In this document: in pieces, positions 1 through 64,000 of the stretch
How positions within the stretch are numbered: the first letter of the stretch is position 1
How the letters are laid out: each line of letters opens with the position of its first letter
From: an uncultured Candidatus Saccharibacteria bacterium
Lineage (GTDB): Bacteria > Patescibacteriota > Minisyncoccia > CAIUEV01 > JAHKAQ01
Length of the DNA stretch: 64,000 nucleotides
NCBI GenBank assembly: GCA_964598205.1
Contig: CAZRBB010000001.1
Span: 28,199 to 92,198, forward strand
Direction: 5' to 3'
Made by a program: the position numbers and the translations under genes
Notes under the pieces: model-generated
The model's database searches: none
What the model was told of the DNA's origin: nothing
Seen by the model: the letters and a program-made list of their open reading frames with translations, nothing else

Positions 1-1210
1 GTTTGAATGTTTGGTGTTCCTTTTCGTTCTCATTGAGAAGATAAAGCTCCTTGTTAGAATTAATCAGCGCTATTCTTTTGTTGTCGTAAACACTAACTTG
101 GTAAGAAAGGGTTTTGGCGTCTTGGTCTTGATCAATCATGTTTTCCGAAATTTGAACAACTCCTGTTCCTTCTGGATCTGCTTCAAAGATTAAATTACTA
201 GGAGCTTTAACATAGAAAATCTTTCCTCCGGAAAACTCATAACCTTTTACACCTTCTAATACTTTTTGGATTCCCTGTTCTTTAGGAACAAAGGAATAAA
301 GGGTTTCTCCTAACAAAAAAAAGAATCGATCATTGGTTAACCAGCTAAAATTATCAGGAAAAATCGGCTCTGTTTCTATTACCTCTTTTTGTTTGCTTGG
401 TTTTTTGGTTACTACCTTTGGTTTCTGTATTAAAAACGGATCTTCTAGCGGGCTACCAGAGAATGCTGTGAAAGAAAAGGGATCCCCGTTGATTATATTC
501 TTGGAAAGAAATTCCTTGTTTAAATAAATAAAATTTTGCTCGTTAGCTCCATTTTTTTCTAAGTCCTCTATATAAAGAAGATAGTGAAAAAAGGCCTTGC
601 CTTCTTGAACCTTTAATATTGCGCTTTTACTGTCACCAGAAAAAGAAACCTCTTTTAGGAAAAGAGCGTCTTTTCTATTTCTAGGTTCTTCGGCTATTTT
701 TATGGAACTTCCCGTTTTTTCAGAATAAATAAAAATCTTTAAAATTCCCTCTGCTCTACTGGAATAGATTATCTTTTTTCCTCCATCAAATAATTGGTAA
801 AACTCAGGACTAGCAACATCCAAAACTTTTCTAGGGGCATTTTCTTCCGTTAATACAATGTTCCAAAATTCAGTGGCAATTCCCGAATGAATTTGGATTT
901 CTTTTTCCCAAGAAGAAAATCCGGGGCTAGTTATTTTTAATTGGTAAGCTCCTGGTTTAATTCCATTTAGGTTATAGGAATCGTTAATAAGGTCATAGGT
1001 TTTTTTATCTATCTCCTTACCGTTTAGAGAAATATTTACTTTTTTGGGGTTAGATTTTAAGGTAATGGTTCCCGAATGAATCCAAACGCCAGCTTGCCGA
1101 TTAAAGCGATAGCCCAACGCAAAAAAAACAAGCACCACAGAACTTATTAAAAAGGAAATAGTAGAAACTGAGTAAACAAATCTTCTTATTATAGGGATTT
1201 TAGCAAACAT
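1..1210 (-). CDS. Hypothetical membrane-anchored protein with a PEGA-like beta domain. It is partial: the C-terminus lies beyond the window start.
   Basis: Manual translation of the minus strand from ATG at 1210 stays open to position 1, about 400 aa. There is an N-terminal TM helix and a PEGA-like stretch (ISLNGKEIDKKTYDL...GAYQLKITSPGFSSWEKEI). It is absent from the ORF track only because no stop falls in the window. Confidence 0.45.
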   Translation of the reverse strand, partial: MFAKIPIIRRFVYSVSTISFLISSVVLVFFALGYRFNRQAGVWIHSGTITLKSNPKKVNISLNGKEIDKKTYDLINDSYNLNGIKPGAYQLKITSPGFSSWEKEIQIHSGIATEFWNIVLTEENAPRKVLDVASPEFYQLFDGGKKIIYSSRAEGILKIFIYSEKTGSSIKIAEEPRNRKDALFLKEVSFSGDSKSAILKVQEGKAFFHYLLYIEDLEKNGANEQNFIYLNKEFLSKNIINGDPFSFTAFSGSPLEDPFLIQKPKVVTKKPSKQKEVIETEPIFPDNFSWLTNDRFFFLLGETLYSFVPKEQGIQKVLEGVKGYEFSGGKIFYVKAPSNLIFEADPEGTGVVQISENMIDQDQDAKTLSYQVSVYDNKRIALINSNKELYLLNENEKEHQTFK

Positions 1211-2254
1211 TTAGATTTTAAAAATAATTACATCACCGTCAGCCACCACATAATCACGGCCCTCAGTGCGAAGGGCACCACTTTCTCTGGCCTTAGCAAA
1301 AGATCCTAGGCGCGTAAAGTCATTATAGCTTACTACTTCGGCCCTAATAAATTTGTCTTTAAAATCGTTATGGATTCTAGCGCCGGCTTCTGGAGCAGTG
1401 CTATTCTTAGGGATTGTCCAAGCTCGGGATTCGGTTTCTCCAGTGGTAAAAAAGGTAATCAGGTCAAGTTCAGCGTAAGCCTTTTGTGGCAAGGAGGTAA
1501 GATTGCTCTCTAATCCTAATTCTATTGCTTCTTCTGGTGAAAGTAGTAACAGTTCTTCTTCTGTTTTAATATCCAGCTTTAAATGAGAAATGGTATTGAT
1601 TAGAGATTCGGTTTGGGGATGATTTTTTTCAGCGAGATTTAAAAGAAAAAGCGTGGGTTTGGCGGTTAAAAAATGGAGACCTTTCAAGATTTCTTGCTCT
1701 TCCTTACTTAAATCTAAAATGGCAACCGGTTTTCCTTGGTTTAACTGAGCCTCTACTTTTTCCAAAACCGCTAACTCCAAGATTGCTTCCTTATTATTGC
1801 CTCGAGCTTCTTTTTGGGTTTTTACTCTTCTTTTTTGTAGCGTAGCTAGGTCGGCCAGTGCCAACTCGGTGTTAATAATGTCTATATCTTCTTTTGGGGA
1901 ATGGTTTTCTTCTACATGTTTAATATTTTCTGATTCAAAACAGCGGACCACTTGGCAAATCAAATCCACCTCTCTAATGTTGGCTAAGAATTGATTCCCC
2001 AAACCTTCTCCCTTGTGAGCACCCTTAACTAGACCGGCAATATCTACAAATTCAATCACTGCTGGTACAGTTTTTTGCGACTTAGAAATATTGGTCAAGG
2101 TTTTTAATCGTTCGTCGTTAACAGTCACAATTCCCACATTGGGGTTGATTGTACAAAAAGGGTAGTTATTAATATCTACGGGATTTTTAGTTAGCGCCTT
2201 AAACAGAGTTGATTTCCCCACATTAGGCAGGCCAACGATTCCAACAGAAAGCAT
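1211..2254 (-). CDS. ychF: Ribosome-binding ATPase YchF (Obg-family GTPase)
   Basis: Contains GIVGLPNVGKSTLF P-loop, YchF-type G-domain and a C-terminal TGS-like domain; 347 aa. Confidence 0.9.
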   Translation of the reverse strand: MLSVGIVGLPNVGKSTLFKALTKNPVDINNYPFCTINPNVGIVTVNDERLKTLTNISKSQKTVPAVIEFVDIAGLVKGAHKGEGLGNQFLANIREVDLICQVVRCFESENIKHVEENHSPKEDIDIINTELALADLATLQKRRVKTQKEARGNNKEAILELAVLEKVEAQLNQGKPVAILDLSKEEQEILKGLHFLTAKPTLFLLNLAEKNHPQTESLINTISHLKLDIKTEEELLLLSPEEAIELGLESNLTSLPQKAYAELDLITFFTTGETESRAWTIPKNSTAPEAGARIHNDFKDKFIRAEVVSYNDFTRLGSFAKARESGALRTEGRDYVVADGDVIIFKI

Positions 2255-2361
2255 GCTTTGTAATTAGTAATTCAGCTTTTATACTAGGCTTTCGGCTTGT
2301 TTTTGTCTACTCAAAAATGGGGTGCTGTGCTATCTTAAAAGCACATTTAATTAAAACTACT

Positions 2362-3450
2362 ATGCAAATTGTTATTTTGGCCGGCGGCCGCGGGACTCGA
2401 CTTTGGCCATTAAGTCGCACAGGGAAGTCCAAGCAGTTCAACGCTATTACCGGGGAAAAGACCATGCTAGAAATAACACTAAATCGTTTCTTAGGTTCCT
2501 ATCCCAAAGAAAAGATTTTTATTTCTACCACGCCAGAATGTTTGGAAAATGTGACTAAGACTCTTCCCGATTTCCCCCAAGAACAAATCATTGTGGAGCC
2601 AGAAATGCGCGATACTGCCGCCGCCATGGGCTTTGTGGCTGGTTTTCTTTCTCTAAAGAATCCCGACGAACCCTTGGCCTTTATTGCTTCTGATCACCAT
2701 ATTCACAATCAAGCCAAATTTTTAGAAATCCTAAAAGTAGCTGAACAAGAAATTAAAGCCACTGGTAAATTACTAGATGTTGGCATTGTTCCCGAAGGAC
2801 CGTCTACCGCCCTAGGCTATACCCGCATTGGTCAGCGGATAAAGGTAGAAAACGGAGTAGAGATTTTTGAATTTTTAGGCCACAAAGAAAAACCGGAATA
2901 CAAAGTGGCACAAGAATATGTAAAAAGCGGAGAATATTTGTGGCACGGTAACTTTTACATGTGGACTCCGAGCGCCTTTTTAGGGGCCTTTGAAACTTAT
3001 GCTCCAGAAATTTACCAAAAATTAAAAGAGATCGTGGAATTGCTAAAGGCAAAAGCACCGGCCGAAAAAATAAAAAGCATTTACCAAGAGATTCCCAAAG
3101 TAATGATTGATCTTGCCCTTACGGAAAAAATGAACAGTCACGATATTTTGATTATTAAAGGTGAATTCGGCTGGAGCGACATTGGCGGTTGGGATGTATT
3201 GCACAAAAAACTGGCTGTAAAGCAAGACGAGCAAGGAAACTTGGTTAAGGGAGAATGGGTAGGGATAGACACTTCTCAAAGTTTAATCTACTCTTATCCA
3301 GGAAAGCTGGTAGCTACGATCGGTGTGGACGATTTAGTGGTAGTAGACACCCCAGACGCCCTTCTGATCTGCCCCAAAGGTCGATCCCAAGAAGTAAAAA
3401 AGATGGTAGAAGAGATTAAGAAGTTAAGGGACGGCGAAAAGTATTTGTAG
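2362..3450 (+). CDS. Mannose-1-phosphate guanylyltransferase / sugar nucleotidyltransferase
   Basis: MQIVILAGGRGTRLWPLSR nucleotidyltransferase signature. The ORF opens at 2317; the internal Met at 2362 is the likely start. Confidence 0.8.
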   Translation: MQIVILAGGRGTRLWPLSRTGKSKQFNAITGEKTMLEITLNRFLGSYPKEKIFISTTPECLENVTKTLPDFPQEQIIVEPEMRDTAAAMGFVAGFLSLKNPDEPLAFIASDHHIHNQAKFLEILKVAEQEIKATGKLLDVGIVPEGPSTALGYTRIGQRIKVENGVEIFEFLGHKEKPEYKVAQEYVKSGEYLWHGNFYMWTPSAFLGAFETYAPEIYQKLKEIVELLKAKAPAEKIKSIYQEIPKVMIDLALTEKMNSHDILIIKGEFGWSDIGGWDVLHKKLAVKQDEQGNLVKGEWVGIDTSQSLIYSYPGKLVATIGVDDLVVVDTPDALLICPKGRSQEVKKMVEEIKKLRDGEKYL

Positions 3451-3521
3451 AAAAAAATCGTTTAAGCGAGCGGCGCAGGCTTTAACAAAGAAATGCGCTA
3501 ACAAATTGTCCCCAACAAAAA

Positions 3522-3608
3522 GGAGAGATGGCTGAGCGGCCGAAAGCAGCACACTGCTAATGTGCTGACCCCTTAAAAGGTCCGAGGGTTCGAATCCCTC
3601 TCTCTCCG
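3522..3608 (+). tRNA. tRNA-Ser (anticodon GCT)
   Basis: Cloverleaf folded by hand. Acceptor GGAGAGA/TCTCTCC, a 3-bp D stem, anticodon stem GCACA/TGTGC with loop CTGCTAA, long variable arm (class II), T arm GAGGG-TTCGAAT-CCCTC. CCA is not encoded. Confidence 0.85.
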
Positions 3609-3647
3609 CAAGCAAATCAGAAATATAATGTAAGAAAAATTCCCTCC

Positions 3648-4496
3648 CTACATCCCACACAAATCACCTATCTGAGGTTTCCCAAACTTTGAATAAGCAG
3701 AATTTAAAATTCTTTCCTTAAAATTCCAATTACTTTTCCATTTCCTTAAAATTTCTACGCTGTTGTCGTTAGAATAAATTACCAAATCTCCCGGTTCTGC
3801 CTTGGAAAGTGATTGGCCAATCTGAATATTTTCAGCATGTTTTCCTATTCTAAACTTTATTTTTTCTCCGGCACTTTGGGTAATTTTTTGGTGAATGCTT
3901 TTGGTTTTTAGTGTTGAGTTTTCAAAAAGCGCCAAATTGCCAAATCGATCCACATAAGCCAAGGAACATCCTTTTGGTGGATCGGGAATGGAATCGGGAT
4001 CGGCCTCTTGTAGTTTGAGTCCATGATTGGTAGCTAACAGGCGGGGGACATAGCTTGATCGGTGCTGTTCTTTGTCGCCGTTATAAAGACCATTTCCTTG
4101 ATTCGGAAGAAACCATAGCTTCTTTACGGAATCTTTAACGGCGGAGAGTGCGCTCAAGGGAGTGACCACGATTCTAATTTTTTCTTTGAACTCTGCTAGG
4201 TAAAATGGTTCACCATTGGCATTGGCCTTTGTTCGGGGAGCATTGTTAATAAAAAGACCGGTCGATTCGGCTTCTGGATTATCTCGATGCAAACGCAAGG
4301 CCTCTCTTGCAATGTGGTTGTAATACATTTCGGGAACGCCATAAATATCAAAGTGCTGAAGCCCAGGAAAATCCGAACGAATGGCTTCTGCCAAGCGAGC
4401 GGCAACATCTGGAGATTTTAGGGGATTCCAAACGGCGTGTCCTCCATGACAATCGCTAAGAGAGAAAATACGAGACGGATAATGCAGTTTAGGCAT
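3648..4496 (-). CDS. Conserved hypothetical protein; family not recognised, possibly a phosphoesterase-like fold
   Basis: Long ORF 3648..4589. The N-terminal 31 aa look like a non-native extension, so the Met at 4496 (MPKLHYPS...) is the likely start. Contains an SDCHGG motif. Confidence 0.4.
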   Translation of the reverse strand: MPKLHYPSRIFSLSDCHGGHAVWNPLKSPDVAARLAEAIRSDFPGLQHFDIYGVPEMYYNHIAREALRLHRDNPEAESTGLFINNAPRTKANANGEPFYLAEFKEKIRIVVTPLSALSAVKDSVKKLWFLPNQGNGLYNGDKEQHRSSYVPRLLATNHGLKLQEADPDSIPDPPKGCSLAYVDRFGNLALFENSTLKTKSIHQKITQSAGEKIKFRIGKHAENIQIGQSLSKAEPGDLVIYSNDNSVEILRKWKSNWNFKERILNSAYSKFGKPQIGDLCGM

Positions 4497-4691
4497 GTTC
4501 CTTGAATTTAAAAAATAAAAATCCACGAGATTTAGAATTCGTGGAAGAACTAATTTTAATATCAAACGCCAAACATTTACTAACAACATTATACCTTAGC
4601 TAAGAAAAGATTGCGAAAAGAGGGATATTTAGAAAGCGTCCCTGCTTTTTAAAAAGCCTATTACAGCGAGTATGGTTGGAAATAAAGAAAG

Positions 4692-5690
4692 CTAAGAAGC
4701 TGGTGTTTTAGGGTACAGTTTTTTTACATATCCAAGATCAAGATATTCTTTCTGTATGCGGTTGCACACCGTTTTTGTATGTTCGCAATTCTGACATTCT
4801 TTAGTAAGAAAAGATGTTTCCTGAAAAATGCGTGACTTGATATGAGAATATTGATGTTCGTAATCAATCCGCACCCTAAGCTCCTTTTTTAGTAAGGCGT
4901 CTCTACTTGAAAGAAGATGGATGGGGACTTTGGGCATAAGGCAAATAGGCAAATTATAAATCCGCAAAATAATATGTGGATTTGTGAGTATTTTTTGAAT
5001 GAACATAGTACAGTACGGTTCAATATCTTCAAAATTACTTGGCACAGACTCATCTCTTTGTTTCTTTGTTAAACACTCTAAATACAAACCCCTTAACTGA
5101 ACTATAAATATTCTTGGCATCCCATATTCTTCGATAAGTTTTAAAAAGAAATCAGCAATATCTGGTAAAATAGTGTAATTATTTTTCGTAACAGCAAGTA
5201 ATATATAGATCCTTGTTTTACTCAATACACCGGCCTTAAAAGTATTCTTAAATCCCTCAATTTTTAGACGCTCCTTTGCTGAGGGGAATCTAAGGTTGTT
5301 TACCGTGGAAAAAGAAAGTGATAAAGACTTATTAACGAGTGGGCTATTTTTTAATAAGTAGAGAAGTTTTTTGTAATTCTCTTGCTGACTAAAAATCAAG
5401 GAGTTTGTATTGAGAAAGGGCCATGTTCCAATCGCCACCTTATAATAAAAGAAATGCATAAGATCCCAGAATTGAGGATGAATAGATGGCTCTCCTCCGG
5501 ATATAAGAATGCTTCTTATATGATACTTAGCAAAAACATAAAAATAGTTTAATTTTATTTCAGTCAATGTTAAGGATGGGCTTTTATTGAGATGTCTCTT
5601 GTTAAAACAAAAGGAACAATCACTGTTACATGTGTAATTACAATTAAAAACGCCAGCAGCAAAATCGTAGTCTCTTCCTTCTTTTAACAT
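4692..5690 (-). CDS. Radical SAM domain protein (small, Cys-rich C-terminus)
   Basis: CNSDCSFC (CxxxCxxC) cluster followed by ISGGEPS motif. It is a paralog of the CDS at 46804..47739. Confidence 0.7.
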   Translation of the reverse strand: MLKEGRDYDFAAGVFNCNYTCNSDCSFCFNKRHLNKSPSLTLTEIKLNYFYVFAKYHIRSILISGGEPSIHPQFWDLMHFFYYKVAIGTWPFLNTNSLIFSQQENYKKLLYLLKNSPLVNKSLSLSFSTVNNLRFPSAKERLKIEGFKNTFKAGVLSKTRIYILLAVTKNNYTILPDIADFFLKLIEEYGMPRIFIVQLRGLYLECLTKKQRDESVPSNFEDIEPYCTMFIQKILTNPHIILRIYNLPICLMPKVPIHLLSSRDALLKKELRVRIDYEHQYSHIKSRIFQETSFLTKECQNCEHTKTVCNRIQKEYLDLGYVKKLYPKTPAS

Positions 5691-6121
5691 TACGGATTTT
5701 TATAAATATTTTTATTTATTGAGTCCTTAGTGCGCATTATTCTTCTTTAGAGCTAATTAAATTGTGGCAATTTTACATTTAGTGTCTTTTTAAAAATATC
5801 AGCATAGGTTACTAATAATATCGCTACTATAGCATTCTTGCAAGGATCTATCCCAAAGCATTTCATGCCTACCAAGCACAGATTTTAATAAAAAATAATT
5901 CATGGGAATTCTTTTTGTATTTATAATTCTCTCAGTATTAACTTTTGTTAATATTTTAGTACCAATTTCTGATTCAGTCACGATTACCCCTTTACTTGCT
6001 CTAATTACTGACCCCCACAATGCAATCGGCCTAGTTTCTTTTTATTTTGTTTTTAAAAAGACCCGCGAATTTTTTAAAAAAGAAACAGAAGAAAAAAAGA
6101 TTCATAAACTAACTTTTTTCC

Positions 6122-6616
6122 ATGGCAAATTACAAATCATCAACCAAAGAAGGCAAATGTATTTTTTGTGAAATTGTTAAAGGGAATATCCAAACTCCGG
6201 GAATTTTTTGGGAAGATAAAGAGTTTATAGCCTTTTTATCTACCTGGCCAAGTACCGAAGGCTTTACGGTTGTTATTCCTAAGAAGCATTATGGAAGTGA
6301 TGTTTTGGCAATGCCCGACAAAACGCTGCAAAAGTTTATTATTGTAGCTAAAAAAGTTTCTAATATTCTCTTGAATCATTTTAAGGACGTCGGTCGGGTT
6401 GGCTTAATAATGGAAGGAACAGGTATGGATCATGCCCATATTAAGCTCATTCCCATGCATGGAACGGAGCATATGAAGCGGGGAATCTGGAAACAATACC
6501 CATCTGGTCGGTCTGATTATTTTAAAAAATACAAAGGCTATCTTGTTTCTAATGACGGTCCCCAAGCGGATCCAGAAGAACTAAAAAAATTAGCCAAAAA
6601 ACTAAGAAAAGTTTAA
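6122..6616 (+). CDS. HIT-family (histidine triad) hydrolase
   Basis: N-terminal CxxC and a histidine-triad region DHAHIKLIP; 164 aa. The third His of HxHxH appears replaced by Lys. Confidence 0.75.
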   Translation: MANYKSSTKEGKCIFCEIVKGNIQTPGIFWEDKEFIAFLSTWPSTEGFTVVIPKKHYGSDVLAMPDKTLQKFIIVAKKVSNILLNHFKDVGRVGLIMEGTGMDHAHIKLIPMHGTEHMKRGIWKQYPSGRSDYFKKYKGYLVSNDGPQADPEELKKLAKKLRKV

Positions 6617-6832
6617 TAGTGGTTTTTTATAGCTACTATTTCTTGCCCAGAAGGTAAATTGGAGAGTATTGGGTCATGGTTTCGGCGTAGTCGCTAGACC
6701 GAACAATCTTTTCCTCTGGTTTTGTAGTATAATCAATTTAGTTATGAATCCTTTGGCCTTGGCAAAGAAGATCCTTGCGGTAAGTTATTTTTTCCTGGTC
6801 TAATATTCTAAGCAGTAAAAATTATAAGAATC

Positions 6833-7684
6833 ATGGATAACCCTAATAAATTGTCAGACCATTGGAAGAGCATAGCCAGTGCTTGGTCCATTCTAACTAA
6901 TCCGTCGCGTCCATCAGTTGGCGATATGGAAATTTACAAAAAACACCTCCAATCCAAAGGGAAAACAGGTTTAAATATCCTAATCCTTGGCTCAACTCCC
7001 GAATTAAGAGACTTGGCCTTGAGTTATAAGGAGGCAAATGTGGTGATTGTGGACATTAATCCAGAAATGATGTTGGCCATGACTGAATTTATGGAAAACG
7101 ATTCTTCTCGTGAAGTCCAAATAAGATCCAATTGGCTCGCTGCCCCTCTCTGCGAAAACTATTTTGACATAATATTGGCAGATTTTACATTCGAAAATAT
7201 GGCTTTTGAAAATCATCAGGCCTATTTTGATAACATTAGAAAATGGCTTAAAAATGATGGCCTCTATATTAGCCGGATTTTTACTTTTTTAAAAAAGTAT
7301 CAGCCAATGACTATTAGGGACATAGAAGGCTATTGTAAAGAGAAACCTGTTAATAATGAACTTTTATCTTTGTTTTGGGCTATAGCGGTGTTTTTTACGG
7401 GTGATATGATTACTCGAGAAATAAAAGTAGCTGATTTTTTCCAGAAGCTAGAGGAATATCGAGCAGATGTTAACAATCCCGATGTTCCAGCAATCAAATC
7501 TATTCTGGCAATTAACGAAACCGTTTTTCCCAAAGAAAAATCATGGTTTGCTTGGGACGATATAGGATTTAAGGATCTCATTGAGAGTTCAGGTCTTAAA
7601 ATCGTTTCCCAAGAATGCGCCAAAGATGTAAATATGCCGAACGAATACAAAGACTTTGCGCCTATCTTTTTAATTCGGAAATAA
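6833..7684 (+). CDS. Hypothetical protein, possibly a class I SAM-dependent methyltransferase-like fold
   Basis: LNILILGSTPE (motif I-like), VVIVDINPEM and DIILADF stretches in methyltransferase order. This is a weak call. Confidence 0.35.
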   Translation: MDNPNKLSDHWKSIASAWSILTNPSRPSVGDMEIYKKHLQSKGKTGLNILILGSTPELRDLALSYKEANVVIVDINPEMMLAMTEFMENDSSREVQIRSNWLAAPLCENYFDIILADFTFENMAFENHQAYFDNIRKWLKNDGLYISRIFTFLKKYQPMTIRDIEGYCKEKPVNNELLSLFWAIAVFFTGDMITREIKVADFFQKLEEYRADVNNPDVPAIKSILAINETVFPKEKSWFAWDDIGFKDLIESSGLKIVSQECAKDVNMPNEYKDFAPIFLIRK

Positions 7685-7710
7685 TAATAATTTCCCTAAC
7701 TAAACAAAAA

Positions 7711-8337
7711 ATGGGTTTTACTGCGTTTATTGCCGATTACATTACTCAGTTCATTGGATCTACCGGTTATGTAACAGTTTTTTTGGGCATGATCTTGGAA
7801 AGTATGATTTTTCCGATTCCCAGTGAAGCGATTATGCCTTTTGCTGGTTTCCTAATTGCGGAAGGAAAATTTAACTTCCCTTTGGTGATTCTAATAAGCA
7901 CGCTTGGCAGTCTTGCTGGTTCCTTACTTTCTTATTGCATGGGTTATTACGGCGGCCACCCTTTTGTTAATAAATTTGGTAAATATTTTTTAATAGATCA
8001 GGAGGAACTAGACTTTACAGAAAAATTCTTTAAAAAAAATGGTCAAGTTGCCATCTTTATTTGCCGTTTTATCCCTATAATTAGGCATTTAATTTCCCTG
8101 CCAGCCGGCATGGCCAAAATGGATCTTTGGAGATTTTCTGTTCTAACGGTAATTGGTGCTGGTCTTTGGAATACTTTTTTAACGGTTGTTGGTTATCGTT
8201 TGCGCCAGAATTGGGAATTAGTAATAAAATACAGCAAAGTGGTGGACGATTTTATGATCATCTTAATTTTAATCTTGATTGCTCTTTATATTTATCGTCA
8301 TATTCATAAAAAGAGAAAGCTTAAAAAAGCCGAATGA
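7711..8337 (+). CDS. DedA/SNARE-associated family membrane protein
   Basis: Multi-TM protein with the DedA-type reentrant region (FICRFIPIIRHLISLPAGM). The ATG at 7711 is chosen over the long ORF start at 7615. Confidence 0.8.
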   Translation: MGFTAFIADYITQFIGSTGYVTVFLGMILESMIFPIPSEAIMPFAGFLIAEGKFNFPLVILISTLGSLAGSLLSYCMGYYGGHPFVNKFGKYFLIDQEELDFTEKFFKKNGQVAIFICRFIPIIRHLISLPAGMAKMDLWRFSVLTVIGAGLWNTFLTVVGYRLRQNWELVIKYSKVVDDFMIILILILIALYIYRHIHKKRKLKKAE

Positions 8338-8669
8338 TCCCGATAGAATTTTTAAGACAGTTTCGCCTAGGCGGTTACGCCATTTTTGATTTTGCAGTGG
8401 CATTTTTGGGAATTTATTTACTTTCTTTTTTATTATCCAAAATCTTTTTAAAATTCAAGATTGATATCCCTAAAAAGAATTGGTTATTTCTAACTCTACC
8501 AATCGGAATTCTTGCCCACTTAATTATTGGAAGAATGACCCCAATGACCAAAGATTTTGTAGATATCCATGGTCATTACATTTTGAAAATATTGATTTTA
8601 GGCTTATTAATTCTTGGAATAAGAGGTATAAAGATAATTAAGAAAAATAGTCTGATAAAGGAGATTTAA
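8334..8669 (+). CDS. Small hypothetical membrane protein
   Basis: 111 aa with 3 predicted TM segments. Its start overlaps the DedA stop (ATGA). Confidence 0.4.
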   Translation: MIPIEFLRQFRLGGYAIFDFAVAFLGIYLLSFLLSKIFLKFKIDIPKKNWLFLTLPIGILAHLIIGRMTPMTKDFVDIHGHYILKILILGLLILGIRGIKIIKKNSLIKEI

Positions 8670-8715
8670 AAATTGCAGAGACTAAAAAATTATTGGTTAA
8701 ATTATTTTTCAAAGC

Positions 8716-9282
8716 ATGGCTACTAAAATGAAGATAGGAGTCTATGGTTCTGCCGCTGGAAATCTAGATGCCAAAACAAAGAACAAGGCTCAATTAATCG
8801 GAAAAGAAATTGCCAGAAACGGACACGCTTTGGTTACTGGCGGTTGCCCGGGGTTGCCTTATGAAGCGGTATTGGGAGCATTCGAGCTAGAAGGTGAATG
8901 CTGGGGATTTTCTTCGGAAACTAGCTTAAAGGCACATAACAAAGCTGGTCTTCCAATAAAGGGTTTTACCGATTTTGTTTTTATTCCAAAAGACTACGAA
9001 CATGCTAATAACGCTTCTGTTTGTGGAAAATATCGAAATGTATCGTCGGTTGCTTCCGTAGATGCCGCCATTATAATCGGTGGAAGAAGCGGCTCCATGA
9101 ATGAGTTTACAATCGCGTACGATACTGGGAAGGTTATCGGCGTCTTAGAAGGCACCGGAGGTATAACCAAAAGAGCAATCAATGTCTTGTTAGAAGACTC
9201 GGACAAGGAAACTGTTGCTAGGGTAATTTTTGAATCTGATCCCGTAAAATTGGTAGCGCTAATCGTTAGTCAATTATTATGA
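8716..9282 (+). CDS. LOG-family / TIGR00725-like Rossmann-fold nucleotide-binding protein
   Basis: KIGVYGSA...ALVTGGCPGLP...AAIIIGGRSGSMNEF pattern typical of the LOG/SLOG-like lysine-decarboxylase-like family. Confidence 0.65.
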   Translation: MATKMKIGVYGSAAGNLDAKTKNKAQLIGKEIARNGHALVTGGCPGLPYEAVLGAFELEGECWGFSSETSLKAHNKAGLPIKGFTDFVFIPKDYEHANNASVCGKYRNVSSVASVDAAIIIGGRSGSMNEFTIAYDTGKVIGVLEGTGGITKRAINVLLEDSDKETVARVIFESDPVKLVALIVSQLL

Positions 9283-9533
9283 GCTTAATCAAAAGCCTTA
9301 AAGACATTTCAAAATCAAACACGCCGACTGCGAGTGGCAAAGGAGTATCACTCGGAGAGATGATTCGTTCTGGGATTTCCGTTCCTTTCGGCTTTGTGAT
9401 TTTGGCCGAGGCTTTTGCTAAATTTTTTAAAGAAACAGATTTGAATGTAGAAATCGACGCCATTCTTGGCACAGTAGATGTTCAAAAATCCATACAGTGG
9501 AAAATGCTTCTGCCAGAATTCAAGCGCTGGTAA
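9279..9533 (+). pseudogene. Remnant of a PEP-utilising enzyme (phosphoenolpyruvate synthase / pyruvate phosphate dikinase); only the N-terminus survives
   Basis: 84-aa ORF carrying the GKGVSLGEMIRSGISVPFGF signature of the PPDK/PpsA N-terminal ATP-grasp region, then a premature stop. A shifted frame continues with ENASARIQALV (PPDK-like) before more stops. About 500 nt of non-coding DNA follows. Confidence 0.55.
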
Positions 9534-10046
9534 TGTCTTGCTAAGCAGCAGAAGATTTATTAGAAAATGTAAAAAAATGTTGGGCCTCTTTATTTACACC
9601 CAAGGCCATATTTTACAGGTTCGAAAATAATTTAAGTAAAAACAAAATTGTGAATTAATGGAGATTGAGAGGGAGGAAGATAGAAGCTCTCCGATGCTTT
9701 CCAATGTTTCCTACAATTCTTATCCACTTAGTCCAATATTTAAAAAATATATCTTCCAAAAGATTTTAGGGGGAAAGCAATTAATATGGATGGATATGTC
9801 TATGGTTACAAAGAAGATCGTCAGGTATTTTCTAAATTTATAGTTGATAAATTTAGAAAACGATCGTCGTCCTTCCAGTGTAGTTTATTTAGATGCAGCT
9901 AAAATAAAAGAGCTAAACGAATTTTACAGAACCTTGCATAAAAATAAAGAAGTGGGAAAATAAAAGCTAATGCTATTTATGCTATAATACATTTATTGTT
10001 TATAGGGCTTATGCGTAAGTCCTTGTCTAAATAATTCAAAAAAATC

Positions 10047-10670
10047 ATGAGAGAACAACAGGAACAACAACCAGTATTACCAGAAGAATCCAAGATTGCT
10101 TCAGCCAACTTCGAATCCTGGAACGACACCTTGCAAACTAAGGACCCCGAAAAAGTAGCGGCGCTTTATTCTGATGATGCCACTTTTCTTCCAACTGTTT
10201 CTGGAAAATTTATGAAAGGCAAGGATGGAGCGGCGGAATATTTTGAACATTTTTTGAAGAAAGATCCTAGCGGTCGGGTTATTGAAGAAAAAATAATCAC
10301 CTTGGAACCAGGATGCTACCTTCATTCTGGAAAATATAATTTCCAAGTTGGTCCGGCGGATAATCGGCAAGTGGTAGAAGCCGAATTTTCTTTTGTTTGG
10401 ATGAAAGATAGTAATGATGATTGGAAAATAATTCATCATCATTCATCAATGGCTCCAGAAAAAGAAGACCAAAGAGAGGCGTGGGAGCGACTTCTCCAGG
10501 AAAGCTCAGCCCAAGAAACCGCCGAAGAAGCAACTCAAGAAATTTCCCCCAGCATTGCTCTTCATTCTGGGGTTTATAATAAAATTCGGTTTACTTTAGT
10601 AGAAAGGAAAAGCGAAGAGGGGGGAATAGAAATTTTGCATCGTCATTTATCACCTAGACCAGAAGCTTAG
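10047..10670 (+). CDS. NTF2-like/SnoaL-like (DUF4440-type) domain protein with an acidic C-terminal tail
   Basis: The alternating hydrophobic pattern (AALYSDDATFLPT...WKIIHHHSS) is typical of the NTF2-like fold. Confidence 0.5.
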   Translation: MREQQEQQPVLPEESKIASANFESWNDTLQTKDPEKVAALYSDDATFLPTVSGKFMKGKDGAAEYFEHFLKKDPSGRVIEEKIITLEPGCYLHSGKYNFQVGPADNRQVVEAEFSFVWMKDSNDDWKIIHHHSSMAPEKEDQREAWERLLQESSAQETAEEATQEISPSIALHSGVYNKIRFTLVERKSEEGGIEILHRHLSPRPEA

Positions 10671-10693
10671 AACTATCTCCTAAGAAACCTCTT

Positions 10694-11401
10694 TTGGAAA
10701 AGAATAAAAAAAATCAGCGAAAAATTCCAATGGCAAATAAAAAATTTGCCGGTGAAGAGAAAGTTTCGCTAAGTTTTTGGTCTGGCGAAAGAGAAAAGAA
10801 AATGATTGCCCAGATTCTTCCTTTAATTCCTAGCTGGATTAAAGGCTGTCACTTTACTCTTTTAAGCCTTCCTATTTCCCTAGGAGTTGTCTTTTCTTAT
10901 TATCTTGCAGAAGGAAATAGGAACTTTCTCTGGGTTGCCTCTCTTTTTATAATTGCGCAATGGATTTCTGATTCCCTAGATGGTGCATTAGGAAGATTTC
11001 GAGATGAAGGGCATTGTCTTTGGGGATTCTATATGGATCATTTTTTTGATTTTTTGTTTTTAGTGTCTATTGTTTTGGGCTATTCTTTCTTGTTTAATGG
11101 ACCTCATAAAGTATTAGTTCTGCTTTTTATTCCTGTCTTGGCAAGTTTTATGCTCAGCTCTGTCCTGTCTTTTGGAATAACACGAACATTCAATGTTGTT
11201 TATTTTGGCGTTGGCCCTACTGATCTTCGATTCATGACCGTGGTATTAAATATTTTGATTTTTTATTTTGGTGTTGATTTTTTAAAAGGGGGAATAATTT
11301 GGGGTCTTGTGGTTGTTGTATTTTTTCTAATAATCTTTGTTTACCGATCCCAGAGGGAAATACTGGAGTTAGAAAAAAAGAGTTACAATAAAAATTGCTG
11401 A
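10694..11401 (+). CDS. CDP-alcohol phosphatidyltransferase-family membrane protein
   Basis: DSLDGALGRFRDEGHCLWGFYMDHFFD approximates the D-G-x2-A-R...G-x3-D-x3-D motif; multi-TM. Confidence 0.5.
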   Translation: MEKNKKNQRKIPMANKKFAGEEKVSLSFWSGEREKKMIAQILPLIPSWIKGCHFTLLSLPISLGVVFSYYLAEGNRNFLWVASLFIIAQWISDSLDGALGRFRDEGHCLWGFYMDHFFDFLFLVSIVLGYSFLFNGPHKVLVLLFIPVLASFMLSSVLSFGITRTFNVVYFGVGPTDLRFMTVVLNILIFYFGVDFLKGGIIWGLVVVVFFLIIFVYRSQREILELEKKSYNKNC

Positions 11402-11423
11402 ATTATTTTTTAAAGCATTCGTT

Positions 11424-12191
11424 ATGGATTTTTTGTATGCAATTATCTTAGGCTTAGTAGAGGGAGTGACGGAATTTCTCCCGATTTCTTCTACGGGGCA
11501 TATGATTTTAGTTTCCACTTTCTTGCCTCTAAAAGATAAAGAATTCTGGAAAACTTTTGAAATAGCCATTCAATTAGGGGCTATTTTAGCAATAGTCTTT
11601 TTATATGCTGGTCGTTTGTTAAAAAATTGGGAGATTTATAAAAAAATAACTGCTGCTTTTATTCCGGCAGCGGTTGTTGGTTTTATCTTCTATAAATTAA
11701 TTAAGGGCTATCTTTTTAGTCCCCTAGTCGTTTCTTTGTCGCTGATTATTGGTGGGGTAATCCTGCTTTTTGTAGATAAAAAAATGGCCAAAAATATTAG
11801 CGAATACAAAGAAACGGAAAACATTTCTTATCTTCGGGCTTTTTTGATTGGCCTGTTTCAGGCTATAGCAGTGGTTCCCGGCGTATCTCGTGCTGGGGCA
11901 ACTATTGTTGGCGGTTTATTTAATGGCTTTAGCAGAAAACAAGCAGTGGAATTTTCTTTTCTTCTAGCTGTTCCTACCATGATTGCCGCTTCGGGGTATG
12001 ATCTATTAAAAACGCCACTTGAGCTTACGGGTCATCATTTTTTAATTATTGGGGTTGGAGTCTTAACCGCTTTTGTTTCGGCTTTTTTTACGGTTAAATT
12101 TTTTATTTTATTTTTAGAAAAATATAGTTTTACTTTTTTTGGTTGGTACCGGATCCTATTAGGATTGGTTTTCTTGAGGCTTCTTTTATAG
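11424..12191 (+). CDS. uppP: Undecaprenyl-diphosphatase (BacA/UppP)
   Basis: LGLVEGVTEFLPISSTGHMIL signature and the PGVSRAGATI second motif. Confidence 0.9.
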   Translation: MDFLYAIILGLVEGVTEFLPISSTGHMILVSTFLPLKDKEFWKTFEIAIQLGAILAIVFLYAGRLLKNWEIYKKITAAFIPAAVVGFIFYKLIKGYLFSPLVVSLSLIIGGVILLFVDKKMAKNISEYKETENISYLRAFLIGLFQAIAVVPGVSRAGATIVGGLFNGFSRKQAVEFSFLLAVPTMIAASGYDLLKTPLELTGHHFLIIGVGVLTAFVSAFFTVKFFILFLEKYSFTFFGWYRILLGLVFLRLLL

Positions 12192-12221
12192 AGGCACTAA
12201 AAATTATTTTTAATCAAAAAA

Positions 12222-12902
12222 TTGTTAAAAAAAACACATACTATAATTATCTCCGATTTGCATTTAGGGTCTTCGGTTAGTCAGCCCCTAAAGATTTTAG
12301 CAATGCTTAAGAGTTTTTCTTTTAGAAAGTTGATTCTGTTAGGAGATGTCTTTGATAGTTTGAATTTTAGAAAATTATCCAAAGACGCTTGGACACTCTT
12401 AAACTATATCGGAGAAATATCTAAAACCAATAAAGTAAGATGGGTAGAAGGCAACCATGATGAAGGGTTGTCTGATCTTTTTAGTGCTCTAATAGGAGCA
12501 CAGGTCTATAAAGAATATTCTTGGCAATATAAGCAGAAAAAATACCTGGCAATTCATGGCCATCAGTTCGATCGATTTTTAGTAGACAATGTTTTTTTAA
12601 GTCAGGCCGCTTCTCATGTTTATAGCTTTATTCAAAAAATAGATTACTCCCAAGACCAAAAAATCAGTCGTTTTGTAAAAAGAAGTAGCAAAGGATGGCT
12701 TAGGCTTTCGGCCAAGGTAACTAGAGAAGCTATTATTCATGGGGATAAAATGGGGGCGGACTATGTTTTTTGTGGACATACTCATAAAAGCTTGTTTAAA
12801 ACAAAAACCACTCCCCAATATTACAATTGCGGTTGTTGGACAGACATTCCCTGTTCCTTTATTTCTATAGATGAGAAAGAAATTAATCTTCTTAAATACT
12901 AG
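12222..12902 (+). CDS. Calcineurin-like metallophosphoesterase
   Basis: ISDLHLG, LLGDVFD, EGNHD and CGHTH motifs in canonical order. Confidence 0.75.
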   Translation: MLKKTHTIIISDLHLGSSVSQPLKILAMLKSFSFRKLILLGDVFDSLNFRKLSKDAWTLLNYIGEISKTNKVRWVEGNHDEGLSDLFSALIGAQVYKEYSWQYKQKKYLAIHGHQFDRFLVDNVFLSQAASHVYSFIQKIDYSQDQKISRFVKRSSKGWLRLSAKVTREAIIHGDKMGADYVFCGHTHKSLFKTKTTPQYYNCGCWTDIPCSFISIDEKEINLLKY

Positions 12903-12916
12903 GCCTATAACAAAAA

Positions 12917-12946
12917 AAAAGAATGACCTTGGCCATTCTTTTTTTA
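12917..12946 (+). terminator. Candidate intrinsic terminator
   Basis: Imperfect hairpin AGAATGACC-TT-GGCCATTCT followed by a T run, directly after the stop of the 12222..12902 CDS. Confidence 0.4.
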
Positions 12947-12951
12947 TTCAG

Positions 12952-13025
12952 CGTCCCGGGCAGGAATTGAACCTGCGGCCTACGCGTTAGGAGTGCGTTG
13001 CTCTGTCCAGCTGAGCTACCGGGAC
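12952..13025 (-). tRNA. tRNA-Arg (anticodon CCT)
   Basis: Reverse complement folds as GTCCCGG acceptor, GCTC/GAGC D stem, anticodon loop CTCCTAA, TTCAATT T-loop, discriminator G. Confidence 0.8.
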
Positions 13026-13142
13026 ATATGCTTGGAAAGTATAACGATGGGAAGAGAAAGGTGCAAATTATTAAAATGCCAATTTGATTTTCTTTCTTTT
13101 AAAATGTAAATTACAAGGAATATCAAACAAAAAAATAAAAAT

Positions 13143-13415
13143 ATGGTAACTTCGATTTGCCAGAGTTGTGGTTTGCCTCTTACTAAGATTAGCAATAGAG
13201 GGACAATGAAAAGTGGTACAAGAAGCCATGATTATTGCCACTTTTGCTTTAGAGATGGATTTTTCACTAAACCGGGAACAACTTTGGAAGAAATGATTAA
13301 TCGCTCCGCTCTTTTTATGAGCGAAAAGAACAGAATAGACGAAAAAATGGCCCAAAAAATAGCTCAAAAAATCATCCCTCGACTAAAAAGATGGCAAGAT
13401 AAACCAGAAGAATGA
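13143..13415 (+). CDS. Zinc-ribbon domain hypothetical protein
   Basis: CQSCG...CHFC paired CxxC motifs; 90 aa. Confidence 0.45.
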   Translation: MVTSICQSCGLPLTKISNRGTMKSGTRSHDYCHFCFRDGFFTKPGTTLEEMINRSALFMSEKNRIDEKMAQKIAQKIIPRLKRWQDKPEE

Positions 13416-14350
13416 AAACTTTTTTTATTGATCAGTTAGCTCAAGCAGTTTGCAAAAAAGAAACAGTTCTTTGTCTTGGGCTGGACACTTCTTGGGAATA
13501 TTTACCTGATTTTTTGTTTAAAAATAAAAATCTTGGAGAAGAAAAAGAAGAAATTGCTGAGGCTATTTGGAAATTCAATCAAATTGTTATAGACGAAGCC
13601 TGTCCCTTTGTAGCCGCGGTAAAACCCAACATTGCCTTCTATGAAAAATATGGAAGCCTAGGTATAAAGGCATTAGAAAGAACAATCAATTATTCTCGGG
13701 AGAAGGGGCTTTTAGTTATTATTGATGCCAAAAGAGGGGATGGTGGCAAGACGGCCGCCGCTTATGCTGAAACTTTTCTGCCTCGACAATCTGGGAAAGA
13801 TAATTCCCCACTAGCCTGCGATGCCCTTACAATCAATGGATCAATCGGCAGTGCTTGCGTTAATGAATTCTTGAAGGTGATGGAAGAAGGGGGCGGTGGC
13901 TTTGTGCTTTGCAAAACTTCCTTTGTTCCTAATTCAGAAATAGAGTCAACTAAAATTGAAGGTAGCGAAAACTATCTTTGGATGAAACAAGCAGAACTAA
14001 TAAGGGAATGGGGAAAGAATTTGGTTGGAGAGTGTGGCTATTCTTCACTGGGCGCAGTGGTGGGTGCAACCTATCCCGAAGAAATGGAACAGGCAAGAAA
14101 AATAATGCCTCAAAACTGGTTTTTAGTGCCCGGTTATGGAGCCCAAGGCGGAGAAGCAATCTCGGCCGTTGTTGCGGTAGACAAATCTGGGCTTGGAGTT
14201 ATTGTTAATTCATCTCGCGGGATCGTTAAGAGCCATCTTCATCTTTCTTTAGCACTTTCTGAAGGTGATTTTAGAACATCAATCAGAAATGCGGCTCAAA
14301 AGTCTCAGCTTGAATTAGAAGAAGCCAGAAGAAAAGCAAGAAAGGATTGA
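13412..14350 (+). CDS. pyrF: Orotidine 5'-phosphate decarboxylase (type 2)
   Basis: AAVKPNIAFYEKYG and IIDAKRGDGGKTAAAYA motifs of the long-form PyrF subfamily. Confidence 0.8.
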   Translation: MKTFFIDQLAQAVCKKETVLCLGLDTSWEYLPDFLFKNKNLGEEKEEIAEAIWKFNQIVIDEACPFVAAVKPNIAFYEKYGSLGIKALERTINYSREKGLLVIIDAKRGDGGKTAAAYAETFLPRQSGKDNSPLACDALTINGSIGSACVNEFLKVMEEGGGGFVLCKTSFVPNSEIESTKIEGSENYLWMKQAELIREWGKNLVGECGYSSLGAVVGATYPEEMEQARKIMPQNWFLVPGYGAQGGEAISAVVAVDKSGLGVIVNSSRGIVKSHLHLSLALSEGDFRTSIRNAAQKSQLELEEARRKARKD

Positions 14351-14498
14351 CACGAACTGTTTCTTTGGTTATTCTCCTTGCATGATTGGAGGAATGGAAA
14401 ATTTAAAGAGAAGCTTAAAACTGGCCGGATTGGTCTTTTTCATGACTCTTTCTTTAAGTATTTTATTCTTTTTTGTTCCCGCTTTTTAATTAAAGCCC

Positions 14499-14615
14499 AT
14501 AGTCTTGGCGGTTCAAGCGACAAGGAAACACCTGATCCCATCCCGAACTCAGAAGTTAAGCTTGTCTGCGCCGATGGTAGCGCTTTTGCGCAAGAGTAGG
14601 CCATCGCCAAGACCA
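14499..14615 (+). rRNA. rrf: 5S ribosomal RNA
   Basis: Helix I AGTCTTGGCG/CGCCAAGAC and the conserved internal blocks CCTGATCCCATCCCGAACTCAGAAGTTAAGC, GCGCCGATGGTAGC and GAGTAGG. Flanking GCCCAT/ATGGGC extends helix I as a processing stem. Confidence 0.85.
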
Positions 14616-14658
14616 TGGGCTTTATTTGTTTCTGGAGTCCGGTTATAATCGAAGGGCT

Positions 14659-15429
14659 ATGCAAAGAAAAAACAAACAGTTAATCGTTGCTTTCTCTTAT
14701 TTAGCCATTTTTGTTCTCTTGGTGGTTTTTTTCCGCTTTCTTTTGGTAAAACCTTCTTGCTTTGATCAAAAGAAAAACGGAACAGAAGAAGATATTGATT
14801 GTGGAGGTTCTTGCGAGAGAGAATGTGATCCCAAAGTTTCTCTAGAAGCTATTAAAACAAGCGCCCCGATTCTCCTAAAAGACGGCAATCGCGTTGATGC
14901 AATTGCGGAAATGGATAATCCTAATTCTGGTCATGGGTTTCCTAATCTAAAATATACTTTAAAGTTTTATCAAGGGGACCAGTTGATAGGGGAGAGTTCT
15001 GGAAAAGCATATCTTCTACCCAAAGAAAAGAAAAATTTAATTGTTACTGGTATTTCTGTTGATGGAGAGCCAGATTCGGCCAAACTAGAACTAGTATCAG
15101 GTCAAGAAATGCCCTTTTCTGAACGGCAAAAACCAAAATTAGAAGTCTTAAATCTTAAATTTGGTCGGACAGAAGAAACAAGTACTTTCTTAGAAGCCAC
15201 TTTTCAATTAGCCAACAGAAGTCCTAATGATTTTTCTGTAGTCGACATAGAGGCAGTAGTCATGGACAGTCAAGGGCGGCCGATTGCTTTGAATAAAGGA
15301 AACCTAAACAATGTTCTTTCGGGTGATATCCGTGATTTTAGATTCTTTTGGCCCAACGAATTTTTGGGTCAGCCAGAAAGAGTGGAAATCAGAGCCCACT
15401 CTAATGTACTAGATTTAGAAAATCTCTAA
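14659..15429 (+). CDS. Hypothetical membrane-anchored protein
   Basis: N-terminal TM then a Cys-containing segment (DCGGSCERECD). Start moved to Met 14659 so it does not overlap the 5S rRNA. Confidence 0.45.
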   Translation: MQRKNKQLIVAFSYLAIFVLLVVFFRFLLVKPSCFDQKKNGTEEDIDCGGSCERECDPKVSLEAIKTSAPILLKDGNRVDAIAEMDNPNSGHGFPNLKYTLKFYQGDQLIGESSGKAYLLPKEKKNLIVTGISVDGEPDSAKLELVSGQEMPFSERQKPKLEVLNLKFGRTEETSTFLEATFQLANRSPNDFSVVDIEAVVMDSQGRPIALNKGNLNNVLSGDIRDFRFFWPNEFLGQPERVEIRAHSNVLDLENL

Positions 15430-15430
15430 G

Positions 15431-16540
15431 ATGAAGCTTGGTTTTCGGGGCGAAACTTTTGATTTTAAGCTTATTTTAAGCTCCCTAATCCTAATGGGAA
15501 TGGGTCTTTTGGCTATTTTTAGCGTCTCTTTCCGCGATCCTGGATTTAATAATTTTAAAAGGCAAGTTCTCTTTACTATTTTAGCTTTGATAATTTTTTT
15601 TATTGTTAGTCGTGTTAACTATGGGTTCTGTCTTAATTATTCTCGATTATTTTATTTTGGAGCCCTTTTTTTAATGGTGGCAGTTTTAATCTTTGGGAAA
15701 AGTATTCACGGTACTACTGGTTGGATCAGCTATGCTTCTTTTCATATTCAGCCGGTAGAAATTATGAAACTTTCAACTATTTTAATCTTGGCTAAATATT
15801 TTTCCAAGATCAGAATGGACGATAGAAATATTCGTCATATAGTCCTTTCTGGGATATATTGCTTAATTCCTATTTCGCTTGCCCTTCTTCAACCTGATTT
15901 TGGTTCGGCCGCAGTGATTGCTGGAATCTGGATTATACTTTTACTTTTTAAAGGGATTAAGAAAAAACATGCTTGGTTTCTTTTCGGATTAGCAATTTTC
16001 ATAATTTTACTTGGCTGGGCCTTCTTCTTAAAACCTTATCAAAAAGATAGAATTGTTTCTTTTTTAGATCTAAAGAAAGATCCCTCCGGCTCTGGTTACC
16101 ATGTTATTCAATCCATTACTGCTATTGGTTCTGGTGGGATTATGGGCAAGGGGCTAGGTTATGGTTCTCAGTCTCAGCTAAAATTTTTACCAGAAGCACA
16201 CACCGATTTTATTTACTCTGTTATTGGAGAAGAGCTTGGGTTTATTGGTTCTGGAATCCTAATAACCGCCTTTATTTTTCTCTTTTGGAGTATCTACGAA
16301 ACAGCCCGGAAAAGTATTGATAATTTTGGTCGTTTTCTTGCGGCTGGAACACTAGTTTTTTTCTTTTTACAGTTTGTTGTTAATGTTGGCATGAACATTG
16401 GCCTTGTTCCCGTAACCGGCCTACCTTTACCCTTAGTTTCTTATGGTGGAAGCGCCCTGTTAGTAGAAGCTTTTCTTTTAGGGGTTGTTTTCAGTATTAA
16501 TTCCTCTAGTAGAAAATTAGGAGGTTATTGGAGGGAATAA
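15431..16540 (+). CDS. ftsW: SEDS-family peptidoglycan glycosyltransferase (FtsW/RodA)
   Basis: About 10 TM helices and the C-terminal GLPLPLVSYGGSALL signature. Confidence 0.85.
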   Translation: MKLGFRGETFDFKLILSSLILMGMGLLAIFSVSFRDPGFNNFKRQVLFTILALIIFFIVSRVNYGFCLNYSRLFYFGALFLMVAVLIFGKSIHGTTGWISYASFHIQPVEIMKLSTILILAKYFSKIRMDDRNIRHIVLSGIYCLIPISLALLQPDFGSAAVIAGIWIILLLFKGIKKKHAWFLFGLAIFIILLGWAFFLKPYQKDRIVSFLDLKKDPSGSGYHVIQSITAIGSGGIMGKGLGYGSQSQLKFLPEAHTDFIYSVIGEELGFIGSGILITAFIFLFWSIYETARKSIDNFGRFLAAGTLVFFFLQFVVNVGMNIGLVPVTGLPLPLVSYGGSALLVEAFLLGVVFSINSSSRKLGGYWRE

Positions 16541-16613
16541 TTTTTTTAAAAGCACTTTCTTGACTGGTCATTGGGGAGTGTTAGTATTGAAAAGTTAATT
16601 ACTTTCTTCTAAA

Positions 16614-16964
16614 GTGATGGAACCAAAGAAAGCTGGGAATCATCTGCTACATACTCCAGAATTCTGTCCTAACTGCTCCAAGCGCTACAATGGGGCTAAG
16701 GCGAATGTTGTTGATGGACACGACGGCTTCCTGGTGATTCATGTCACTTGCCCTAATTGCCAAACTTCGGTAATATCCAGTATCTCCTTAACGGGAGCAG
16801 GTATTGCAGCCGTGGGAATGTTGACCGACTTAACCAAGGAGGACCTTGGTATCTTAAGAAGAAGGAAAACTGTTACCATAGACGATGCTATAGAAATGTA
16901 TGAATTTTTAAATCAACGAGCTTTTATTAATCCAGAAAAAAATGAAGCAACAAATCAAGATTGA
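16614..16964 (+). CDS. Hypothetical zinc-ribbon protein
   Basis: CPNCSKRY...CPNCQTS; 116 aa. Confidence 0.4.
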   Translation: MMEPKKAGNHLLHTPEFCPNCSKRYNGAKANVVDGHDGFLVIHVTCPNCQTSVISSISLTGAGIAAVGMLTDLTKEDLGILRRRKTVTIDDAIEMYEFLNQRAFINPEKNEATNQD

Positions 16965-17625
16965 AGCGAAAAAAAGAGAAACTACAAGTAAAAATGTTTC
17001 CCAAATAAGACTAGATGGTTCGGTGCCAGGAGTGGTTTATGGTTTAAAAACAAAACCGATCTCCTTGTTTTTTGATAGAAAACAAACCGATTTAGTTCTA
17101 CATTTTGCCGAAAAGGCCTCTATCTTTCCTCTTGTAATTGAAGGGGAAGAAAAAGAGAGGAATGTCTTAATCAAAGAGCTACAATTCGACAAGTTAACAG
17201 AAAGATTAGTTCATTTTGATTTTTACGAAGTAGACATGAAAAAAGAAATAGAAACAGAAGTGCCCCTAAGATTTATTGGCTTAGCAATGGCTGTTAAAGA
17301 TTTGGGAGGAGTTTTGGTAAAGAACATAGACGAAGTAAGCATTAAATGTTTACCTACCCACTTGCCAGAAGAAATTGTGGTAGATATTTCTATATTAAAG
17401 AATTTTGAAGACATTATCTTAATAAAAGACCTAAAAATTTCCGAAGGAGTAGAAATTTTGAACGGCGGAGAAGAAGTTGTGGCTAAAGTTTCCGCTCCTC
17501 GATCTGAAAAAGAAATGGAAGAATTAAATGAAGAAGTTGAGGGAGATGTTTCAAAGGTTGAAGGAGTGGCAGACAAAGCCCTAGAACCAGCAGAAGGGGA
17601 GACCGGAGACAAAGAAAAGAAATAA
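16942..17625 (+). CDS. rplY: 50S ribosomal protein L25 / general stress protein Ctc
   Basis: N-terminal L25 5S-binding domain (SVPGVVYG) plus a Ctc-type C-terminal extension with an acidic tail. Confidence 0.8.
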   Translation: MKQQIKIEAKKRETTSKNVSQIRLDGSVPGVVYGLKTKPISLFFDRKQTDLVLHFAEKASIFPLVIEGEEKERNVLIKELQFDKLTERLVHFDFYEVDMKKEIETEVPLRFIGLAMAVKDLGGVLVKNIDEVSIKCLPTHLPEEIVVDISILKNFEDIILIKDLKISEGVEILNGGEEVVAKVSAPRSEKEMEELNEEVEGDVSKVEGVADKALEPAEGETGDKEKK

Positions 17626-17689
17626 ACAAAGAAAGAGACGCCCCAAACACTTTGGTTGTTCGCTGAGTATTCGGTTATAATGAACAATC

Positions 17690-19063
17690 ATGAAGAGGCG
17701 TCTTTTTTTTCTCTATAAATTAGCAATTGTTTCTCTGACTTTCCTTTTTTGGACAAGGTTTTTTCCTTTTACTGTGACCAAAGCAGTAGAAAGCTCGACT
17801 GGGACCAACTCTGTGACTAGTAGTTCCGAGGAAAGCGATGCCCAAAAGGAAAAGGAGATAGAAGATAAAAAGGCAGAACTTAAAAGAGCAGAAGAAAGAG
17901 CCAAGGATTACGAAGCAAGAACTCTTATTCTAAGCAATGAAGCCACTTCTCTTGAATCAGCCCTAGGAGAAATAGAAGAGAGGATAAGGAGAACAGAAGA
18001 AGCCCTTTTAAAAACTCAAAAAGAGATAGACAAGGTACAAGGAGAGATTGAAACAAATCAGGGAGAAATTTTTCAAAAAGAAAAGAGCTTAAAAAGCAAA
18101 AGAGTGATTTTGGCTGAATTTATAAAGAATATTCACCGAGTTTCCGATAAATCTTTTCTGGAAGCTTTGCTTTCTACCGATAGTATTGGGGAATATTTTC
18201 AGGAAATAGCTTATTTAAATAAAGTTTCTACCGAGGTAAAGGAAATTTATGATGAATTAAAAATAGAAAAAAAAGGCTTAATTATAGAAAAGGAAAAGCT
18301 AGAAGTTAAAAGCCAGGGGCAAGCCAATCTTAAAATAATGCAGGAGCAGCAAAGAAAATATTTAGAGAAAGATAAAAATCAAAAGGACTCTCTTTTAAAA
18401 GAAACTCAGGGAAAGGAGATTCTTTATCAAAAACTCTTAACAGAGAAAAAAGAACAAATTGTGAAAATAACAGAGGAGATTACAAGCTTACAAAGCTTAG
18501 GCGAATCGATTAATTTTGAAGAAGCGATAGTTGCGGCCCGCTTTGCCTCAGAGAAAACGGGAGTCAGGGTTCCTTATCTGCTAGGAGTTCTAAGAGTGGA
18601 ATCCAATATGGGGAATAATGTTGGCGGTGGTCGTTACCAAACAGATATGCACAAAGCGCAAAGAGAGATTTTTGAAGAAATATGCGCCAAATTGGATTAT
18701 GACCCCAAGAAAATGCCAGTTTCTAAAAAGCCTTGCTACAAAGACAAGGATGGTAATTGTGGTGGCTGGGGCGGAGCAATGGGGCCAGCACAATTTATGC
18801 CATCGACTTGGAGGGGCTATGAAAAAAAGATTATGCAAGTCCTGGGAACAGATAGTCCTGATCCCTGGAATCTAAGACACGCCTTAGTAGCAATGGGGTT
18901 AAAATTAGCTAAAGTTGACGGAGTACTAAAAGGTTCACGGGAAGCGGAAAAAAAAGCCGCCAATATTTATTTGGCCGGTAGTAACTGGGAGAATTTTACT
19001 TGGTATGGAGATCGAGTAATGCAGTTTGCCGATGTCTTTGAGGAAAAAATAAAAAACAATTAA
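17690..19063 (+). CDS. Membrane-anchored coiled-coil protein with a C-terminal lytic transglycosylase (SLT/MltB-like) domain
   Basis: Signal/TM, about 250 aa of heptad-rich coiled coil, then ESNMG and AMGPAQFMPSTW motifs typical of lytic transglycosylases. Confidence 0.6.
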   Translation: MKRRLFFLYKLAIVSLTFLFWTRFFPFTVTKAVESSTGTNSVTSSSEESDAQKEKEIEDKKAELKRAEERAKDYEARTLILSNEATSLESALGEIEERIRRTEEALLKTQKEIDKVQGEIETNQGEIFQKEKSLKSKRVILAEFIKNIHRVSDKSFLEALLSTDSIGEYFQEIAYLNKVSTEVKEIYDELKIEKKGLIIEKEKLEVKSQGQANLKIMQEQQRKYLEKDKNQKDSLLKETQGKEILYQKLLTEKKEQIVKITEEITSLQSLGESINFEEAIVAARFASEKTGVRVPYLLGVLRVESNMGNNVGGGRYQTDMHKAQREIFEEICAKLDYDPKKMPVSKKPCYKDKDGNCGGWGGAMGPAQFMPSTWRGYEKKIMQVLGTDSPDPWNLRHALVAMGLKLAKVDGVLKGSREAEKKAANIYLAGSNWENFTWYGDRVMQFADVFEEKIKNN

Positions 19064-19160
19064 AAAATTTGTCAGAATAAAAGAAATCGTTATTATGGAC
19101 AAGGGCAGTCTTAAATACCTTTATGGACAAAGGCATTTAAAGATTCCTCATTATTTTAAA

Positions 19161-19237
19161 GCCGGCATAGCTCAGTTGGTTAGAGCAACTGTTTTGTAAA
19201 CAGTAGGTCGTCGGTTCGAATCCGACCGCCGGCTCCA
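19161..19237 (+). tRNA. tRNA-Thr (anticodon TGT), CCA encoded
   Basis: GCCGGCA acceptor, anticodon stem ACTGT/ACAGT with loop TTTGTAA, T arm GTCGG-TTCGAAT-CCGAC, discriminator T, terminal CCA. Confidence 0.85.
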
Positions 19238-19260
19238 AATATGTAAGCTCGTTAGATATT

Positions 19261-19288
19261 AAAAAGCGGTCCCAAAGACCGCTTTTTA
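19261..19288. terminator. Bidirectional intrinsic terminator between tRNA-Thr and hup
   Basis: AAAAAGCGGTC-CCAAA-GACCGCTTTTT perfect hairpin flanked by A and T runs. Confidence 0.65.
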
Positions 19289-19312
19289 ATATTCGAAAAC
19301 TGTTTTCTAAGA

Positions 19313-19594
19313 TTACTTAACTGCTTCTTTTAGAGTTGCTCCAGCTTTGAATTTAGGAACCTTAGTAGCTGGAATTTGGATTTTTTCTCCTGTCTTAGGA
19401 TTAAACCCTGTTCTAGCTTTTCTGTCCTTAACAAAAAATGAACCGAATCCGGTGAAGTTAACCTTGGATCCTTGTTTGATCTTATCGGTTATTACTTCTA
19501 ATAAAGCTTCCAGGATTTCGGTAGTATTTTTTTTGTTTTGCTGGGTCTTTTCGGAAACTGCTTCTACGATATCTTTTTTACCTAGATTATTCAT
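19313..19594 (-). CDS. hup: DNA-binding protein HU
   Basis: 93 aa; KIQIPATKVPKFKAGATLKEAV C-terminal arm and GFGSF motif. Confidence 0.9.
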   Translation of the reverse strand: MNNLGKKDIVEAVSEKTQQNKKNTTEILEALLEVITDKIKQGSKVNFTGFGSFFVKDRKARTGFNPKTGEKIQIPATKVPKFKAGATLKEAVK

Positions 19595-19621
19595 GCATTC
19601 ACCTCCCCTCTCTTATGTTAA

Positions 19622-20428
19622 TTAGTTAATAACCACTTTGTTTATCCTCTTAACCTCCTTAGCTTTACCATTTTTTTTGATTTCCACCAAGACTCCTTGA
19701 ACAATTGCCTCTTGCCATTCATCATCCCAATCCGAATCCACTGCGTCTAATTGTAAGAATCCCTGAATTACTTGTTCCTTATTCTTACCGAGAATGGAAT
19801 GTCTAACCCCGCACATGCCAGCGTCTGTTAAATAAGCCGTTCCATTGGGCAAAATTTGATCATCGGCTGTTTGTACATGAGTGTGAGTTCCGATTAGAGC
19901 AGAAACCTGACCATCTAAGTAATAGCCAAGAGCTCTTTTTTCGCTGGTGGTCTCGGCATGAAAATCAATCAAAACTGCATTACAATTTTCATGCTCTATT
20001 GCTTTTAGTATTTTCTTTGCTTCAATAAAAGGGCAGGTATAATTATTACGGAAAAAAGTCTGACCTATTAAATTAATAATAGCTATTTTTTTAGAAAAAA
20101 TATTCAGAATCTGAAACCCTCTCCCAGGGACTCCTTCTGGGTAGTTAGCTGGCCTTAAAATAGGGAATTTTTTTTCACTAACTAACCGACGACCTTCTTT
20201 TTTCCAAACATGATTCCCTGAAGTAAAAAAATCTACTCCGGCGTTTTGCAAGTCTTTCAGAGTGTTTTCAGTTATTCCCTTTCCATGAGCAACATTCTCT
20301 GCGTTAGCGATTGTTAAGTCGGGGGAGAAGTCTTCTTTGAGCTGAGGCATTATCTTGGCCACTGCCTCTCTTCCTGGTCTACCAACTACATCTCCTAAAA
20401 AAAGAATTTTCAAAGTTTTATCTTGCAT
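19622..20428 (-). CDS. ymdB: YmdB-like metallophosphoesterase (TIGR00282 family)
   Basis: LKILFLGDVVGRPGR N-terminus; conserved position immediately downstream of rny. Confidence 0.8.
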   Translation of the reverse strand: MQDKTLKILFLGDVVGRPGREAVAKIMPQLKEDFSPDLTIANAENVAHGKGITENTLKDLQNAGVDFFTSGNHVWKKEGRRLVSEKKFPILRPANYPEGVPGRGFQILNIFSKKIAIINLIGQTFFRNNYTCPFIEAKKILKAIEHENCNAVLIDFHAETTSEKRALGYYLDGQVSALIGTHTHVQTADDQILPNGTAYLTDAGMCGVRHSILGKNKEQVIQGFLQLDAVDSDWDDEWQEAIVQGVLVEIKKNGKAKEVKRINKVVIN

Positions 20429-21938
20429 AGTCAATGGCTCTGGTTTCACGGATAATATTGACTTTTATTTCTCCAGGATACTTCAGCTCTTCCTCTATTT
20501 TGTCGGCTATTTTTCTGGCCAACTTAATTGCTCCTAGATCGTCAATGTTTTCTGGATTAACAAAAACTCGCACTTCTCTTCCTGCTTGGATAGCGTAACA
20601 TTTCTCTACTTCATCGAATGTGTTAGCTATTTTTTCTAATTCCCGTAGTCTTTTTAGGTAATTTTCCAAAGTATCTTTTCGGGCCCCAGGGCGAGAAGCA
20701 GAAATAGCGTCGGCTGCTGCAATAATTGCCGCTTCTGGTTTTTCACAAGGCAACTCATCGTGATGATGTTGCATTGCTTCTATAACATTTTCTGGGATAT
20801 TAAACTTTTTTAAAATATTAACACCGATTTCAATATGAGTTCCCTGGATTTCGTGATCCACGGCTTTACCAATGTCGTGGAGTAGACCCGCCTTTTTACA
20901 AAGCGCAGCGTCTAATCCCAATTCAGAGGCTAATAAACCAGAAAGATGTGCCACCTCTACGGAATGCAAGAGAACATTTTGACCATAGCTGGTTCTAAAG
21001 CGTAAGCGTCCTAAAATATGTACCAATTTTTCGTCTAGTCCGGCAACGCCAACATCGTAGACTGCCGCTTCTCCGGCTTCTTTAACTTTCTTAGTGATTT
21101 CCCTCTTAACCATATTAACGGTTTCTTCTATTTTGGCTGGGTGAATCCGTCCGTCTTCGATTAGCTTTTGCAGAGTGAGTCTAGCCACCTCTCTTCTTAC
21201 TGGGTCAAAAGCAGAAACAACGATTGCTTCTGGCGTGTCGTCTACAATTATTTCCGCGCCAGTTAATCGTTCAATAGCGTTAATGTTACGGCCTTCGCGA
21301 CCAATAATCCGACCCTTCATTTCGTCGTCAGGCAGGGAAACGGTAGTGGTGGTATTTTCTGTAGCATGGCCAGAAGCGTATCGTTGCATTGCCATGGTCA
21401 TAATATTCTTGGCCTTTTCTTCTAAGACCTCCTTATTGTTCTGCTCTAATTTCTTTATTTTTAAAAGAATTGCTTCTTCGTTTTCTTCTTCTATTAATTT
21501 CAACATTAACTCTTTGGCTTCTTCTTTTTTGAGCTTAGCCACGGTTTCCAGCTTATCTAGCTGTTCTTTTTTAATTAGAGAAATTTCTTCTTTTATTTCT
21601 TTTACCCTTTTGATCTTAGAGTGGATATTTTTCTTGTCTTCTTCTAGCTCCTGTTCTTTCTTTAAAATCTGTTCTTCCATTCTAGTTAAGCGAGTTTCGG
21701 CTTTATCTAGTTGACTCCGACGAATTTCTTCTTCTCTTTTGATTTCGCTTAAAGCTTTTACTGCTTTTTCCTTGGCTTTTAGAATAATGTCCTTGGCGTT
21801 TAGATCGGCATCAGAAATTAATCCTTTTGCCTTAGATTCTGCTTCCTCGATTTTCTTTTGAGTGGATATTTTGCGGAGAGAATAACCCAAAACGGCTCCT
21901 CCAATTAAGGCTGAGATAGTAAAAAAGATAGGACTCAT
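20418..21938 (-). CDS. rny: Ribonuclease Y
   Basis: N-terminal TM, coiled coil, KH domain (GRIIGREGRNI) and HD domain (LLHDIGK). Confidence 0.9.
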   Translation of the reverse strand: MSPIFFTISALIGGAVLGYSLRKISTQKKIEEAESKAKGLISDADLNAKDIILKAKEKAVKALSEIKREEEIRRSQLDKAETRLTRMEEQILKKEQELEEDKKNIHSKIKRVKEIKEEISLIKKEQLDKLETVAKLKKEEAKELMLKLIEEENEEAILLKIKKLEQNNKEVLEEKAKNIMTMAMQRYASGHATENTTTTVSLPDDEMKGRIIGREGRNINAIERLTGAEIIVDDTPEAIVVSAFDPVRREVARLTLQKLIEDGRIHPAKIEETVNMVKREITKKVKEAGEAAVYDVGVAGLDEKLVHILGRLRFRTSYGQNVLLHSVEVAHLSGLLASELGLDAALCKKAGLLHDIGKAVDHEIQGTHIEIGVNILKKFNIPENVIEAMQHHHDELPCEKPEAAIIAAADAISASRPGARKDTLENYLKRLRELEKIANTFDEVEKCYAIQAGREVRVFVNPENIDDLGAIKLARKIADKIEEELKYPGEIKVNIIRETRAIDYAR

Positions 21939-22054
21939 CTGTTAGGATTTTATTGTTTAAATTAGACATTTCCGGCATTGTTTAGTCCGGTAATAATGCT
22001 CCGAGTCTATAAGTTTAAACCCCTTTTGTCAAAAGAAACCGACTGTTTAGCTAT

Positions 22055-23002
22055 TTATTTTTTAGAATAAAAAGAGTGACTATTTGTTGGCCGGAATTTC
22101 TTTAAATGTTTCTTAATTAAGGATTCAGCTTCTTTTTGGCTCTTTATCCAAATCACATTGGGAGTTTTTCCAAACCAAGTTAGTTGTCTTTTGGCAAAAC
22201 GGCCAATGGCAAAGTTTAATCTTAAAATAGCTTCCTGATAATTCATTTCACCACTAAGATAATAAGAGAGATAGCGACACTCCATTCCCAACTCTCTAAG
22301 TCTTTCATGACTAACTCCGTTTTTAAGCAAATTCTCTACTTCTGCTAAAAGTCCTTCTTTTAATCGCGTTTCCAGTCTTTCCTTGATTCGCTTTCTAGTT
22401 TCGGCAATTGGGTTTTTTATCCCCAAAACAAGAGAATCATGGCACGGGTAAGCACTGACGGTAGTTTTTTGTTTTTTATTAGCCAGGGCAATCTCTATTG
22501 CTCTTGTTACTCTTCTGGGGTTGTGCCAATCAAAATTAGAAGGGAGCTTTTGATTAAGTTTTTTCAAAAGAACAATCCTTTCTTCTTTTTCCATTTGCTC
22601 AACTTTTTGGCGCAATTTTAGATCTGGTCCAGCCGAAGATAGAGGAGTGGCTTCTATTACTGTTTTTAAATAAAGACCACTTCCTCCAACTAAAAAAGGT
22701 AGCCGCCCTTTTTTGTTAATTTTTCTAATAGCCGAAAAAGCTTTCTTTTGATATTGAAAAACGGAGAAATTTTTTACCGGGCTAACAATATCGATTAAGT
22801 GGTAAGGAATCTTTTTTCCTAAAATTTGGTACTCCGAAAGATCTTTTCCAGCTCCTAAGTTCAAATCCCTGTAAACTTGCCGAGAATCGGCAGAAACAAT
22901 TTCTCCATTGAATTTCAGCGCTAATTTAGCGGCGAGTCTGGTTTTTCCAGAAGATGTGGGACCAAGAAGAACAATTAAAGGTTGTTTGTTTGGTTTCTCC
23001 AT
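22055..23002 (-). CDS. miaA: tRNA dimethylallyltransferase
   Basis: LLGPTSSGKT P-loop and SADSRQVYRDLNLG motif. Confidence 0.9.
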   Translation of the reverse strand: MEKPNKQPLIVLLGPTSSGKTRLAAKLALKFNGEIVSADSRQVYRDLNLGAGKDLSEYQILGKKIPYHLIDIVSPVKNFSVFQYQKKAFSAIRKINKKGRLPFLVGGSGLYLKTVIEATPLSSAGPDLKLRQKVEQMEKEERIVLLKKLNQKLPSNFDWHNPRRVTRAIEIALANKKQKTTVSAYPCHDSLVLGIKNPIAETRKRIKERLETRLKEGLLAEVENLLKNGVSHERLRELGMECRYLSYYLSGEMNYQEAILRLNFAIGRFAKRQLTWFGKTPNVIWIKSQKEAESLIKKHLKKFRPTNSHSFYSKK

Positions 23003-23012
23003 GTTTTAAAAA

Positions 23013-24326
23013 TCAAAGCGACTTTCCTTTTAATCCAAAACTAAAAACATTAGTTACTTTTGCCAAACAAAAATGCCCAACAAGACATTTTTTTTGACCC
23101 TCTTCTAGCTGAATCTTTTTTTTATGCTCAGTTTCTCCCCAAATTATTTTTTTTGATTTTCTTCCTTTAATAAGAACCTTTAATTCTTGCCCAATTAACT
23201 TTTGATTGTTTTTTAGAGCAGTTTTGGTAACTATTTGATTTAAAACAGCTTTTCTTCTTACCTTTTCTTTTTCGGAAATATCAGAAGAAAAACTAAATGC
23301 TACTGTTTGGGGTCGAGGCGAATAACGGGAAATATAGGCCATATCGAATTTGATTTGCTCCATTATCTTTTTGGTTTTTAAAAAATCGCTTTCTGTTTCT
23401 CCAGGAAAACCAACAATAATATCTGTAGTTAGAGAGGCTTCGGGTAACTTTTTCTTTATAGATAAGGCAATGTCCAAATAATGGCTAGCAGTATATTTTC
23501 GGTTCATTGATTTTAGAATTCTGGTACTACCCGATTGAAGCGGCAAATGAATTTGCTTAGCTATTTTAGGTTCAGAAGAAATTGTTTCTAAAAGATCCGT
23601 GGAAAAATCTTTAGGGTGAGAAGTAAGAAATCGGATCCAAAAGTCTCCCTTTATTTTAGCCGCCGCACTTAGTAATCGGGGGAAATCCCAGATATCATTT
23701 TTTTTCTTATCTTGGTAAAAGTAACTGTTAACATTTTGCCCCAAAAGAGTTATTTCCTTAAAGCCTAGATTGGAAAATTGTTCTATCTCTTTTAGAATTT
23801 CTTTTGGCTTTCTAGAAACTTCTCTTCCTCTAGCGTAAGGAACAACGCAATAAGCGCAAAAATTATCACAACCAGTCATAATAGGAATCGAAGCGGAAAA
23901 AGGAGATCCTGATATTGGTTCGATTTTAAAAAACTTTTCTAAAGGAGAGGAGTTATTTTTTTGTAGCGACTCCTTATTATTTCTTAGCAGATTACAAAGA
24001 AGAGGGATGGCCTGATCAATGGGGCTAATCAAAGCCCCCAGTTTTTCCATTTTCAGAGCTACATCGGTGCGGTGCCCTAAGCAACCGGTTAATAAAATTA
24101 TAGTTTCTGGATCTTGGGACCTAATGTTAAAAACAATTCCGTAGGCTTTATTTTCTGCGGATTGGCGGATTCCGCAGCTATTAATAACCACCAAGTCTGC
24201 CTTGTCGGCGGTAGCCAGCTTTTGCAAACCCTGTTTAGCCAAAAAACCGTCTATTCTTTCTGAATCGCTGAGGTTCATTTGGCAACCAAAGGTTCTAATA
24301 AAATAAGTTTTAGGCGATTTTGTCAT
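23013..24326 (-). CDS. miaB: tRNA methylthiotransferase (MiaB-like radical SAM)
   Basis: UPF0004 N-domain (FGCQMN), radical SAM CDNFCAYC cluster, TRAM C-terminus; adjacent to miaA. Confidence 0.85.
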   Translation of the reverse strand: MTKSPKTYFIRTFGCQMNLSDSERIDGFLAKQGLQKLATADKADLVVINSCGIRQSAENKAYGIVFNIRSQDPETIILLTGCLGHRTDVALKMEKLGALISPIDQAIPLLCNLLRNNKESLQKNNSSPLEKFFKIEPISGSPFSASIPIMTGCDNFCAYCVVPYARGREVSRKPKEILKEIEQFSNLGFKEITLLGQNVNSYFYQDKKKNDIWDFPRLLSAAAKIKGDFWIRFLTSHPKDFSTDLLETISSEPKIAKQIHLPLQSGSTRILKSMNRKYTASHYLDIALSIKKKLPEASLTTDIIVGFPGETESDFLKTKKIMEQIKFDMAYISRYSPRPQTVAFSFSSDISEKEKVRRKAVLNQIVTKTALKNNQKLIGQELKVLIKGRKSKKIIWGETEHKKKIQLEEGQKKCLVGHFCLAKVTNVFSFGLKGKSL

Positions 24327-24327
24327 T

Positions 24328-26133
24328 TTACTGCTTGGCGTTGATTTCCTCTTGGATTTTTTTCTTTAATTCCTCTGCTTTCATTACTAGTTGTTCCTTT
24401 TCACCTCTTTTGCGGACAGTTACCGTTTCTTCTTTTTCTTCTTTTTCTCCTACAATAATCATGTAAGGAATTTTCTCTTTTTCGGCATTTCTAATCCGTT
24501 TCCCTAGCGATTCATCGGAGTTATCTGCTTCTGCTCTAATCCCTTCTTTTTTTAAGAGGACAGTAATTTTTTTAGCATAAGCATCAAATTTTTCGGAAAC
24601 AGGGATTACTCTTGTTTGGATAGGGGAGAGCCAGAGAGGGAAGGCACCAGCGTAGTGCTCTATTAAGAAAGCAAAAAATCTTTCAAAGGATCCAATCAGC
24701 GCTCTGTGAATAACAAATGGCCGCTTTTTCTCTCCTGCTGTGTCAATGTAAGACAAATCAAATCTTTCTGGTAAATTAAAGTCCACCTGGATTGTGGAAA
24801 TTGAATCCTCTTTTCCAAAAACATTAACCGCCTGAACATCGAGCTTTGGTCCATAAAATGCGGCTTCGCCTTTGGCTTCATAAAAGTCGATTTTATTTTT
24901 ACTCAAAACCTGACGCAATGTTTCTTCGGCTTTTTTCCAATCTTCCTTTCTTCCTACATACTTATCGCTCTTAGGGTCAGAAAGAGAAAGTCGGAACCGA
25001 TAATTTTTGAAACCTAAATCGCTATAAAATAGAAGGAGCATTTCTAATACTTCCGTGAACTGATCTTCTAATTGTTCGGATGTGCAGTAAATATGGGCAT
25101 CGTTTTGCGTAAAACCCCGCACTCTTTGGAGTCCGTGTAACTCACCAGATTTTTCGTAACGGTAAACAGTTCCTAATTCCCCAATTTTCATTGGTAGTTC
25201 TCTGTAACTTCTTGGCTTCATTTTGTAAACCATCATTCCGGCCGGGCAGTTCATTGGCTTTAGGAGAAAAGTTTCCTTGGCAACAACTTTCTTTCCTTCT
25301 TGTGATTCCTTCAATGATTGTCCGACTTCTAGGGTGGGGTACATACTTTCGTTGTAAAAATTCCAATGGCCGGAAGTTTCAAAAAGTTCTTTACGGTTAA
25401 TGTGTGGGGTTAGAATGTGTTCATAACCGTAGGAGCGTTCCATCTTAATCATGTAATCTTCCAAGGTTCTCCGAATAACATATCCCTTTGGGAGCCAGAC
25501 CGGCAGTCCTTGGCCAATCTCTGGGAAATTAGCAAACAATTCCAACTCTTTTCCCAATTTTCCATGATCTCTTTTTTCGGCTTCCTCGGTTAATCGCAAA
25601 TGTTCCTTTAATTCTTTTTTTGTTTCAAAAGCCAAGCCGTAAATTCGTTGGAGCATTTTATTCTTTTCGTTTCCCTTCCAATAAGCCCCAGCTATTTTTT
25701 GTAAACAAATTCCTTCGGCCTGAATTTTTCCAGTTGATTCTATGTGTGGTCCACGGCATAAATCTGTGAAATTGCCAGTCTTGTAAATAGTTACCGTTTT
25801 TTCTTTAGCTTCTTCTAGGTCTTTAATTAGTTCGGCCTTGTAGGGCTGAGTAGCTTCTGGGAAAATTTTGGCAACTTCCAAGAAAGAAACCTCAGAAACC
25901 AAAAATGGCAGATCTCTTTTAATAATTTCTTTTATTTTTTCTTCTAAAATCGGGAGATCTTCTGGGGAAAGTGGGCGAGGGAGATCAAAGTCATAGTAAA
26001 AACCATAATCAATCGCCGGACCAATGCCGAATTTAGCTTCGGGAAACATTTCTAAAACTGCTAAAGCTAGAACATGAGCAGTGGAATGTCTTAACATTTC
26101 CAATCTTTCTGTTTTTTGGTTGTTCTTTTTCAT
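24328..26133 (-). CDS. thrS: Threonine--tRNA ligase (short form lacking the N-terminal TGS domain)
   Basis: HSTAHVLA editing-domain motif, class II core (HRDLGKELELF), C-terminal anticodon-binding domain. ATG at 26133 chosen as the start; the longer ORF to 26208 begins with TTG and covers the leader element. Confidence 0.9.
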   Translation of the reverse strand: MKKNNQKTERLEMLRHSTAHVLALAVLEMFPEAKFGIGPAIDYGFYYDFDLPRPLSPEDLPILEEKIKEIIKRDLPFLVSEVSFLEVAKIFPEATQPYKAELIKDLEEAKEKTVTIYKTGNFTDLCRGPHIESTGKIQAEGICLQKIAGAYWKGNEKNKMLQRIYGLAFETKKELKEHLRLTEEAEKRDHGKLGKELELFANFPEIGQGLPVWLPKGYVIRRTLEDYMIKMERSYGYEHILTPHINRKELFETSGHWNFYNESMYPTLEVGQSLKESQEGKKVVAKETFLLKPMNCPAGMMVYKMKPRSYRELPMKIGELGTVYRYEKSGELHGLQRVRGFTQNDAHIYCTSEQLEDQFTEVLEMLLLFYSDLGFKNYRFRLSLSDPKSDKYVGRKEDWKKAEETLRQVLSKNKIDFYEAKGEAAFYGPKLDVQAVNVFGKEDSISTIQVDFNLPERFDLSYIDTAGEKKRPFVIHRALIGSFERFFAFLIEHYAGAFPLWLSPIQTRVIPVSEKFDAYAKKITVLLKKEGIRAEADNSDESLGKRIRNAEKEKIPYMIIVGEKEEKEETVTVRKRGEKEQLVMKAEELKKKIQEEINAKQ

Positions 26134-26330
26134 ATATTTGCTTAAATAAAAATAGCCCTTCTTCTTGGCTGTTGAGACTCCGGCTAAACCCGAAGCGGTT
26201 CCACTCAACTTCCCAAAGAATGGGCTCCTTTATTTGTGAAAGATAACGCTCTTTCTTTTTTTAGCGAGAGCTCCCCAGTTGGTGAGTCTGGTTCAAAGCT
26301 CTATAAAACTTAGTCCCAGTCTAGACTTTT
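26134..26330 (-). promoter_or_regulatory. Candidate T-box riboswitch leader of thrS (Thr specifier)
   Basis: The minus-strand segment AAGUUGAGUGGAACCGCUUCGGG (plus coordinates 26189..26211) matches the T-box consensus AAUUAGGGUGGNACCGCGG. An upstream stem AGAGCU/AGCUCU encloses a loop containing UCACCAAC, i.e. ACC followed by A. Confidence 0.5.
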
Positions 26331-26374
26331 TTAAAACGATAAGCAAGTAATTAAGCCTTTAATAAAACAATAAA

Positions 26375-26653
26375 ATGAATTTGATTATTGCCATTAGTCA
26401 GGAAGGAGAAGTTAGTTTATTTTTGGAAAAAAATAAAAAGCGGATTGCCAGTCTTGTCTGGAAAGATAAGAAAGACTTAATGGAAAAACTCCTACCCAAT
26501 ATAGAAAAATTCCTAAAACAAGAAAAAATAAAGCCACAAGATCTAGTAACAGTCAAGGTTTCTTCTGAAATAGAAAAAAACTGTTCCACCTCCCGAATCG
26601 CTATTGCTCAGGCCAAAGCTCTTAACTATTGCTTAGAAGGCACAAAAATTTGA
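26375..26653 (+). CDS. TsaB/YeaZ-like N-terminal domain protein (short, possibly truncated)
   Basis: MNLIIAIS...VSLFL and CSTSRIAIAQAKALNYCL resemble the TsaB N-terminal actin-like half; only 92 aa. Confidence 0.35.
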   Translation: MNLIIAISQEGEVSLFLEKNKKRIASLVWKDKKDLMEKLLPNIEKFLKQEKIKPQDLVTVKVSSEIEKNCSTSRIAIAQAKALNYCLEGTKI

Positions 26654-26819
26654 CATTTCTAAAATAGTTGCTAGAATCCCCGCTAGAAGTAATACTCTTT
26701 TAAGGGTGGCAGAAAACTTAGTCAACAAAATTAAATAAGTAAAGAGGGCGGCCCGCATCTTGAGGGTTGTGTTTTTTTTTATTTTTTTTATAGCCTTTAA
26801 TCATTCAAACTCTTTTACC

Positions 26820-29800
26820 ATGGGATTTGAAAATAAGAAGCTTCGGCTTAAAACCAGGTTTAGTGCTCACTCCAGTTTTTCCAAAAGAAAATTCTTAAAC
26901 GACATTGGCAAGGTTTTTTCCTTGCCCAACTTAATAGAGATCCAATCCAATTCTTATCGTTGGTTTGTAGAAAATGGCTTCCAAGAAATTTTGGAAGAGA
27001 TTTCCCCAATCAAAGACTATACGGGCAAAAATCTAGAACTAAGCTTCGTTAGTTTTTACTTGGATGAACCCAAATACGACGAACGAACAGCTAAAGAAAA
27101 AAATATTTCCTTCGAAGCACCAATCCGGGTTAGAACTAAGCTTCTAAACAAACAAAACGGCAAAGAGACGGATCAAGAAATATATTTAGGAGAGTTCCCT
27201 ATAATGACCAAAAGGGGAACTTTCATTATTAACGGAGTGGAAAGAGTAGTTGTTTCTCAGCTAATGAGATCTCCTGGAATTTTCTTTACCATGCGCCTAT
27301 TTAAGGGTCGCCGGCTTTTTGGTGCCAAGATTATTCCTAACAGAGGAGCTTGGTTAGAATTTGAAACCGACACCAGTAGCGTTATTTCTGTAAAAATTGA
27401 TCGCAAAAGAAAAGTGCCAGTAACCGCTATTCTGCGAGCCTTTGGCTATTCCACGGATCAACAATTAAAAGAAGCTTTTGCGGACACAGACAAAGGAAAG
27501 GTTAAGTATATAGAAGAAACTATTAAAAGAGACGCTTCCAAAAATCAAGGAGAAGGCTATCGGGAAGTTTACAGAAGAATTCGTCCTGGAGACATGGCCA
27601 CAGAAGAAAATGCCAAACAAATGATTGACGGAATGTTCTTCAACGCCGACCATTATGATCTTTCCAGCGTAGGGCGCTATCGCACTAATGCACGGCTACG
27701 AACCAATGTTCCAGACGACAAAGAGCACATGATTCTTTCTTTGGAAGACTTGGTGTGTACTATTAAAGAAATTATTCGCTTGAATAATGATCCACAGGCC
27801 GAACCAGACGATATTGATCACTTAGGCAATCGGAGAGTGCGAGCCGTAGGAGAGCTGGTTCAAGTTAAGTTACGCACCGGATTTGCCAGAATGGAGCGCA
27901 ATATTAAAGACAGAATGAGTACTTGTGATCTAGAAACAGTAACTCAGGGACAGTTAATCAATTCTCGACCAGTAGCCGCTTCTATTAAGGAATTTTTTGC
28001 CAGTTCTCAGCTTTCTCAATATATGGATCATGTTAATCCCTTGGCAGAGCTGGAACACAAACGCCGGCTTTCGGCTATGGGTCCTGGAGGACTTACTCGC
28101 GAAAGAGCGAGTTTTGAAGTACGCGATGTGCATCCTAGTCATTATGGAAGAATCTGTCCTATAGAAACCCCAGAAGGTCCAAACATTGGATTGGTAACCC
28201 ACTTGGCTTGCTATGCCAGAATCAATAACTATGGTTTCTTGGAAACTCCTTATCGGTTAGTAAGAAGAGTTGCTTCCTTAAATATTAAAGAAGATTGGCA
28301 AGGAGAAATATTAGGAGAAGATCTTCCAAAACTAAAACTTAAGAAAGGCATTTTATTAGACGAAAAAATAGTTAAAGTTCTTAAGAAGGCAGGGAAAGAA
28401 AATATTGCTGTTAAACCTAGAGTTACAGATGAAGTCCATTATCTTTCGGCCACAGAAGAAAGTAAGCACAACATTGGACAAGCAGGAGTCGCTATAGACG
28501 AAAAAGGCTACTTTGAAAAAGAGAGTATTCAAGCCAGAGTTAAGGGAGAGCCAGTGCTGATTTCTTACGAAGTAGTAGATTATATTGATATTGCTCCCAA
28601 GCAGATTATTTCTATAGCCACATCTTTAATCCCATTTTTGGAACATGATGATGCCAACCGTGCTCTAATGGGTTCCAATATGCAACGACAGGCTGTATCC
28701 TGCATTAAACCTCAGTCCCCGGTAGTGGGGACGGGAATAGAAGACAAAGCGGCGGCTGATTCCGGGCAAGTGGTTTTGGCAGAAGAATCAGGAGAGGTAA
28801 TAGAAGTCGATGCCGACCACATATTGGTTAAATCAGAGAAGAATAAAAAGATTGATTATGATCTTTTAACTTTTTCCAAATCTAATGCCTTTACTTGCAT
28901 TAACCAAATTCCGATAGTTTCTAAAGGAGATAAAGTTTCTAGGGGCCAGCTATTAGCAGATGGTGCTTCTACGGATAGCGGAGAATTAGCTCTAGGGCAA
29001 AATGTTCTGACTGCTTTAGTACCTTGGCGTGGTTATAACTTTGAAGACGCTATTATTATTTCCGAAAAACTAGTCCACGACGATCGTTACAGCTCCATTC
29101 ACATAGAAGATCATACAATAGATGTCCGCGACACTCGCCTAGGGCCAGAAGTAGTAACTCGCGATATTCCGAACATTGGAGAAGAACGGCTTAAAAATCT
29201 AGATGAAGAAGGTATTGTGCGCCTTGGTGCAGAAGTTTCTTCCGGAGATATTTTAGCAGGAAAGATCACTCCTAAAGGAGAAAGCGATTTAACTTCTGAA
29301 GAAAGACTTTTGCGGGCGATTTTTGGAGAAAAATCAAGAGATATTAAAGATAGCTCTCTTTATATGCCGAACGGAGAGAAAAGAAAAGTAGTGGGAATAA
29401 AAATATTTTCTCGTGAACAGGGAGATAAGTTACCTTCTGGAGTAATTAAGCAGATCCAAATAACTGTTGCTCAGCTAAGAAAAGTTCAAGAAGGAGACAA
29501 ATTGGCTGGACGCCACGGTAACAAGGGAGTAATCGCCAAAATTCTTCCTCAAGAAGACATGCCTTACCTTCCAGACGGCAAGCCGGTAGACATTGTTTTA
29601 AATCCGTTGGGAGTTGCTTCTAGAATGAACATTGGTCAGATTTTAGAAACGCATTTAGGTTGGGCGGCTTCGGTTTTGGGTTATAAAGTAGCCTCTCCTT
29701 CTTTGGGAGGTGTAACTGAAGATCAAATCACTCAAGAACTAAAAAAAGCCGGATTACCAGAAGACGGCAAAATAAAACTGATAGACGGAGTAACCGGTGA

Positions 29801-30191
29801 GGCTTTTGATAATAAAATCACCGTCGGCGTGATGTATATTATGAAGCTCAATCACTTAGTAGAAGACAAGATTCATATGCGTTCTATCGGCCCATACTCA
29901 TTGATTACTCAGCAACCGCTAGGAGGTAAAGCGCAATTTGGTGGCCAGCGGTTTGGAGAAATGGAAGTTTGGGCACTAGAAGGTTATGGAGCGGCTCACA
30001 TGTTGCAAGAGATTCTAACCATTAAATCCGACGATGTTGTTGGTCGGTCAAAGGCCTACGAATCAATCGTTAAGGGAGAAGAAATTCAAAGTCCCAATGT
30101 TCCTACCTCGCTTCACGTTTTAATTAACGAATTAAAAGGCTTGGGTTTGGATGTGGAGCTTTTAGAAAAACAAGAAGATTTTGAAAAATAA
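26820..30191 (+). CDS. rpoB: DNA-directed RNA polymerase subunit beta
   Basis: PNLIEIQSNSY N-terminus and conserved beta-subunit blocks throughout. The ORF opens at 26760; the ATG at 26820 is the likely start. Confidence 0.95.
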   Translation: MGFENKKLRLKTRFSAHSSFSKRKFLNDIGKVFSLPNLIEIQSNSYRWFVENGFQEILEEISPIKDYTGKNLELSFVSFYLDEPKYDERTAKEKNISFEAPIRVRTKLLNKQNGKETDQEIYLGEFPIMTKRGTFIINGVERVVVSQLMRSPGIFFTMRLFKGRRLFGAKIIPNRGAWLEFETDTSSVISVKIDRKRKVPVTAILRAFGYSTDQQLKEAFADTDKGKVKYIEETIKRDASKNQGEGYREVYRRIRPGDMATEENAKQMIDGMFFNADHYDLSSVGRYRTNARLRTNVPDDKEHMILSLEDLVCTIKEIIRLNNDPQAEPDDIDHLGNRRVRAVGELVQVKLRTGFARMERNIKDRMSTCDLETVTQGQLINSRPVAASIKEFFASSQLSQYMDHVNPLAELEHKRRLSAMGPGGLTRERASFEVRDVHPSHYGRICPIETPEGPNIGLVTHLACYARINNYGFLETPYRLVRRVASLNIKEDWQGEILGEDLPKLKLKKGILLDEKIVKVLKKAGKENIAVKPRVTDEVHYLSATEESKHNIGQAGVAIDEKGYFEKESIQARVKGEPVLISYEVVDYIDIAPKQIISIATSLIPFLEHDDANRALMGSNMQRQAVSCIKPQSPVVGTGIEDKAAADSGQVVLAEESGEVIEVDADHILVKSEKNKKIDYDLLTFSKSNAFTCINQIPIVSKGDKVSRGQLLADGASTDSGELALGQNVLTALVPWRGYNFEDAIIISEKLVHDDRYSSIHIEDHTIDVRDTRLGPEVVTRDIPNIGEERLKNLDEEGIVRLGAEVSSGDILAGKITPKGESDLTSEERLLRAIFGEKSRDIKDSSLYMPNGEKRKVVGIKIFSREQGDKLPSGVIKQIQITVAQLRKVQEGDKLAGRHGNKGVIAKILPQEDMPYLPDGKPVDIVLNPLGVASRMNIGQILETHLGWAASVLGYKVASPSLGGVTEDQITQELKKAGLPEDGKIKLIDGVTGEAFDNKITVGVMYIMKLNHLVEDKIHMRSIGPYSLITQQPLGGKAQFGGQRFGEMEVWALEGYGAAHMLQEILTIKSDDVVGRSKAYESIVKGEEIQSPNVPTSLHVLINELKGLGLDVELLEKQEDFEK

Positions 30192-30210
30192 AGCAGCCTA
30201 ATTTTATTTT

Positions 30211-33200
30211 ATGTCTAATAGAGTCAGTAGCTTTAAAGCCATCAAGCTCCAGCTGGCTTCTCCGGAGAAAATTTTAGAATGGTCATTTGGAGAAGTGTTA
30301 AAGCCGGAAACCATTAATTATCGCACCCAAAGATTTGAAAAAGACGGTCTTTTTTGTGAAAAGATTTTTGGTCCCAGCAAAGACTGGGAATGTTATTGCG
30401 GAAAGTATAAAAGAATCCGCTACAAAGGAATCGTCTGCGATAAATGCGGCGTTGAAGTTACTAGAAGCGTTGTGCGTCGAGAAAGAATGGGGCACATTGA
30501 CTTGGCTGTTCCAGTAGCTCACATTTGGTATTTAAAAGGATCTCCTTCTAAGTTGGGGCTTATTTTAGACATGAACGCTTCTGATTTAGAAAAAGTGGTT
30601 TATTTTGCCAACTACATTATTACCGATGTTAATCAAGACGAAAAGGAGCGCGCCCTAGACCAACTAGACAAAGAGTACAAATTAAAACTGGCTAATATTA
30701 GAAAAGAAAAAGCTTCTAAGGAAAACAAGGCAGAAATGATAGAAGACTTAAAGGAGCAAAAAAAAGAATCCAAAGAAATTCTAGACTCTTTAGAAAAATT
30801 CAGAGTGATTTCCGAAATGGAATACCGAACAATTTCCCTAAAGTATGGTCATGTTTTTGAAGCCGGGATTGGAGCGGAAGCTATTAGAAGAATTCTTTCT
30901 GGATTAGATCTGGCTACTGAAATAGTCAAAATAGAAGAAAAATTAAGAAGCAATGCTAAGGGTTTAGACAAAAAAAGATTAACCAGAAGATTAAAGATTG
31001 CCAAAGGAATGAGGCAGTCTAACCTTCGGCCAGAATGGATGCTTTTAACGGTGGTACCAGTAATTCCTCCAGATTTGCGTCCAATGGTTCAGCTAGATGG
31101 TGGTCGTTTTGCTACCTCTGATCTTAACGACTTATATCGCAGAATTATTAATCGAAACAATCGTCTTAAAAAGTTAATTTCTATTGGAGCACCAGAAGTA
31201 ATTTGTCGCAACGAAAAAAGAATGCTTCAAGAAGCGGTAGACGCGCTGATAGACAACTCGGCACGAAGAAGTCAGGTTTCTGTAGCGGCTTCTACTGGTC
31301 AAAAACGACCATTAAAATCTTTGGCAGATATGCTTAAAGGAAAGCAAGGCCGTTTCCGCCAAAACTTATTAGGAAAAAGAGTTGATTATTCGGGTCGTTC
31401 AGTAATTATTGTTGGTTCTGGTTTAAAGCTAGATCAATGCGGACTTCCTAAAAAAATGGCACTAGAACTGTTCAAGCCTTTTATTATAGAAAAACTAATT
31501 AAGCTGGGTTATGCCCACAATGTACGGAGCGCTGGCCGCTTGGTAGAGCAGGAATCAACAGAGGCTTACGAAATCTTAGAAGAAGTAATTCAGGGTCATC
31601 ATGTAATTCTTAACCGTGCTCCGACCTTGCACCGTCTTGGTATTCAAGCTTTTCAGCCTGTCCTAATAGAAGGTAAGGCTATTCGAGTCCATCCAATGGT
31701 TTGCACTGCTTTTAATGCAGACTTTGACGGCGACCAAATGGCAGTTCATCTTCCTCTCACAACCAAAGCCAGGAAGGAAGCAGCCACCATTATGGTTTCT
31801 AGAAAAAATTTATTAAAGCCATCTACCGGAGAACCAATTGTCATCCCGACTCAAGATATTGTTTTAGGAATCTACTACATGACAGACATGATAGAAGACG
31901 GGGATGCTAAGAAAATAAAAATTCTTGGTTCTTGCGATGAAGCGATTCTGATGCACCAAATGGAAAAAATCGGGATCAGAGAAAAAATTCAAGTGCGTCT
32001 TTTCAATGGAGAGATGGTAGAAACTTGTGTTGGCCGAGTCATGCTTAACCAAATTCTTCCTGAAGGTTTAGATTTTGTTAATGAAAGGTTAAACAAAAAG
32101 CAACTCAAGCAAATTGTTGCTAAAGTAATTAGAGATTTTGGCTCCGATGAAGCTGCCTGTCTTTTGGATAAATTAAAAGATCTTGGCTTTAAATACGCTA
32201 CTAAATCTGGAATTTCTTGGGGAATGAACGATATTAAGGTTCCCGAAGAAAAACAAAAATATATTCTAAAAGCAGAAGATAACCTTACAGAGCTGAATGA
32301 ACAGTTTAACATGGGACTTCTAACCGAAGAAGAAAGAAAATCCCAGGTAATTCAAATTTGGAACAGTTGCCGAGAAAGAATCGCTGAACAAGTGGAACTG
32401 AGCATTGATAGAAAGAGTCCTGTGTTTACCATGGTTAATTCTGGCGCCAGAGGTACAATGGCGGTTTTAGTACAGTTAATGGGAATGAGAGGTTTAATGG
32501 CCAATCCTGCCGGAGATATTATTGAATTACCGGTTAGAGACAGTTTTAAAGAAGGTTTAAATGTTTTGGAATACTTTATTTCTTCTCATGGAGCACGGAA
32601 AGGAATGGCAGATACGGCCCTAAGAACGGCGACTGCTGGTTATTTAACCAGAAGATTAGTTGATGTCTCTCAGGAAGTGATCATTACCCAGGAAGATTGC
32701 GGTACTACTAAAGGCGCCATTCTTTACAAGAAAGACACTGAAGAAATTGGTGGTGATTTTGCTCAAAGAATAGAAGGTCGGGTAGCCTTAAAAGACATTG
32801 TTGATCCTAAGACCAAAGAGCTGATTGTCCCTGGCGGTGAATTGATTGGAAGAAAAGAAGCAGCGCGAATTAATGGTGTAGACATTAAAGAAGTAATGAT
32901 CCGATCGGTAGTTTACTGCGAATCCAAAGATGGTATTTGCCAAAAATGTTACGGTAACGATTTGGGCAAAAACAGAATGGTGGAATTTGGGCAGGCAGTA
33001 GGAATTGTGGCAGCACAGTCTATTGGAGAGCCGGGAACACAGTTAACCATGAGAACCTTCCATGTAGGAGGAGTTGCTGGGGAAGACATTGTTTCTGGTT
33101 TACCTAGAGTAGAAGAAATTTTTGAAGCCAGACTTCCCAAGGGAGAGGCTCCGATTGTGGAAGAAGACGGTAAGGTAATAGATATCATTACCGACGAAAA

Positions 33201-33801
33201 GAAAAAAGAGATCATTATCCAACCACAAGGAACCAAGGACAAAGAAGAGAACCATTCTTATTCAGTTTCTAAAAATGCTTCTCTTTTAGTTAAGAAAGGG
33301 GACTTGGTTTATTCTGGTCAACAATTGGTATCTGGACATATTGATATTAAAAAATTGTTCCTTGTTTCTGGAGTAGAGGCAGTGCATCGTTATATTATGA
33401 AAGAAATCCAGGAAGTTTATTCTGCTCAAGGGGAAAGTATCGACGATAAACATGTAGAAATAATCATTCGTCAAATGCTTTCTAGAATGAGGGTAGTGGA
33501 GTCGGGAGATACGGATTTAATAGAGGGAGATGTTGTAGAAGCGCCAATGACAGAGGCAATGAACGAAGAAATTGTCCGCGCAGGGAGAAAGCCAGCCAAA
33601 CTAGAAAGAATGATTTTAGGAATTACCAAGGTTTCCCTAACTACAGATAGCTTCCTTTCAGCGGCTTCCTTTCAGCACACGGCTCAAGTGTTAATCAACG
33701 CTTCCTTGCAAGGAAAAGTTGACCCACTAAGAGGCCTTAAAGAAAATGTTATTTTAGGAAAATTGATTCCTGCTGGAACCAATTTTAGAAAGAGAAAATA
33801 G
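30211..33801 (+). CDS. rpoC: DNA-directed RNA polymerase subunit beta'
   Basis: Zinc-binding CxxC...CxxC N-terminus and the NADFDGDQM catalytic motif. Confidence 0.95.
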
Positions 33802-33816
33802 TAAAACATAGAACCA

Positions 33817-33850
33817 TAAAAAAACTACGCAGAAATGCGTAGTTTTTTTA
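33817..33850. terminator. Bidirectional intrinsic terminator after rpoC
   Basis: ACTACGCA-GAAA-TGCGTAGT perfect hairpin flanked by an A run upstream and a T run downstream. Confidence 0.75.
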
Positions 33851-34933
33851 TTTTAGCTCAAAGATCTTAACCATTACAGCATCGCTAGTGCCAACCATTA
33901 TTTTGTCGGCTAGGATAATATATTCCAAATTAATTTTTTTAGATTGACTTAAATTTATATAGCGACTGTTCGGCAAGCTTATGCTGTCTCTAAAGCGAAA
34001 GTCTTCCGGATTAGCCGGGTCCTCTGTTGTTTCTCCGAGAATTAATCCTCGTAAATCGCCAACCATTGTTTTTTCCCATTCCAACATGGCGCTTTTATTA
34101 GTTTCTGGGGAAGCGGCTGTTTCTAGAACTAAAATAAGCTTTGCTACCCCCGGCTGCTCCTTAGTCACTGATTCTTTGGCCAAAAGAAGAGCAAATTTAG
34201 CTCCTGGTTTTAAGATAGAATCAGGAATTACGATTTTAGCAATATCCTTGAATCTTTTTAAATCTATTTCTTGATTTTTTTCATAAACTGCCACTTGAAT
34301 TGGGTAATCAAAGCTAAGATTATTACCAAGCTCCTTTATTTTAGAAGAGAAATCATCACCTAGTGATAAATTAAGAGCTTCTTTTTTTTGAGCAAGTTCT
34401 AGCTGAAATATTCCAGGGAATGCTGGGACATCTTTTGATTCTTCCAGAGATCCTTCTTTTGGAGGTTCAGTGGGAGGAGTTTTATTTCCTTCTGGCAAAG
34501 ATTGAGAAGGGCTAGTGCTTGGTGTAGAAGCTATGGGAGAGTCATTTTGTTCTTCCATGGGAAGAATCATAGCTTTGTAGTACCAAGCACCGGTTAGTCC
34601 AAGAGATATAAAAGCTATAAAAAGAAGAAAGAAGATAATTTTTTTTATTTTCCTTTCCTTTTGGGGAATGGGTTGTCCGCCGGGAGTAGTGGGAGAAATT
34701 TTTGGTTCCGGAGAATTAATAATCGGGAGGTTGTCTAAATCAAGATCTATATTTTTAGGATTTGTGGCTTCTTCGGTTTGACTTTTAGGGGGCATTGCAC
34801 TTTCCATTATTGCTATTGGCTTGGCACTGTGGTTAACGAACGATTTTTTCTTGACTATTTCCTGATCATCTTCTTTTGGTTCGTTGTTTGGTACAGAAAA
34901 AGACTCCTTGCTTTGAGTTTGGTTTTCCTTCAT
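33848..34933 (-). CDS. Hypothetical membrane-anchored protein with a Pro/Ser-rich disordered N-region
   Basis: Single TM (IIFFLLFIAFISLGLTGAWYY) and low-complexity Pro/Thr/Ser linkers; no recognised domain. Confidence 0.45.
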   Translation of the reverse strand: MKENQTQSKESFSVPNNEPKEDDQEIVKKKSFVNHSAKPIAIMESAMPPKSQTEEATNPKNIDLDLDNLPIINSPEPKISPTTPGGQPIPQKERKIKKIIFFLLFIAFISLGLTGAWYYKAMILPMEEQNDSPIASTPSTSPSQSLPEGNKTPPTEPPKEGSLEESKDVPAFPGIFQLELAQKKEALNLSLGDDFSSKIKELGNNLSFDYPIQVAVYEKNQEIDLKRFKDIAKIVIPDSILKPGAKFALLLAKESVTKEQPGVAKLILVLETAASPETNKSAMLEWEKTMVGDLRGLILGETTEDPANPEDFRFRDSISLPNSRYINLSQSKKINLEYIILADKIMVGTSDAVMVKIFELK

Positions 34934-34989
34934 GTATTTTTTTTCTATTTATTTTAGGAATCGTGCGCCAAATTCACAATTTCTCTTCC

Positions 34990-37128
34990 TTATTTTATCT
35001 TCTCTATTAGAGTAAGGTTGTATCTTCCCATATGGTCTACTTCTTCAATCTTTATTTTAACTTTTTCACCAATTCTTGCAACATCAGAAATCCGTTCTAT
35101 CCGTTGGCCATTGTTTAATCGGGAAACATGGATTAATCCTTTGCGTCTTGGCAAAAACTCCACCATTACGCCAAAGTCCTTCATTTCAACAATTGTTCCA
35201 ATATATTCTTCTCCTACCTTTGGTTCTTTTACTAGGGAGTTGATCATGGAAACAGCTTTTTCCATTCCTTCTTTGTCTTGAGAAGTAACAAAAACCGAGC
35301 CGTCGTCTTCTATGTCTATCTGGGCGCCTGTTTGTTCTATAATGGAATTGATCATTTTTCCTCCTGGTCCAATAATTGTTCCTATCTTTTCTGGATTAAC
35401 GCTCAACTTGGTGACTCGGGGAGCATAAAGAGACATTTCTTTCTTAGGCTCGGCAATTACTTCTAGCATCTTGTCTAAAATAAAAAGGCGTCCTTTTTGT
35501 GCTTTGGCCAAGGCTTCTTTCAGAATTTCAAGACTTAATCCTTTTGTCTTAATGTCCATTTGGAGAGCGGTAATGCCGTCCTTGGTTCCAGCAACTTTAA
35601 AATCCATGTGACCAGCAAAATCTTCGTTAGCGCAAAGATCAGTTAATACTTGAAAATTCTTTTTTTCTTTATCTATTACCAATCCCATAGCTACTCCGGC
35701 TACTGGTTTTTTCATTGGTACGCCAGCATCCATTAATGCCAAGGTGCTACCGCAAACGCTGGCCATTGAAGTTGATCCATCCGAAGCCATAATTTCCGTT
35801 TGCATTACTATGGAATAAGGGAATTCTTCTTTTGGAGGAATCATTGAAGCAATTGCTTTTTCTCCTAGAGCACCATGGCCGATTTCTCTCCGACCAGGAC
35901 CGCGCATTGGAAAGCATTCGCCAACAGAATAAGGAGGGAAGCTATAAAAATGCAAGTATCTTTTTTTAGCACCCAAAGAATCTCCCATTCCGTCTAAATA
36001 CAGTTCGTTTCCTGGAGATCCCAGCGTGGTAACGGTTAATCCTTGAGTTTCGCCTCTGGTAAAGAGTGCTGAACCATGAACTCTTGGTAGTACGGAGATC
36101 TCAATATTTAACGGACGCACTTCGTCCATTCCGCGCCCACCCAATCTTTTTTTATTTTCCAAAACATTTTTTTGGATGGTTTCTTTTTGAATGGAATAAA
36201 GAGCCGCCTTTATATCTTCCGTTTGCTCTCCATTACCATCAGCTTCTTCTTTTAAAATAATTTCTTTTTCCAGATTTCTAACCGTTGCTTCGTAATCTAG
36301 CTTGTCTTTGTAGTTATTAAAAAGTTCTTGAAACTGATCGCTGTATTTTTTTTGAAGACTCTTTTTTAATTCAACATCCATTACTTTTAGAGGGATTTCG
36401 GTTCTTTCCTTTTTGAATTTAGCACATAAATTTTGAATGTCTTTGGCCATTTCTTTGTTCTTTTCTTGAGCCAAATCAAGAGCACTAATCATTTCTTCTT
36501 CAGTAAGCTCCTTTGCTCCGGCTTCCACCATTACAATATTTTCTCCAACGCCGGTTATAAACATGTCTAGAGCGCCTTCTTCTTGCTCTTTAATTGTTGG
36601 GGCAAGAATCAATTCTTCCTTTTTACCTAAATGAGTTACGCAAAGTGGTCCTTCAAAGGGGATTCCAGAAACCTCAAGAGCAATGGAAGCTCCCAGCACA
36701 GCCAATGAGCGAGGATCATTTTCAAAATCAAAAGAAAGAACGCTGATTACTATTTGGACTTCATTTTGCATTCCTTCTGGGAATAGAGGACGGATACTGC
36801 GATCTATTAATCTACTAGTTAGGATTGCTTCGTCTGTTGGCTTGCCCTTGCGCTTCATAAAGCGAGAATTGCGTATTTTCCCAGCGGCCCAATAATTTTC
36901 TTCGTACTCCACCATTAAAGGGAAAAAACCCAAGTCTTTCTTAGGTTCTTTACTCATTACTGCAGTTGCCAAAACAACGGTTTCTCCCATTTTTACCAGG
37001 GCAGAACCGTTAGCTTGTTGAGCCACTTTTCCCAAAGAAACAAAAGCCTTCTTTTCGCCGAAATTTATTTCTAAATCCGCGTTAAAAAAACCTTCTTTTT
37101 GGGGAGAGACATTTTTTTCTTGTTTCAT
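34990..37128 (-). CDS. pnp: Polyribonucleotide nucleotidyltransferase (PNPase)
   Basis: Two RNase PH domains, KH domain and C-terminal S1 domain; downstream of rpsO. Confidence 0.9.
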   Translation of the reverse strand: MKQEKNVSPQKEGFFNADLEINFGEKKAFVSLGKVAQQANGSALVKMGETVVLATAVMSKEPKKDLGFFPLMVEYEENYWAAGKIRNSRFMKRKGKPTDEAILTSRLIDRSIRPLFPEGMQNEVQIVISVLSFDFENDPRSLAVLGASIALEVSGIPFEGPLCVTHLGKKEELILAPTIKEQEEGALDMFITGVGENIVMVEAGAKELTEEEMISALDLAQEKNKEMAKDIQNLCAKFKKERTEIPLKVMDVELKKSLQKKYSDQFQELFNNYKDKLDYEATVRNLEKEIILKEEADGNGEQTEDIKAALYSIQKETIQKNVLENKKRLGGRGMDEVRPLNIEISVLPRVHGSALFTRGETQGLTVTTLGSPGNELYLDGMGDSLGAKKRYLHFYSFPPYSVGECFPMRGPGRREIGHGALGEKAIASMIPPKEEFPYSIVMQTEIMASDGSTSMASVCGSTLALMDAGVPMKKPVAGVAMGLVIDKEKKNFQVLTDLCANEDFAGHMDFKVAGTKDGITALQMDIKTKGLSLEILKEALAKAQKGRLFILDKMLEVIAEPKKEMSLYAPRVTKLSVNPEKIGTIIGPGGKMINSIIEQTGAQIDIEDDGSVFVTSQDKEGMEKAVSMINSLVKEPKVGEEYIGTIVEMKDFGVMVEFLPRRKGLIHVSRLNNGQRIERISDVARIGEKVKIKIEEVDHMGRYNLTLIEKIK

Positions 37129-37243
37129 GTTTTCTTGTTTGGAGAGAGAAGAGTACAGATTGCAATAGAGCGCTACAAGATTTGTGTCGCTGTATCACAA
37201 TCTGTTTTTAATCTTCTCTTTCTCCTAATTAATTTTTAAAAAA

Positions 37244-37510
37244 CTAAAATTTAAACCCGTATTTTTTGGATAGTTTTTCTAGAACCGTTAAGTTGTCTTT
37301 TTTTAAGTAATTGACCATTTTTTTTCGGTGAGCAACCATTTTTAAAAGCCCCCGACGAGAATGATTGTCTTGTTTGTTCTTTTTTAAGTGATCGGAAAGA
37401 CGGAAAATCCGTTCACTTAAAATAGAGATCTGCACTTCTGCAGAGCCAGTATCCTCTTTGTGTTTTTGACTATCTTTTATAACCTTAGTCTTGGCTTGTT
37501 TTTTTAGCAT
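37244..37510 (-). CDS. rpsO: 30S ribosomal protein S15
   Basis: DTGSAEVQISILSERI and HSRRGLLKMV motifs; 88 aa. Confidence 0.9.
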   Translation of the reverse strand: MLKKQAKTKVIKDSQKHKEDTGSAEVQISILSERIFRLSDHLKKNKQDNHSRRGLLKMVAHRKKMVNYLKKDNLTVLEKLSKKYGFKF

Positions 37511-37614
37511 CTAAATTCTTTATTCAATCAATAAATACCTGTTAAAACAGGTCGTCTAAATCGAACTCACTATAGCTTGTTTTTCTTTGTTTGGCAAGTG
37601 GGACAGGGGCTAAA

Positions 37615-39663
37615 TCACCACTCAATATTCCTATCTTCCCAAAAAGAAGAATCAGTTTGAGGATAAGAATAATCTTGGTGCATTGGTGGGGTAATTCTTT
37701 TTTCTAAAATATTTAAAGGAATATCTCGGAAAAAACGAGAAGGAACACCGGTCAATGATTGCCCAAAAATACGGCGATTGCGGGTATAGAGTAGCCAAAG
37801 ATTTTCCTTGGCCCTAGTGATTCCGACATAGCACAAGCGCCTTTCTTCTTCCATTTCCAAAGGATTTTCTAGTGAGCGGGAATGGGGCAATAATCCTTCT
37901 TCGAACCCCGGCAAAAATACTCGCTTAAATTCTAATCCTTTGGCTGAATGGAGTGTCATTAGAGTAACGCAGGGCTTTTCTCCGTAGGGATTTTCTTCGC
38001 TGGTGGCTAGCGCCGCTTCTTCTAGAAATCTCAACGAAGCTTCTTCGGGTTTAAATTCGGCGTATCTTTCGGCTACAGATAATAATTCTAAAACATTTTC
38101 CAACCGTTCTTTCCCTTCTTCTCCTAAGGCCAAAAGATGTCGCCGATAGCCTGTCTCTTTTAGGATAAAGGCCAAAGTTTCTTTTAAGCTTTTTTGTTTT
38201 TGAACTTTAGCGATTTTTTCTATTAAAGAGGCAAATAGAATCAAGTCCTTGGTTTTACTTTTTGGGAAAGGACTTTTCCTAGTCTCTTTTTTAATCTCTC
38301 CTAAAAAATCAACAAAGTTTTGGCCACTTCCAGAAAGAGTGGTAACTAATTTCTCTACAGTTGTTTTGCCGATCGAACGCTTGGGGACATTGATAATTCT
38401 GGCAAGACTTAATTGGTCGGAGAAATTAAGGCTCAATTTTAAATAAGCAATTAGATCTTTAATTTCTGCCCGCTCGTAGAATTTTAAACCGCCAACAATG
38501 CGGTAAGGGAGCCCTTGTTTTAAAAACTGTTCTTCCAAGACCCGAGATTGGCTGTTGATTCGGTACAAAACCGCACAATTTTCTGGGCTTTCTCCTTCTT
38601 CTTCTAATAATCTTTTTATTTCCTTGGCAATCACCAAGGCTTCGTCTTCTTCGTGAGCCGCTTCGTGACTGATTATTTGGTGACCGGCTTGATTTTCTGT
38701 CCAAAGCTTTTTATGCATTTGGGCAGGGTTCTTTTCAATGATTGTTTGCGCAGCTTTTAAAATATTTTTAGTGCTTCGGTAATTTTGTTCTAAAAAAATA
38801 ACTTTTGCTTTGGGATAATCTTTTTCAAAATTTAAGATATTTCGAATATTAGCTCCCCGCCAAGCGTAAATACTTTGGTAGTCGTCTCCTACCACAAAAA
38901 TATTGCCACTTTTTTTAGCCAAAAGACTAGTCAGTTGGTACTGCGCTTGATTGGTATCTTGATATTCATCTACTAAAAGATAGGGAAAGCGATCTTGGTA
39001 TTTTTTTAATGTTTCGGGGAATTTTTGCCAAAGAGTAAGCGTGTAATTAATAATATCGTCAAAATCCAGCGAATTATTTAAAAGGAGTTCCTTTTGATAC
39101 TTTTCGTAAATTAAAGCCACCTTTTCTTCAAAGTAACTGGTAATATTGTTTTTGAATTTTTCTGGAGTAATCAAGTCACTTTTTAAAGATGAGATTTTGG
39201 CTTGGACAACTTTGGGCTTTGTGCGTTCAGGATCTAATTCTTCTCCCTTGATTATCTTTCTAACCAAAGCCAGCTGCTCGGTGCTATCCAAGATTACAAA
39301 ATTGGGTCGGAAATCTAACTTTTCAATGTCTTCTCTTAGCACTCTTAGGCAAAAAAAGTGAAAGGTGCCGATTAGGGGGAAATCCATTTCCGTTCCTGGA
39401 GCAAAATAACTAGTTAATCGCTCCAAGCGAGAGTCTCCGGTTAATTTGGCTACTCTTCCCCTCATTTCCTTAGAAGCTTTATTGGTAAAAGTCACCGCTA
39501 AAATGTTCCCTCCGGGAATTCCTTGTTCAAGCATGTTGGCAATTCGGTAAGTTAGCGTGCGGGTTTTACCGCTACCCGCTCCGGCCAATACCAAGACTGG
39601 CCCAGTAATTATCGAAGCTGCTTGGCGCTGAGCTTCGTTTAAATCATTAAGAGAAAAATTCAT
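37615..39663 (-). CDS. pcrA: ATP-dependent DNA helicase PcrA/UvrD (SF1)
   Basis: LNEAQRQA...GPVLVLAGAGSGKT (motifs Q and I), DEYQDT (motif II) and later SF1 motifs. The Met at 39663 is the likely start. Confidence 0.9.
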   Translation of the reverse strand: MNFSLNDLNEAQRQAASIITGPVLVLAGAGSGKTRTLTYRIANMLEQGIPGGNILAVTFTNKASKEMRGRVAKLTGDSRLERLTSYFAPGTEMDFPLIGTFHFFCLRVLREDIEKLDFRPNFVILDSTEQLALVRKIIKGEELDPERTKPKVVQAKISSLKSDLITPEKFKNNITSYFEEKVALIYEKYQKELLLNNSLDFDDIINYTLTLWQKFPETLKKYQDRFPYLLVDEYQDTNQAQYQLTSLLAKKSGNIFVVGDDYQSIYAWRGANIRNILNFEKDYPKAKVIFLEQNYRSTKNILKAAQTIIEKNPAQMHKKLWTENQAGHQIISHEAAHEEDEALVIAKEIKRLLEEEGESPENCAVLYRINSQSRVLEEQFLKQGLPYRIVGGLKFYERAEIKDLIAYLKLSLNFSDQLSLARIINVPKRSIGKTTVEKLVTTLSGSGQNFVDFLGEIKKETRKSPFPKSKTKDLILFASLIEKIAKVQKQKSLKETLAFILKETGYRRHLLALGEEGKERLENVLELLSVAERYAEFKPEEASLRFLEEAALATSEENPYGEKPCVTLMTLHSAKGLEFKRVFLPGFEEGLLPHSRSLENPLEMEEERRLCYVGITRAKENLWLLYTRNRRIFGQSLTGVPSRFFRDIPLNILEKRITPPMHQDYSYPQTDSSFWEDRNIEW

Positions 39664-39786
39664 TTTATTGCTTTGTTTTAAAAAATTATTCAAACCAGAA
39701 AAAAGAGCATTCAAGCGCCAAGGTAATTCATTTTTATTTTCACCAATTTTGCGTTATAAAAAGAGGATAGAAAATTTATTGCCTTT

Positions 39787-41193
39787 GTGCAAAAAACAGA
39801 AATCAAAACTTTAATCTTTTGGCTTTTCTACTGCCTCTGCTGTTTAATTTTAGGGGCGGTTTTTTCTTTTTCTCTTTCCGCCGGAAAAATAAAAGGGATT
39901 GTTCCCGTTGTTTCTTTTAAAAATTCCCAAACAATTCTTCCCGATGGAGAAATCAAAGTGGAGTTTGATCGCCCAGTCAGAAAAGAAGAAATAGAAAAGA
40001 GCTTTAAAACAACCCCTTCCGTTCCTGGGAACTTGGTTTGGAAGAATGATCTCTTTGGATTTTCCTTTATACCTAAGGAAGTTTTCCAGGAAGATCAAAA
40101 ATACTTAGTGGCCTTTTTTGGAATGAATAAATGGTTCATTCCTTTTGGCGGAGAATGGGAATTTAAAACAGGATCGCTTCCCAAAATAGAAAGAGTCTCT
40201 CCTTTTAAGGGGCAGGGAGTAAAAAATGATGAAAAGATTTTTGTAAGATTTGACCGCCCAGTTCAAAATTACGAAGCGATTTTTAAACTAACACCAGAAA
40301 CTGATCTAGGAATTATTAAAAGTGATGACAACCAGGAATTTGTTTTGGTTCCTAGGCCGGAGCTTAAAAGCGCTACTAAATATCAGCTAGAAGTTTCTTT
40401 GCGCTATAAATCGTCTAAAGAAAATAATAACGAAAAGGTAGTCGGCAATTTAGAATTTTCCACCTTTGATCCCCTGCAACTTACGGGGAGTTTACCGGTT
40501 AATGGATCTAAGAATGTAATCTTTAACCAAAAAATATCCTTATCGTTTAATTGGCCGGTGGATTTGGAAAAATTTAGAGAGTACTTAACAGTTTCTCCGG
40601 AAAGCTTGTTTAAACTGGAACAAAGTGCCGATGGAAAAACAATTTTTATTAAACCAGAAGGATTAAAGCACGAAACCGATTACGAAATAAAAATCAGGAA
40701 AGGATTGGCGACCAAAGAAGGTGGGTATTTAGAAGAAGATGCGGTGGTGGCTTTCCGGGTGGGGATTTTGGGAAGCGTAGTTTCGTTAACCGCCAGAGCT
40801 ACAGAAGATCCAGCGGTTAAAGAGGGGAAGTTCATTGATGTTAATCTTACTCGCCAGTTACTAGATATTTATAGCAGTGGCGTGGTGTTGGGGACTTATA
40901 GAATTTCTTCTGGTAAAAGTGGTATGCGGACACCGACGGGTCGGTTCACCATTTTGACCAAAGAAAGAAGGCACTGGTCTCGTCAATACAAGCTCTGGAT
41001 GCCATATTCCATGCAGTTTACCAGCGCCGGCCACTTTTTACATGAATTGCCAGAATGGCCAAACGGCTACAAAGAGGGCGCTAATCATTTAGGAATTCCT
41101 GTAAGTCACGGTTGTGTCCGTTTGGGTGTGGGTCCAGCAGAAACTGTTTTTAACTTTGGCGATATCGGCACGCCGATAAAGGTTCATTACTAG
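39787..41193 (+). CDS. L,D-transpeptidase (YkuD domain) with N-terminal Ig-like repeats
   Basis: C-terminal catalytic motif SHGCVRL; signal/TM at the N-terminus. Confidence 0.75.
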   Translation: MQKTEIKTLIFWLFYCLCCLILGAVFSFSLSAGKIKGIVPVVSFKNSQTILPDGEIKVEFDRPVRKEEIEKSFKTTPSVPGNLVWKNDLFGFSFIPKEVFQEDQKYLVAFFGMNKWFIPFGGEWEFKTGSLPKIERVSPFKGQGVKNDEKIFVRFDRPVQNYEAIFKLTPETDLGIIKSDDNQEFVLVPRPELKSATKYQLEVSLRYKSSKENNNEKVVGNLEFSTFDPLQLTGSLPVNGSKNVIFNQKISLSFNWPVDLEKFREYLTVSPESLFKLEQSADGKTIFIKPEGLKHETDYEIKIRKGLATKEGGYLEEDAVVAFRVGILGSVVSLTARATEDPAVKEGKFIDVNLTRQLLDIYSSGVVLGTYRISSGKSGMRTPTGRFTILTKERRHWSRQYKLWMPYSMQFTSAGHFLHELPEWPNGYKEGANHLGIPVSHGCVRLGVGPAETVFNFGDIGTPIKVHY

Positions 41194-41228
41194 GGAGCTT
41201 GATTCTAACTAAAATTAGTTCTTCTGTT

Positions 41229-41303
41229 TGGAGCGGGTAACGGGAGTCGAACCCGTCTCTCCACCTTGGAAGGGTGGAATAATAGCCACTATACGATACC
41301 CGC
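41229..41303 (-). tRNA. tRNA-Gly (anticodon TCC), CCA encoded
   Basis: Reverse complement GCGGGTA acceptor, anticodon stem CCACC/GGTGG with loop CTTCCAA, TTCGACT T-loop, terminal CCA. Confidence 0.85.
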
Positions 41304-41324
41304 TTAGGTAGACTCATTATCAAT

Positions 41325-42833
41325 GTGGAAAAAATAAATGTCAACACTTTGTTTCCCTCCTCCCTATTTGCTAAAATTAAAGAGATGAAAAAAAAGCGGT
41401 CCCCAAAAAAAGCAAAATCAAAGTCAAAGCCAAAAGCCAAATCTCCTGCGCCTTCTGTTTTTAAAAAGAACATTGTTTTTTTAATTCTGGCAATCTGCCT
41501 GATCGCTGGTGGCATATTTCTTTTGGCAAAAAACCATCCGTCCTCCCCAAATTTTCCACTTCCTGTTCCCCAAAGATCCAAAGAAGCGATTTTGGAAGAC
41601 GCCAAAAAAGGAATAGAGAATCGTAAGCGCGACTTTACCGTTTCTAAGCTTAGGCCAGGAAAAACTTACGAATTAAAACAAGTGACCCAAAAATTTCCTT
41701 TTGGAACAGCGCTTTCTTTTAATTTATTATTTGCGCCGAAGGTTTTTTCTAAAAGTCACCCTAGCGGCTACCAAGCAATCATGGACTATCCCGGTGGCTA
41801 CCTTAGCGCTAAAAAAAATTACTTAAAAATATTTCAAGAAAATTTCAACGGTACTACCCCTGAAAACGCCTTTAAATGGGAGTTTATGAATTCACAAGAA
41901 AGAACCGACTGGCGCATTACCGATCAGGCACTGGGCTTTGTAAAGAAAGATCCCGTGCTTTTAGAAAATTTTCGCGGTCATTGTGTTTTTTGGAACAGAA
42001 AAGTTCGCCTACCAGATTATTTACAAAACGCTTCCCAAGAAGAAATAAGAGAAGCAGTTTTTTCCCAAAGGCTAGCCATGATCAAGCGCTATCCCCAAAT
42101 CAAAGAGTGGGATCTAATCAATGAACCAATTATTCGCCCAGCTTACCTTAAAGACGGTGTTGATCACATGGAAGTTGTTTTTGATCCCCAAAAAGACCTT
42201 GATTTTTTTGTTTCTCTTTTTATTGAGGCTCGGAAAATCAATCCCCAAGCACGATATTTTGTTAACGAAAACCTACTTTTAAGTGGCAAGAATACGCCAA
42301 AGATTATGCAATTTGTAAAAGCGTTGACCGAAAAAGGCGCCAAGCCAGACGGTATTGGTATAGAGGGGCATTTTTCTTCCGATTACAATCCGTTCACCTT
42401 AGAAACCGCCGAAAAGAATCTAAAAGAACTGGCCTCCTTGGGGCTTCCTCTAAAAATAACGGAATTAGATTTTCCCCGTTCTTCTTTTTTGGGGAGTGAA
42501 GATCCTGAGCAAAAACGCGCCACCTATTTAAAAGAAATGCTGACACTTTTTTACGGTACGCCTCAAATAGAAGGTATTTATTTTTGGGGATTTGCCGATC
42601 CGGTTCACTGGAAAGGCAATGAAGGTGCTGGCTTGTTTGATTCTGAATTAAAAATAAAAATAGCAGGCGAAGAATTTCAAAAACTGACCCAAGAAGAATG
42701 GGTTACCAAGGAAACCAAAACCGCCGAAGATAACGGAATCATCAACTTCCGCGGCTTTCCTGGCCGTTACCAAATTATAGATCAGGCTTCTGGGAGAAAA
42801 GTTAAAGAAGTAGTCTTAGAGGAGGCTCCTTGA
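41325..42833 (+). CDS. Membrane-anchored glycoside hydrolase, GH10-like (clan GH-A)
   Basis: Lys-rich N-region then a TM. Acid/base motif WDLINEP and nucleophile motif ITELD in the (beta/alpha)8 order typical of GH10. The Met at 41386 is an alternative start. Confidence 0.55.
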   Translation: MEKINVNTLFPSSLFAKIKEMKKKRSPKKAKSKSKPKAKSPAPSVFKKNIVFLILAICLIAGGIFLLAKNHPSSPNFPLPVPQRSKEAILEDAKKGIENRKRDFTVSKLRPGKTYELKQVTQKFPFGTALSFNLLFAPKVFSKSHPSGYQAIMDYPGGYLSAKKNYLKIFQENFNGTTPENAFKWEFMNSQERTDWRITDQALGFVKKDPVLLENFRGHCVFWNRKVRLPDYLQNASQEEIREAVFSQRLAMIKRYPQIKEWDLINEPIIRPAYLKDGVDHMEVVFDPQKDLDFFVSLFIEARKINPQARYFVNENLLLSGKNTPKIMQFVKALTEKGAKPDGIGIEGHFSSDYNPFTLETAEKNLKELASLGLPLKITELDFPRSSFLGSEDPEQKRATYLKEMLTLFYGTPQIEGIYFWGFADPVHWKGNEGAGLFDSELKIKIAGEEFQKLTQEEWVTKETKTAEDNGIINFRGFPGRYQIIDQASGRKVKEVVLEEAP

Positions 42834-42904
42834 TTATTATCTTGGTAGTTTCTTCGGACAGACTAAGAGCCGTGTCTGGCAGAAGAAACTACCAAGATAA
42901 TAAT
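42833..42904. terminator. Long perfect-palindrome bidirectional terminator
   Basis: 23-bp perfect inverted repeat ATTATTATCTTGGTAGTTTCTTC/GAAGAAACTACCAAGATAATAAT with a 26-nt loop that holds a nested CAGAC/GTCTG pair. Lies between two convergent genes. Confidence 0.65.
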
Positions 42905-42921
42905 CGGGAGTATCATCAAGC

Positions 42922-43950
42922 CTATTCCAGCCCCTTTTTAATCAAAAACCTGGCCTTTCTAATTTCTCGTTCCATTCTCTCTTTATCTTTCAATAGAAAG
43001 CGATTGAATTTTTTCCGTGTTTCTTCTGGCAAAATTGCAATGGCCTCTTTTATTTTTAGAGCCAAATCTTGGGAGTCTCTTTTTTGGGAAAAGATGGCGA
43101 TTTTAGAAAAGTAATGCCTTAGGGCGCCGGTATCGGTAGTAACAAAAACTTTTCTTAGGGCCAGTGCTTCTCTAATTGACCAAAGAACCGTTTTATTTCT
43201 TAGGGTTAAGCACAGCGCTACTTTGGAGCGAGCCATTAGTTTTAAAAATTCTATATGCTCCAAGTAGCCAGTAAAAATTAGGTTCGCAGGCAATCCTTCT
43301 TTTTCTTCCGATTCTAAAAGACCAGGATCTCCGGTTATAAAAAAATCCCAGTTAGGATTATTTTTAGCTGTTTCCCTAATAGTAGGGAAGTCATCGTCGT
43401 TCGGAGCAAAGCGGTTAACCACTAAAACGGGAAAAGTTGATTTTTCTATTTTTGCCGCCAGCTTCTTATTTTCTAATGGTTTCCCCAGTGCTCCTTTGTC
43501 CAAATCGGGTGTGGCAAACTGAACTTCTAAGGAAGGGACTTGCCAACGCCGTAGAATTTGTAAGTCAAATTTATTATGAGCAGTTACTATAATTGATTTT
43601 CTAAAAATAAATTTTCCAAAGAAATGAAAGTGTCGCCATTTTTTGCTTCTAAAAAAAACAGAATGATTATCTACTCCGAATTTAGTTTTTGGATAAAAAA
43701 AGGAAAAACAAGAAACAATTAAAATCGGTAAGAGTGGAGGATTTTGAATAAAAACGAATCTGGGCCGTTCGCGGAAAAGCCACTTTATAGTGCGCACGCT
43801 CTGCTCAAAATACCGAACCAAAAAATGAGCCCCAGGATTTTTAGCCTGAGCCAGAACCACTTGCAAACCCAATGCCAAAGCCAAGTTCCGGCTGAGTTGG
43901 TCTTCTCGTGGCCAAATTAAAAAGCATTTTTTATTCTCCAAAATTTTCAC
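42922..43950 (-). CDS. Glycosyltransferase (GT-B fold, family 1/4-like)
   Basis: Rossmann-like halves in GT-B arrangement, in a glycan gene context. Family assignment is tentative. Confidence 0.5.
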   Translation of the reverse strand: MKILENKKCFLIWPREDQLSRNLALALGLQVVLAQAKNPGAHFLVRYFEQSVRTIKWLFRERPRFVFIQNPPLLPILIVSCFSFFYPKTKFGVDNHSVFFRSKKWRHFHFFGKFIFRKSIIVTAHNKFDLQILRRWQVPSLEVQFATPDLDKGALGKPLENKKLAAKIEKSTFPVLVVNRFAPNDDDFPTIRETAKNNPNWDFFITGDPGLLESEEKEGLPANLIFTGYLEHIEFLKLMARSKVALCLTLRNKTVLWSIREALALRKVFVTTDTGALRHYFSKIAIFSQKRDSQDLALKIKEAIAILPEETRKKFNRFLLKDKERMEREIRKARFLIKKGLE

Positions 43951-45181
43951 GGAAGCAATTTTTAAATATTTCTAAGTACTTAGAAGAAGTTTGGGAAGAA
44001 GAATACTGATGCCGAAAGCTAAAGTCAATTTTTTTGCTATTCAAATCTTTCAAGCTCAAATTGGCTAAAGCCACCGGCCAATCCTCATAACTAAGGGCAA
44101 TCCCGGCCTGGTATTTTTTAATGATTTTCGCGGTTTCAAAAACATCACTATTTACAATGATTGGTAAAAAACTTCCCCAGTAATCGGTAATTTTAGAAAA
44201 AAGCGTAATGTTTTTAAATAAAGCTGGCTTTGCTAGGCAGATGCCAATGTCCCCGGCCGAAAGGTAGTAATAGCGCTCACAAGCGGGGAACAGGGAGATG
44301 GCATAATCCCTTTTTTCTTCCAAGCCTCTTTCCTTGGCCCACTCTTTGATTCTATTTTTTAAGCCGGCGGATTCCGGTCGTGCGTTGTCTTCCTTGCCAT
44401 AGATTTGAAAAAAGATAGTCGGGTCTTGTTTTTTTAAGGCACAAATCACATCTAGCATTTTAGGAAAATCGTACCAAACTTCTAGCGCGCCAGCGTAAAT
44501 CACTACTTTTTTCCCCACAAATCCAAGTTTTTTTCGCCAAGCTTCCCGGTCCCAATCTTTATCAGGCAAAAGCGCTTCTTCAAAATAATTAGGAATCGTT
44601 ACGATTTTATTTTTTAAACTTTTATCGCGGTGCAATTCAACTAAGTGTTGCCCCAAGAAAGGAGTCTCTACGCGGGTCAAATAAGATTCTTTGATTCCTT
44701 TTTTTTCTAACCATTTAATTAGTGGTCCGTACAATGTATTTTTTAAGCCACCATAGTAATGGCGCTTAGCCCAATAAGCAGCGAGTGGGGAATAAACAAA
44801 GGGAATTTTTTTAGTTTTCTTTAAAATTAATGCCACCGGAATAAATTTGTAGCTCAGAAACAAAAGAACAGTCGGTGTTCCAAAAGAACAAAGAGGATTT
44901 AGGATTTTTAAGGCTTCTTTGGTAAAATTAACAATAGTGGGAATAGCGGTAAAACGAGAAACAAAAATAGAATGCCATTTAATGCCAGCGGTTCGTAATT
45001 CTTCTTCCGCCTCCGCCCGAAACTTTTCTTGAGCACTAAAACCGCCTCCTCGTGTTTCTATTAAGTGCGTTTCTATTCCCGATCTTTGAGCCGCTTTTAG
45101 GGTAGCGTACACAGTGGATTGAGGCTCTCCGTTAGAAAGAGGCATTTCCACCAAAGCGATTAGGCGTTTTATTTGAGGCAT
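43931..45181 (-). CDS. Glycosyltransferase family 4-like (GT-B)
   Basis: C-terminal half carries a VVIYAGAL...FQIYGK pattern typical of GT4 donor-binding domains. Confidence 0.55.
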   Translation of the reverse strand: MPQIKRLIALVEMPLSNGEPQSTVYATLKAAQRSGIETHLIETRGGGFSAQEKFRAEAEEELRTAGIKWHSIFVSRFTAIPTIVNFTKEALKILNPLCSFGTPTVLLFLSYKFIPVALILKKTKKIPFVYSPLAAYWAKRHYYGGLKNTLYGPLIKWLEKKGIKESYLTRVETPFLGQHLVELHRDKSLKNKIVTIPNYFEEALLPDKDWDREAWRKKLGFVGKKVVIYAGALEVWYDFPKMLDVICALKKQDPTIFFQIYGKEDNARPESAGLKNRIKEWAKERGLEEKRDYAISLFPACERYYYLSAGDIGICLAKPALFKNITLFSKITDYWGSFLPIIVNSDVFETAKIIKKYQAGIALSYEDWPVALANLSLKDLNSKKIDFSFRHQYSSSQTSSKYLEIFKNCFRENFGE

Positions 45182-45273
45182 TTTTTTTAAATAATAGAAC
45201 TACACCCAAACGCGCAAGTTCAGAATAGGATCCTTACTGTTATGATAGCGGATAGGGTGGTAAAATTCAATCA

Positions 45274-46749
45274 ATGATAAAAGATCGCAACCGAAAAAAA
45301 GCTTACCTTTATTTCTTGATTCTTTTTGTTTTTGGCTTACTTTCTTTGCTTGGGTTTGGTTTGTTAAATTTGAACGAGCGTTTTCTAATTATTACTTTTC
45401 TCTCTTCCGCACTGCTTCTTTTAGCCTTTTTCCGCTTGGACTGGCTTTTATTTTTTGTAATCCTTTCTTTGGTTTTTAATCGTTGGCTACTTACTTACCA
45501 AATTGATTTTGGTTTTTTATCCCAATTTTTTGGGGTAAAAGAACTGTTAGTTAGTCCCTACACTTTAATTTATGGCTTAATAGTCTTTCTTTTTTTGGTG
45601 GAGTTTCTTAGTGCCCCGAGAAAAGTATTCAAGGCTCCACTTGTTTGGTTGATCGTTTTGGCCGTGGTTTTTAACGGACTATCTTTTTGGAAAGCTGAAT
45701 ATAAACTTTCTGGCCTTAACGATTGGCTATATTTTTTGGGATTCTTTGCCGCTTATTTTTTAGGGTTCTTGCGTTTTAATTCTCCTCGTGACTATTTAAA
45801 GCTCTTAATTTTCTTGATTTTAGCTGCGATAGTGCCTTTATTTTTTGCTTTTCGTCAATTAATTTTAGGAGACTTCTTTTACGAAGGCGATTCCGGACTA
45901 CCGCGCTTAATTGGTAGTTTTTTTCATCCCAACACTCTAGGCTCTTTTTTCTTAGTGGCAGTGACTGTTTCTTGGGCATTATTTTTAGCCAGTGTAGAAG
46001 GAGCTAAGGGGAATCATTTTTTTAAATCCAGTAAATTATTTTTTATTGTCTTTCTTTTATTTTTAGTCGGAATGGGATTTACTTTTTCCCGTTCTTCCTG
46101 GATCGGCGCCATCGTTGCCCTCTTGGTTGTTTCTTTTTCCAGACCTTGGTTTAAAAAGTTTTTTCTATTGGGTGCTGTTTTTTTAGCACTTACTATTTTT
46201 ATCCTAACTCCTTTGCGTCAAAGAGTAATCGAAGTTTTTCATCCAAGAATGTTCGACACGCTTCATTCCCGTTTTGAAATTTGGGATTGGGCCTTGTTCG
46301 CCTTCCGCGACCATCCTTGGACTGGTTATGGTTTTGGATCGTTCGAAAAGGTGGTTCAAGAAGTGCGCGGTTACGACTCCGGCAATGCTTATCCGCACAG
46401 TGACACGGTTTTATTTTTAACAGAGAGAGGCATTTTAGGATTTTTAGGCTATCTTTTCTATATGCTGGGTGCAATTTTTTACGCTTTCCGCGGCTATTTG
46501 CGGCCACCATTGGAAAAAAGAAGATTGAGTTTTTTTGGGAAAAGTCAGTTCTGGGATTTTAAAGTTTTAGGATCTATTCCTTTGGCGCTATTTGTGGCAA
46601 TGGTTCTAGTTTCTTTGGTAGAATCACCAGTTCGCGACTTTACTTTTCAATTCTTAAGCTGGATTCTTTTAGGAAGCTTTTTGGGTTTTTCCAGAAAGAA
46701 AAAGAAACGAGCTACCACCGAGGATCCATCAACCTTGCCGGCGGAATAG
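45274..46749 (+). CDS. O-antigen ligase/polymerase-like (Wzy/WaaL family) membrane protein
   Basis: About 12 TM helices and a periplasmic loop with FTFSRSSWIGAIVALLVV, the signature region of O-antigen ligase-like proteins. Confidence 0.7.
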   Translation: MIKDRNRKKAYLYFLILFVFGLLSLLGFGLLNLNERFLIITFLSSALLLLAFFRLDWLLFFVILSLVFNRWLLTYQIDFGFLSQFFGVKELLVSPYTLIYGLIVFLFLVEFLSAPRKVFKAPLVWLIVLAVVFNGLSFWKAEYKLSGLNDWLYFLGFFAAYFLGFLRFNSPRDYLKLLIFLILAAIVPLFFAFRQLILGDFFYEGDSGLPRLIGSFFHPNTLGSFFLVAVTVSWALFLASVEGAKGNHFFKSSKLFFIVFLLFLVGMGFTFSRSSWIGAIVALLVVSFSRPWFKKFFLLGAVFLALTIFILTPLRQRVIEVFHPRMFDTLHSRFEIWDWALFAFRDHPWTGYGFGSFEKVVQEVRGYDSGNAYPHSDTVLFLTERGILGFLGYLFYMLGAIFYAFRGYLRPPLEKRRLSFFGKSQFWDFKVLGSIPLALFVAMVLVSLVESPVRDFTFQFLSWILLGSFLGFSRKKKKRATTEDPSTLPAE

Positions 46750-46803
46750 TTTTTAATTTATTTAGAATTTGTGTATAAGCCCCATTATTTTTAAATCAAT
46801 TTT

Positions 46804-47739
46804 ATGGTTAAAGATTCAAGCCAAAAAGAGGAGAAAAAATTCCAGCTAGGTTGTGATTACGAACGGATTGCCGCGTGGACCATGAGCAAAACTTGCAATT
46901 TTCAATGTGATTATTGTTTTTACAATTCTTCACAGATGGGTCTAGCCAAGAAGGCGGCCACAAAATTTCTAGAAAAAGCAACCTTTCTTAATCCTTATCG
47001 CACCCGAGTGATTACTCCAGAAGCGGCTAAAGATTTTTTTGATCGTACTGCTAAGCGCTGGTATTTAATTCTTTCTGGCGGTGAGCCTTTTATTTATCCT
47101 AAATTTACAGAAATTGCCGCTACTCTGACCGAACGCCATTTAATTACCGTGGCCACCAATTTAAGTCGGCCAGTAGAAGCTTTTATTAAAGCGGTTAATC
47201 CCAAGAATGTGCGCGAACTCTACGCTTCCCTTCACTTGGGCGAACGGCGCAAAATGAGTATTAAACTTTCGGTAGAAGAGTTTTTGGAAAAGGCAATAAA
47301 ACTAAGAGACGCCGGCTTTACGGTTAATCCCGACTTTGTACTTTATCCACCACTAATCAAGGAATATAAAAATATTTTTGCGCAGTTTAAAAAAGAAGGA
47401 TTTTTTATAGAAGCCAAAGTTTTCCGAGGTCTTTGGGATGGTCGTCGTTATCCGGCTGCTTTTACCAAAAAAGAACGCACCGATTTTTTAGCGTTTATTC
47501 CTCATCCAGTAGACCGCGCTTCTGCTTTTAATTCGTTATCTTTTAAGGGGAAAATTTGTTCGGCCGGTATTGATTTTTTCCGGATCACTCCCAATGGAAC
47601 CATTACTCGTTGCACCGATGATTGGGAAAAGATTGGTAATATATTTACTGGGGTTTTTAAGCCGCATGCCGTCTTAAAAAAGTGCCGATCCAAGGAGTGT
47701 GGCTGTACTGTAGCGCCGAAAGAGGGTTGCGTGATTTAG
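46804..47739 (+). CDS. Radical SAM domain protein (small, Cys-rich C-terminus)
   Basis: CNFQCDYC (CxxxCxxC) then ILSGGEPFIYP. The C-terminus carries additional Cys (CTDDW...CRSKECGCT). Paralog of 4692..5690. Confidence 0.7.
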   Translation: MVKDSSQKEEKKFQLGCDYERIAAWTMSKTCNFQCDYCFYNSSQMGLAKKAATKFLEKATFLNPYRTRVITPEAAKDFFDRTAKRWYLILSGGEPFIYPKFTEIAATLTERHLITVATNLSRPVEAFIKAVNPKNVRELYASLHLGERRKMSIKLSVEEFLEKAIKLRDAGFTVNPDFVLYPPLIKEYKNIFAQFKKEGFFIEAKVFRGLWDGRRYPAAFTKKERTDFLAFIPHPVDRASAFNSLSFKGKICSAGIDFFRITPNGTITRCTDDWEKIGNIFTGVFKPHAVLKKCRSKECGCTVAPKEGCVI

Positions 47740-47749
47740 CAGAAAACAA

Positions 47750-47816
47750 AAAACTGCTAAAGAAAAAGAGTTTTTTGTTGTCCTAGAATCAGGACACTAT
47801 TTTCTTTAGCAGTTTT
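47750..47816. terminator. Nested palindromic hairpin, probable bidirectional terminator
   Basis: 17-bp perfect inverted repeat AAAACTGCTAAAGAAAA/TTTTCTTTAGCAGTTTT enclosing an inner GTCCT/AGGAC pair. Lies between two convergent genes. Confidence 0.6.
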
Positions 47817-47883
47817 GAAATTGCCTATTTAAAGGGAAGCCGACGGAGGCAATAATCCCGCACAGTTCCCTGGCTACATTGAG

Positions 47884-48852
47884 CTACCAGATTACGCTCA
47901 TGTAGCAATTTTCTACCGCACAGGCATACGAGCACCGGCCGGTGGTGAGACTTGTGGTCAGCTCGCGGGCCTTGATCAATGCTTTTCGAAGCAGCCCATC
48001 AAGCCGTTCCTTTGTCCCGGTCCAGTTGCAAACCCCAACCTGTACCTCTTTGCCAGGGGCCCAATACTTAACCGTTACCAAATCTTGAGCACCTGCATCC
48101 TGCCCATAAATCACGCGGTATTCCTCAAGCCGCTCTTCGCCGATCTTGGTCCAGGCGCTTCCGATAGACGAAGTCTTGGGGCAGTCATCGCCAACGCAAC
48201 CGCCGGTCCTTGGCGCGTAACCAGTGCCCCCACTTCCGCCCGCATGACCGCCAGACCGTACGCCCTTGCCGCCAGATCCTCCGCTTCTTCTGCCTTTAAC
48301 ACCTTCGTCGCAGAGATTGGATTGCTTGGCAATCAGGAGATCCGTTTCGATTTTTTTTGCCAATATCAGGTCGGCCTCAATTTTTTTTGCGGTGATCAGC
48401 TCTGCCTCGATTTTTTTGGTATGGACTGATTCCGCTTCGAGCCGATTCACTTTCAGGCTGGGCTTCCGATTGGCATAGTACGCCTTCCGCAATTCCCGAC
48501 CCTTCTTTATCGCTATTTCCATGTCGTCCCGTGTTGTCGGGTGCCGCAACACCATCCCCGCCGGTAGGTTGTCCACCTGGGAAATGTTGAGCCCAGTATG
48601 CGCGGCAACGACCCACGCATTCCATCCTACTTTGTCGGAGTAACCCATCAGGGTTGCCCCGCTCGGCAGAGTCCCCTCGGCGATTACGCCCAGGGCGTCT
48701 ACAATGTTTTGCGTGTCCCCAGCAATCTTGTCCAGTTTTTCTTCCATGCGATCCAATTGATCGCTGTTCCCCAAGGCCAGAACTTCGGCCGTGGGTGCCC
48801 CTGTCAACGCCAACAAAAAAATCCCCAATACTACCAATGCCAGTTTTTTCAT
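47884..48852 (-). CDS. Secreted LysM-domain protein with 11-aa tandem repeats and a Gly-rich/Cys-rich C-terminal region; GC-rich island gene
   Basis: Signal peptide MKKLALVVLGIFLLALTGAPTA, a LysM-like block (GYSDKVGWNAWVVAAHTGLNISQVDNLPAGMVLRHP), repeats AKKIEA(E/D)LI(T/L), a GGSGG linker and a Cys-rich end. Local GC is visibly higher than the flanks and the third codon positions are GC-rich. Confidence 0.6.
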   Translation of the reverse strand: MKKLALVVLGIFLLALTGAPTAEVLALGNSDQLDRMEEKLDKIAGDTQNIVDALGVIAEGTLPSGATLMGYSDKVGWNAWVVAAHTGLNISQVDNLPAGMVLRHPTTRDDMEIAIKKGRELRKAYYANRKPSLKVNRLEAESVHTKKIEAELITAKKIEADLILAKKIETDLLIAKQSNLCDEGVKGRRSGGSGGKGVRSGGHAGGSGGTGYAPRTGGCVGDDCPKTSSIGSAWTKIGEERLEEYRVIYGQDAGAQDLVTVKYWAPGKEVQVGVCNWTGTKERLDGLLRKALIKARELTTSLTTGRCSYACAVENCYMSVIW

Positions 48853-49126
48853 GTTGCCTTCCTTTCATTTCATTCTCTTGTTGTTATTGTTCTTTCATTG
48901 TCTTTTTTCGCCTTTGGTCAACTTAACCAAACTGCCGTCAATTACAAATTTAAAACTACGAACAACAAAAAAATCCGCCATTCGTAATTTTAAATTCGTA
49001 ATTGAGCGTAGTTCGGTTAAGTCGACTTTCTAATTTTTAAAGATCGTTCCTGTCCTCCAGCTTTGGGTAAAAAATTTTCACCCAAGGCCGGAGAGAGGAG
49101 AAAAAATCTCCCCTCTTAGTATGTTT

Positions 49127-49924
49127 TTAACCAAAGTTTTGCCAAAAGCGCGCTCGTAGTTTGGCTTCACTTTCTGCTAATTCTTCTAGATTAAAAAATG
49201 GCAAAGAAGGAGGTGTCTCTATTTTACTAGTTTTTTTAGAAAAATCGTATCCATAATTATTAGGAAATATTTCTGCTTTCTTTTCTTTTTGATACATCCA
49301 AGAATCCACTTTTTCTCCTTTTAAAAAGACCAGCGCAATTCCCAAGAACAAACCCAAAACAGCGGCCCCCAGCGTATTTAGAGGCACATTAGGACTAACT
49401 GGCTTTACAAAAAAAGTCGGTCCGCCAATGTTCTTTAAATACATATTGGGATTACCATGGAGTTTTTCTCCATTATTTATTAGCTCGTTGTTAATTGCCT
49501 TAATCAATTCCTGCCCTTCTTTTTGGTTTTTAGTTAGAACAGCAACCTTTAAGATGCCGGTATCGCTAACCTTACTAGCCTGTACTGTCTTGGCCCAATT
49601 AGAAGACCTTGCCTCAGGATCGGTTCCAAAATCATCTTTTACTGTTTTTGCTCCTTTAATTACCCGATCCATAAAATTAGGAGTGTAAATAATCCGTTCC
49701 AAAATTTCGGCCGCATACTCTGAGCTTTTAGCTGCTCGGTAGGCATCTATGTCTAAATTCTTTTGAAGCACCAAAAGTTGCAAGTCATTTTTGTAAGTCG
49801 GTGGATAAAGCGCACTGAGAATAAAAACCAGCGCCGCACAAAAAGTGGAGCAAAGAAAGATAAAAAACTTTTTATTCATTAATAGATTCCAATCGTCTTT
49901 TTTGGAAATCTGTTTTTCTTCCAT
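49127..49924 (-). CDS. Wzz-like polysaccharide chain-length determinant family protein
   Basis: N-terminal TM, periplasmic domain and a second C-proximal TM (AAVLGLFLGIALVFL); the topology and size fit short Wzz/PCP proteins. Confidence 0.5.
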   Translation of the reverse strand: MEEKQISKKDDWNLLMNKKFFIFLCSTFCAALVFILSALYPPTYKNDLQLLVLQKNLDIDAYRAAKSSEYAAEILERIIYTPNFMDRVIKGAKTVKDDFGTDPEARSSNWAKTVQASKVSDTGILKVAVLTKNQKEGQELIKAINNELINNGEKLHGNPNMYLKNIGGPTFFVKPVSPNVPLNTLGAAVLGLFLGIALVFLKGEKVDSWMYQKEKKAEIFPNNYGYDFSKKTSKIETPPSLPFFNLEELAESEAKLRARFWQNFG

Positions 49925-50042
49925 AAAACTTTTTTAAGAAATAAAGAGAACCCGCTATAAAAGCACATTTACTTAATTTAGTCAATAGCAGGGGAGTAGT
50001 TTTGTAATTGTGAGCCGCTCTCTCTAAAGTCCCAAGCTTTCA

Positions 50043-50202
50043 TAAATAGTTCCAGCTAGGGTTCCTTCTGGGGAGGCTTTTTGATCCGAGCGGGCCGGCT
50101 TCCCTTATAAGAGGGAAGAGCGAGGATCAAAACTTGAGCAAGCGAAGCCGCTGGGCGGAGCGCTGCGTACTCCCCAGAGGGAACCCTGGCTGGAACTATT
50201 TA
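50043..50202. ncRNA. Candidate structured RNA element, copy 1 of 2; unclassified family
   Basis: A 32-bp near-perfect outer inverted repeat encloses an inner hairpin and a short hairpin. These are followed by a 40-nt conserved single-stranded core, AAAACTTGAGCAAGCGAAGCCGCTGGGCGGAGCGCTGCGTACTC. Confidence 0.4.
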
Positions 50203-50231
50203 GCCCCCACCATTGACTAAATAGCAATTTT

Positions 50232-51707
50232 ATGCTTAAGTATTTGGTTTTCACCAGTTCCAGATCCTATTTTATTTTTGTTTCCAGTGTTATGGCAATT
50301 TCTGTTAAAAAATATCACCAGCTTTTAAATCTCTCTAAATTTTTAGTAGAAGTTTTGGCTGTTTTTTCCTTAATCCTGCTTATTTTCCAAAGATTAGGAG
50401 ATGATTCACTCTTTAAGCCACCATTCCCTAGCTCCTTTAATAGTTTTCTTTCTTTGGCCATTTTCTTTACTTTGATTCAAGCGCTTATCTTTATCTTTAT
50501 TGGTTTTTACAGAAGGGAACTTTCTTTCCTTAATTTTGAAGATTTAAAGAAAGCAATTCAGTCTCTTCTTTGGGGGAGTGTTCTTTTGCTTTTCTTTTTA
50601 CTTTATCGGGGAGAAGGGGAAAGCGCTTTCCACCTAGCTGCTCTTTATTTTGGCTTAGCCTTTGCGTTGATTAGCTCGGAACGGAGCTTTTTCTACGAAC
50701 TTAACAGACGAAATTATAAGAAAGGACTTTGGGTTAAAAAGGTAGCCATTTATGATGCTTGTCCTACCGGCCGACTTCTTTTAAAAAAACTTTTTGCTTC
50801 GCCTCAGTTAGGTTATTTACCAGTAGGCTTTATAGACAACAGAAGGAAGAAAGGCGTTCTAGTAAAAACGAACTCCGAAGAGACTAAAGCAGCGGTGCCT
50901 GTTCTAGGCAATATGGCTAACTTTGGGAGAATTATTAGGAAAAATCAAATAGAAGAATTGTTTATTGCCACGCCGGCCCTAAAAGGAGGAGATATTCAAC
51001 GCCTTGCTTTAAGCTGTAAAAGAGCCGGTATTGATTACCGTTTTGTTCCAAATCTCTTAAAAGAACCATTGCATCGGGCTACCTTACAATTCTTTGGGGA
51101 AATTCCTTTTATTAAGGCGGAAGAATTAAGAATCAATCTTTTAACCCTCTTTTTAAAAAGAGTTTTTGATTTAGCTTTTTCTGTTTTAGCGCTATTCTTT
51201 CTTTCTCCTGTTTTTCTTTTAATTTCTTACCTGATTAAAAAAGATTCACCTGGGCCGGTATTCTTTGGGCAAAAACGAGTTGGCAAAGACGGCCGGTTAT
51301 TTACAATGTACAAATTCCGCACCATGAAGGCTGGGGCCAAACATTATGAATATTCTCCTACTAATCATAAAGACCAAAGGATAACTCCTCTGGGTCGTTT
51401 TTTAAGACGAACTAGCTTAGACGAGTTGCCTCAATTTTTTAATTCCTTAAAAGGAGAAATGAGCGTTGTGGGTCCACGACCGGAAATGGAATTTATTGTT
51501 AAAAAATATACTGTTTACCAAAGAGAGCGGTTGCTTATAAAGCCGGGAATCACCGGCGTTTGGCAGGTAACAGCTGATCGTAAAAAACAAATTCACGAAA
51601 ACATGGATTACGATATTTATTACATTAAAAATGCCTCTTTGGTTTTAGACTTCTTGATTATTTTTCGGACTTTTTGGTTTGCAGTGCGGGGAATCGGCGG
51701 AATTTAA
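50232..51707 (+). CDS. Polyprenyl-phosphate hexose-1-phosphate transferase (WbaP/bacterial sugar transferase family), priming glycosyltransferase
   Basis: N-terminal TM helices plus a C-terminal sugar-transferase domain (KRVFDLAFSVLAL...FTMYKFRTM...LDELPQFFNSLKGEMSVVGPRP). Confidence 0.8.
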   Translation: MLKYLVFTSSRSYFIFVSSVMAISVKKYHQLLNLSKFLVEVLAVFSLILLIFQRLGDDSLFKPPFPSSFNSFLSLAIFFTLIQALIFIFIGFYRRELSFLNFEDLKKAIQSLLWGSVLLLFFLLYRGEGESAFHLAALYFGLAFALISSERSFFYELNRRNYKKGLWVKKVAIYDACPTGRLLLKKLFASPQLGYLPVGFIDNRRKKGVLVKTNSEETKAAVPVLGNMANFGRIIRKNQIEELFIATPALKGGDIQRLALSCKRAGIDYRFVPNLLKEPLHRATLQFFGEIPFIKAEELRINLLTLFLKRVFDLAFSVLALFFLSPVFLLISYLIKKDSPGPVFFGQKRVGKDGRLFTMYKFRTMKAGAKHYEYSPTNHKDQRITPLGRFLRRTSLDELPQFFNSLKGEMSVVGPRPEMEFIVKKYTVYQRERLLIKPGITGVWQVTADRKKQIHENMDYDIYYIKNASLVLDFLIIFRTFWFAVRGIGGI

Positions 51708-51716
51708 TTTAAGAAT

Positions 51717-52964
51717 ATGCCACCATTAAAACAATCAGCCATTAAAAAAATGTCAAAGAGAGTTTTATTTTTAATAGAAAATCTTTCTTTCCTTCAGGAT
51801 CGGCGAGTTGCCCAAGAAGCTCTAGCCGTTCAGTCTCTGGGCTGGCAAGTTTTTGTGGTTGCTCCTGGAAATAAAGATCAAAAGAAGGAAGAAAATATCA
51901 ACGGTATTTCTGTTTTTCGCTATCCCGCCAAAATTTTTCCTAGTGGTTTTTGGGGCTATTTCCAGGAATATACTTATGCTCTTTATCAAACATTTTTCTT
52001 GGCGTTAAAAATTTATTTTCGTCCTGGCGGTTTTTCGGTAATCCACGCCGCTAATCCCCCCGATCTGTTTTTCTTAATCGGTGCCTTTTTTAAAATCTTC
52101 GGTGTTCGCTTTATTTATGACCAGCACGATTTAGCTCCAGAAATGTTTTTAGCTAAGTTCAATACTTCTCGTACTCATTTGCTTTACTGGGCGACCCGTT
52201 TCGCAGAACGGCTTTCTTATCTTTTAGCCACTACTCACATTGCTACCTGTCAGGTAGGCTTGGATTTTTTTCTAAAAAGTCGCAACTTAAAGAATAAAAA
52301 AAGCCAAATAGTTAGAACTGCCCCCGATCTTTCTCTTTTAAATTCTTTTGGCGCTAACCCCAAACTTCTTAATCGCTTAACTGCCATTAAGAAAGATTTC
52401 CCTTATTTGGGAGTTTACTTAGGAGTAATGGGACATCAAGACGGATTAAGCAAGCTTCTTCGGAGCATTGAAATTTTTGTTAAAAAATCTAAAAGAAAAG
52501 ACATTGGTTTTCTTCTTTTGGGATCGGGCGACGCCCTAAACGATTTAAGAATTACTGTTGGAAAAATGGGACTAGAGAATCGAGTTTTTTTCCTTGGCTG
52601 GATGGAACCCAAAGAAACTGCTGCATGCTTGGAGGTAGCTGATTTTGGCTTAATGCCTGAACCAAAAAATGATTACACCGATTATTCGCTTCATAATAAA
52701 GTATTAGAATACTTAGCTTTTGGATTACCTTTTGTTTCTTACGACTTAAAAGAAGTTCAAAATAATGGCCACGCTGCCGCGCTTTATGCCAAGAATAATA
52801 ACGAAGAAGAGTATGCCGAGCTAATTAATCAAATGTTAAATAATCTAGATTCCCAAAAAAAGGAAGGCCAAAAAAGAAAAGCGGAAATTATGACTGACCA
52901 GTCTTTGAGTTGGGACAATTCAATAAAAACGCTAAAAGAAATTTATTTAAAGTTGGATAAATAA
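51717..52964 (+). CDS. Glycosyltransferase family 4
   Basis: GT-B fold, N-domain LFLIENLSF...VVAPG, C-domain with the EX7E-like region. Confidence 0.7.
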   Translation: MPPLKQSAIKKMSKRVLFLIENLSFLQDRRVAQEALAVQSLGWQVFVVAPGNKDQKKEENINGISVFRYPAKIFPSGFWGYFQEYTYALYQTFFLALKIYFRPGGFSVIHAANPPDLFFLIGAFFKIFGVRFIYDQHDLAPEMFLAKFNTSRTHLLYWATRFAERLSYLLATTHIATCQVGLDFFLKSRNLKNKKSQIVRTAPDLSLLNSFGANPKLLNRLTAIKKDFPYLGVYLGVMGHQDGLSKLLRSIEIFVKKSKRKDIGFLLLGSGDALNDLRITVGKMGLENRVFFLGWMEPKETAACLEVADFGLMPEPKNDYTDYSLHNKVLEYLAFGLPFVSYDLKEVQNNGHAAALYAKNNNEEEYAELINQMLNNLDSQKKEGQKRKAEIMTDQSLSWDNSIKTLKEIYLKLDK

Positions 52965-53011
52965 TTTTGTTGTGCTATAAAGCTTGGTTATTTTTCTTCT
53001 TAATTTAAAAC

Positions 53012-54244
53012 ATGAAAGATCCCAAAAAAATTCTTTTTATCACCAGCGCCTATTATGCTCCTTCTTATCGACGACTTTGGAAAAAAGCTGTTTCCTTAAA
53101 AAACGATGGCTATAAGGTGGCAGTAATTTGTCCCGCCGGAAAAAAGGGATTAAAAGAAACCAAGGAGCAGGGGATAAAAATTTATGGATTTAATAAAAAA
53201 ACAAAAAGAAATAGCGTTCTTGGTATTTTTTTAGGGGAGATTAGAGATTTGCTCTCTATGACTTCTTTGGTTCTTAGTGCCTATTCCAAAAGAGAGTTTG
53301 CAACTATTCACTTGGTTAATCCTTCGGATGTGGCAGTTTTTGCAGTGCTCTGGTTTAAGCTCTTAGGGTACCGTTTTGTTTACGAATCAAATGGTTCATT
53401 TTCTTCTCAAATTTATCGGGAAGAAAAACTTTCCCAATCAAGCGGTAAGTGGTTTCTGAATCTATTTTTAAAAAGTTCGCAAAAACTAGCTTTGTTTTTT
53501 TCTGACTGGGTGATTGTTCCTGACTGGCAAGAAAAGAAAAGACTCGTTGCCCTAGGGAAAAACAAAAGGCGCATCATCACTATCGAACCATTACCCGATC
53601 TAAAAGAATTTTACGACTTGTTGCCCCATCATCGTTACAAAATGGGTTTTTCTAAGGTAGCAATTTATGCTGGCGGTCTTAAGTTTTCTTCTGGTATTCT
53701 AAAACTACTTGTCGCCGTTGATTTTATTGTGAATCGTCTTTTAAGGAAAGATATTTTGTTTATTTTAGCTGGAGAAGGAAAAGATGAAGAACGATTAAAA
53801 AAGATTGTTCAAGAAAGGGGATTGGAAGGAAATGTTTTTTTCACTGGTTGGCTAAAACAAAAAAAATTATTAAATTACTTAGCCGCAGCAGATTTAGGAA
53901 TTATTCCCGAAGAAAATAATCTGGAAGGAAAGTTTCGGGATTCTGCTTTTGAATATTTAGCCGTAGGTAAGCCAATTGTTGCTTTTGATTTCCCTGGTGG
54001 AGAAGAAAAAATCGGTAAAGCTGGATCTTTTGTAAAAGATGGCAAAGAAATTTCCCTAGCTCGGGAAATTATTCGCTTAATAGATAACGAAGAACGAATC
54101 AAGGCCATGGGCTCGGTTGGGAGGCTTAAAGTTTCCCGTAATTTTAATTGGCTAAAATCAGAAATAGAATTGCTAGCTTTTTATGACCGTCTTTTTCCAA
54201 ACGACTCCTTCTTTAAAATTAGCAAAAAAGCACTCAAAATATAA
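53012..54244 (+). CDS. Glycosyltransferase family 4
   Basis: GT-B fold; ILFITSAYY...VAVICP N-domain and C-terminal donor-binding domain. Confidence 0.7.
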   Translation: MKDPKKILFITSAYYAPSYRRLWKKAVSLKNDGYKVAVICPAGKKGLKETKEQGIKIYGFNKKTKRNSVLGIFLGEIRDLLSMTSLVLSAYSKREFATIHLVNPSDVAVFAVLWFKLLGYRFVYESNGSFSSQIYREEKLSQSSGKWFLNLFLKSSQKLALFFSDWVIVPDWQEKKRLVALGKNKRRIITIEPLPDLKEFYDLLPHHRYKMGFSKVAIYAGGLKFSSGILKLLVAVDFIVNRLLRKDILFILAGEGKDEERLKKIVQERGLEGNVFFTGWLKQKKLLNYLAAADLGIIPEENNLEGKFRDSAFEYLAVGKPIVAFDFPGGEEKIGKAGSFVKDGKEISLAREIIRLIDNEERIKAMGSVGRLKVSRNFNWLKSEIELLAFYDRLFPNDSFFKISKKALKI

Positions 54245-54329
54245 GCTAAATACTACAAGTAGTTATTTTAAGTTTCCTTTTCCATGTCATGGTGTTAAAA
54301 TAAAAAATATAAAAATAAAAAATATTCTA

Positions 54330-55700
54330 ATGCGCTTTAAGGTCACTATTATTTTGTTTTCTTTTATCGTCCCCCTCTTCTTTTTGGGTGTGTTCGGCTT
54401 TTTCCCTTCTTCGGCTTTTTCTGCTTCTGATGCCTCAGAAGAAAAAGACGATCAGGAGCTTTATTTGGATTACCAAGGCTATTTAAGGTATCAAAAATAT
54501 AAAGACTATAAAGAAGCCAAAGAGAAATACGGATTCAAAACCACGCAAATCAAGAATGACTACAAAAACAAATACAGTCTGTATAAAGCCAATCCCAAAA
54601 AATACGCCAGCTATTACGACGCTTATAAACGCTATAAAAATTACAAGAACAAGTACAGCGAAAAATATGCTGGCTATGATCAATATAAAAAATATTACGA
54701 CAAGGGCTGGAAGTACCAAAAATACGGCAAGAAAAAATATAAAGATGGCTATAACCGATACCAATTAGCATTAAAGAACAAAACAACAGGAGGAACTATC
54801 GCCTCCGGCTCTACTGGACCAGAAATCACTGTCGGAATTTTAAAGTACGAAAAAAATTATTCCAAAGATCACGCTTTCCGTTTTCGGGCGAACAAAGACT
54901 ATGCGGTTAAGGATTCTGCCGGGAATTCAATTGCTTTAGTTTCTAGCTCTAAGGAAACCAGCGTTAAATACGTTAGCAGTAGTAAGCTAAGAGTTTATGG
55001 GGAAGGTTTTGATACAGAAGTTAACGAGCAAGTTGATTTCGTTGCCTTAGACGGCAATAACGACGATTTAATTTTCAATGTTGACCCCAATCCTAAGTAC
55101 AGTTTTGACGATTATCGAGGGAAAATAAGAGTGCGCTATTCTAATGATTCAAGCCAGGTGTGGGTTATTAATATGCTCCCCTTGGAACAGTACGCTTGGG
55201 GAATGGGAGAGATTACTGGCACTGGTGCCATGGAATATAACAAGGTAATGTCTTTAACTTTCCGCACCTATGGTTATTGGAAAATAAAATATAGTACGCG
55301 TTATACCGAAGAAGGCTTTAAGGTAGATGCTACCGCTAACAGTCAAATTTATTACGGTTACGACTGGGAGTTAGATCATCCTCGTATTAAAGAAGCTGTC
55401 CAAGCCACTCGCGGTCAGATAGTAAAATACAAAGACCGAATTGCGATTACTCCCTACTCATCTTCTACCGACGGTCGCACTCGTTCTTGGAAAGAAAGAT
55501 GGGGAAGTGACAACTATCCTTGGTGTGTATCGGTAGAAGATCCTTATGGTAAGGTAGACGGTGCCGGCTCTATTGAAGGCAATCATATGGTTGGTCTTTC
55601 GGCTCGCGGTGCCTTAAAACTGGCAGACGACCACGGCTGGGGTTACGAAAAAATCTTAAAGTATTACTATACTGGAATTGATTTAGAAACTGTCTATTAA
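54330..55700 (+). CDS. Secreted SpoIID/LytB-domain protein with a Tyr/Lys-rich low-complexity region
   Basis: Signal peptide, about 110 aa of YK-rich repeats (KYxxYKxYKNKY...), then SpoIID/LytB blocks (NMLPLEQYAWGMGEI...ITPYSSSTDGRTRSWKERWGSDNYPWCVSVEDPYG). Start moved to Met 54330. Confidence 0.6.
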   Translation: MRFKVTIILFSFIVPLFFLGVFGFFPSSAFSASDASEEKDDQELYLDYQGYLRYQKYKDYKEAKEKYGFKTTQIKNDYKNKYSLYKANPKKYASYYDAYKRYKNYKNKYSEKYAGYDQYKKYYDKGWKYQKYGKKKYKDGYNRYQLALKNKTTGGTIASGSTGPEITVGILKYEKNYSKDHAFRFRANKDYAVKDSAGNSIALVSSSKETSVKYVSSSKLRVYGEGFDTEVNEQVDFVALDGNNDDLIFNVDPNPKYSFDDYRGKIRVRYSNDSSQVWVINMLPLEQYAWGMGEITGTGAMEYNKVMSLTFRTYGYWKIKYSTRYTEEGFKVDATANSQIYYGYDWELDHPRIKEAVQATRGQIVKYKDRIAITPYSSSTDGRTRSWKERWGSDNYPWCVSVEDPYGKVDGAGSIEGNHMVGLSARGALKLADDHGWGYEKILKYYYTGIDLETVY

Positions 55701-55710
55701 TCTAAACGCA

Positions 55711-56232
55711 ATGAGCTTTAAAAAAGTATTTTTAGCGGTTGTGGTTTTAACTGTATTAGCTTACGGAGGCTATGTTTATAAAGACCGTTTTTGGGAAACC
55801 CAAAAAACTCAAACCAAGGAAGAAACAAGGCCTGAGTTTAACAAATCGTCAAAAGATCCTTCTTCCTTAGACCAAGCTCCAACCAATCCGGATAATTCTG
55901 GCGATCTTCCAAAAGAAACAACTCCCGAAGAAACCGAAACCCAAACAGAAGCTGTCTTAGAAGACTATTTAAAAGACTGCGATAATAAATGTGAGTCATT
56001 TTTTGGTGCCCAACTAGATCGCTGTTTAGAAATTTGTCGAATAAAAGGATCTTCTCCAGAAGAAGACGGATCCATTGAGTCTTGCGAATCAAAAACAGGA
56101 GAAGAAAAAGATTTTTGTTTAAAGAATCAAGCAGTCAAGGAAAAAAAAGAGTCTCTTTGTAAAGAAATAAGCAATCAAGCTGTTAGGGAAGCTTGCTTTA
56201 ACGCTGTTGCCGAAACAATTCTTGACCGATGA
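55711..56232 (+). CDS. Small secreted Cys-rich hypothetical protein
   Basis: Signal peptide, acidic region, 10 Cys in CxxxC-like spacing. Confidence 0.4.
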   Translation: MSFKKVFLAVVVLTVLAYGGYVYKDRFWETQKTQTKEETRPEFNKSSKDPSSLDQAPTNPDNSGDLPKETTPEETETQTEAVLEDYLKDCDNKCESFFGAQLDRCLEICRIKGSSPEEDGSIESCESKTGEEKDFCLKNQAVKEKKESLCKEISNQAVREACFNAVAETILDR

Positions 56233-56840
56233 TTAAAAGCAATATTTTCCCAGATCTGCCGTTTTCACAAGCAAAAGTTGGCCCAAAGATGGCTGTTTCC
56301 GGAGAGCATTCGGTTTATCGTTATGGTGACAAAGAAGTGATTAAGTTTCCTGCTGGGCCAATCCATTATGCTAATAATGAAGAGGCTTATCGCAAAATTT
56401 TGAATGAATTTCAATTAGCTAAAAGGTATTTAGGAGAATTTATTGCTCCGGCTAGCATTTTCACTTACAAAAAGAACAACAAAAAAGCTTACTGTATTAT
56501 TCAAAAGTTTATTAAGGGGACTCCTTTAAAAATAGAAGATCTTCAAAATAAAGATTTAAAGGAGAAGCTGGAAGAGTTGATTAAGGCTAATCGAGAGATG
56601 CGCATTAACACCGGATATTCTTTTGAGTTTTTTGGTATTAGGGGACTTTTTTTCCACCGATTTTTAAAAAAAATGGAAAATGTTTTAGTGGATGAATCGG
56701 GAAATTTAAAAATAATTGATTTTGGAATGATTTCCGAAATTAACATGGTTTCTAGTTCTCCAGTTTTGCGGTCTTTTATTCAATGGGCCCTAAAAAGACA
56801 GAGCAAAATTCTAAAAGAGAGCTATCTTGCCATAGAATAG
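56229..56840 (+). CDS. Protein-kinase-like fold protein, possibly a pseudokinase
   Basis: VIKFP (VAIK-like), HRFLKKMEN in place of the HRDLKxxN catalytic loop (Asp replaced by Phe), and a DFG motif (IIDFGM). Confidence 0.4.
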   Translation: MIKSNIFPDLPFSQAKVGPKMAVSGEHSVYRYGDKEVIKFPAGPIHYANNEEAYRKILNEFQLAKRYLGEFIAPASIFTYKKNNKKAYCIIQKFIKGTPLKIEDLQNKDLKEKLEELIKANREMRINTGYSFEFFGIRGLFFHRFLKKMENVLVDESGNLKIIDFGMISEINMVSSSPVLRSFIQWALKRQSKILKESYLAIE

Positions 56841-56866
56841 GGCAAATGGTATGCTGATGGAAAATT

Positions 56867-56896
56867 AAGTGCATTAAAAATAAAAATAAAAATAAA
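56867..56896. repeat. Hexanucleotide microsatellite (AAAAAT)x5
   Basis: Seen directly, immediately upstream of the start codon at 56904. Confidence 0.8.
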
Positions 56897-56903
56897 AATA
56901 AAA

Positions 56904-57260
56904 ATGAAGTCAAAAACAAAGCCAAGAGAAGAATTTAGCGGACATGCCCAAAGAGGAAAAGAATGGTCAGATGTAATCAAGGATTGGATTTTTGACCACC
57001 TAAAGGCGTTTACTTCATTGTTGGTGGCAGAAACCGGAAAAGAAATTAAGAATCGTCTTCGCGATTTCCTCTCCATGGTCAATAAGGCATTTATTTCTTC
57101 ACTGATGGTTTTTTTGGGGGTGGTTTTTTTAATGGTCGGAATGGCTCTTATTCTAAATGAATTATTCAATATTTCGGGTGGCCTAGGCTTTATCTTGGTG
57201 GGTATTTTATCTGTTTTTTTAGGGGTGGTGGTTCGAGAAGAATTAAAGCAACAAAAATAA
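56904..57260 (+). CDS. Small membrane protein (holin-like topology)
   Basis: 118 aa, amphipathic N-terminus then two TM helices. Confidence 0.4.
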   Translation: MKSKTKPREEFSGHAQRGKEWSDVIKDWIFDHLKAFTSLLVAETGKEIKNRLRDFLSMVNKAFISSLMVFLGVVFLMVGMALILNELFNISGGLGFILVGILSVFLGVVVREELKQQK

Positions 57261-57282
57261 TTTAAATAATTTAAATAAAAAA

Positions 57283-57555
57283 ATGGATTTTAAAAAAAAG
57301 GACATTGAAAAAAAAGCCAAAGAAATCAAAGACAAAGCCAAAGAAGTGACAGAAGGAATTCAAGAAAGAGCAGTGGAATTAAAAAAGGAAGCTAAGAAGA
57401 ATATTGAAAAAGCCAAGAAAGATTTCCAAATTGCAGAAAAAAAGGTTAAGGATTACATGGAGAAGAATCCAGCCAAAGCAGCAGCTATTGCCGCTGGAAT
57501 TGGGGCAGTGATTGGTGCCGGATTAGCAGCCATGATTGGAAGAAAAAGAAAATAA
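57283..57555 (+). CDS. DUF883/YqjD-like C-tail-anchored membrane protein
   Basis: 90 aa with a Lys/Glu-rich helical N-terminus and a C-terminal Gly/Ala-rich TM anchor (AAIAAGIGAVIGAGLAAMIG). Confidence 0.45.
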   Translation: MDFKKKDIEKKAKEIKDKAKEVTEGIQERAVELKKEAKKNIEKAKKDFQIAEKKVKDYMEKNPAKAAAIAAGIGAVIGAGLAAMIGRKRK

Positions 57556-57572
57556 TAAAAATCTTTTCTACT

Positions 57573-57603
57573 AAAACACCCTCGATTTTTCGGGGGTGTT
57601 TTT
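57573..57603 (+). terminator. Intrinsic terminator
   Basis: ACACCCTCG-ATTTTT-CGGGGGTGT hairpin followed by a T run. Confidence 0.6.
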
Positions 57604-57637
57604 ATTTAAGATAGAAAGACCATGATTGGAGAATAAA

Positions 57638-57781
57638 GCTAAGAGGGCGTGCCTGTTTTGTTGAGGCTTTTTCATTCGAGTGGGCCGGTTTTCCGAAGGA
57701 AAGAGCTCGAATGAAAACTGAGCAAGCGGAGCCGCTGGGCGAAGCGAAGCGTACTCAACAAAACAGGCACGCCCTCTTAGC
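57638..57781. ncRNA. Candidate structured RNA element, copy 2 of 2; unclassified family
   Basis: 28-bp perfect outer inverted repeat with a different sequence from copy 1; an inner 12-bp stem, a short hairpin and the same conserved core AAAACTGAGCAAGCGGAGCCGCTGGGCGAAGCGAAGCGTACTC. Confidence 0.4.
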
Positions 57782-57788
57782 TTCTGGT

Positions 57789-58760
57789 CTAAACAATAAA
57801 ACAGGTTAAATTTGGTTGTCCCCGAAAAAAATCGTTGGCTGGCATTGGCTTTTTCCCTTCTGGCTGAACAATTTCGGTGAGCAGTTGACCATTTCTGGTT
57901 ACCACAAAACTGAAAGGATTATTTTTATTCGGCTTTAGAATTGTTCCTGGTGGTAGGCCATTACTTGGAGTACTGTCTTTTGCGGTTTTGGTCCGGATAA
58001 TATTCAATCGTTTCTTTTCTTTTTTAGAATCCAAAAAGAAAGTGTAAGTTTTGGGCCAAGGATTTAGGGCTCTAATCTGGGCGTCTATTTCGGCGCTGTC
58101 TTTTTGCCAATCAATTAGTCCGTCTTCCTTTTTAATAAGCTTAGTATAGGTCGCCTTTTCTTCCTCTTGTTTTTTAGGTTTTATTTTTCCTTCGCAATAA
58201 GAGAGGATTGTCTCCATTAACATTTTAGCGCCTAATTCTGAAAGTTCGTTGTGCAGTTTTTCAAAGGTAATTTCAGGAGAAAGACTAACTGATTTTTGAT
58301 TCAAAATATCTCCAGCGTCCATTCGAGAATCAAGCTTTATAATAGTGACTCCCGTTTCTTTATCTTGGTTAAAAATAGCGGCTTGAATTGGCGCCGGTCC
58401 TCGGTATTTAGGCAAAAGAGATGGATGAATATTTAAACAGCCCCAACGAGGAATTTTTAAAACCGCTTCTGGCAAGATTATTCCATAACTGGCCACCACA
58501 ATTAAATCTGGTTTTTCTTTTTTAACTTGTTCTAAGGAACAGGCTTCTTTAAAATTCTCTGGCCAAAAAAGCGGAGTCTTAGGGTAATTTTTAAGTACAA
58601 AATTTTTAACTTCCGAACAAGTTAATTTTAAACCTCTTCCACAAAGACAGTCGGGGCAAGTGCAAACAGAAACAGAATAAAGAGGGCTATTTAAAAGTTC
58701 CTTTAAGGTGGGCACCGCAAAAGCGGAAGTGCCCATAAAAATTATTTTTAATTTTGGCAT
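57789..58760 (-). CDS. fmt: Methionyl-tRNA formyltransferase
   Basis: KIIFMGTSAFAVPTL N-terminus and HPSLLPKYRGPAPIQ motif; overlaps the def stop. Confidence 0.9.
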   Translation of the reverse strand: MPKLKIIFMGTSAFAVPTLKELLNSPLYSVSVCTCPDCLCGRGLKLTCSEVKNFVLKNYPKTPLFWPENFKEACSLEQVKKEKPDLIVVASYGIILPEAVLKIPRWGCLNIHPSLLPKYRGPAPIQAAIFNQDKETGVTIIKLDSRMDAGDILNQKSVSLSPEITFEKLHNELSELGAKMLMETILSYCEGKIKPKKQEEEKATYTKLIKKEDGLIDWQKDSAEIDAQIRALNPWPKTYTFFLDSKKEKKRLNIIRTKTAKDSTPSNGLPPGTILKPNKNNPFSFVVTRNGQLLTEIVQPEGKKPMPANDFFRGQPNLTCFIV

Positions 58761-59203
58761 CGGTCGGGGAGTAAAATTCCTTCTAAGTGATCGAATTCGT
58801 GTTGAATGGCGCGGGCCAAAAGACCTTTGGCTTTTAATCTTTGTTTTTTACCGGTTTCGTCTTGGTATTTTATGGTTACTTTTTTGCTTCTTTCCACCTG
58901 CCGAAACATCCCTGGGAAAGAAAGGCAACCTTCTTCCATGGACTCTTTGTCTCGAGACAAATTTTTAATTTCTGGATTAATAAAAACATAAAGCTGATAA
59001 TCAAGCTCAATAATAAAAAGTCGAAAAAAGTAACCCACCTGGGGCGCCGCCAAACCAATGCCATTATTTAAATGCAGGGTCTTGGCCATTTGCTTAACCA
59101 GTGCCTTGGTTTCTGGGCTTTCTGGTCTAAGAATGGGTTGGGATTTGTTCCGCAAAAGCGGGTCGGTCCCTGGAATTATTTTTAAACCTTCAGTATTAAA
59201 CAT
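58748..59203 (-). CDS. def: Peptide deformylase
   Basis: GIGLAAPQVG, EGCLSFPG and QHEFDHLEG metal-binding motifs. Confidence 0.9.
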   Translation of the reverse strand: MFNTEGLKIIPGTDPLLRNKSQPILRPESPETKALVKQMAKTLHLNNGIGLAAPQVGYFFRLFIIELDYQLYVFINPEIKNLSRDKESMEEGCLSFPGMFRQVERSKKVTIKYQDETGKKQRLKAKGLLARAIQHEFDHLEGILLPDRCQN

Positions 59204-59385
59204 TTTTTTGATTCAACTTCTCTTGATTATTTAAAAAAATAACAAAAGAAGCAAGTAAATCGGCAAACTACATTGCTTTTTAGGCTAATTTGTGCTGTAA
59301 TCCTTGGTTCAAAGAACATTACCAATTGCCAAAAAATCACAACAACCGCGTACCACAAAGGGTGTAAACATGCAAACAAAGGGAG

Positions 59386-60243
59386 GTGCTTATGCAGATG
59401 AACAAAGTTAACGAGGCAGGGGATCTGGTTATTGCCAAGGAGTCGGCCGACTACTCGTATCTTTTTGGCCGAAATAGCCAGTACGAGGTTCGCGCCTACA
59501 TTGGCGACGAAACATACAACATTATTAACAATGTAGGGGGGATTGGCGATCAGGTCTCCGAAGTCTATGTTCGAAGTTTTAGTGATGGCAAGTACTGGAA
59601 CGAAAGCTGGACTCCTCAAAAGGCCTCGGCAGAAATCAATCAAGCTCTGCTCTGGGATAACCAGAAGCGCATTCCGGTAGCCGCGCTCTTAATTTACCAC
59701 GGAGACGATCCGGAGATGGCGCACCTCAAAGAAAAGGTCATCGGTCTTTCCTGGGGAGTCCTTTTGGAGAATCTGGAAGCCTTAGACCAAAAACGGGATT
59801 TTCCGTTCAGTCTTCCGAAAAACTCCAAGAAATTCGGAAAAAAATTGTTTACCGCCTGGGCCCGCAATTTCTACCAGGAAGAAAGGGTGTTGGTGTACCG
59901 CGAGGTCGCCGTCCACCCCGACGCCCGGAAAAAGGGCAACCCGTTCATTGCCCACTTGGCGTACCCGATCGTTGGCCGTGCCTGGGAGCTTGGTTATCCG
60001 GTACTCATGTATTGGACCAACCGAAAATCCCCCAGCGTCGGCCTTGGTCTGGGCCTCGGCTGGTTGCCCATCTATTTTTGGGGCGATCCGGCCGATCACC
60101 TATTGATAGCCGGGCATACCAAGCCGTCTTCCGAAACCATGTTGACTTGTCTAGACAAGGACAAGTCAGTGGTAAAGGCCGGCTGGGAAACAGTAATTTC
60201 CCGTGCCATTGATTTTTCTGAAAGACACCCCCAACCGAAATAG
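59386..60243 (+). CDS. Hypothetical protein on a GC-rich island; possibly an acyltransferase-like core (unverified)
   Basis: 285-aa ORF whose DNA is visibly more GC-rich than its neighbours. No confident motif, only a weak GNAT-like stretch (VYREVAVHPDARKKGNPF). Confidence 0.45.
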   Translation: MLMQMNKVNEAGDLVIAKESADYSYLFGRNSQYEVRAYIGDETYNIINNVGGIGDQVSEVYVRSFSDGKYWNESWTPQKASAEINQALLWDNQKRIPVAALLIYHGDDPEMAHLKEKVIGLSWGVLLENLEALDQKRDFPFSLPKNSKKFGKKLFTAWARNFYQEERVLVYREVAVHPDARKKGNPFIAHLAYPIVGRAWELGYPVLMYWTNRKSPSVGLGLGLGWLPIYFWGDPADHLLIAGHTKPSSETMLTCLDKDKSVVKAGWETVISRAIDFSERHPQPK

Positions 60244-60393
60244 AGGATCGGCGCGGGGCCGTATGCCGTATAAAGAAAAGAGCGAGTTATTCTTTTGGTG
60301 CTAACAACCAAAGGTAGCCTCGTTCTTTTTTATTTTTTAAAAATGTTTTATACTAACAAAAATACTACATCGTCTTATTCTTATTTCTTGAAA

Positions 60394-61239
60394 ATGAACG
60401 GAAGAAATATTGCCGAAATTTCCCGCCAAGCAGTCGCCGAAAGACCAGATTACCTAGAAGGATTTTTTACCGGCGCTAAAAGTCGGAACTATTTTTTAGG
60501 GATTAACTACGCTTCGGCGGTGGTAAATAAAAAATTCTCTCATCCTGGATCAGCTCTCTTAGATTGCATCAACGCTTTTGATTTGGCAGAAGTTGCTCAA
60601 GCTAATATTGGCCAAATAAATATGATCAAAGTCTCTTCTTTTTGTGGCCCAGACGGAATTATTTGGGGTTACGATGTTGCCCAAGTGCCTAAAGAAATTA
60701 ATCACTGGGGAATTGATCCAGTAGGAGATACTGATGGTAATAAAATTCCAATTTATGACGCCGATCCCCTAAGAGAAGCTTTTAAAAAACTAACTGGCAC
60801 CGTTTCTAAAAAACGGTTTCCTTTTTTACCAGCAGCCCATGTTCCGTGTGCGGCCAAATTTGTTACCGTTCTTGAACCAGGCTTTATTTTTTCGGCGGTA
60901 GGTATTGGTATTCCAGTAGAAAGAGATAAAGCAGCTTGCCTTATTATGGAAGATATTGGCAGTCTTTCCTTGGAAGAATTAGGAACTTATGGCAGCAACT
61001 ATCAGGAAGTCGTTGTGAATAATTTAGCCAAAAGCATTGTTCAAATTGGAAAGAATCAACAAGTAAAGTTTAAAGAAATTTTTGCTGGTATTTCAGAGGC
61101 TAAAGTAGAAAAAGAGCAAGCTGGCTGTTCTTTAGTGGCCATGCCTTATTTTGTTTTAGCCAAAAATGCTTATCCCAAGGATCAGGACTTAGACAAATTA
61201 AGCTTAAGCGAGTGGGAAAAATCAATCTTCAAGATTTAA
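60394..61239 (+). CDS. hdcA: Pyruvoyl-dependent histidine decarboxylase (HdcA) proenzyme homolog
   Basis: IGQINMIKVSSFCG (an IGQINM...SSF block with the Ser-Ser self-cleavage site), PIYDADPL, APGFIF...CAAKFVT and AKSI blocks match the Lactobacillus pyruvoyl HDC as I recall it. Start taken at Met 60394. Confidence 0.6.
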   Translation: MNGRNIAEISRQAVAERPDYLEGFFTGAKSRNYFLGINYASAVVNKKFSHPGSALLDCINAFDLAEVAQANIGQINMIKVSSFCGPDGIIWGYDVAQVPKEINHWGIDPVGDTDGNKIPIYDADPLREAFKKLTGTVSKKRFPFLPAAHVPCAAKFVTVLEPGFIFSAVGIGIPVERDKAACLIMEDIGSLSLEELGTYGSNYQEVVVNNLAKSIVQIGKNQQVKFKEIFAGISEAKVEKEQAGCSLVAMPYFVLAKNAYPKDQDLDKLSLSEWEKSIFKI

Positions 61240-61254
61240 TCTTCTTCCCTTAAA

Positions 61255-63435
61255 ATGGAAATTATTTATCCCGTTGTTTATTTTATCTCTGTTTTTATTT
61301 GCGGATCGTTAGCCTTCTTGGTTCTTCTAAGAGACAGAAAATCAAAATTAAATCGTTCTTTTTTCTGGCTTTCACTCTCTATTGCTGGCTGGATTCTCTC
61401 CCTCTACTTTTTCTATTTTCTTCATGATGGCAATGTTTTACCGTTGGGCAGGCTTAATTTTGCTTTTACAGAACTAATTGCTGTTTTTATTTTTTATTTT
61501 GCCTTCCGATTCCCCAAGGAATCGTTCAAAATAAGAAAATCGCTAAATGTCCTTATATTTTTATGGACGGTTTTTTTGGTAGGGATAACTCTTTTTACCG
61601 ATTTAATAGACAAAGAAGAAATCATTAATAATGGAGCCATTAAAACAATCTATGGATCCTTTTATTTTTTGTTCGTGGTGCACTTTTTCCTTTTTTTTAT
61701 TCTTTTTTCGATCTTCTCCTTATTAAAATACAAGAATTTAGAAAACTTAGAGCGTTATCAGGCAAAGTATTTTATTTTAGGAGCTTTTGCCGCCATTATC
61801 CCAGCAACAATTACCAACATTGTCTTACCTCTTTTCTTTGACTACTTTGACGCTCAATACTGGGGACCATTTTTCACTCTTCTTTTTACTGGGGCAGTTA
61901 CTTATTCCATTATTGCCCACCGTTTTATGAATATTCAAATAATTCTAAGAAGCGGTTCGGTTTACTTTCTTTCTTTTCTTACCTTGATTTTCTTTTCTTG
62001 GATTTTTAAATATTTTTTAGGGTTTTTGCTTTTAGAAAATAATTTTTGGAGTTGGAGTGATTTTTTAGTAACAGTGGTGGCCATCTTAGTCTTCTATCCC
62101 ATTAGGAATTACTATTTTAAGATTACCAATAAGTATTTCTTTTCCTCTCTTTATAACAGTAGCCAAGTTATTTATGACCTAAGTAAAAAAATAAGCTCCA
62201 CATTAAACGATAACGAAATCTATAAGTTAGTTTGTTCTACCCTAGACGAAGCCTTTCATGTTGACGGGATTGCCATTTTAAAATACAAAAAAAACCATTC
62301 TTTTCTTAGGGTTAAAAGGAGCGAAAGCCTAGCTTTTAAAAATAACAGCCTAACACTAGAAGAGAGTCTCTATGAAGAATATTTTAGAAAGGGAAAATTA
62401 GTTTTTACGGAAGACTTAGCAAAGAATAAAAAACTAAAAGAATCTTTTGGCAATCTTAGGGCAAGTAAAATTGCAATAGTGGTTCCTCTTAATGTTGGCG
62501 AAAATCCAGTAGGAATAATTACCATTGGGTCCAAAGAATCCAGAGATCCTTACAACAAAGAAGACTTAGAAATGTTAGAAGTAATTAGTGCCCAAGTGGC
62601 AATCGCTATTCAGAACGCTATTTCTTATAAAGAAATCAAGGAATTTTCTAAAAAAATGGAAAGAGAAGTTAAAAAAGCCACCAAAGAATTAACTTCTACC
62701 AACAAGAAATTAAGGAAAATAGACAAAGCCAAGTCCGAATTTATTTCTATCGCTTCGCATCAGTTAAGAACTCCATTGACTTCTATTAAGGGATTCACCT
62801 CTCTCTTAATAGACGGTTCTTATGGCGATATTTCCCCTGAACAAAAACAAGTTTTAGAAAAAGTTTATATTTCCAATGAACGATTAATTATGTTGGTAGA
62901 AGACTTGCTCAATGTTTCTCGGATCGAAAGAGGTAAATTAGACTATGAGTTTCAAGAAATAAAAATGGTTGATTTAATAGAAAGCGTGATCAAGATTATG
63001 AACATTCAGGCCAAAGAAAGAAACCTTTTCCTTAAATTCGAAAACAAGGCGCCAGTAAATTTTACAATAGAAGCTGATTACAGAAAGTTAGTCGAAATAA
63101 TTGGCAATTTAGTGGATAATGCCATTAAATATACTGAAAAAGGAGGAGTAACGGTTGTTTTAAATAAGCAAAAAGATTCATCGGTATTAATAGAAGTCAT
63201 GGATACTGGGGTGGGTATTAAAAGAACAGAGATTCCTAAGCTGTTTGAAAAGTTCAGTCGTGGAGAAGGGATTCATCGGCTTTATGCTGGAGGAACTGGA
63301 TTGGGGCTGTATGTGGTTAAAAAAATGACAGAAGCCCATGGAGGAAAGGTTTGGATTAAAAGCGCTGGAGAAGGCAAGGGGAGTTCATTTTTATTGGAAC
63401 TGCCTTTGCATCAAAAAAAAATTGACCAAACATAA
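61255..63435 (+). CDS. Sensor histidine kinase with an N-terminal 7-TM-like domain, GAF domain, HisKA and HATPase_c
   Basis: About 8 TM helices, a GAF-like region, an H-box FISIASHQLRTPLTSIKGF, and ATPase N/G boxes (DNAIKYT, GGTGLGLYVVKKM). Confidence 0.8.
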   Translation: MEIIYPVVYFISVFICGSLAFLVLLRDRKSKLNRSFFWLSLSIAGWILSLYFFYFLHDGNVLPLGRLNFAFTELIAVFIFYFAFRFPKESFKIRKSLNVLIFLWTVFLVGITLFTDLIDKEEIINNGAIKTIYGSFYFLFVVHFFLFFILFSIFSLLKYKNLENLERYQAKYFILGAFAAIIPATITNIVLPLFFDYFDAQYWGPFFTLLFTGAVTYSIIAHRFMNIQIILRSGSVYFLSFLTLIFFSWIFKYFLGFLLLENNFWSWSDFLVTVVAILVFYPIRNYYFKITNKYFFSSLYNSSQVIYDLSKKISSTLNDNEIYKLVCSTLDEAFHVDGIAILKYKKNHSFLRVKRSESLAFKNNSLTLEESLYEEYFRKGKLVFTEDLAKNKKLKESFGNLRASKIAIVVPLNVGENPVGIITIGSKESRDPYNKEDLEMLEVISAQVAIAIQNAISYKEIKEFSKKMEREVKKATKELTSTNKKLRKIDKAKSEFISIASHQLRTPLTSIKGFTSLLIDGSYGDISPEQKQVLEKVYISNERLIMLVEDLLNVSRIERGKLDYEFQEIKMVDLIESVIKIMNIQAKERNLFLKFENKAPVNFTIEADYRKLVEIIGNLVDNAIKYTEKGGVTVVLNKQKDSSVLIEVMDTGVGIKRTEIPKLFEKFSRGEGIHRLYAGGTGLGLYVVKKMTEAHGGKVWIKSAGEGKGSSFLLELPLHQKKIDQT

Positions 63436-63521
63436 TCTTCATTTGCTCTAGCAGCGCTTTCTATGTTAAACATTCTAAAGATTAGCATAGGATTTCGTTG
63501 CTGTTTATTAATTAGAAATTT

Positions 63522-64000
63522 ATGAAAATTGTTTTTAGAATTTATAATTGGGGATGTAAAAAGGAGCGAGAACTAGAAGAAAACATTGAAGAAGGCAAAG
63601 ATTATGTGATTAGTAATAATTTTGGCAAATTCATTGCATTCGTCGAAAAGGTGGAAAAAAAAATTGCTAAAAAGGATTCTGAGCTTTGTATTTCCGAAGA
63701 AAAAACCGAATGCCCGGCATTTTGCAAAGAAGATTATTTTAAAATTATTCGCCTAGCAGAAGAAAAAGATTTAGCGGCTGCCAAGGAATTAAGAAAAGAA
63801 GAAATATCTATTTTGGAAAAAAGTCGGCTAAAGGTAAAAGAACATAATCTGCCAATGAAGTTAGTCGGAGCGAATATTAGCTTGGACGGCGGTAGTGTAG
63901 TGGTGGCCTTTACTGCAGAAAATAAGGTGGATTTTCGGGATTTGGTGCGCGATTTGGCGCGGACGGTACAAAAGGCAGTCCGCTTGGAACAAATAGGATC
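63522..64000 (+). CDS. PSP1/RicT (YaaT)-like protein; partial, continues beyond the window
   Basis: Open frame from ATG at 63522 to the window end; the C-terminal portion (NLPMKLVGANISLDGGSVVVAFTAENKVDFRDLVRDLARTVQKAVRLEQIG) matches the PSP1 C-terminal domain. Confidence 0.5.
   Translation, partial: MKIVFRIYNWGCKKERELEENIEEGKDYVISNNFGKFIAFVEKVEKKIAKKDSELCISEEKTECPAFCKEDYFKIIRLAEEKDLAAAKELRKEEISILEKSRLKVKEHNLPMKLVGANISLDGGSVVVAFTAENKVDFRDLVRDLARTVQKAVRLEQIG

Follow-up and report, generated by a model that had tools for sequence, protein, structure and literature searches.

Is the leader of the threonyl-tRNA synthetase gene (thrS) in this Patescibacteria (CPR) bacterium a T-box riboswitch and, if it is, how might so short an RNA control the gene? 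An initial annotation of the 64 kb of DNA analyzed here (the window) had proposed a candidate T-box upstream of thrS. Sequence comparison with Rfam and with related leaders supports this identification of the thrS leader as a real, very small T-box riboswitch. We consider it probable that the 162-nt leader at 26305..26144 (minus strand) senses tRNA-Thr and uses transcription attenuation to regulate thrS and probably also the miaB-like gene that adjoins it. The genes concerned are:

24328..26133, minus strand: thrS, 601 aa, with its ATG at 26133..26131 (ORF list and public gene callers).
23013..24326: a miaB-like gene, the start of which is abutted by the thrS stop.

The protein predicted by public gene callers (P0001, threonyl-tRNA synthetase) matches the product of ATG 26133 with 100% identity and coverage. 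The mechanical ORF list begins thrS at TTG 26208, inside a helix (A1) of the structure described below. That this start over-extends the gene had been suspected, correctly; it is an artefact of the ORF list and not of the public annotation. In Pfam, the window ThrRS contains only tRNA_SAD, tRNA-synt_2b and HGTP_anticodon, the N-terminal TGS region being absent, and no other aminoacyl-tRNA synthetase is found among ten large window ORFs checked against Pfam.

On the minus strand, 26211..26189 reads AAGUUGAGUGGAACCGCUUCGGG. Our recount of this string against the T-box consensus AAUUAGGGUGGNACCGC gives 14 of 17 identical positions, as had been estimated, and GTGGNACCGC occurs a single time in the 64 kb window versus 0.09 times expected by chance. 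The Rfam T-box model RF00230 aligns the leader end to end with 34.9 bits (E 2.7e-6 in a 401-nt search, ~4e-4 when scaled to the window). The suggested check against RF00230 thus returned a significant match, but one far under the gathering score of 93 bits; the low score results from the absence of 75 Stem I positions. This match emerges only in E-value mode: at gathering thresholds, Rfam reports no T-box in the whole window, only a 5S rRNA and four tRNAs. A leave-one-out covariance model made from related leaders only, with the window sequence excluded (R2), gives 73.5 bits (E 6.6e-18) as its sole match in the window, and neither R2 nor a further covariance model (R1) reveals a second T-box there. 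The fold of the leader has a z-score of -3.75. Together with the covarying helices described below, the full-length RF00230 alignment and the R2 score bear out the candidate.

The T-box string is also conserved in orthologous thrS leaders, being present at about 30 of 171 related loci. Double changes affect 31 of 34 pairs in a set of 12 Patescibacteria leaders, in which 92.6% of alignment cells are paired versus 26-51% with slid partners. Every helix carries compensatory changes, in leaders of genes whose ThrRS is only 52-74% identical to that of the window. One of these leaders, L162, is misaligned in its 3' half in alignment A4 due to a long insertion in A2, which makes the pair counts lower, not higher. 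Another locus, L172, has the same sequence as the window and contributes no further information, and the L171 contig begins inside a terminator. The leader is absent upstream of thrS in L002, L165, L166 and L169, where ThrRS identity is 70-73%. A sub-threshold RF00230 match in the rplT-pheS interval of L030 was rejected as a T-box, UGGNACC being absent.

The 5' part of the leader contains the elements expected to read the tRNA anticodon:

26267..26302, minus strand: ultrashort Stem I, identified by RF00230 alignment to the canonical Stem I base and by covariation.
26280..26283, minus strand: specifier ACC (Thr) at 26283..26281 with the purine A26280, conserved in the class B specifier loop.

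The stem AGAGCU/AGCUCU with an ACC specifier and a 3' purine, noted from the outset, is indeed found at 26302..26267. AGAGCU (26302..26297) is complementary to AGCUCU (26272..26267) and encloses CCAG/CUGG and the 9-nt loop ACUCACCAA. The lower helix pairs 26302..26298 with 26271..26267, and the upper helix (CCAG/CUGG) pairs 26291..26288 with 26278..26275. Between them lies a putative K-turn at the base of Stem I, with the bulge UUU (26297..26295) and the tandem pairs G26294.A26272 and A26293.G26273; its 3' A is invariant and the other G/A positions are at least 90% conserved. RF00230 places both helices and the UGA/GA motif on its own canonical Stem I base, and compensatory changes occur at 9 of 9 Stem I pairs in the 12 leaders. 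The stem is unusually short, as had been remarked: 75 consensus Stem I positions are deleted in the RF00230 alignment, with 8 nt in their place. Stem I closes in the 9-nt terminal loop (26287..26279), and the distal platform of interdigitated T-loops that contacts the tRNA elbow is absent. Ten class B leaders were compared at the specifier loop: none departs from the A or the first C of the codon or from the A after it, and the second C is nearly invariant; L012 has ACU, likewise a Thr codon, followed by A. In class A leaders, the loop reads YYACCAA, with ACC-A in all.

Directly after Stem I follows a second element:

26238..26266, minus strand: H-type pseudoknot, equivalent to Stem IIA/B, from a brute-force pseudoknot search and covariation.

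Its helix S1 pairs CGC(U) with (A)GCG (26266..26263 with 26250..26247) and its helix S2 pairs GAAAG with CUUUC (26255..26251 with 26242..26238). An F-box-like GCGUUA lies inside the pseudoknot in both the window and L012. The brute-force search gives the window a score of 23, reached by none of 200 shuffles. All 12 class B leaders share this topology with differing helix sequences, and both S1 and S2 covary. Stem II with its S-turn is absent: the pseudoknot starts at 26266, the nucleotide immediately following Stem I, and the gap from Stem I to Stem III is only 42 nt.

The next part of the leader comprises the discriminator:

26225..26231, minus strand: purine string AAAGGAG (RRRxG element), read from the sequence with the motif definition in PMC7583486.
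26212..26224, minus strand: Stem III (CCCA/UGGG, loop UUCUU), followed by AA at 26211..26210, from the minimum-free-energy fold with the terminator 3' strand withheld.
26171..26209, minus strand: antiterminator-like domain, from covariance-model alignments.

A T-box discriminator is defined by RRRxG-Stem III-AA together with a G.U pair at the base of helix A2 (PMC7583486). This signature is present in the window as AGGAG-CCCAUUCUUUGGG-AA and G26196.U26177, and the AA is invariant. In relatives the purine string reads AAAGAGxG or AAAAAGCG. All four pairs of Stem III covary, with 100% of cells paired; this helix would form only in the tRNA-bound, read-through fold. Helix A1 (GUUGAG/CUCAAC, 6 bp) pairs 26209..26204 with 26176..26171, and helix A2 (GCUUCGG/CCGGAGU, 7 bp) pairs 26196..26190 with 26183..26177, with G26196.U26177 closing its base. 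Between the two lies the 7-nt T-box bulge UGGAACC (26203..26197, with UGGA at 26203..26200), which is invariant across the aligned relatives. Compensatory changes affect 5 of 6 pairs in A1 and 6 of 6 in A2 (12 leaders), and half of these leaders (6/12) have G.U as the basal pair of A2.

Which tRNA could this leader recognize? The window encodes one tRNA-Thr:

19161..19237, plus strand: tRNA-Thr(UGU) with encoded CCA, ending ...GCCGGC-U-CCA, discriminator U73.

UGGA had been taken to predict a tRNA ending in UCCA, with discriminator U. This prediction holds for two tRNA-Thr(UGU) genes of the clade: the A of UGGA is complementary to U73 of the window tRNA, and a second tRNA-Thr(UGU), adjoining thrS in L162, also has U73. 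ACC is probably read by an isoacceptor other than the window tRNA-Thr(UGU), and tRNA-Thr(GGU) would be the expected ligand. The window does not encode tRNA-Thr(GGU), and none was found in 60 related loci, where the tRNA-Thr(UGU) of L162 was the only additional tRNA-Thr to turn up. The window tRNA does show the acceptor end of tRNA-Thr in this lineage, which matches UGGA.

Transcription of the leader may start from the following promoter:

26318..26346, minus strand: putative thrS promoter, with -35 TTGCTT (26346..26341), a 17-nt spacer and -10 TAGACT (26323..26318), assigned by position.

This is a weak match (-35 3/6, -10 4/6), and a consensus scan does not report a thrS promoter. We assigned it by position since in relatives TTGAC(A/T)-17-TATAAT lies 12-25 nt upstream of Stem I. 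From it, we infer a transcription start near 26311.

At its 3' end, the leader carries two elements that resemble an intrinsic terminator:

26154..26168, minus strand: 3' strand of the nested terminator base helix, CCAAGAAGAAGGGCU, from the minimum-free-energy fold with the U-tract blocked.
26144..26152, minus strand: U-tract UUUUUAUUU, read from the sequence, directly 3' of the base helix.

The 3' strand is predicted to pair with 26226..26212 in a base helix of 13 bp. Its 5' partner consists of the end of the purine string, the 5' strand of Stem III, the Stem III loop and part of the 3' strand. The purine string is thus also the outermost 5' part of the base helix, with A26226 and G26225 predicted to pair with U26154 and C26155. 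The nested hairpin encloses an intact A1/A2, excludes Stem III and is the only helix adjacent to the U-tract, and an equivalent U-tract (4-7 U) follows a GC-rich helix in 10 of 10 nested-type leaders. A canonical terminator, which would use the antiterminator 3' half as its 5' strand and exclude the antiterminator, cannot be drawn here, there being no complement to the A1/A2 3' strands downstream of A1. Ordinary T-box terminators are found in L012 and L162, which belong to the same class as the window leader, and in class A leaders. When the 3' strand is withheld, the minimum-free-energy fold contains Stem III and A1/A2; when it is present, the nested hairpin forms, which is more stable than the Stem III fold by 12.6 kcal/mol in the window leader and by 3.9-17.4 kcal/mol in relatives. 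Two mutually exclusive folds had been expected of a T-box and can be drawn, with covariation in both, but the exclusive partner of the terminator appears from the sequence to be Stem III and not the antiterminator, which was unforeseen.

MAFFT alignment of the terminator strands suffers from register noise, and we used per-sequence folds, cross-pairing, RNAalifold and pair counts instead. With the U-tract blocked, 10 of 10 leaders still adopt the nested topology, with base helices of 12-16 bp and differing sequences. Cross-pairing of 5' and 3' strands yields -14.1 kcal/mol for cognate versus -9.0 kcal/mol for non-cognate partners, which none of 20000 permutations equaled, and the window 3' strand pairs best with its own 5' partner among the 10. 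RNAalifold recovers the nested fold from an unfitted MAFFT alignment, in which 80.7% of nested-helix cells are paired versus 29-61% when slid. Double changes occur at 6 of 9 pairs of this helix, and its covariation score was reached by none of 500 shuffles. Ten leaders share this nested arrangement, with compensatory changes among them; as they are interrelated, the covariation counts do not represent ten independent events. A consensus promoter/terminator scan reports no terminator at the thrS leader because the terminator loop is the whole domain, while the scan accepts loops of only 3-8 nt.

These folds suggest how the switch could work. Uncharged tRNA-Thr would pair at two places, with ACC via its anticodon and with UGGA via the UCCA at its 3' end; with this tRNA bound, the terminator would be absent and RNA polymerase would enter thrS. 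Charged tRNA would be unable to stabilize the discriminator, and the downstream strand would then displace the weak 4-bp Stem III, forming the long hairpin beside the U-tract and stopping transcription. Switching would be a matter of Stem III with the purine latch, without any unzipping of the antiterminator, and the wiring of the "off" hairpin appears to set this leader apart from every described T-box. An antiterminator alone, without Stem III, shows no appreciable tRNA binding (PMC7583486); because the antiterminator needs Stem III for tRNA, sequestering Stem III would be a sufficient off-switch. It is not obvious that bound tRNA could protect a 4-bp Stem III against a 13-bp competitor while the nucleation site, the Stem III loop, is exposed. 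In addition, current reviews hold that described transcriptional T-boxes depend on the long Stem I with its distal platform to capture tRNA quickly, and that those with a truncated Stem I depend on Stem II (PMC7583486, PMC11297988), so a leader with neither may have a low affinity for tRNA.

Could the leader act on translation instead, as had been suggested at first? The long helix and the paired U-tract would then hide the A/U-rich ribosome landing region before the AUG, and uncharged tRNA would open it. The described T-boxes with an ultrashort Stem I do act on translation (PMC7583486). The window U-tract stops just 10 nt short of the AUG and in the full fold is paired with the upstream AAAUAAAGGAG; since initiation in this genome occurs without Shine-Dalgarno sites, the ribosome may need an unstructured A/U-rich leader. 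However, a Shine-Dalgarno-like motif precedes only 3 of 45 window ORFs and not thrS, leaving nothing to sequester, and the alternation of a sequestered Shine-Dalgarno sequence with an antisequestrator that marks class II T-boxes is not found at thrS. The distance from hairpin to ATG ranges from 10 to 122 nt across nested-type leaders, 4 of these 10 same-fold leaders having the hairpin end 96-122 nt upstream of the AUG, and both the conservation of the GC-rich helix with its U-tract in all ten and the textbook T-box terminators of relatives argue against translational control. We therefore consider this suggestion improbable and tRNA-Thr-dependent transcription attenuation, as judged from sequence, the most likely mode of control. 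About as improbable is a T-box whose enclosing helix plays no regulatory part opposite Stem III and is instead a constitutive or leaky terminator, a stability or processing element or a bidirectional terminator, with any regulation working via another rearrangement. This reading would account for the presence of A1/A2 in both folds, which is unlike any described T-box, for the A-tract/U-tract pairing around the hairpin, which resembles a bidirectional terminator, and for the large thermodynamic gap favoring the terminator in several members. Yet it leaves the leader with no drawable canonical terminator, and it does not fit the specific consumption of the Stem III loop, whose partner covaries with this otherwise unconstrained sequence. 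A constitutive terminator before an essential gene would moreover be deleterious, and there is no convergent gene needing a terminator.

The remaining explanations would deny that the leader is a working T-box. In the E. coli-type thrS operator, ThrRS binds a mimic of the tRNA-Thr anticodon arm and represses its own synthesis. The location upstream of thrS and a hairpin with a 7-9 nt loop, superficially like an anticodon arm, are in keeping with such an operator, but the loop displays the codon ACC and not a Thr anticodon (GGU, UGU or CGU), which led us to rule it out; with the rest of the leader forming a complete T-box discriminator with UGGAACC, and the ThrRS lacking the N-terminal TGS region in Pfam, we regard an operator as very unlikely. 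Still less plausible is a functionless degenerate relic or chance resemblance. The RF00230 score below the Rfam threshold and the four close relatives that lack the leader would agree with it, but it is contradicted by compensatory changes in every helix at this degree of ThrRS divergence, by the invariance or near invariance of UGGAACC, ACC-A, the K-turn GA and AA, and by the E-value obtained with a model blind to the window sequence.

Given that the leader is most likely a transcriptional T-box, how does it compare with known systems? ACC is the usual Thr specifier. With canonical class I T-boxes (RF00230; e.g. B. subtilis tyrS, thrS and glyQS), the window leader shares the K-turn, the specifier with its purine, the IIA/B pseudoknot with an F-box-like CGUUA, RRRxG-Stem III-AA, A1, the UGGNACC bulge, A2 with a basal G.U, a terminator-like hairpin with a U-tract and an aminoacyl-tRNA synthetase target. 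Unlike them, it has no specifier internal loop or S-turn, no C-loop, no double T-loop platform and no Stem II S-turn, its host is a Patescibacteria (CPR) bacterium, and its terminator skips the A1/A2 3' strands, pairing the Stem III region with a downstream strand and enclosing the antiterminator.

The actinobacterial ileS class II T-boxes have an intermediate or ultrashort Stem I (structures 6UFG, 6UFM; Sherwood et al. 2015, via PMC7583486). They share with the window leader a truncated Stem I without the elbow platform, the K-turn, the IIA/B pseudoknot and the discriminator domain; accepted class II T-boxes, too, are without the distal platform. However, the ileS T-boxes keep a Stem II of ~70 nt whose S-turn is essential for tRNA binding, whereas the pseudoknot of the window leader directly follows Stem I, and they sequester a Shine-Dalgarno sequence, whereas the window leader has a U-tract terminator in a host that barely uses Shine-Dalgarno sequences. 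Amino acid and phylum differ as well. Stem II with its S-turn is absent only from glycine T-boxes (PMC11297988). The glyQS T-boxes resemble the window leader in this absence, in transcriptional control and in compact size, but have no IIA/B pseudoknot, a long Stem I with an elbow platform, a strong GGC:GCC codon-anticodon pair and canonical terminators; in the window leader the pseudoknot is present, the platform absent and the specifier ACC.

The class A thrS leaders of other Patescibacteria (e.g. L007, L083, L094, L161) have in common with the window leader the gene, the phylum, ACC-A-A, UGGAACC, an ultrashort Stem I and a U-tract terminator. Additional hairpins, one to three in number, separate the specifier hairpin from Stem III and make these leaders longer, and their loop has 7 nt; their terminators are canonical and reuse the antiterminator 3' half, unlike that of the window leader.

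A limited literature search found no publication on T-boxes in CPR, Patescibacteria, Parcubacteria or metagenomes. On balance, we lean towards the view that these leaders form a minimal, unannotated T-box lineage in Patescibacteria (CPR), with ~135 nt to the end of the antiterminator and without the elbow platform or Stem II S-turn, yet acting co-transcriptionally. Within it, the clade of the window would have a rewired expression platform, its terminator taking up both Stem III and the purine latch around an antiterminator that stays intact, a topology that would be new for any T-box.

Threshold-based Rfam annotation overlooks this whole group. Where RF00230 does match a relative, the match reaches 35-62 bits, with the gathering threshold at 93, and 9 of 11 class B relatives searched have no match, so T-box counts outside Firmicutes and Actinobacteria are probably underestimated. 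A leader that dispenses with both platform and Stem II and still has an intrinsic terminator would offer a direct test of the minimal RNA needed for tRNA decoding. Its nested terminator suggests that switching has a second, independent lever in Stem III and the purine latch. Structural work agrees with this: without Stem III, the antiterminator is unable to retain tRNA (PMC7583486). RNA-based sensing of tRNA charging would also have been kept by bacteria whose genomes are very small and whose regulators are few.

The T-box riboswitch that the initial annotation placed in front of thrS is real: the T-box bulge, a specifier codon, a K-turn, a pseudoknot and the discriminator signature are all found. 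The T-box-like string AAGUUGAGUGGAACCGC is seen on the minus strand 5' of the gene, as is the described AGAGCU/AGCUCU stem around CCAG/CUGG with its loop ACUCACCAA, and the discriminator U claimed for tRNA-Thr (19161..19237) was verified. GTGGNACCGC occurs once in the window, against 0.09 occurrences expected by chance. The gene and its leader (26305..26144, minus strand) comprise, from 5' to 3':

Stem I, minus strand: 5-bp lower helix, K-turn, 4-bp upper helix and terminal 9-nt loop
Directly 3' of Stem I, minus strand: H-type pseudoknot, S1 CGC(U)/(A)GCG and S2 GAAAG/CUUUC
3' of the pseudoknot, minus strand, in order: AAAGGAG, Stem III (CCCA/UGGG), AA, helix A1, UGGAACC, helix A2 closed by G.U
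24328..26133, minus strand: ThrRS, without an N-terminal TGS domain (Pfam: tRNA_SAD, tRNA-synt_2b and HGTP_anticodon only)

The leader lacks two elements: the distal part of Stem I, which forms the elbow platform, and Stem II, which carries the S-turn. No T-box was found in the window scan at Rfam gathering thresholds. In E-value mode, the Infernal check with RF00230, the Rfam T-box family, matched 26305..26170 over the full model (1-219; E 2.7e-6 in a 401-nt search), though at 34.9 bits, below the gathering score of 93. In this alignment, the lower helix, UGA/GA motif, Stem III, T-box bulge and the two antiterminator helices coincide with their canonical equivalents, and 8 nt stand in for 75 Stem I positions of the model, in line with the short Stem I already remarked upon. 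A covariance model built from related leaders with the window left out (R2) matched 26171..26305 at 73.5 bits (E 6.6e-18), its sole match in 64 kb.

ThrRS-guided retrieval gave 171 loci, mostly from Patescibacteria, and a UGGAACC-bearing leader lies 5' of thrS in about 30 of them, so the string is conserved in orthologous leaders; four close relatives (L002, L165, L166, L169) have no leader there. Two architectures can be seen. Class B, the window type, has 12 distinct members that measure 123-135 nt when counted through helix A1. Class A, from other Patescibacteria (L007, L083, L084, L094, L096, L100, L161, L010, L011, L048 and others), is longer, with extra hairpins and a 7-nt loop, YYACCAA. 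Its order is GAUUG, a 6-bp stem bearing this anticodon-loop-like loop, and one to three additional hairpins. Some members seem to form a three-way junction, in which a short outer helix closes the specifier hairpin and the one after it; class A terminators are canonical. In L149, a class A leader and terminator (472..632, plus strand) are separated from thrS (at 1989) by two small ORFs (130 and 191 aa), which looks like an insertion. RF00230 gave only 35-62 bits on detected relatives (two class B and four other leaders) and no match in 9 of the 11 class B relatives searched, which means that annotation by threshold overlooks the group. A further sub-threshold match (38.3 bits; L030 5949..6121, plus strand) falls in the rplT (L20)-pheS interval of a Shapirobacteria bin. 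With a GC hairpin and U-tract at its end but no UGGNACC, it may be a leader of another kind, for pheST or L20.

Within class B, the K-turn (a 3-nt bulge with tandem G.A/A.G) is invariant or nearly so at its positions. U-x-A-C-C-A is kept in the terminal loop, with one member carrying ACU, also a Thr codon, instead of ACC. The pseudoknot topology is present in 12/12 leaders with differing sequences, and at most 3 of 200 shuffles reached its score in nine of them. The window discriminator is exactly the RRRxG-Stem III-AA signature of T-boxes (PMC7583486). In a model-fitted alignment, which is biased towards structure, 92.6% of cells are paired versus 26-51% with slid partners, and 31 of 34 pairs show both-sided changes; controls with slid partners, together with leave-one-out searching, argue that the pairing signal is real.

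A canonical terminator cannot be drawn, because nothing downstream in the sequence complements the 3' strands of A1 and A2. Instead, CCAAGAAGAAGGGCU (26168..26154) is predicted to pair with AGCCCAUUCUUUGGG (26226..26212), a segment that runs from the last purines of the string through the 5' strand and loop of Stem III into its 3' strand. The predicted 13-bp helix leaves A1, bulge and A2 intact inside it and is followed directly by UUUUUAUUU. In minimum-free-energy folds, Stem III forms when the 3' strand is withheld, and the nested hairpin is favoured by 12.6 kcal/mol when it is present. All ten leaders of the clade share the nested fold. Their Stem III loops vary (UUCUUU, AUCUAU, ACUAU, AGAAAUUAU, UAAUUUGGA and others), and the downstream strand varies in step: own strands pair at -14.1 kcal/mol versus -9.0 for mismatched strands of other leaders (0/20000 permutations as good), and the window pair is the best of its row and column in this cross-pairing test. 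RNAalifold recovered the nested topology from an unfitted MAFFT alignment, in which the helix is 80.7% paired versus 29-61% when slid, with double changes in 6/9 pairs and a covariation score of 0.405 versus 0.187, reached by none of 500 shuffles. Stem III also covaries; therefore, the same 5' nucleotides have two alternative covarying partners, as is typical of riboswitch expression platforms, and mutually exclusive folds can be drawn. Because L012 and L162 (class B) and class A leaders keep ordinary T-box terminators, the nested form seems to be a derived state that arose by rewiring in a single clade.

The initial annotation had raised the possibility of a reduced or translational T-box. 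We favour transcription attenuation, because Shine-Dalgarno-like motifs (GGAG, GAGG or AGGA within the 20 nt before the start codon) precede only 3 of 45 window ORFs, thrS not among them, a U-tract is present in 10/10 leaders, and the distance from hairpin end to ATG (10, 11, 13, 24, 26, 57, 96, 106, 119 and 122 nt in the ten) is too great in several for the hairpin to occlude initiation. The proposed check for Shine-Dalgarno occlusion thus has no site to act on at thrS, and the organism appears to start translation mostly without such sites. With a spacer of 10 nt, the window itself may have a translational contribution.

Under attenuation, uncharged tRNA-Thr would pair with both ACC and UGGA, Stem III would stack under A1, and the flanking purines would latch into minor grooves, as in solved discriminator structures (summarised in PMC7583486). 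The bound state would shield Stem III from the nascent downstream strand, letting polymerase clear the U-tract; charged tRNA could not complete the discriminator, and the 4-bp Stem III would be displaced by the long hairpin. Sequestering Stem III would be a sufficient off-state, since an antiterminator without it shows no appreciable tRNA binding (PMC7583486). The weak points of this scheme are that a 4-bp stem is set against a 13-bp competitor, that the loop of Stem III is exposed and could nucleate the invading helix, and that the leader has no known auxiliary contact to the tRNA.

The TTG start was indeed an over-extension: the mechanical ORF list begins at TTG 26208, inside the T-box, and the real start, used by public gene callers, is ATG 26133. 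The purine string AAGGAG (26225..26230, minus strand) is a perfect Shine-Dalgarno look-alike 16 nt 5' of the in-frame TTG (26206..26208) in helix A1, which probably accounts for the extension of thrS into the leader by ORF finders and for the length of several database homologues (607-618 aa). A 601-aa ThrRS from a Patescibacteria metagenome bin is 100% identical to the window ORF; its HxxxH editing motif starts at residue 15, and close Patescibacteria homologues are all similarly short (570-620 aa).

A miaB-like gene (23013..24326, minus strand; UPF0004, Radical_SAM, TRAM) begins 2 nt past the thrS stop, and from this position the T-box may also control a tRNA-modification enzyme. Such a gene lies directly 3' of thrS in L162, L164, L165, L166 and L169 and further downstream in L161 and L163; a miaA-like (IPPT) gene comes next in L165 and L166. 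Between the leader and rpoB, a 92-aa ORF without a Pfam match (26375..26653, plus strand), called as a gene in a public assembly (L172 81..359), ends at an rpoB promoter-like site, TTGACA-16-TAGAAT (26650..26677). A 5S rRNA gene (14504..14612, plus strand) stands alone among protein-coding ORFs, with no 23S or 16S match within 64 kb, an unlinked arrangement. In L162, the gene next to the 3' end of thrS, in opposite orientation, is tRNA-Thr(UGU) (3329..3401, minus strand; U73); unlike the window tRNA-Thr(UGU), it encodes no CCA.

Judged by sequence-level definitions, the leader should work like a T-box. Unlike canonical transcriptional T-boxes, it has no platform, no Stem II and no terminator that shares a strand with the antiterminator. 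Nor does it belong to class II, because it has neither a Shine-Dalgarno sequestrator nor Stem II. The TBDB short-Stem-I model was run on Actinobacteria only. A full-text search of an incomplete literature found no publication tying T-boxes to CPR or Patescibacteria, and an earlier description is possible. What the leader adds is a minimal decoding module and a terminator that sequesters Stem III while enclosing the antiterminator, both directly testable in vitro.

Follow-up and report, generated by a model that had tools for sequence, protein, structure and literature searches.

A twitch-type radical SAM enzyme encoded beside a Wzy_C gene in a patescibacterial surface-polysaccharide cluster

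To our knowledge, sugar-acting radical SAM (rSAM) enzymes come almost only from antibiotic pathways. BtrN and SpeY, twitch rSAM dehydrogenases of aminoglycosides and aminocyclitols, and BlsE, a twitch-like cytosylglucuronate decarboxylase, are antibiotic-pathway proteins of 250-330 aa that act on carbohydrate-type small molecules, and in each of them an rSAM core is joined to one C-terminal auxiliary domain, with no RiPP recognition element (RRE). A twitch domain also follows the rSAM core in SkfB, the sporulation killing factor sactisynthase of Bacillus subtilis (PDB 6EFN), which is encoded in a bacteriocin operon together with its precursor peptide and has an N-terminal RRE. In anSME (PDB 4K36-4K39) there is no RRE, and the Cys-rich C-terminal auxiliary domain is a full seven-Cys SPASM domain with two clusters. 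In the literature we found no characterised rSAM enzyme from the synthesis of a Wzy-dependent capsule, O-antigen or exopolysaccharide, and the rSAM genes CjjRM3420_1449 and _1441 of the Campylobacter jejuni HS:19 capsule locus are uncharacterised (PMC8743553).

We describe here an rSAM protein, rSAM-A, encoded within a glycan cluster of the window, by which we mean the whole 64,000-nucleotide stretch of DNA that was analysed (Table 1). The genes around it encode a Wzy-dependent pathway to a surface polysaccharide, and we consider rSAM-A to be, with a probability of roughly one half, a cytoplasmic twitch-type tailoring enzyme of that pathway. A sequence-only reading had paired it with a second protein, rSAM-B, and the two open reading frames are indeed present, although that reading did not mention that the second lies on the minus strand. 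Its description of proteins of about 310-330 aa with CxxxCxxC and SGGEP motifs is accurate for both (311 and 332 aa), as is its observation of extra cysteines near the C-termini, which are conserved in both families.

Table 1. Features of the window, with positions counted from its first nucleotide.
Feature	Position	Strand	Description and evidence
313-aa protein	3648..4589	-	Directly downstream of rSAM-B; weak C-terminal DUF62 (SAM hydroxide adenosyltransferase) match
rSAM-B	4692..5690	-	332-aa radical SAM enzyme of a separate small family; PF04055, 38.2 bits
Third rSAM	23013..24326	-	MiaB-like
GT1-family glycosyltransferase	42922..43950	-	342 aa; conserved block; PF00534 and PF13692
GT4-like glycosyltransferase	43931..45181	-	Divergent, 416 aa; conserved block; weak PF13439, E 1e-3
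Wzy_C-domain membrane protein	45274..46749	+	Polymerase- or ligase-like; PF04932, E 5.6e-19, 68.8 bits vs cutoff 31.7
rSAM-A	46804..47739	+	311-aa radical SAM enzyme with C-terminal twitch-type domain; ORF, PF04055, AF2, Foldseek
SAM-binding [4Fe-4S] cluster ligand codons, C31-x3-C35-x2-C38	46894..46917	+	Invariant in the 66-sequence alignment A2
'GGE' SAM-binding motif codons, S91-G-G-E-P95	47074..47088	+	G92, G93 and E94 invariant; S91 and P95 nearly so
Twitch-type auxiliary-cluster region, C252-x12-G265-x4-C270 ... C294-x4-C299-x-C301	47557..47706	+	Conserved Cys; AF2 model
Terminator-like hairpin	47779..47796	+	40 bp past the rSAM-A stop codon; weak evidence
322-aa protein	47884..48852	-	Likely signal peptide, KKIEA(E/D)L repeats, Gly-rich stretch; between rSAM-A and the Wzz-like gene
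Wzz/CpsC-like chain-length determinant	49127..49924	-	265 aa; PF02706, 23.1 bits vs cutoff 25.5
Priming polyprenyl-phosphate glycosylphosphotransferase (WbaP/WcaJ type)	50232..51707	+	PF02397, E 1e-66; TIGR03025, 380 bits vs 295.55
Two GT4 glycosyltransferases	51717..52964 and 53012..54244	+	Profile matches

The rSAM core and auxiliary domain of rSAM-A

Both proteins exceed the PF04055 gathering score of 29.5 bits (50.9 bits for rSAM-A and 38.2 bits for rSAM-B), so their motifs are not chance occurrences. The AF2 model of rSAM-A (pLDDT 92.9) has an alternating strand/helix pattern, and together with Foldseek it predicts the partial (beta/alpha)6 barrel of the superfamily with the GGE motif in place, within ILSGGEP at residues 89-95. 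Foldseek matches for the models of both proteins are exclusively rSAM enzymes at a probability of 1.00, and superfamily membership predicts that rSAM-A would cleave SAM reductively to a 5'-deoxyadenosyl radical. Its top matches are SPASM/twitch rSAMs that act either on sugars (BlsE, AbmM, SpeY, DesII, and BtrN) or on peptides, and the peptide- and protein-modifying neighbours (CteB, anSME, SkfB, SuiB, and PqqE) are as numerous as the sugar-modifying ones; all are distant, with TM values of about 0.5 and identities of 11-20%.

No curated NCBIfam family fits rSAM-A; even the top match, STM4011, scores 52.9 bits where the cutoff is 200. The sequence-only reading had allowed that the protein might fall into a housekeeping subfamily such as QueE or the anaerobic RNR activase, and we have dropped this assignment because the scores are far under the curated cutoffs for NrdG2 (18 against 131), MoaA (23 against 284), anSME (21 against 349), and viperin (36 against 180), and QueE is absent from the NCBIfam matches at E <= 1. 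A defence-system role was likewise set aside, as the PADLOC pVip matches of both rSAM proteins are partial and confined to the N-terminal core. Searches of NCBIfam profiles, PDB sequences and the literature on rSAM enzymes in surface polysaccharides found no characterised homologue of rSAM-A. Its close homologues form about 22 clusters at 47-56% identity, and those with taxon labels are all Patescibacteria, mostly Moraniibacteriota. Alignment and model agree that this close clade has a helical insert of its own, 25-30 residues long, after the cluster loop (residues ~40-72), and rSAM-A has no predicted membrane segment.

Twitch domains have been described with the motif CX9-15GX4C, followed in SkfB by the spacing CX4CXC, together with the caution that sequence similarity cannot predict function within the subfamily (PMC6231123). 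In rSAM-A, C252-x12-G265-x4-C270 fits the first motif and C294-x4-C299-x-C301 has the spacing of SkfB, with a beta-hairpin at residues 258-270 of the model (strands 258-261 and 266-270). C252, G265, C270, and C294 are invariant in the family alignment, and conservation is 90% or more at C299 and C301; the five cysteines appear compatible with one fully ligated auxiliary cluster and a spare Cys. SPASM and twitch clusters had both been considered for this protein, and it is the twitch-type domain that it has: the full seven-Cys SPASM motif (CX9-15GX4C-gap-CX2CX5CX3C-gap-C, with two clusters) is absent from rSAM-A, which lacks CX2CX5CX3C and has no match to the SPASM model PF13186.

The peptide-recognition machinery seen in SkfB is absent. 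The model shows no N-terminal RRE and neither Pfam nor NCBIfam reveals an additional domain; residues 1-15 are disordered, the first core strand begins at about residue 21 with the cluster motif following from residue 31, and there is thus no room for an RRE. There is also no conserved small ORF within 350 bp downstream of the rSAM gene in 14 related loci, and the gaps upstream of it are as short as 7-13 bp, so we have abandoned the idea of an adjacent precursor peptide, although a substrate might be encoded at another site.

The glycan cluster and the Wzy_C-rSAM pairing

rSAM-A had been placed between an O-antigen ligase-like gene and a Wzz-like gene. This is correct on the upstream side, where the Wzy_C gene ends 54 bp away on the same strand, but on the downstream side the ORF of the 322-aa protein precedes the Wzz-like gene. 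For the Wzy_C protein, polymerase, ligase and O-oligosaccharyltransferase roles all fit and cannot be told apart from its sequence. The putative Wzz-like protein also matches TIGR01006 below the cutoff (E 4e-9, 36 bits against 296) and has orthologues in nine related loci (orthologue cluster 4), among which that of L012 has an unmarked precomputed Wzz match and that of L010 a weak one. The two glycosyltransferase genes upstream of the Wzy_C gene recur in eight (GT1, orthologue cluster 6) and seven (GT4-like, orthologue cluster 7) related non-redundant loci, and both appear again in loci found from the Wzy_C gene. Neither a Wzx flippase (among the ORFs of 37.6-58.8 kb and the other scanned ORFs of the window) nor nucleotide-sugar pathway genes (among the scanned ORFs of the window cluster) were found, and the cluster has no sulfatase-family gene. 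Promoter and terminator sites fit a Wzy_C-rSAM bicistron, yet this is weak evidence, since shuffling the sequence yields such sites just as often.

The 322-aa protein has no Pfam or NCBIfam match. When all of the fetched loci were searched by tblastn with its C-terminal 97 residues, the sole matches were in the three contigs whose rSAM-A is identical. We have rejected it as a conserved partner on the latter result; it is strain-specific and probably not functionally tied to rSAM-A.

The pairing of the Wzy_C and rSAM genes is conserved in both directions. Each of the 11 non-redundant loci to which the rSAM led has a Wzy_C gene, with glycosyltransferases, and in the reverse test the rSAM is directly downstream in 11 of 11 metagenome loci found independently with a Wzy_C alignment. 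The seed for this reverse scan was a four-sequence alignment, the six-sequence version being too divergent. The Wzy_C gene is immediately upstream on the same strand in L001, L008, L010, and L012, with gaps of 54, 159, 13, and 7 bp respectively. The glycan linkage suggested by the sequence-only reading extends well beyond local synteny for rSAM-A, although it does not hold for rSAM-B. That reading would have been refuted by a clean housekeeping assignment or by a lack of conserved linkage to glycan genes, and for rSAM-A it withstands both.

The closest outgroups of the rSAM-A clade, in a neighbour-joining tree without support values, also lie in glycan clusters, in other phyla and in archaea. 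The rSAM is accompanied by Wzy_C, GT4, and GT9 genes in L024, by GT4 genes and one GT2 in L023, by GT4 and a Stf0 sulfotransferase in L062, by GT4 and GT2 in L028, and by Wzx, polysaccharide pyruvyl transferase, and GT2 genes in L050, and the context in Desulfovibrionaceae includes GT28, GT4, and polysaccharide deacetylase genes. A homologue with 31% identity is present in the cultured Halodesulfovibrio aestuarii DSM 17919, whose genome is complete, at 6995..8170 of locus L030 from NZ_CP192219.1, and is followed by glycosyltransferases. Deeper branches of the family are found in non-glycan settings, as tandem rSAM arrays and multi-rSAM operons.

Candidate roles of rSAM-A and its relation to rSAM-B

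Because rSAM-A and its close relatives stand constantly behind a polymerase-like gene of a surface-polysaccharide cluster, the enzyme probably modifies that sugar coat, and we infer that its substrate is a sugar or glycan. The type of reaction is a guess, and so are the epimerisation, deoxygenation and C-methylation that the sequence-only reading put forward. The N-terminal [4Fe-4S] cluster (C31/C35/C38) would cleave SAM, and the resulting 5'-deoxyadenosyl radical would take a hydrogen from a carbon of a sugar carried by a nucleotide-sugar or by an undecaprenyl-PP-linked repeat-unit intermediate, prior to flipping and Wzy_C polymerisation. Four of C252, C270, C294, C299, and C301 would ligate the auxiliary cluster, which could take the second electron to give a keto-sugar, as in BtrN and SpeY, or else could position the substrate, and the fifth conserved Cys might serve as hydrogen donor for an epimerisation.

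We think it unlikely, although the evidence is divided, that rSAM-A is instead a protein or peptide maturase, forming a thioether or cross-link as SkfB does or acting like anSME, and that its target is either a small secreted Cys-containing protein encoded nearby or another enzyme from the cluster. The cysteine motif of its twitch domain is most like that of SkfB, searches of PDB sequences with the family profile gave nearly full-length alignments to SkfB and anSME, and the top fold matches include CteB, anSME, and SkfB. In addition, the stretch between the rSAM and Wzz genes of related loci encodes small proteins that vary from locus to locus and have signal peptides and conserved Cys motifs. 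However, these small proteins are encoded on the opposite strand and belong to several unrelated families, none of them universal, and the 322-aa protein of the window itself has no detected homologue in the related loci. rSAM-A has neither an RRE nor an adjacent conserved precursor-like ORF, the cluster has no sulfatase-family gene, and the rSAMs of the sister clades have no neighbours other than glycosyltransferases and enzymes of glycan tailoring.

A role in modifying a lipid appears improbable. The target would be the polymer's membrane anchor or its polyprenyl carrier, with an isoprenoid or acyl chain undergoing, for instance, C-C or C-H chemistry. The tight pairing with an integral-membrane Wzy_C protein would suit such a role, the clade-specific helical insert might touch the membrane or the carrier, and lipid-acting rSAMs do exist, with Tes/GDGT-MAS and HpnH giving weak NCBIfam matches. 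These matches are nevertheless restricted to the N-terminal core, no membrane segment is predicted, and the relatives adjoin pyruvyl- and sulfo-transferases, which are sugar-tailoring enzymes.

It is similarly doubtful that rSAM-A serves cofactor or general metabolism unrelated to the glycan, with the Wzy_C adjacency being a gene order inherited within a narrow lineage. The close homologues all come from one lineage (Patescibacteria/Moraniibacteriota), so that common ancestry could explain part of the adjacency, and the window has the outer flanks YkuD, UvrD, S15, and PNPase in common with two of the loci (L004 and L005). However, the pair is kept where the outer flanks are wholly different (protease/PMT in L008, NosD-like in L010, ClpB in L012), independent outgroups from other phyla and archaea are likewise in glycan clusters, the housekeeping models are unmatched, and a family as rare as this one is ill-suited to a core role.

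The remaining proposal, that rSAM-A and rSAM-B are a duplicated pair with one function and one copy recruited to the glycan locus, is very improbable: the likeness in length, CxxxCxxC, SGGEP, and C-terminal Cys is superficial, the hhalign homology probability of 97.9% applies to the core (columns 6-175 of the family profiles, 169 columns at 15% identity) with the C-terminal domains unaligned, BLASTP aligns only 92 N-terminal residues (27% identity, 24% gaps, E 2e-4), the invariant Cys patterns, best family matches and genomic contexts of the relatives all differ, and each protein is missing from the homologue list of the other. The C-terminal patterns are C-x17-C-x23-C-x4-C-x-C in rSAM-A and C-x48-C-x2-C-x6-C in rSAM-B, and the genes are 42 kb apart. 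We note that the MiaB-like protein is a third rSAM in the window, and several rSAM genes per 64 kb are thus no evidence of duplication. The description of the two as paralogous, duplicated and of the same architecture does not survive these comparisons; recent paralogy is refuted, and to judge from their sequences they share core homology at the level of the superfamily only and are not useful paralogues.

The role of rSAM-B is different from that of rSAM-A. It has C21-x3-C25-x2-C28 and LISGGEP at residues 62-68, and its relatives form twenty representative clusters at E<1e-30; C21, C25, C28, C250, C299, C302, and C309 are invariant in the family. Within its GGE motif, G65 is invariant in both alignments, and G66 and E67 are each invariant in one and at least 90% conserved in the other. 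The AF2 model (pLDDT 87.1) has SuiB, SkfB, and viperins as fold neighbours, and the twitch motif CX9-15GX4C is absent from rSAM-B, which has only C250 upstream, 48 residues ahead of CX2CX6C. Its scores are also far from the curated cutoffs of QueE (12/260), NrdG2 (21/131), MoaA (27/284), and viperin (28/180). We found no glycan linkage: some of its relatives belong to multi-rSAM/AsnB/methyltransferase clusters, and others are fusions with PRTase and beta-propeller domains. The 313-aa protein encoded next to it matches PF20257 under the cutoff (E 1.3e-3) and has no PDB or NCBIfam match, and since it shows no similarity to those parts of P0101, a fused relative, that lie outside the rSAM, we have discarded this relative as fusion evidence for a link between rSAM-B and DUF62. 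Keeping the two rSAMs apart prevents rSAM-B from inheriting an annotation that derives from the glycan locus.

Significance and comparison with known systems

The glycan linkage of rSAM-A is a moderately interesting lead. The cell envelopes of Patescibacteria, which are ultra-small bacteria, are hardly characterised, and if the family does tailor the repeat unit, then radical chemistry joins the reactions that diversify bacterial surface glycans, and a new sugar structure in Patescibacteria is indicated. The H. aestuarii homologue, with its cultured host and the glycosyltransferases next to the gene, makes the question open to experiment. More tentatively, rSAM-A and its sister clades could be the first rSAM tailoring enzymes of a Wzy-dependent cell-surface polysaccharide, with a SkfB-like twitch domain and no RRE, converting a nucleotide-sugar or lipid-linked repeat unit to a keto-sugar by C-H oxidation, to an epimer at an unactivated carbon, or to a product with a new C-C or C-S bond. 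Such a modification would be new to bacterial surface glycans, and the genes might have spread as a mobile cassette among Patescibacteria, Desulfovibrionaceae, Omnitrophota, and DPANN archaea.

By family, the nearest curated relative is STM4011 (NF038073), which scores best both for rSAM-A and for every one of the 66 aligned relatives and matches nearly the whole protein (rSAM-A residues 29-304, model positions 10-256 of 278). None of the 66 has an E-value better than 1e-19, and since the scores are far under the cutoff, the rSAM-A family consists of relatives and not members. STM4011 itself has one incidental mention in the literature.

SkfB resembles rSAM-A in the order of its domains and in having one Cys on either side of a beta-hairpin and then CX4CXC. 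Nearly the whole of the rSAM-A family profile (query positions 12-275) aligns to SkfB, which ranks seventh in Foldseek, although the identity is only ~14%, and the RRE, the precursor peptide and the bacteriocin operon of SkfB stand against the glycan cluster of rSAM-A. The anSME structures occupy Foldseek ranks 3-10 and have the best rmsd among the top matches (5.5-6.3 A), and like rSAM-A they have an rSAM core with a Cys-rich C-terminal auxiliary domain and no RRE; however, rSAM-A has five conserved Cys without CX2CX5CX3C, falls far below the anSME model TIGR03942, and has no sulfatase gene nearby. The rSAM genes of the C. jejuni HS:19 locus are similar in lying within a surface-polysaccharide cluster, a likeness of location.

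BlsE, SpeY, and BtrN (Foldseek ranks 2, 17, and 25) share with rSAM-A its size, the single C-terminal auxiliary domain, and the lack of an RRE. They have 11-15% identity to it, their profile matches cover the N-terminal core only, and they come from antibiotic pathways whereas rSAM-A comes from a Wzy-dependent polysaccharide cluster. The hairpin-spanning C-x17-C of rSAM-A presumably matches the spacing in BtrN, although the second Cys half of BtrN, which we take to be CX2C, differs from the CX4CXC of rSAM-A.

Pairing of rSAM-A with Wzy_C in polysaccharide clusters

The radical SAM (rSAM) protein described here, rSAM-A, is invariably paired with Wzy_C, a polymerase- or ligase-like membrane protein domain (PF04932), in a conserved polysaccharide cluster. 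The window's two genes are separated by 54 bp, with a promoter-like site before Wzy_C and a terminator-like hairpin after rSAM-A, such sites being no commoner here than in shuffled sequence. Neither a Wzx flippase nor a nucleotide-sugar pathway gene was found among the cluster ORFs scanned. The same locus is present on a 187-kb JGI metagenome contig. By its composition (GC about 0.38) and by the homologues recovered, the window belongs to the Patescibacteria, close to Candidatus Moraniibacteriota.

Features of the window, in order of position
Feature	Position	Strand	Remark
Apparent two-gene unit, rSAM-B and 313-aa protein	3648-5690	-	
rSAM-B	4692..5690	-	332 aa
HIT-family gene	6122-6616	+	divergent, 431 bp upstream of rSAM-B
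MiaB-like gene and MiaA (IPP transferase)	22055-24326	-	ordinary tRNA-modification pair
MiaB-like methylthiotransferase (UPF0004 + Radical_SAM)	23013..24326	-	third rSAM; adjoins MiaA
UvrD helicase	37615..39714	-	
L,D-transpeptidase	39787..41193	+	
GH10 (xylanase-family glycoside hydrolase)	41325..42833	+	
GT1-family transferase	42922..43950	-	
Divergent GT4-like transferase	43931..45181	-	
Wzy_C protein	45274..46749	+	
rSAM-A	46804..47739	+	311 aa
Protein with likely signal peptide, no family assignment	47884..48852	-	322 aa; three KKIEA(E/D)L-type repeats, Gly-rich stretch
Wzz/CpsC-like protein	49127..49924	-	
Priming glycosylphosphotransferase	50232..51707	+	passes TIGR03025
Two GT4 transferases	51717..54244	+	
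SpoIID-like protein	54183..55700	+	

The linkage is conserved in both search directions, which bears out the association with glycan genes proposed in the sequence-only reading. Seeded from rSAM-A, all 11 non-redundant loci of the close clade (homologues at 47-56% identity) have Wzy_C in the flanking sequence, along with genes for glycosyltransferases and a priming transferase and one that is Wzz-like. At four fetched loci (L001, L008, L010 and L012) Wzy_C is immediately upstream on the same strand, with gaps of 54, 159, 13 and 7 bp, and the outer flanks are wholly different (protease/PMT, NosD-like, ClpB). The reverse test, a metagenome scan that used a Wzy_C alignment as seed, found 11 close loci, and rSAM is directly downstream in every one; eight are complete, and the other three run off the contig, where tblastn still shows the start of the rSAM gene. 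Two distant Wzy_C matches lack the rSAM. The close homologues form about 22 clusters at 90% identity, and those with taxon labels are all Patescibacteria, mostly Moraniibacteriota; beyond them identity falls to 36% or less.

We also note that the segment encoding the 322-aa protein is locally GC-rich (0.44, against about 0.38 for the window). The protein has no Pfam or NCBIfam match, its C-terminal part matches by tblastn only contigs with identical rSAM-A, and in a variant assembly (L002) a different ORF of 163 aa is called at this position. GH10 and the SpoIID-like gene flank the window's cluster, and do so in none of the gene-listed related loci (L004, L005, L008, L010 and L012).

Outside the close clade, the nearest relatives in a neighbour-joining tree of 94 family members, which carries no support values and is indicative only, come from unrelated organisms and lie within glycan clusters. 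The Patescibacteria clade lies beside L023 (GT4, rSAM, GT4, GT4, GT2), L024 (two GT2, GT4, Wzy_C, GT4, rSAM, GT9, where stop codons overlap start codons), the archaeal locus L062 (Nanobdellati; GT4, rSAM, Stf0 sulfotransferase) and a Desulfovibrionaceae clade (rSAM, GT28-like, two GT4, histidine phosphatase, GT28-like, polysaccharide deacetylase). Further examples are L028 (GT4, rSAM, GT2) and L050 (Wzx, rSAM, polysaccharide pyruvyl transferase, three GT2, two GT4), and in the outgroup clusters the rSAM holds the slot usual for tailoring enzymes. In Halodesulfovibrio aestuarii DSM 17919 (NZ_CP192219.1; L030 6995-14694), one of the Desulfovibrionaceae, a 31%-identical member heads the apparent operon, and this cultured organism with a complete genome offers a tractable system for testing family function.

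Deeper branches differ in context and include tandem arrays of five to seven paralogues in Pacearchaeota, Elusimicrobia, Planctomycetes and Omnitrophota, in which small rSAM genes lie head to tail (L014 7060-12676; L076 3169-7834; L077 3159-8637; L067 2567-12444; L086 1483-9124). Some array members are fusions of several domains, about 970 aa long, and no obvious partner genes of the arrays were identified. Other deep-branch members belong to operons with several rSAM genes. In Micromonospora and another actinomycete (L040 6812-9767; L048, L075) the rSAM is followed by an archaeal-type SAM synthetase (PF01941) and a methyltransferase, a set that would constitute a self-contained SAM-supply module.

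Domain architecture and family placement

rSAM-A is an rSAM protein with a twitch-type domain (an auxiliary Fe-S cluster domain) and without a RiPP recognition element (RRE); the N-terminus has no space for one. The AF2 model, in which residues 1-15 form a disordered tail and the core begins with a strand from residue 21, has high confidence (pLDDT 92.9, pTM 0.89). Residues C31, N32, C35, Y37, C38, G92-G93-E94, T118-N119, S142, H144, C252, G255, G265, C270, G278 and C294 are invariant in 66 homologues, and C299 and C301 are conserved in at least 90%. C252-x12-G265-x4-C270 matches CX9-15GX4C, the first half of the SPASM/twitch motif, with a beta-hairpin (258-261/266-270) between the two cysteines. 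In place of the CX2CX5CX3C of SPASM, the fuller seven-Cys counterpart, the second half reads C-x4-C-x-C, and rSAM-A shares this latter spacing with the twitch domain described for SkfB (PMC6231123). A helical insert, 25-30 residues long and following the cluster loop (approximately residues 40-72), is present in the close clade and lacking in more distant relatives.

Foldseek comparison with the PDB returns only SPASM/twitch-class and related rSAM proteins (CteB, BlsE, anSME, SkfB, MoaA, SuiB, PqqE, AbmM, SpeY, DesII and BtrN) at probability 1.00, TM about 0.5 and 11-20% identity. A family-profile search found no close relative among PDB sequences, and full-length or nearly full-length profile alignments are to SkfB, chain 8vpo_A and anSME. 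STM4011 is the best NCBIfam match for all 66 aligned proteins, none of which approaches its 200-bit cutoff (rSAM-A scores 52.9 bits; the best E-value is 1e-19), so that the family is an uncurated one related to STM4011, itself uncharacterised. Models for QueE, NrdG, MoaA, anSME and viperin all score far under cutoff against rSAM-A. A defence role was set aside, the PADLOC pVip matches being partial and limited to the core.

Relationship of rSAM-A to rSAM-B

The sequence-only reading treated rSAM-A and rSAM-B, the second such protein, as duplicated paralogues. Its motif description is accurate, since both carry the CxxxCxxC cluster (C31-x3-C35-x2-C38 and C21-x3-C25-x2-C28, respectively) and SGGEP, the SAM-binding motif (residues 91-95 and 64-68), and both exceed the Pfam Radical_SAM gathering score of 29.5 bits (50.9 and 38.2). 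However, they are not duplicates of one another. The BLASTP alignment is confined to 92 N-terminal residues (27% identity, 24% gaps, E 2e-4). When the family profiles, built from 66 and 22 sequences, are compared, the probability is 97.9% and the identity 15%, within the rSAM core alone (columns 6-175), leaving the C-terminal domains unaligned. The C-terminal cysteines are C252-x17-C270-x23-C294-x4-C299-x-C301 in rSAM-A, whereas the invariant ones of rSAM-B are C250-x48-C299-x2-C302-x6-C309. The best curated matches are STM4011 for rSAM-A and NirJ1, TrsS and HxsC for rSAM-B, all far under cutoffs, and neither protein is in the other's homologue list. We have dropped the two-paralogue framing on these grounds; three rSAM genes in 64 kb are ordinary and therefore no sign of duplication.

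A word-indexed search with rSAM-B recovered only a fragment of itself, and an exhaustive HMMER search gave 321 representative proteins at E <= 0.001, 20 of them at E <= 1e-30 and mostly 29-45% identical. Several relatives are long fusions of rSAM, PRTase and a PQQ-like beta-propeller, some with a second rSAM, and the clusters that hold more distant members (21-27% identity) contain three or four rSAMs along with methyltransferases and an AsnB-like amidotransferase. By fold, rSAM-B is nearest to SuiB, SkfB and the viperins. The 313-aa protein that follows on the same strand has a weak C-terminal match to SAM_HAT_C (DUF62, SAM hydroxide adenosyltransferase; E 1.3e-3, under cutoff) and a 'DRFGN' motif. 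Nothing linking rSAM-B to glycans was found, and a role directed at nucleosides or nucleotides is no more than a guess.

Plausible substrates of rSAM-A

We put the probability that rSAM-A acts on a glycan or sugar at roughly 0.5. Because rSAM chemistry requires a cytoplasmic reductant and Wzy_C works outside the membrane, the target would be a sugar intermediate in the cytoplasm, whether a nucleotide-sugar or a repeat unit linked to Und-PP. A fully ligated auxiliary cluster, as in BtrN and SpeY, might support two-electron oxidation to a keto-sugar, and the spare conserved cysteine would also permit epimerisation; both are guesses, and any particular reaction would be much less probable than the glycan or sugar assignment. 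An explicit caution has been given that function is not readable from sequence similarity in this subfamily (PMC6231123).

The main rival, that rSAM-A is a protein or peptide maturase, draws on the SkfB-like motif and on a variable set of small secreted proteins containing Cys, which related loci encode between rSAM and Wzz, but we consider it unlikely given that rSAM-A lacks an RRE, a conserved precursor-like ORF is absent, the small proteins are not universal, and the neighbours in sister clades are glycosyltransferases only. These small signal-peptide proteins have conserved Cys-containing C-terminal motifs (L008 10581-10934, minus strand; homologues in L010, L104, L105 and L110) and might either be glycosylated or serve as substrates of the rSAM. 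Modification of the lipid carrier, or an unrelated function retained by synteny, is in either case less probable still.

The literature yielded neither a characterised relative of rSAM-A nor a report of its family in polysaccharide synthesis; a Campylobacter capsule locus is on record as containing uncharacterised rSAM genes (PMC8743553). The chemistry is putative, and rSAM-A offers a solid lead that can be tested, a homologue being available in a cultured organism. The twitch-domain rSAM class to which it belongs is well known; what is undescribed is the rSAM-A family and its tight coupling to Wzy_C.

What the first reader, a model, noticed from the sequence alone, without database searches (positions are those of the whole stretch)
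50043..50202. Unclassified highly structured intergenic element with a conserved core (copy 1 of 2)
- Two loci, this one and 57638..57781, share a roughly 95-nt core; the shared sequence is GAGGCTTTTT, a stem, GGGCCGG, a hairpin, AGC, a stem, AAAAC, GAGCAAGCG(A/G)AGCCGCTGGGCG(G/A)AGCG and GTACTC.
- Every helix differs in sequence between the copies yet stays fully paired. The outer stem is 32 bp AAATAGTTCCAGCTAGGGTTCCTTCTGGGGAG here and 28 bp GCTAAGAGGGCGTGCCTGTTTTGTTGAG in copy 2. The inner stem is TTTTTGATCC/GGATCAAAA here and TTTTTCATTCGAG/CTCGAATGAAAA there. The hairpin is CTTCCCT/AGGGAAG here and TTTCC/GGAAA there.
- Compensatory change of that kind is the classic signature of selection on RNA secondary structure, not of a transposon inverted repeat; a MITE would conserve its termini.
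- Copy 1 sits in a divergent promoter region of the glycan locus. Copy 2 sits between convergent gene ends, after an intrinsic terminator.
- I could not match it to SRP RNA, 6S RNA, RNase P RNA, tmRNA or a T-box.
Basis: seen in the sequence. Interest (0 to 1): 0.85.

Follow-up and report, generated by a model that had tools for sequence, protein, structure and literature searches.

The report
Orphan structured RNA-like element, two copies
Two copies of a 150-160-base, strongly folded, GC-rich element bracket a cell-envelope sugar operon in an uncultivated Patescibacteria bacterium; it matches no known RNA family and is most likely a new, lineage-restricted structured RNA, though a selfish palindromic DNA element is not excluded.

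Summary
Copy 1 (50043-50202) and copy 2 (57636-57783) share an 88-94-nt core closed by a 33-bp and a 30-bp helix of unrelated sequence.

**Evidence for a folded RNA**
- All helices stay paired: 97.6% of cells, with 10 pairs changed on both sides.
- All four wobble pairs are G·U on the + strand.
- The only two substitutions in the invariant 27-nt block face each other (A·G to G·A).
- The core is 53-60% GC in a genome of about 38% GC.

**Searches**
- No Rfam family matches.
- No third copy was found in about 92 kb of this genome or in about 200 kb from the nearest relatives.
- Exact-pattern scans of viral, metagenome and genome collections returned only chance hits.

**Context**
- The orthologous intergenic regions in relatives are short and empty, so both copies are lineage-specific gains.
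- Copy 1 lies between two conserved back-to-back promoters, not in the operon's 5' UTR.
- Copy 2 lies between a terminator and the stop codon of fmt.

**Verdict**
- Best reading (0.42): an undescribed + strand structured RNA, a three-way junction on an RNase III-type stem.
- Rivals: a selfish palindromic element, or an operon-boundary module.
- With two clonal sequences, covariation statistics and transcription cannot be tested.
- Interest is moderate.

The parts
50043..50075 (+). Copy 1, P1 5' arm (33 nt)
   Evidence: Inverted repeat I2. It pairs with 50170-50202, and the two non-Watson-Crick positions are G·U on the + strand (sequence).
50076..50078 (+). Copy 1, junction GCU (invariant)
   Evidence: Alignment A2 columns 16-18.
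50079..50091 (+). Copy 1, P2 5' arm (13 nt; pairs with 50120-50132; tandem G·A/A·G at 50088-50089)
   Evidence: The same 13-pair length is found in copy 2, where the G·A pairs are G-C and A-U.
50092..50098 (+). Copy 1, invariant 7-nt bulge GGGCCGG
50099..50118 (+). Copy 1, P3 hairpin (7 bp, loop UAUAAG)
50120..50132 (+). Copy 1, P2 3' arm
50133..50169 (+). Copy 1, 3' domain: junction CUUGA, the P4 arm (50138-50166) and junction GUA. P4 is 2 bp, a loop, 2 bp, a GAA/GGA 3x3 purine loop, 3 bp and a GCUG loop.
   Evidence: The P4 helices are invariant. The A/G and G/A differences at columns 85 and 98 face each other.
50170..50202 (+). Copy 1, P1 3' arm
57636..57665 (+). Copy 2, P1 5' arm (30 nt, perfect)
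   Evidence: Inverted repeat I3.
57666..57753 (+). Copy 2 core. Its parts are GCU (57666-57668), P2 (57669-57681 with 57705-57717), the GGGCCGG bulge (57682-57688), P3 (57689-57703, loop GAA), junction CUGA (57718-57721), the P4 arm (57722-57750) and GUA (57751-57753).
57754..57783 (+). Copy 2, P1 3' arm; it ends 6 nt before the fmt stop codon (57789)
49957..49985 (-). Context: conserved promoter of the Wzz-like gene (rc TTGACT-N17-TTTTAT), to the left of copy 1
   Evidence: Sequence, compared with the same motif in relatives L209, L212 and L213.
50213..50241 (+). Context: conserved promoter of the Bac_transf glycan operon (TTGACT-N17-TTAAGT). It starts 11 nt after copy 1 ends, so copy 1 is not in the operon leader.
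   Evidence: Sequence, compared with relatives.
57576..57607 (.). Context: intrinsic, apparently bidirectional terminator between the 90-aa gene and copy 2
   Evidence: Read from the sequence: a 9-bp stem ACACCCUCG/CGGGGGUGU, then UUUUAUUU. The tool scan did not list it.

Best explanation
The two loci are paralogous copies of a previously undescribed structured RNA. It is restricted to one sparsely sampled Patescibacteria lineage and is read from the + strand.

**Proposed structure**
- The RNA folds into a three-way junction.
- One arm is a fixed-length 13-bp helix carrying an invariant GGGCCGG bulge and a variable hairpin.
- A second arm is purine-rich and sequence-invariant.
- The junction is closed by an unusually long, perfect helix of 30-33 bp.

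**Proposed mechanism (inferred, not shown)**
- The long helix is a substrate for a double-strand-specific RNase such as RNase III.
- It works like the 23-bp stem that encloses the 5S rRNA gene in the same window, releasing or stabilising a core RNA of about 95-115 nt.
- The invariant unpaired nucleotides of that core bind a protein or another ligand in trans.
- It is not a leader or riboswitch of the glycan operon.
For: **Shown**
- Structure is kept through sequence change in P1, P2 and P3: 97.6% of cells paired, 10 double changes, and slid controls at 36-52%. RNAalifold independently recovers the same helices.
- All four wobble positions are G·U on the + strand and none is A·C. The + strand is more stable than the - strand: -99.2 against -86.8, and -83.0 against -78.0 kcal/mol.
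- Divergence is graded. About 10% of unpaired and P4 positions differ, about 26% of P2/P3 positions, and about 47% of inner P1 positions. This counts from A2 and indicates selection on both sequence and structure since the copies split.
- The only two substitutions in the 27-nt invariant block lie opposite each other in the predicted P4 loop, as an A·G to G·A swap. The chance of this is about 1 in 26.
- The core is 53-60% GC in a genome of about 38% GC. This is a classical mark of structured RNA in AT-rich genomes (my own knowledge).
- The 5S rRNA gene in the same window is enclosed by a comparable extended stem.
- No transposase, integrase, reverse transcriptase or Nop-domain gene lies within about 10 kb.
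- Copy 1 lies upstream of the conserved operon promoter. This excludes a leader role.

**Inferred**
- Transcription, RNase III cleavage and action in trans.
Against: - No sigma-70-like promoter at the tool's threshold precedes either copy on the + strand. The best candidates score only 8 of 12. The neighbouring operon promoters, by contrast, are canonical.
- No terminator follows either copy.
- No homolog was found anywhere else, so there is no phylogenetic covariation.
- The orthologous intergenic regions in relatives are empty. That pattern fits a recent insertion as well as a new gene.
- Perfect 30-33-bp helices of unrelated sequence are unusual for a conserved RNA gene. DNA-level palindrome dynamics could also produce them.
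- The P4 helices never vary, so they have no covariation support.
Confidence: 0.42

Rival explanations
1. It is a selfish, non-autonomous palindromic DNA element, a MITE-like or foldback repeat. It may be mobilised or copied as folded single-stranded DNA, and it landed in two harmless sites. The long outer arms would come from the target or from template-switch extension of the palindrome. The internal structure would be needed only for the element's own propagation.
For: - Both sites are 'safe harbours': one lies between divergent -35 boxes, the other between a terminator and a convergent stop codon.
- The orthologous intergenic regions are short and empty in relatives. The fmt region is 6 and 36 nt there against 233 nt here. 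The promoter spacing is 39-40 nt there against 227 nt here.
- Neither copy has its own canonical promoter or terminator.
- The two copies are only 7.6 kb apart and on the same strand, as local hopping would give.
- Relatives carry their own palindromic repeat families.
- G·T pairs are tolerated in folded single-stranded DNA too (my own knowledge).
Against: - The termini are not conserved between the copies; the outer arms are about 43% identical.
- There is no target-site duplication.
- Only two copies exist in about 92 kb.
- No transposase or other mobility gene is nearby.
- The core is GC-rich, branched and highly conserved, and it contains non-palindromic purine loops. That is atypical for MITEs.
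- Five independent contigs show no polymorphism.
Confidence: 0.25
2. It is a cis-acting boundary module of the eight-gene + strand operon (50292-57555) that the copies bracket. The modules would be RNase III-cleavable or exonuclease-blocking hairpins, or transcriptional insulators, that define or protect the two ends of the operon transcript.
For: - The only two copies in about 92 kb sit just outside the first and last gene of one operon, on the operon's strand.
- Long perfect helices are RNase III substrates and barriers to 3' exonucleases (my own knowledge).
- Other long strand-specific hairpins occupy intergenic regions of this genome.
Against: - Copy 1 lies upstream of the conserved operon promoter, so main-promoter transcripts lack it.
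- Copy 2 lies beyond a strong intrinsic terminator.
- A plain hairpin would be enough for this role. The conserved branched core would be left unexplained.
Confidence: 0.17
3. It is a DNA-level site. It could be an invertible promoter segment (inverton) upstream of a glycan operon, or a pair of direct recombination sites that allow excision of the operon.
For: - It has inverted repeats of 30-33 bp around a segment of about 90 bp next to a polysaccharide locus, as in Bacteroides capsule invertons (my own knowledge).
- The two copies are direct repeats flanking 7.4 kb.
Against: - The inverted repeats differ completely between the copies, so no shared recombinase site exists there.
- The internal helices covary and all wobbles are strand-specific. 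A double-stranded DNA site does not need either.
- No recombinase gene lies within about 10 kb.
- All contigs have one orientation and no deletion variant.
- The operon promoter lies outside the element.
Confidence: 0.05

Closest known systems
Processing stems of stable RNA precursors (rRNA, including the 5S rRNA gene at 14504-14612 in this window)
   Same: A long helix is formed by sequences flanking a compact structured RNA. About 90 nt are enclosed here, against 94 nt between the 5S arms. The helix is long enough for RNase III.
   Different: - The enclosed RNA belongs to no known family.
- The helix is longer and perfect (30-33 bp against 23 bp with mismatches).
- Cleavage is untested.
Palindromic intergenic repeats / MITEs transcribed into RNase III-sensitive hairpins (Correia elements, ERIC/IRU; my own knowledge)
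   Same: - Both are about 150 nt and intergenic, and fold into a long hairpin.
- Both are present in one lineage and absent from the same site in relatives.
   Different: - The ends are not conserved, while the centre is.
- There is no target duplication.
- There are only two copies.
- The core is GC-rich and branched.
TIGR stem-loop arrays (TIGR-Tas; PMC12045711)
   Same: These occur in CPR bacteria and phages. Their units are closed by 'variable but consistently palindromic' stems around conserved motifs.
   Different: - Here there are no box C/D motifs and no 8-12-nt variable spacers, because the interior is conserved.
- There is no tandem array and no Nop-domain gene nearby.
6S RNA
   Same: - The size is 150-185 nt.
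- Both have a long closing stem.
- Some genomes carry two divergent paralogs.
- Both lie in intergenic regions.
   Different: - There is no large two-sided central bubble; the 5' junction strand is 3 nt.
- There is no match to the Rfam 6S model, even at E up to 10 in a search of about 160 nt.
Orphan complex-folded RNA motifs found in GC-rich intergenic regions of AT-rich genomes (Breaker/Weinberg-type candidates; my own knowledge)
   Same: - It forms a GC-rich island in an AT-rich genome.
- It has a multi-helix junction with invariant unpaired nucleotides.
- It has no known function.
   Different: Those motifs are defined by many representatives with statistical covariation. This one has two.

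Membership tests
Any Rfam 15 family (6S, SRP, RNase P, tmRNA, T-box, riboswitches, self-cleaving ribozymes, RAGATH and others) | A covariance-model score at or above the family's gathering threshold | tested here: not met
   - The whole window at gathering threshold gave only 5S rRNA and 4 tRNAs.
- Scans of each copy at E up to 10 gave only generic miRNA-hairpin noise, and no family was shared by both copies.
MITE | Terminal inverted repeats conserved between copies | tested here: not met
   The outer arms are unrelated, at about 43% identity when aligned from the inner end. Only GAG/CUC and a few inner pairs are shared.
MITE | Target-site duplication flanking each copy | tested here: not met
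   The flanks are ...TTTCA|...|GCCCC... for copy 1 and ...GAATA|...|CTGGT... for copy 2. There is no direct repeat.
MITE | Many dispersed copies in the genome | tested here: inconclusive
   Two copies were found in about 92 kb of this genome (and 79 with filters off). The rest of the genome could not be fetched.
MITE | Presence/absence at orthologous sites | tested here: met
   The orthologous intergenic regions in relatives are empty. These relatives are distant, at 47-59% protein identity, so the test is weak.
Integron attC site | Conserved outer R''/R' boxes, a variable centre, and an integron integrase with a cassette array | tested here: not met
   The pattern here is the reverse: variable ends and a conserved centre. 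No integrase gene is in the neighbourhood.
Inverton (invertible promoter) | A shared recombinase site in the inverted repeats, both orientations in the population, and an invertase gene | tested here: not met
   - The inverted repeats differ between the copies.
- All independent contigs are identical in orientation.
- No recombinase gene lies within about 10 kb.
TIGR stem-loop array | Box C (RUGAUGA) and box D (CUGA) motifs, two variable 8-12-nt spacers, tandem units, and an adjacent Nop-domain Tas gene | tested here: not met
   - There is no conserved C/D pair; CUGA occurs only in copy 2.
- The interior is conserved, not variable.
- The units are 7.6 kb apart.
- No Nop domain was found.
Retron ncRNA (msr-msd) | An adjacent reverse transcriptase gene | tested here: not met
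   The neighbouring genes are Wzz-like, Bac_transf, GT4, SpoIID, fmt and def. No reverse transcriptase is present.
RNase III substrate (processing stem) | Uninterrupted double-stranded RNA of about 20 bp or more | tested here: met
   P1 is 33 bp including 2 G·U in copy 1, and 30 bp in copy 2.
RNase III substrate (processing stem) | The RNA is made and is cut with a 2-nt 3' overhang | not testable with these tools
   No transcriptome data are available.

The most novel reading that the evidence does not exclude
The conserved core is a protein-binding scaffold, and the long, perfectly paired, copy-specific outer stem is the working part. The unit would be a bacterial short-hairpin-type or guide-type RNA. 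Its 30-33-bp duplex would be diced or loaded to give sequence-specific small RNAs. This would be analogous in logic to the variable-stem units of TIGR arrays or to pri-miRNAs, and would represent a new programmable RNA system in CPR bacteria.
Probability: 0.05. Interest if true: 0.9.

Novelty: new variant of a known kind. Interest (0 to 1): 0.45.

Why it matters
If it is a functional RNA, it adds a new complex-folded RNA class from the Candidate Phyla Radiation. These are organisms with tiny genomes, where non-coding DNA is scarce and so likely to be useful.

The unusual feature is an invariant branched core combined with a very long perfect closing helix whose sequence is free to change. That combination could report on RNase III-dependent maturation of small RNAs in these bacteria.

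If it is instead a selfish element, it would be a structure-defined rather than sequence-defined palindromic repeat, which is also uncommon.

Either way the value is limited for now. Only two copies from one clonal population are known, and there is no expression data.

Tried and rejected
**Homolog searches**
- Exact-pattern scans in IMG/VR used three core patterns. They gave only chance hits in coding DNA.
- The metagenome scan with GCAAGCGNAGCCGCTGGGCG gave 58 hits. All were GC-rich coding DNA lacking the other motifs. The source contigs are not in that collection.
None carried the 3' block. The pattern was too loose, and I cannot say whether the source genome was reached.
- BLAST of the cores against phage and plasmid records found no match.

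**Further copies in this genome and its relatives**
- I searched model R1 over the window plus 28 kb of flanks reached by walking. I also searched about 200 kb of syntenic loci from the closest relatives found through fmt, Bac_transf and a 542-aa protein. Only the two known copies matched.
- With filters off, only generic hairpins appeared.

**Readings considered and dropped**
- Guide or spacer reading: the P1 arms have no match longer than 11 nt in 84 kb and none in IMG/VR.
- Coding reading: no frame is open with a start codon in both copies, and the 1-nt indel shifts the frame. This was read by hand.
- Replication origin: there is no global GC-skew switch near 50 kb.
- tRNA or tmRNA: none is present at the loci.
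- 5S-like, SRP-like and hammerhead-like resemblances were checked by eye and by Rfam. None held in both copies.
- Strain variation: all contigs from four JGI samples and from Logan runs are 100% identical, so there is no population-level covariation.

Full report
**1. What is there**

- Copy 1 spans 50043-50202. Its outer inverted repeat is 33 nt, and its two imperfect positions are both G·U on the + strand.
- Copy 2 spans 57636-57783 with a perfect 30-nt outer repeat.
- Between the arms lie 94 and 88 nt that are about 90% identical outside the helices.
- The 27-nt block GAGCAAGCGRAGCCGCTGGGCGRAGCG occurs exactly twice in the window, against zero expected.
- Both copies fold about 10 standard deviations better than dinucleotide shuffles.

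**2. Structure**

I derived a common structure by hand on alignment A2. RNAalifold recovers the same P1, distal P2, P3 and P4 helices.

- **P1:** the long closing helix.
- **Junction:** GCU.
- **P2:** exactly 13 pairs in both copies. Copy 1 has a tandem G·A/A·G where copy 2 has G-C/A-U.
- **Bulge:** an invariant 7-nt GGGCCGG.
- **P3:** a variable hairpin of 7 bp with a 6-nt loop in copy 1, and 6 bp with a 3-nt loop in copy 2.
- **3' arm (P4):** sequence-invariant. It runs 2 bp, an internal loop, 2 bp, a 3x3 purine loop GRA/GRA, 3 bp and a GCUG loop.
- **Junction:** GUA.

RNAalifold prefers to pair GCUU with GAGC at the junction. All those positions are invariant, so the two junction topologies cannot be told apart.

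On this structure 97.6% of cells are standard pairs, against 36-52% when the partners are slid. Ten pairs changed on both sides: 7 in inner P1, 2 in P2 and 1 in P3.

The only two substitutions inside the 27-nt block sit opposite each other in the purine loop. They are A·G in copy 1 and G·A in copy 2. For two random hits that has a chance of about 1 in 26.

**3. Strand**

- All four wobble positions are G·U on the + strand: two in P1 of copy 1, and one each in P2 and P3 of copy 2. On the - strand they would be A·C mismatches.
- The + strand folds better: -99.2 against -86.8, and -83.0 against -78.0 kcal/mol.
- This favours a + strand single-stranded molecule. RNA is the simplest reading, but folded single-stranded DNA would tolerate G·T as well.

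**4. Known families**

- Rfam 15 gives nothing at gathering thresholds apart from 5S rRNA and four tRNAs elsewhere in the window.
- Permissive scans of each copy alone return only generic long-hairpin (miRNA precursor) noise. No family is common to both copies.
- ARAGORN finds no tRNA or tmRNA there.

**5. Organism and distribution**

The window comes from a Patescibacteria (CPR) genome seen as one clonal sequence in several JGI samples and Logan runs. All contigs are 100% identical.

It has no close relatives in the protein collection.
- The best non-self fmt is 50% identical.
- The best Bac_transf is 57-59% identical.
- A conserved 542-aa protein reaches 59-69% identity in Moranbacteria-type MAGs.

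Covariance model R1 finds only the two known copies.
- It was searched over the window plus 28 kb of additional flanks of this genome. A search with filters off gave only generic hairpins.
- It finds nothing in about 200 kb of syntenic loci from the relatives.

Exact-pattern scans gave only chance hits in GC-rich coding DNA.
- These covered IMG/VR, the metagenome collection and the genome collection. The hits were checked.
So these negatives are weak.
- Phage and plasmid BLAST searches were also negative.

**6. Context**

*Copy 1.* The Wzy, radical-SAM, Wzz-like | Bac_transf, GT4, GT4 arrangement is syntenic in the relatives.
- In those relatives the Wzz-like gene and the transferase operon are driven by back-to-back canonical promoters (TTGACT-N17-TTATAT on each strand).
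- Their -35 boxes are 39-40 nt apart in L209 and L213. In L212 they are about 215 nt apart, separated by plain AT-rich DNA.
- The same two promoters are present in the window: the rc -35 box at 49980-49985 and the + strand -35 box at 50213-50218. Here they are 227 nt apart.
- Copy 1 occupies 160 of those nucleotides. It therefore lies upstream of both promoters, not in the glycan operon's 5' UTR.
- It follows that the transferase starts at ATG 50292, as JGI called it, and not at 50232.

*Copy 2.* It lies between a strong, apparently bidirectional intrinsic terminator (57576-57607) and the fmt stop codon (57789).
- In relatives the same convergent junction is 6 nt (L201) or 36 nt (L203), against 233 nt here.

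*Both copies.*
- Both are lineage-specific additions at positions where extra DNA does no harm.
- They are on the same strand, 7.6 kb apart. They bracket exactly the eight-gene + strand operon (50292-57555).
- No transposase, integrase, reverse transcriptase or Nop-domain gene is within about 10 kb.
- No + strand promoter reaches the scan threshold in front of either copy. The best candidates I can read are 8 of 12 matches: TTGTAA-N17-TAAAGT at 50002-50030, and TTTAAG-N18-GAGAAT at 57605-57634.

**7. Interpretation**

Divergence between the copies is graded. About 10% of unpaired and P4 positions differ, about 26% of P2/P3 positions, and about 47% of inner P1 positions, always preserving pairing.

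This shows that sequence and structure have both been under selection since the copies separated. They are not fresh duplicates. Four features point to a functional structured RNA:
- the + strand wobble bias;
- the high G+C in an AT-rich genome;
- the fixed-length P2 and the invariant bulge and junction nucleotides;
- the facing purine swap.

A perfect duplex of 30-33 bp would be cut by RNase III in any bacterium that makes it (my own knowledge). The stand-alone 5S rRNA gene of this window is enclosed by a similar 23-bp extended stem.

I therefore propose that P1 is a processing or stability stem, and that the working molecule is the core of about 95-115 nt acting in trans. I put this at 0.42. 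Transcription, cleavage and the trans role are inferences.

**8. Rivals**

*Selfish palindromic element (0.25).* This explains the empty orthologous sites, the safe-harbour positions, the missing promoters and the proximity of the copies. Its difficulties are:
- the ends are not conserved;
- there is no target duplication;
- there are only two copies;
- the core is GC-rich and branched;
- no mobility gene is nearby.

A structure-recognised, single-stranded-DNA-based element would still fit. Template-switch extension of a palindrome could account for perfect, unrelated outer arms (my own knowledge).

*Operon-boundary module (0.17).* This is suggested by the bracketing. But copy 1 is upstream of the operon promoter, copy 2 is beyond its terminator, and a simple hairpin would do that job.

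*DNA-level inverton or recombination site (0.05).* This is contradicted by four findings:
- the inverted repeats are unrelated between the copies;
- the covariation is internal and strand-specific;
- every contig has the same orientation;
- no recombinase is nearby.

*Programmable-stem reading, prompted by the TIGR stem-loop arrays of CPR and phage (PMC12045711).* The arms match nothing in 84 kb or in IMG/VR, and box C/D motifs, spacers, tandem arrays and a Tas gene are all missing. I keep it only as the low-probability novel case.

**9. Verdict**

- The feature is real, strongly structured and unclassified.
- It fails the membership tests for every named family I considered.
- It is best called a new, orphan member of the broad kind 'complex-folded intergenic RNA-like element'.
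- Only two sequences from one clone exist, and no expression data are available. The central claim that it is a functional RNA therefore remains a well-motivated hypothesis.
- Interest is moderate (0.45).

Noticed in passing
window 14488-14627: The 5S rRNA gene (14504-14612) stands alone, with no 23S rRNA in the window. A 23-bp inverted repeat that extends helix I encloses it, with 94 nt between the arms. It looks like a processing stem.
   Followed up: partly
window 48917-49026: A hairpin of about 55 bp lies between the 322-aa ORF and the Wzz-like gene, which are both on the minus strand. It is far more stable on the minus strand (-63.5 against -43.2 kcal/mol). That means many G·U pairs on the transcribed strand, so it is an RNA-level structure of unknown role.
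   Followed up: partly
window 42832-42905: A 32-bp hairpin with a 10-nt loop starts right at the stop codon of the + gene 41325-42833. That gene is convergent with 42922-43950 (-). The hairpin is more stable on the + strand and has no T-tract. Similar long hairpins sit between convergent genes in relatives, for example L213 12428-12494.
   Followed up: partly
window 49957-49985 and 50213-50241; L209 4040-4150; L212 1060-1345; L213 6120-6235: Back-to-back canonical promoters (TTGACT-N17-T(T/A)xxxT) for the Wzz-like gene and the Bac_transf operon are conserved across distant relatives. They imply that the transferase starts at ATG 50292 rather than 50232.
   Followed up: yes
window 47884-48852 (-): This ORF is about 50% G+C in a genome of about 38% G+C. 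It has an internal KKIE(A/T)(E/D)L repeat and a Gly/Ser-rich stretch, and no Pfam match. It may be foreign or fast-evolving.
   Followed up: no
L213 3540-3609 and 4067-4133; L202 317-401, 6777-6835, 13680-13746, 14770-14855: The relatives carry their own families of palindromic intergenic repeats with conserved ends: an AACAACCCTG...CAGGGTTGTT type, a GGACTGTCCC type, and an ATCTCGTAT tandem type. These are unlike the element studied here.
   Followed up: no
L198 17279-18907 (-) and 20222-21850 (+): Two 542-residue ORFs lie 1.3 kb apart on opposite strands, neither with a Pfam hit. The + strand one has 59-69% identical homologs in Moranbacteria-type MAGs. Whether the two ORFs are paralogs was not tested.
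   Followed up: no
window 57576-57607: A clear intrinsic terminator is visible here: a 9-bp stem with a 6-nt loop, followed by UUUUAUUU. The terminator scan did not list it. Its reverse complement is also followed by a T-run, so it probably also terminates fmt-def. The antisense of copy 2 would then be part of the fmt 3' UTR.
   Followed up: partly
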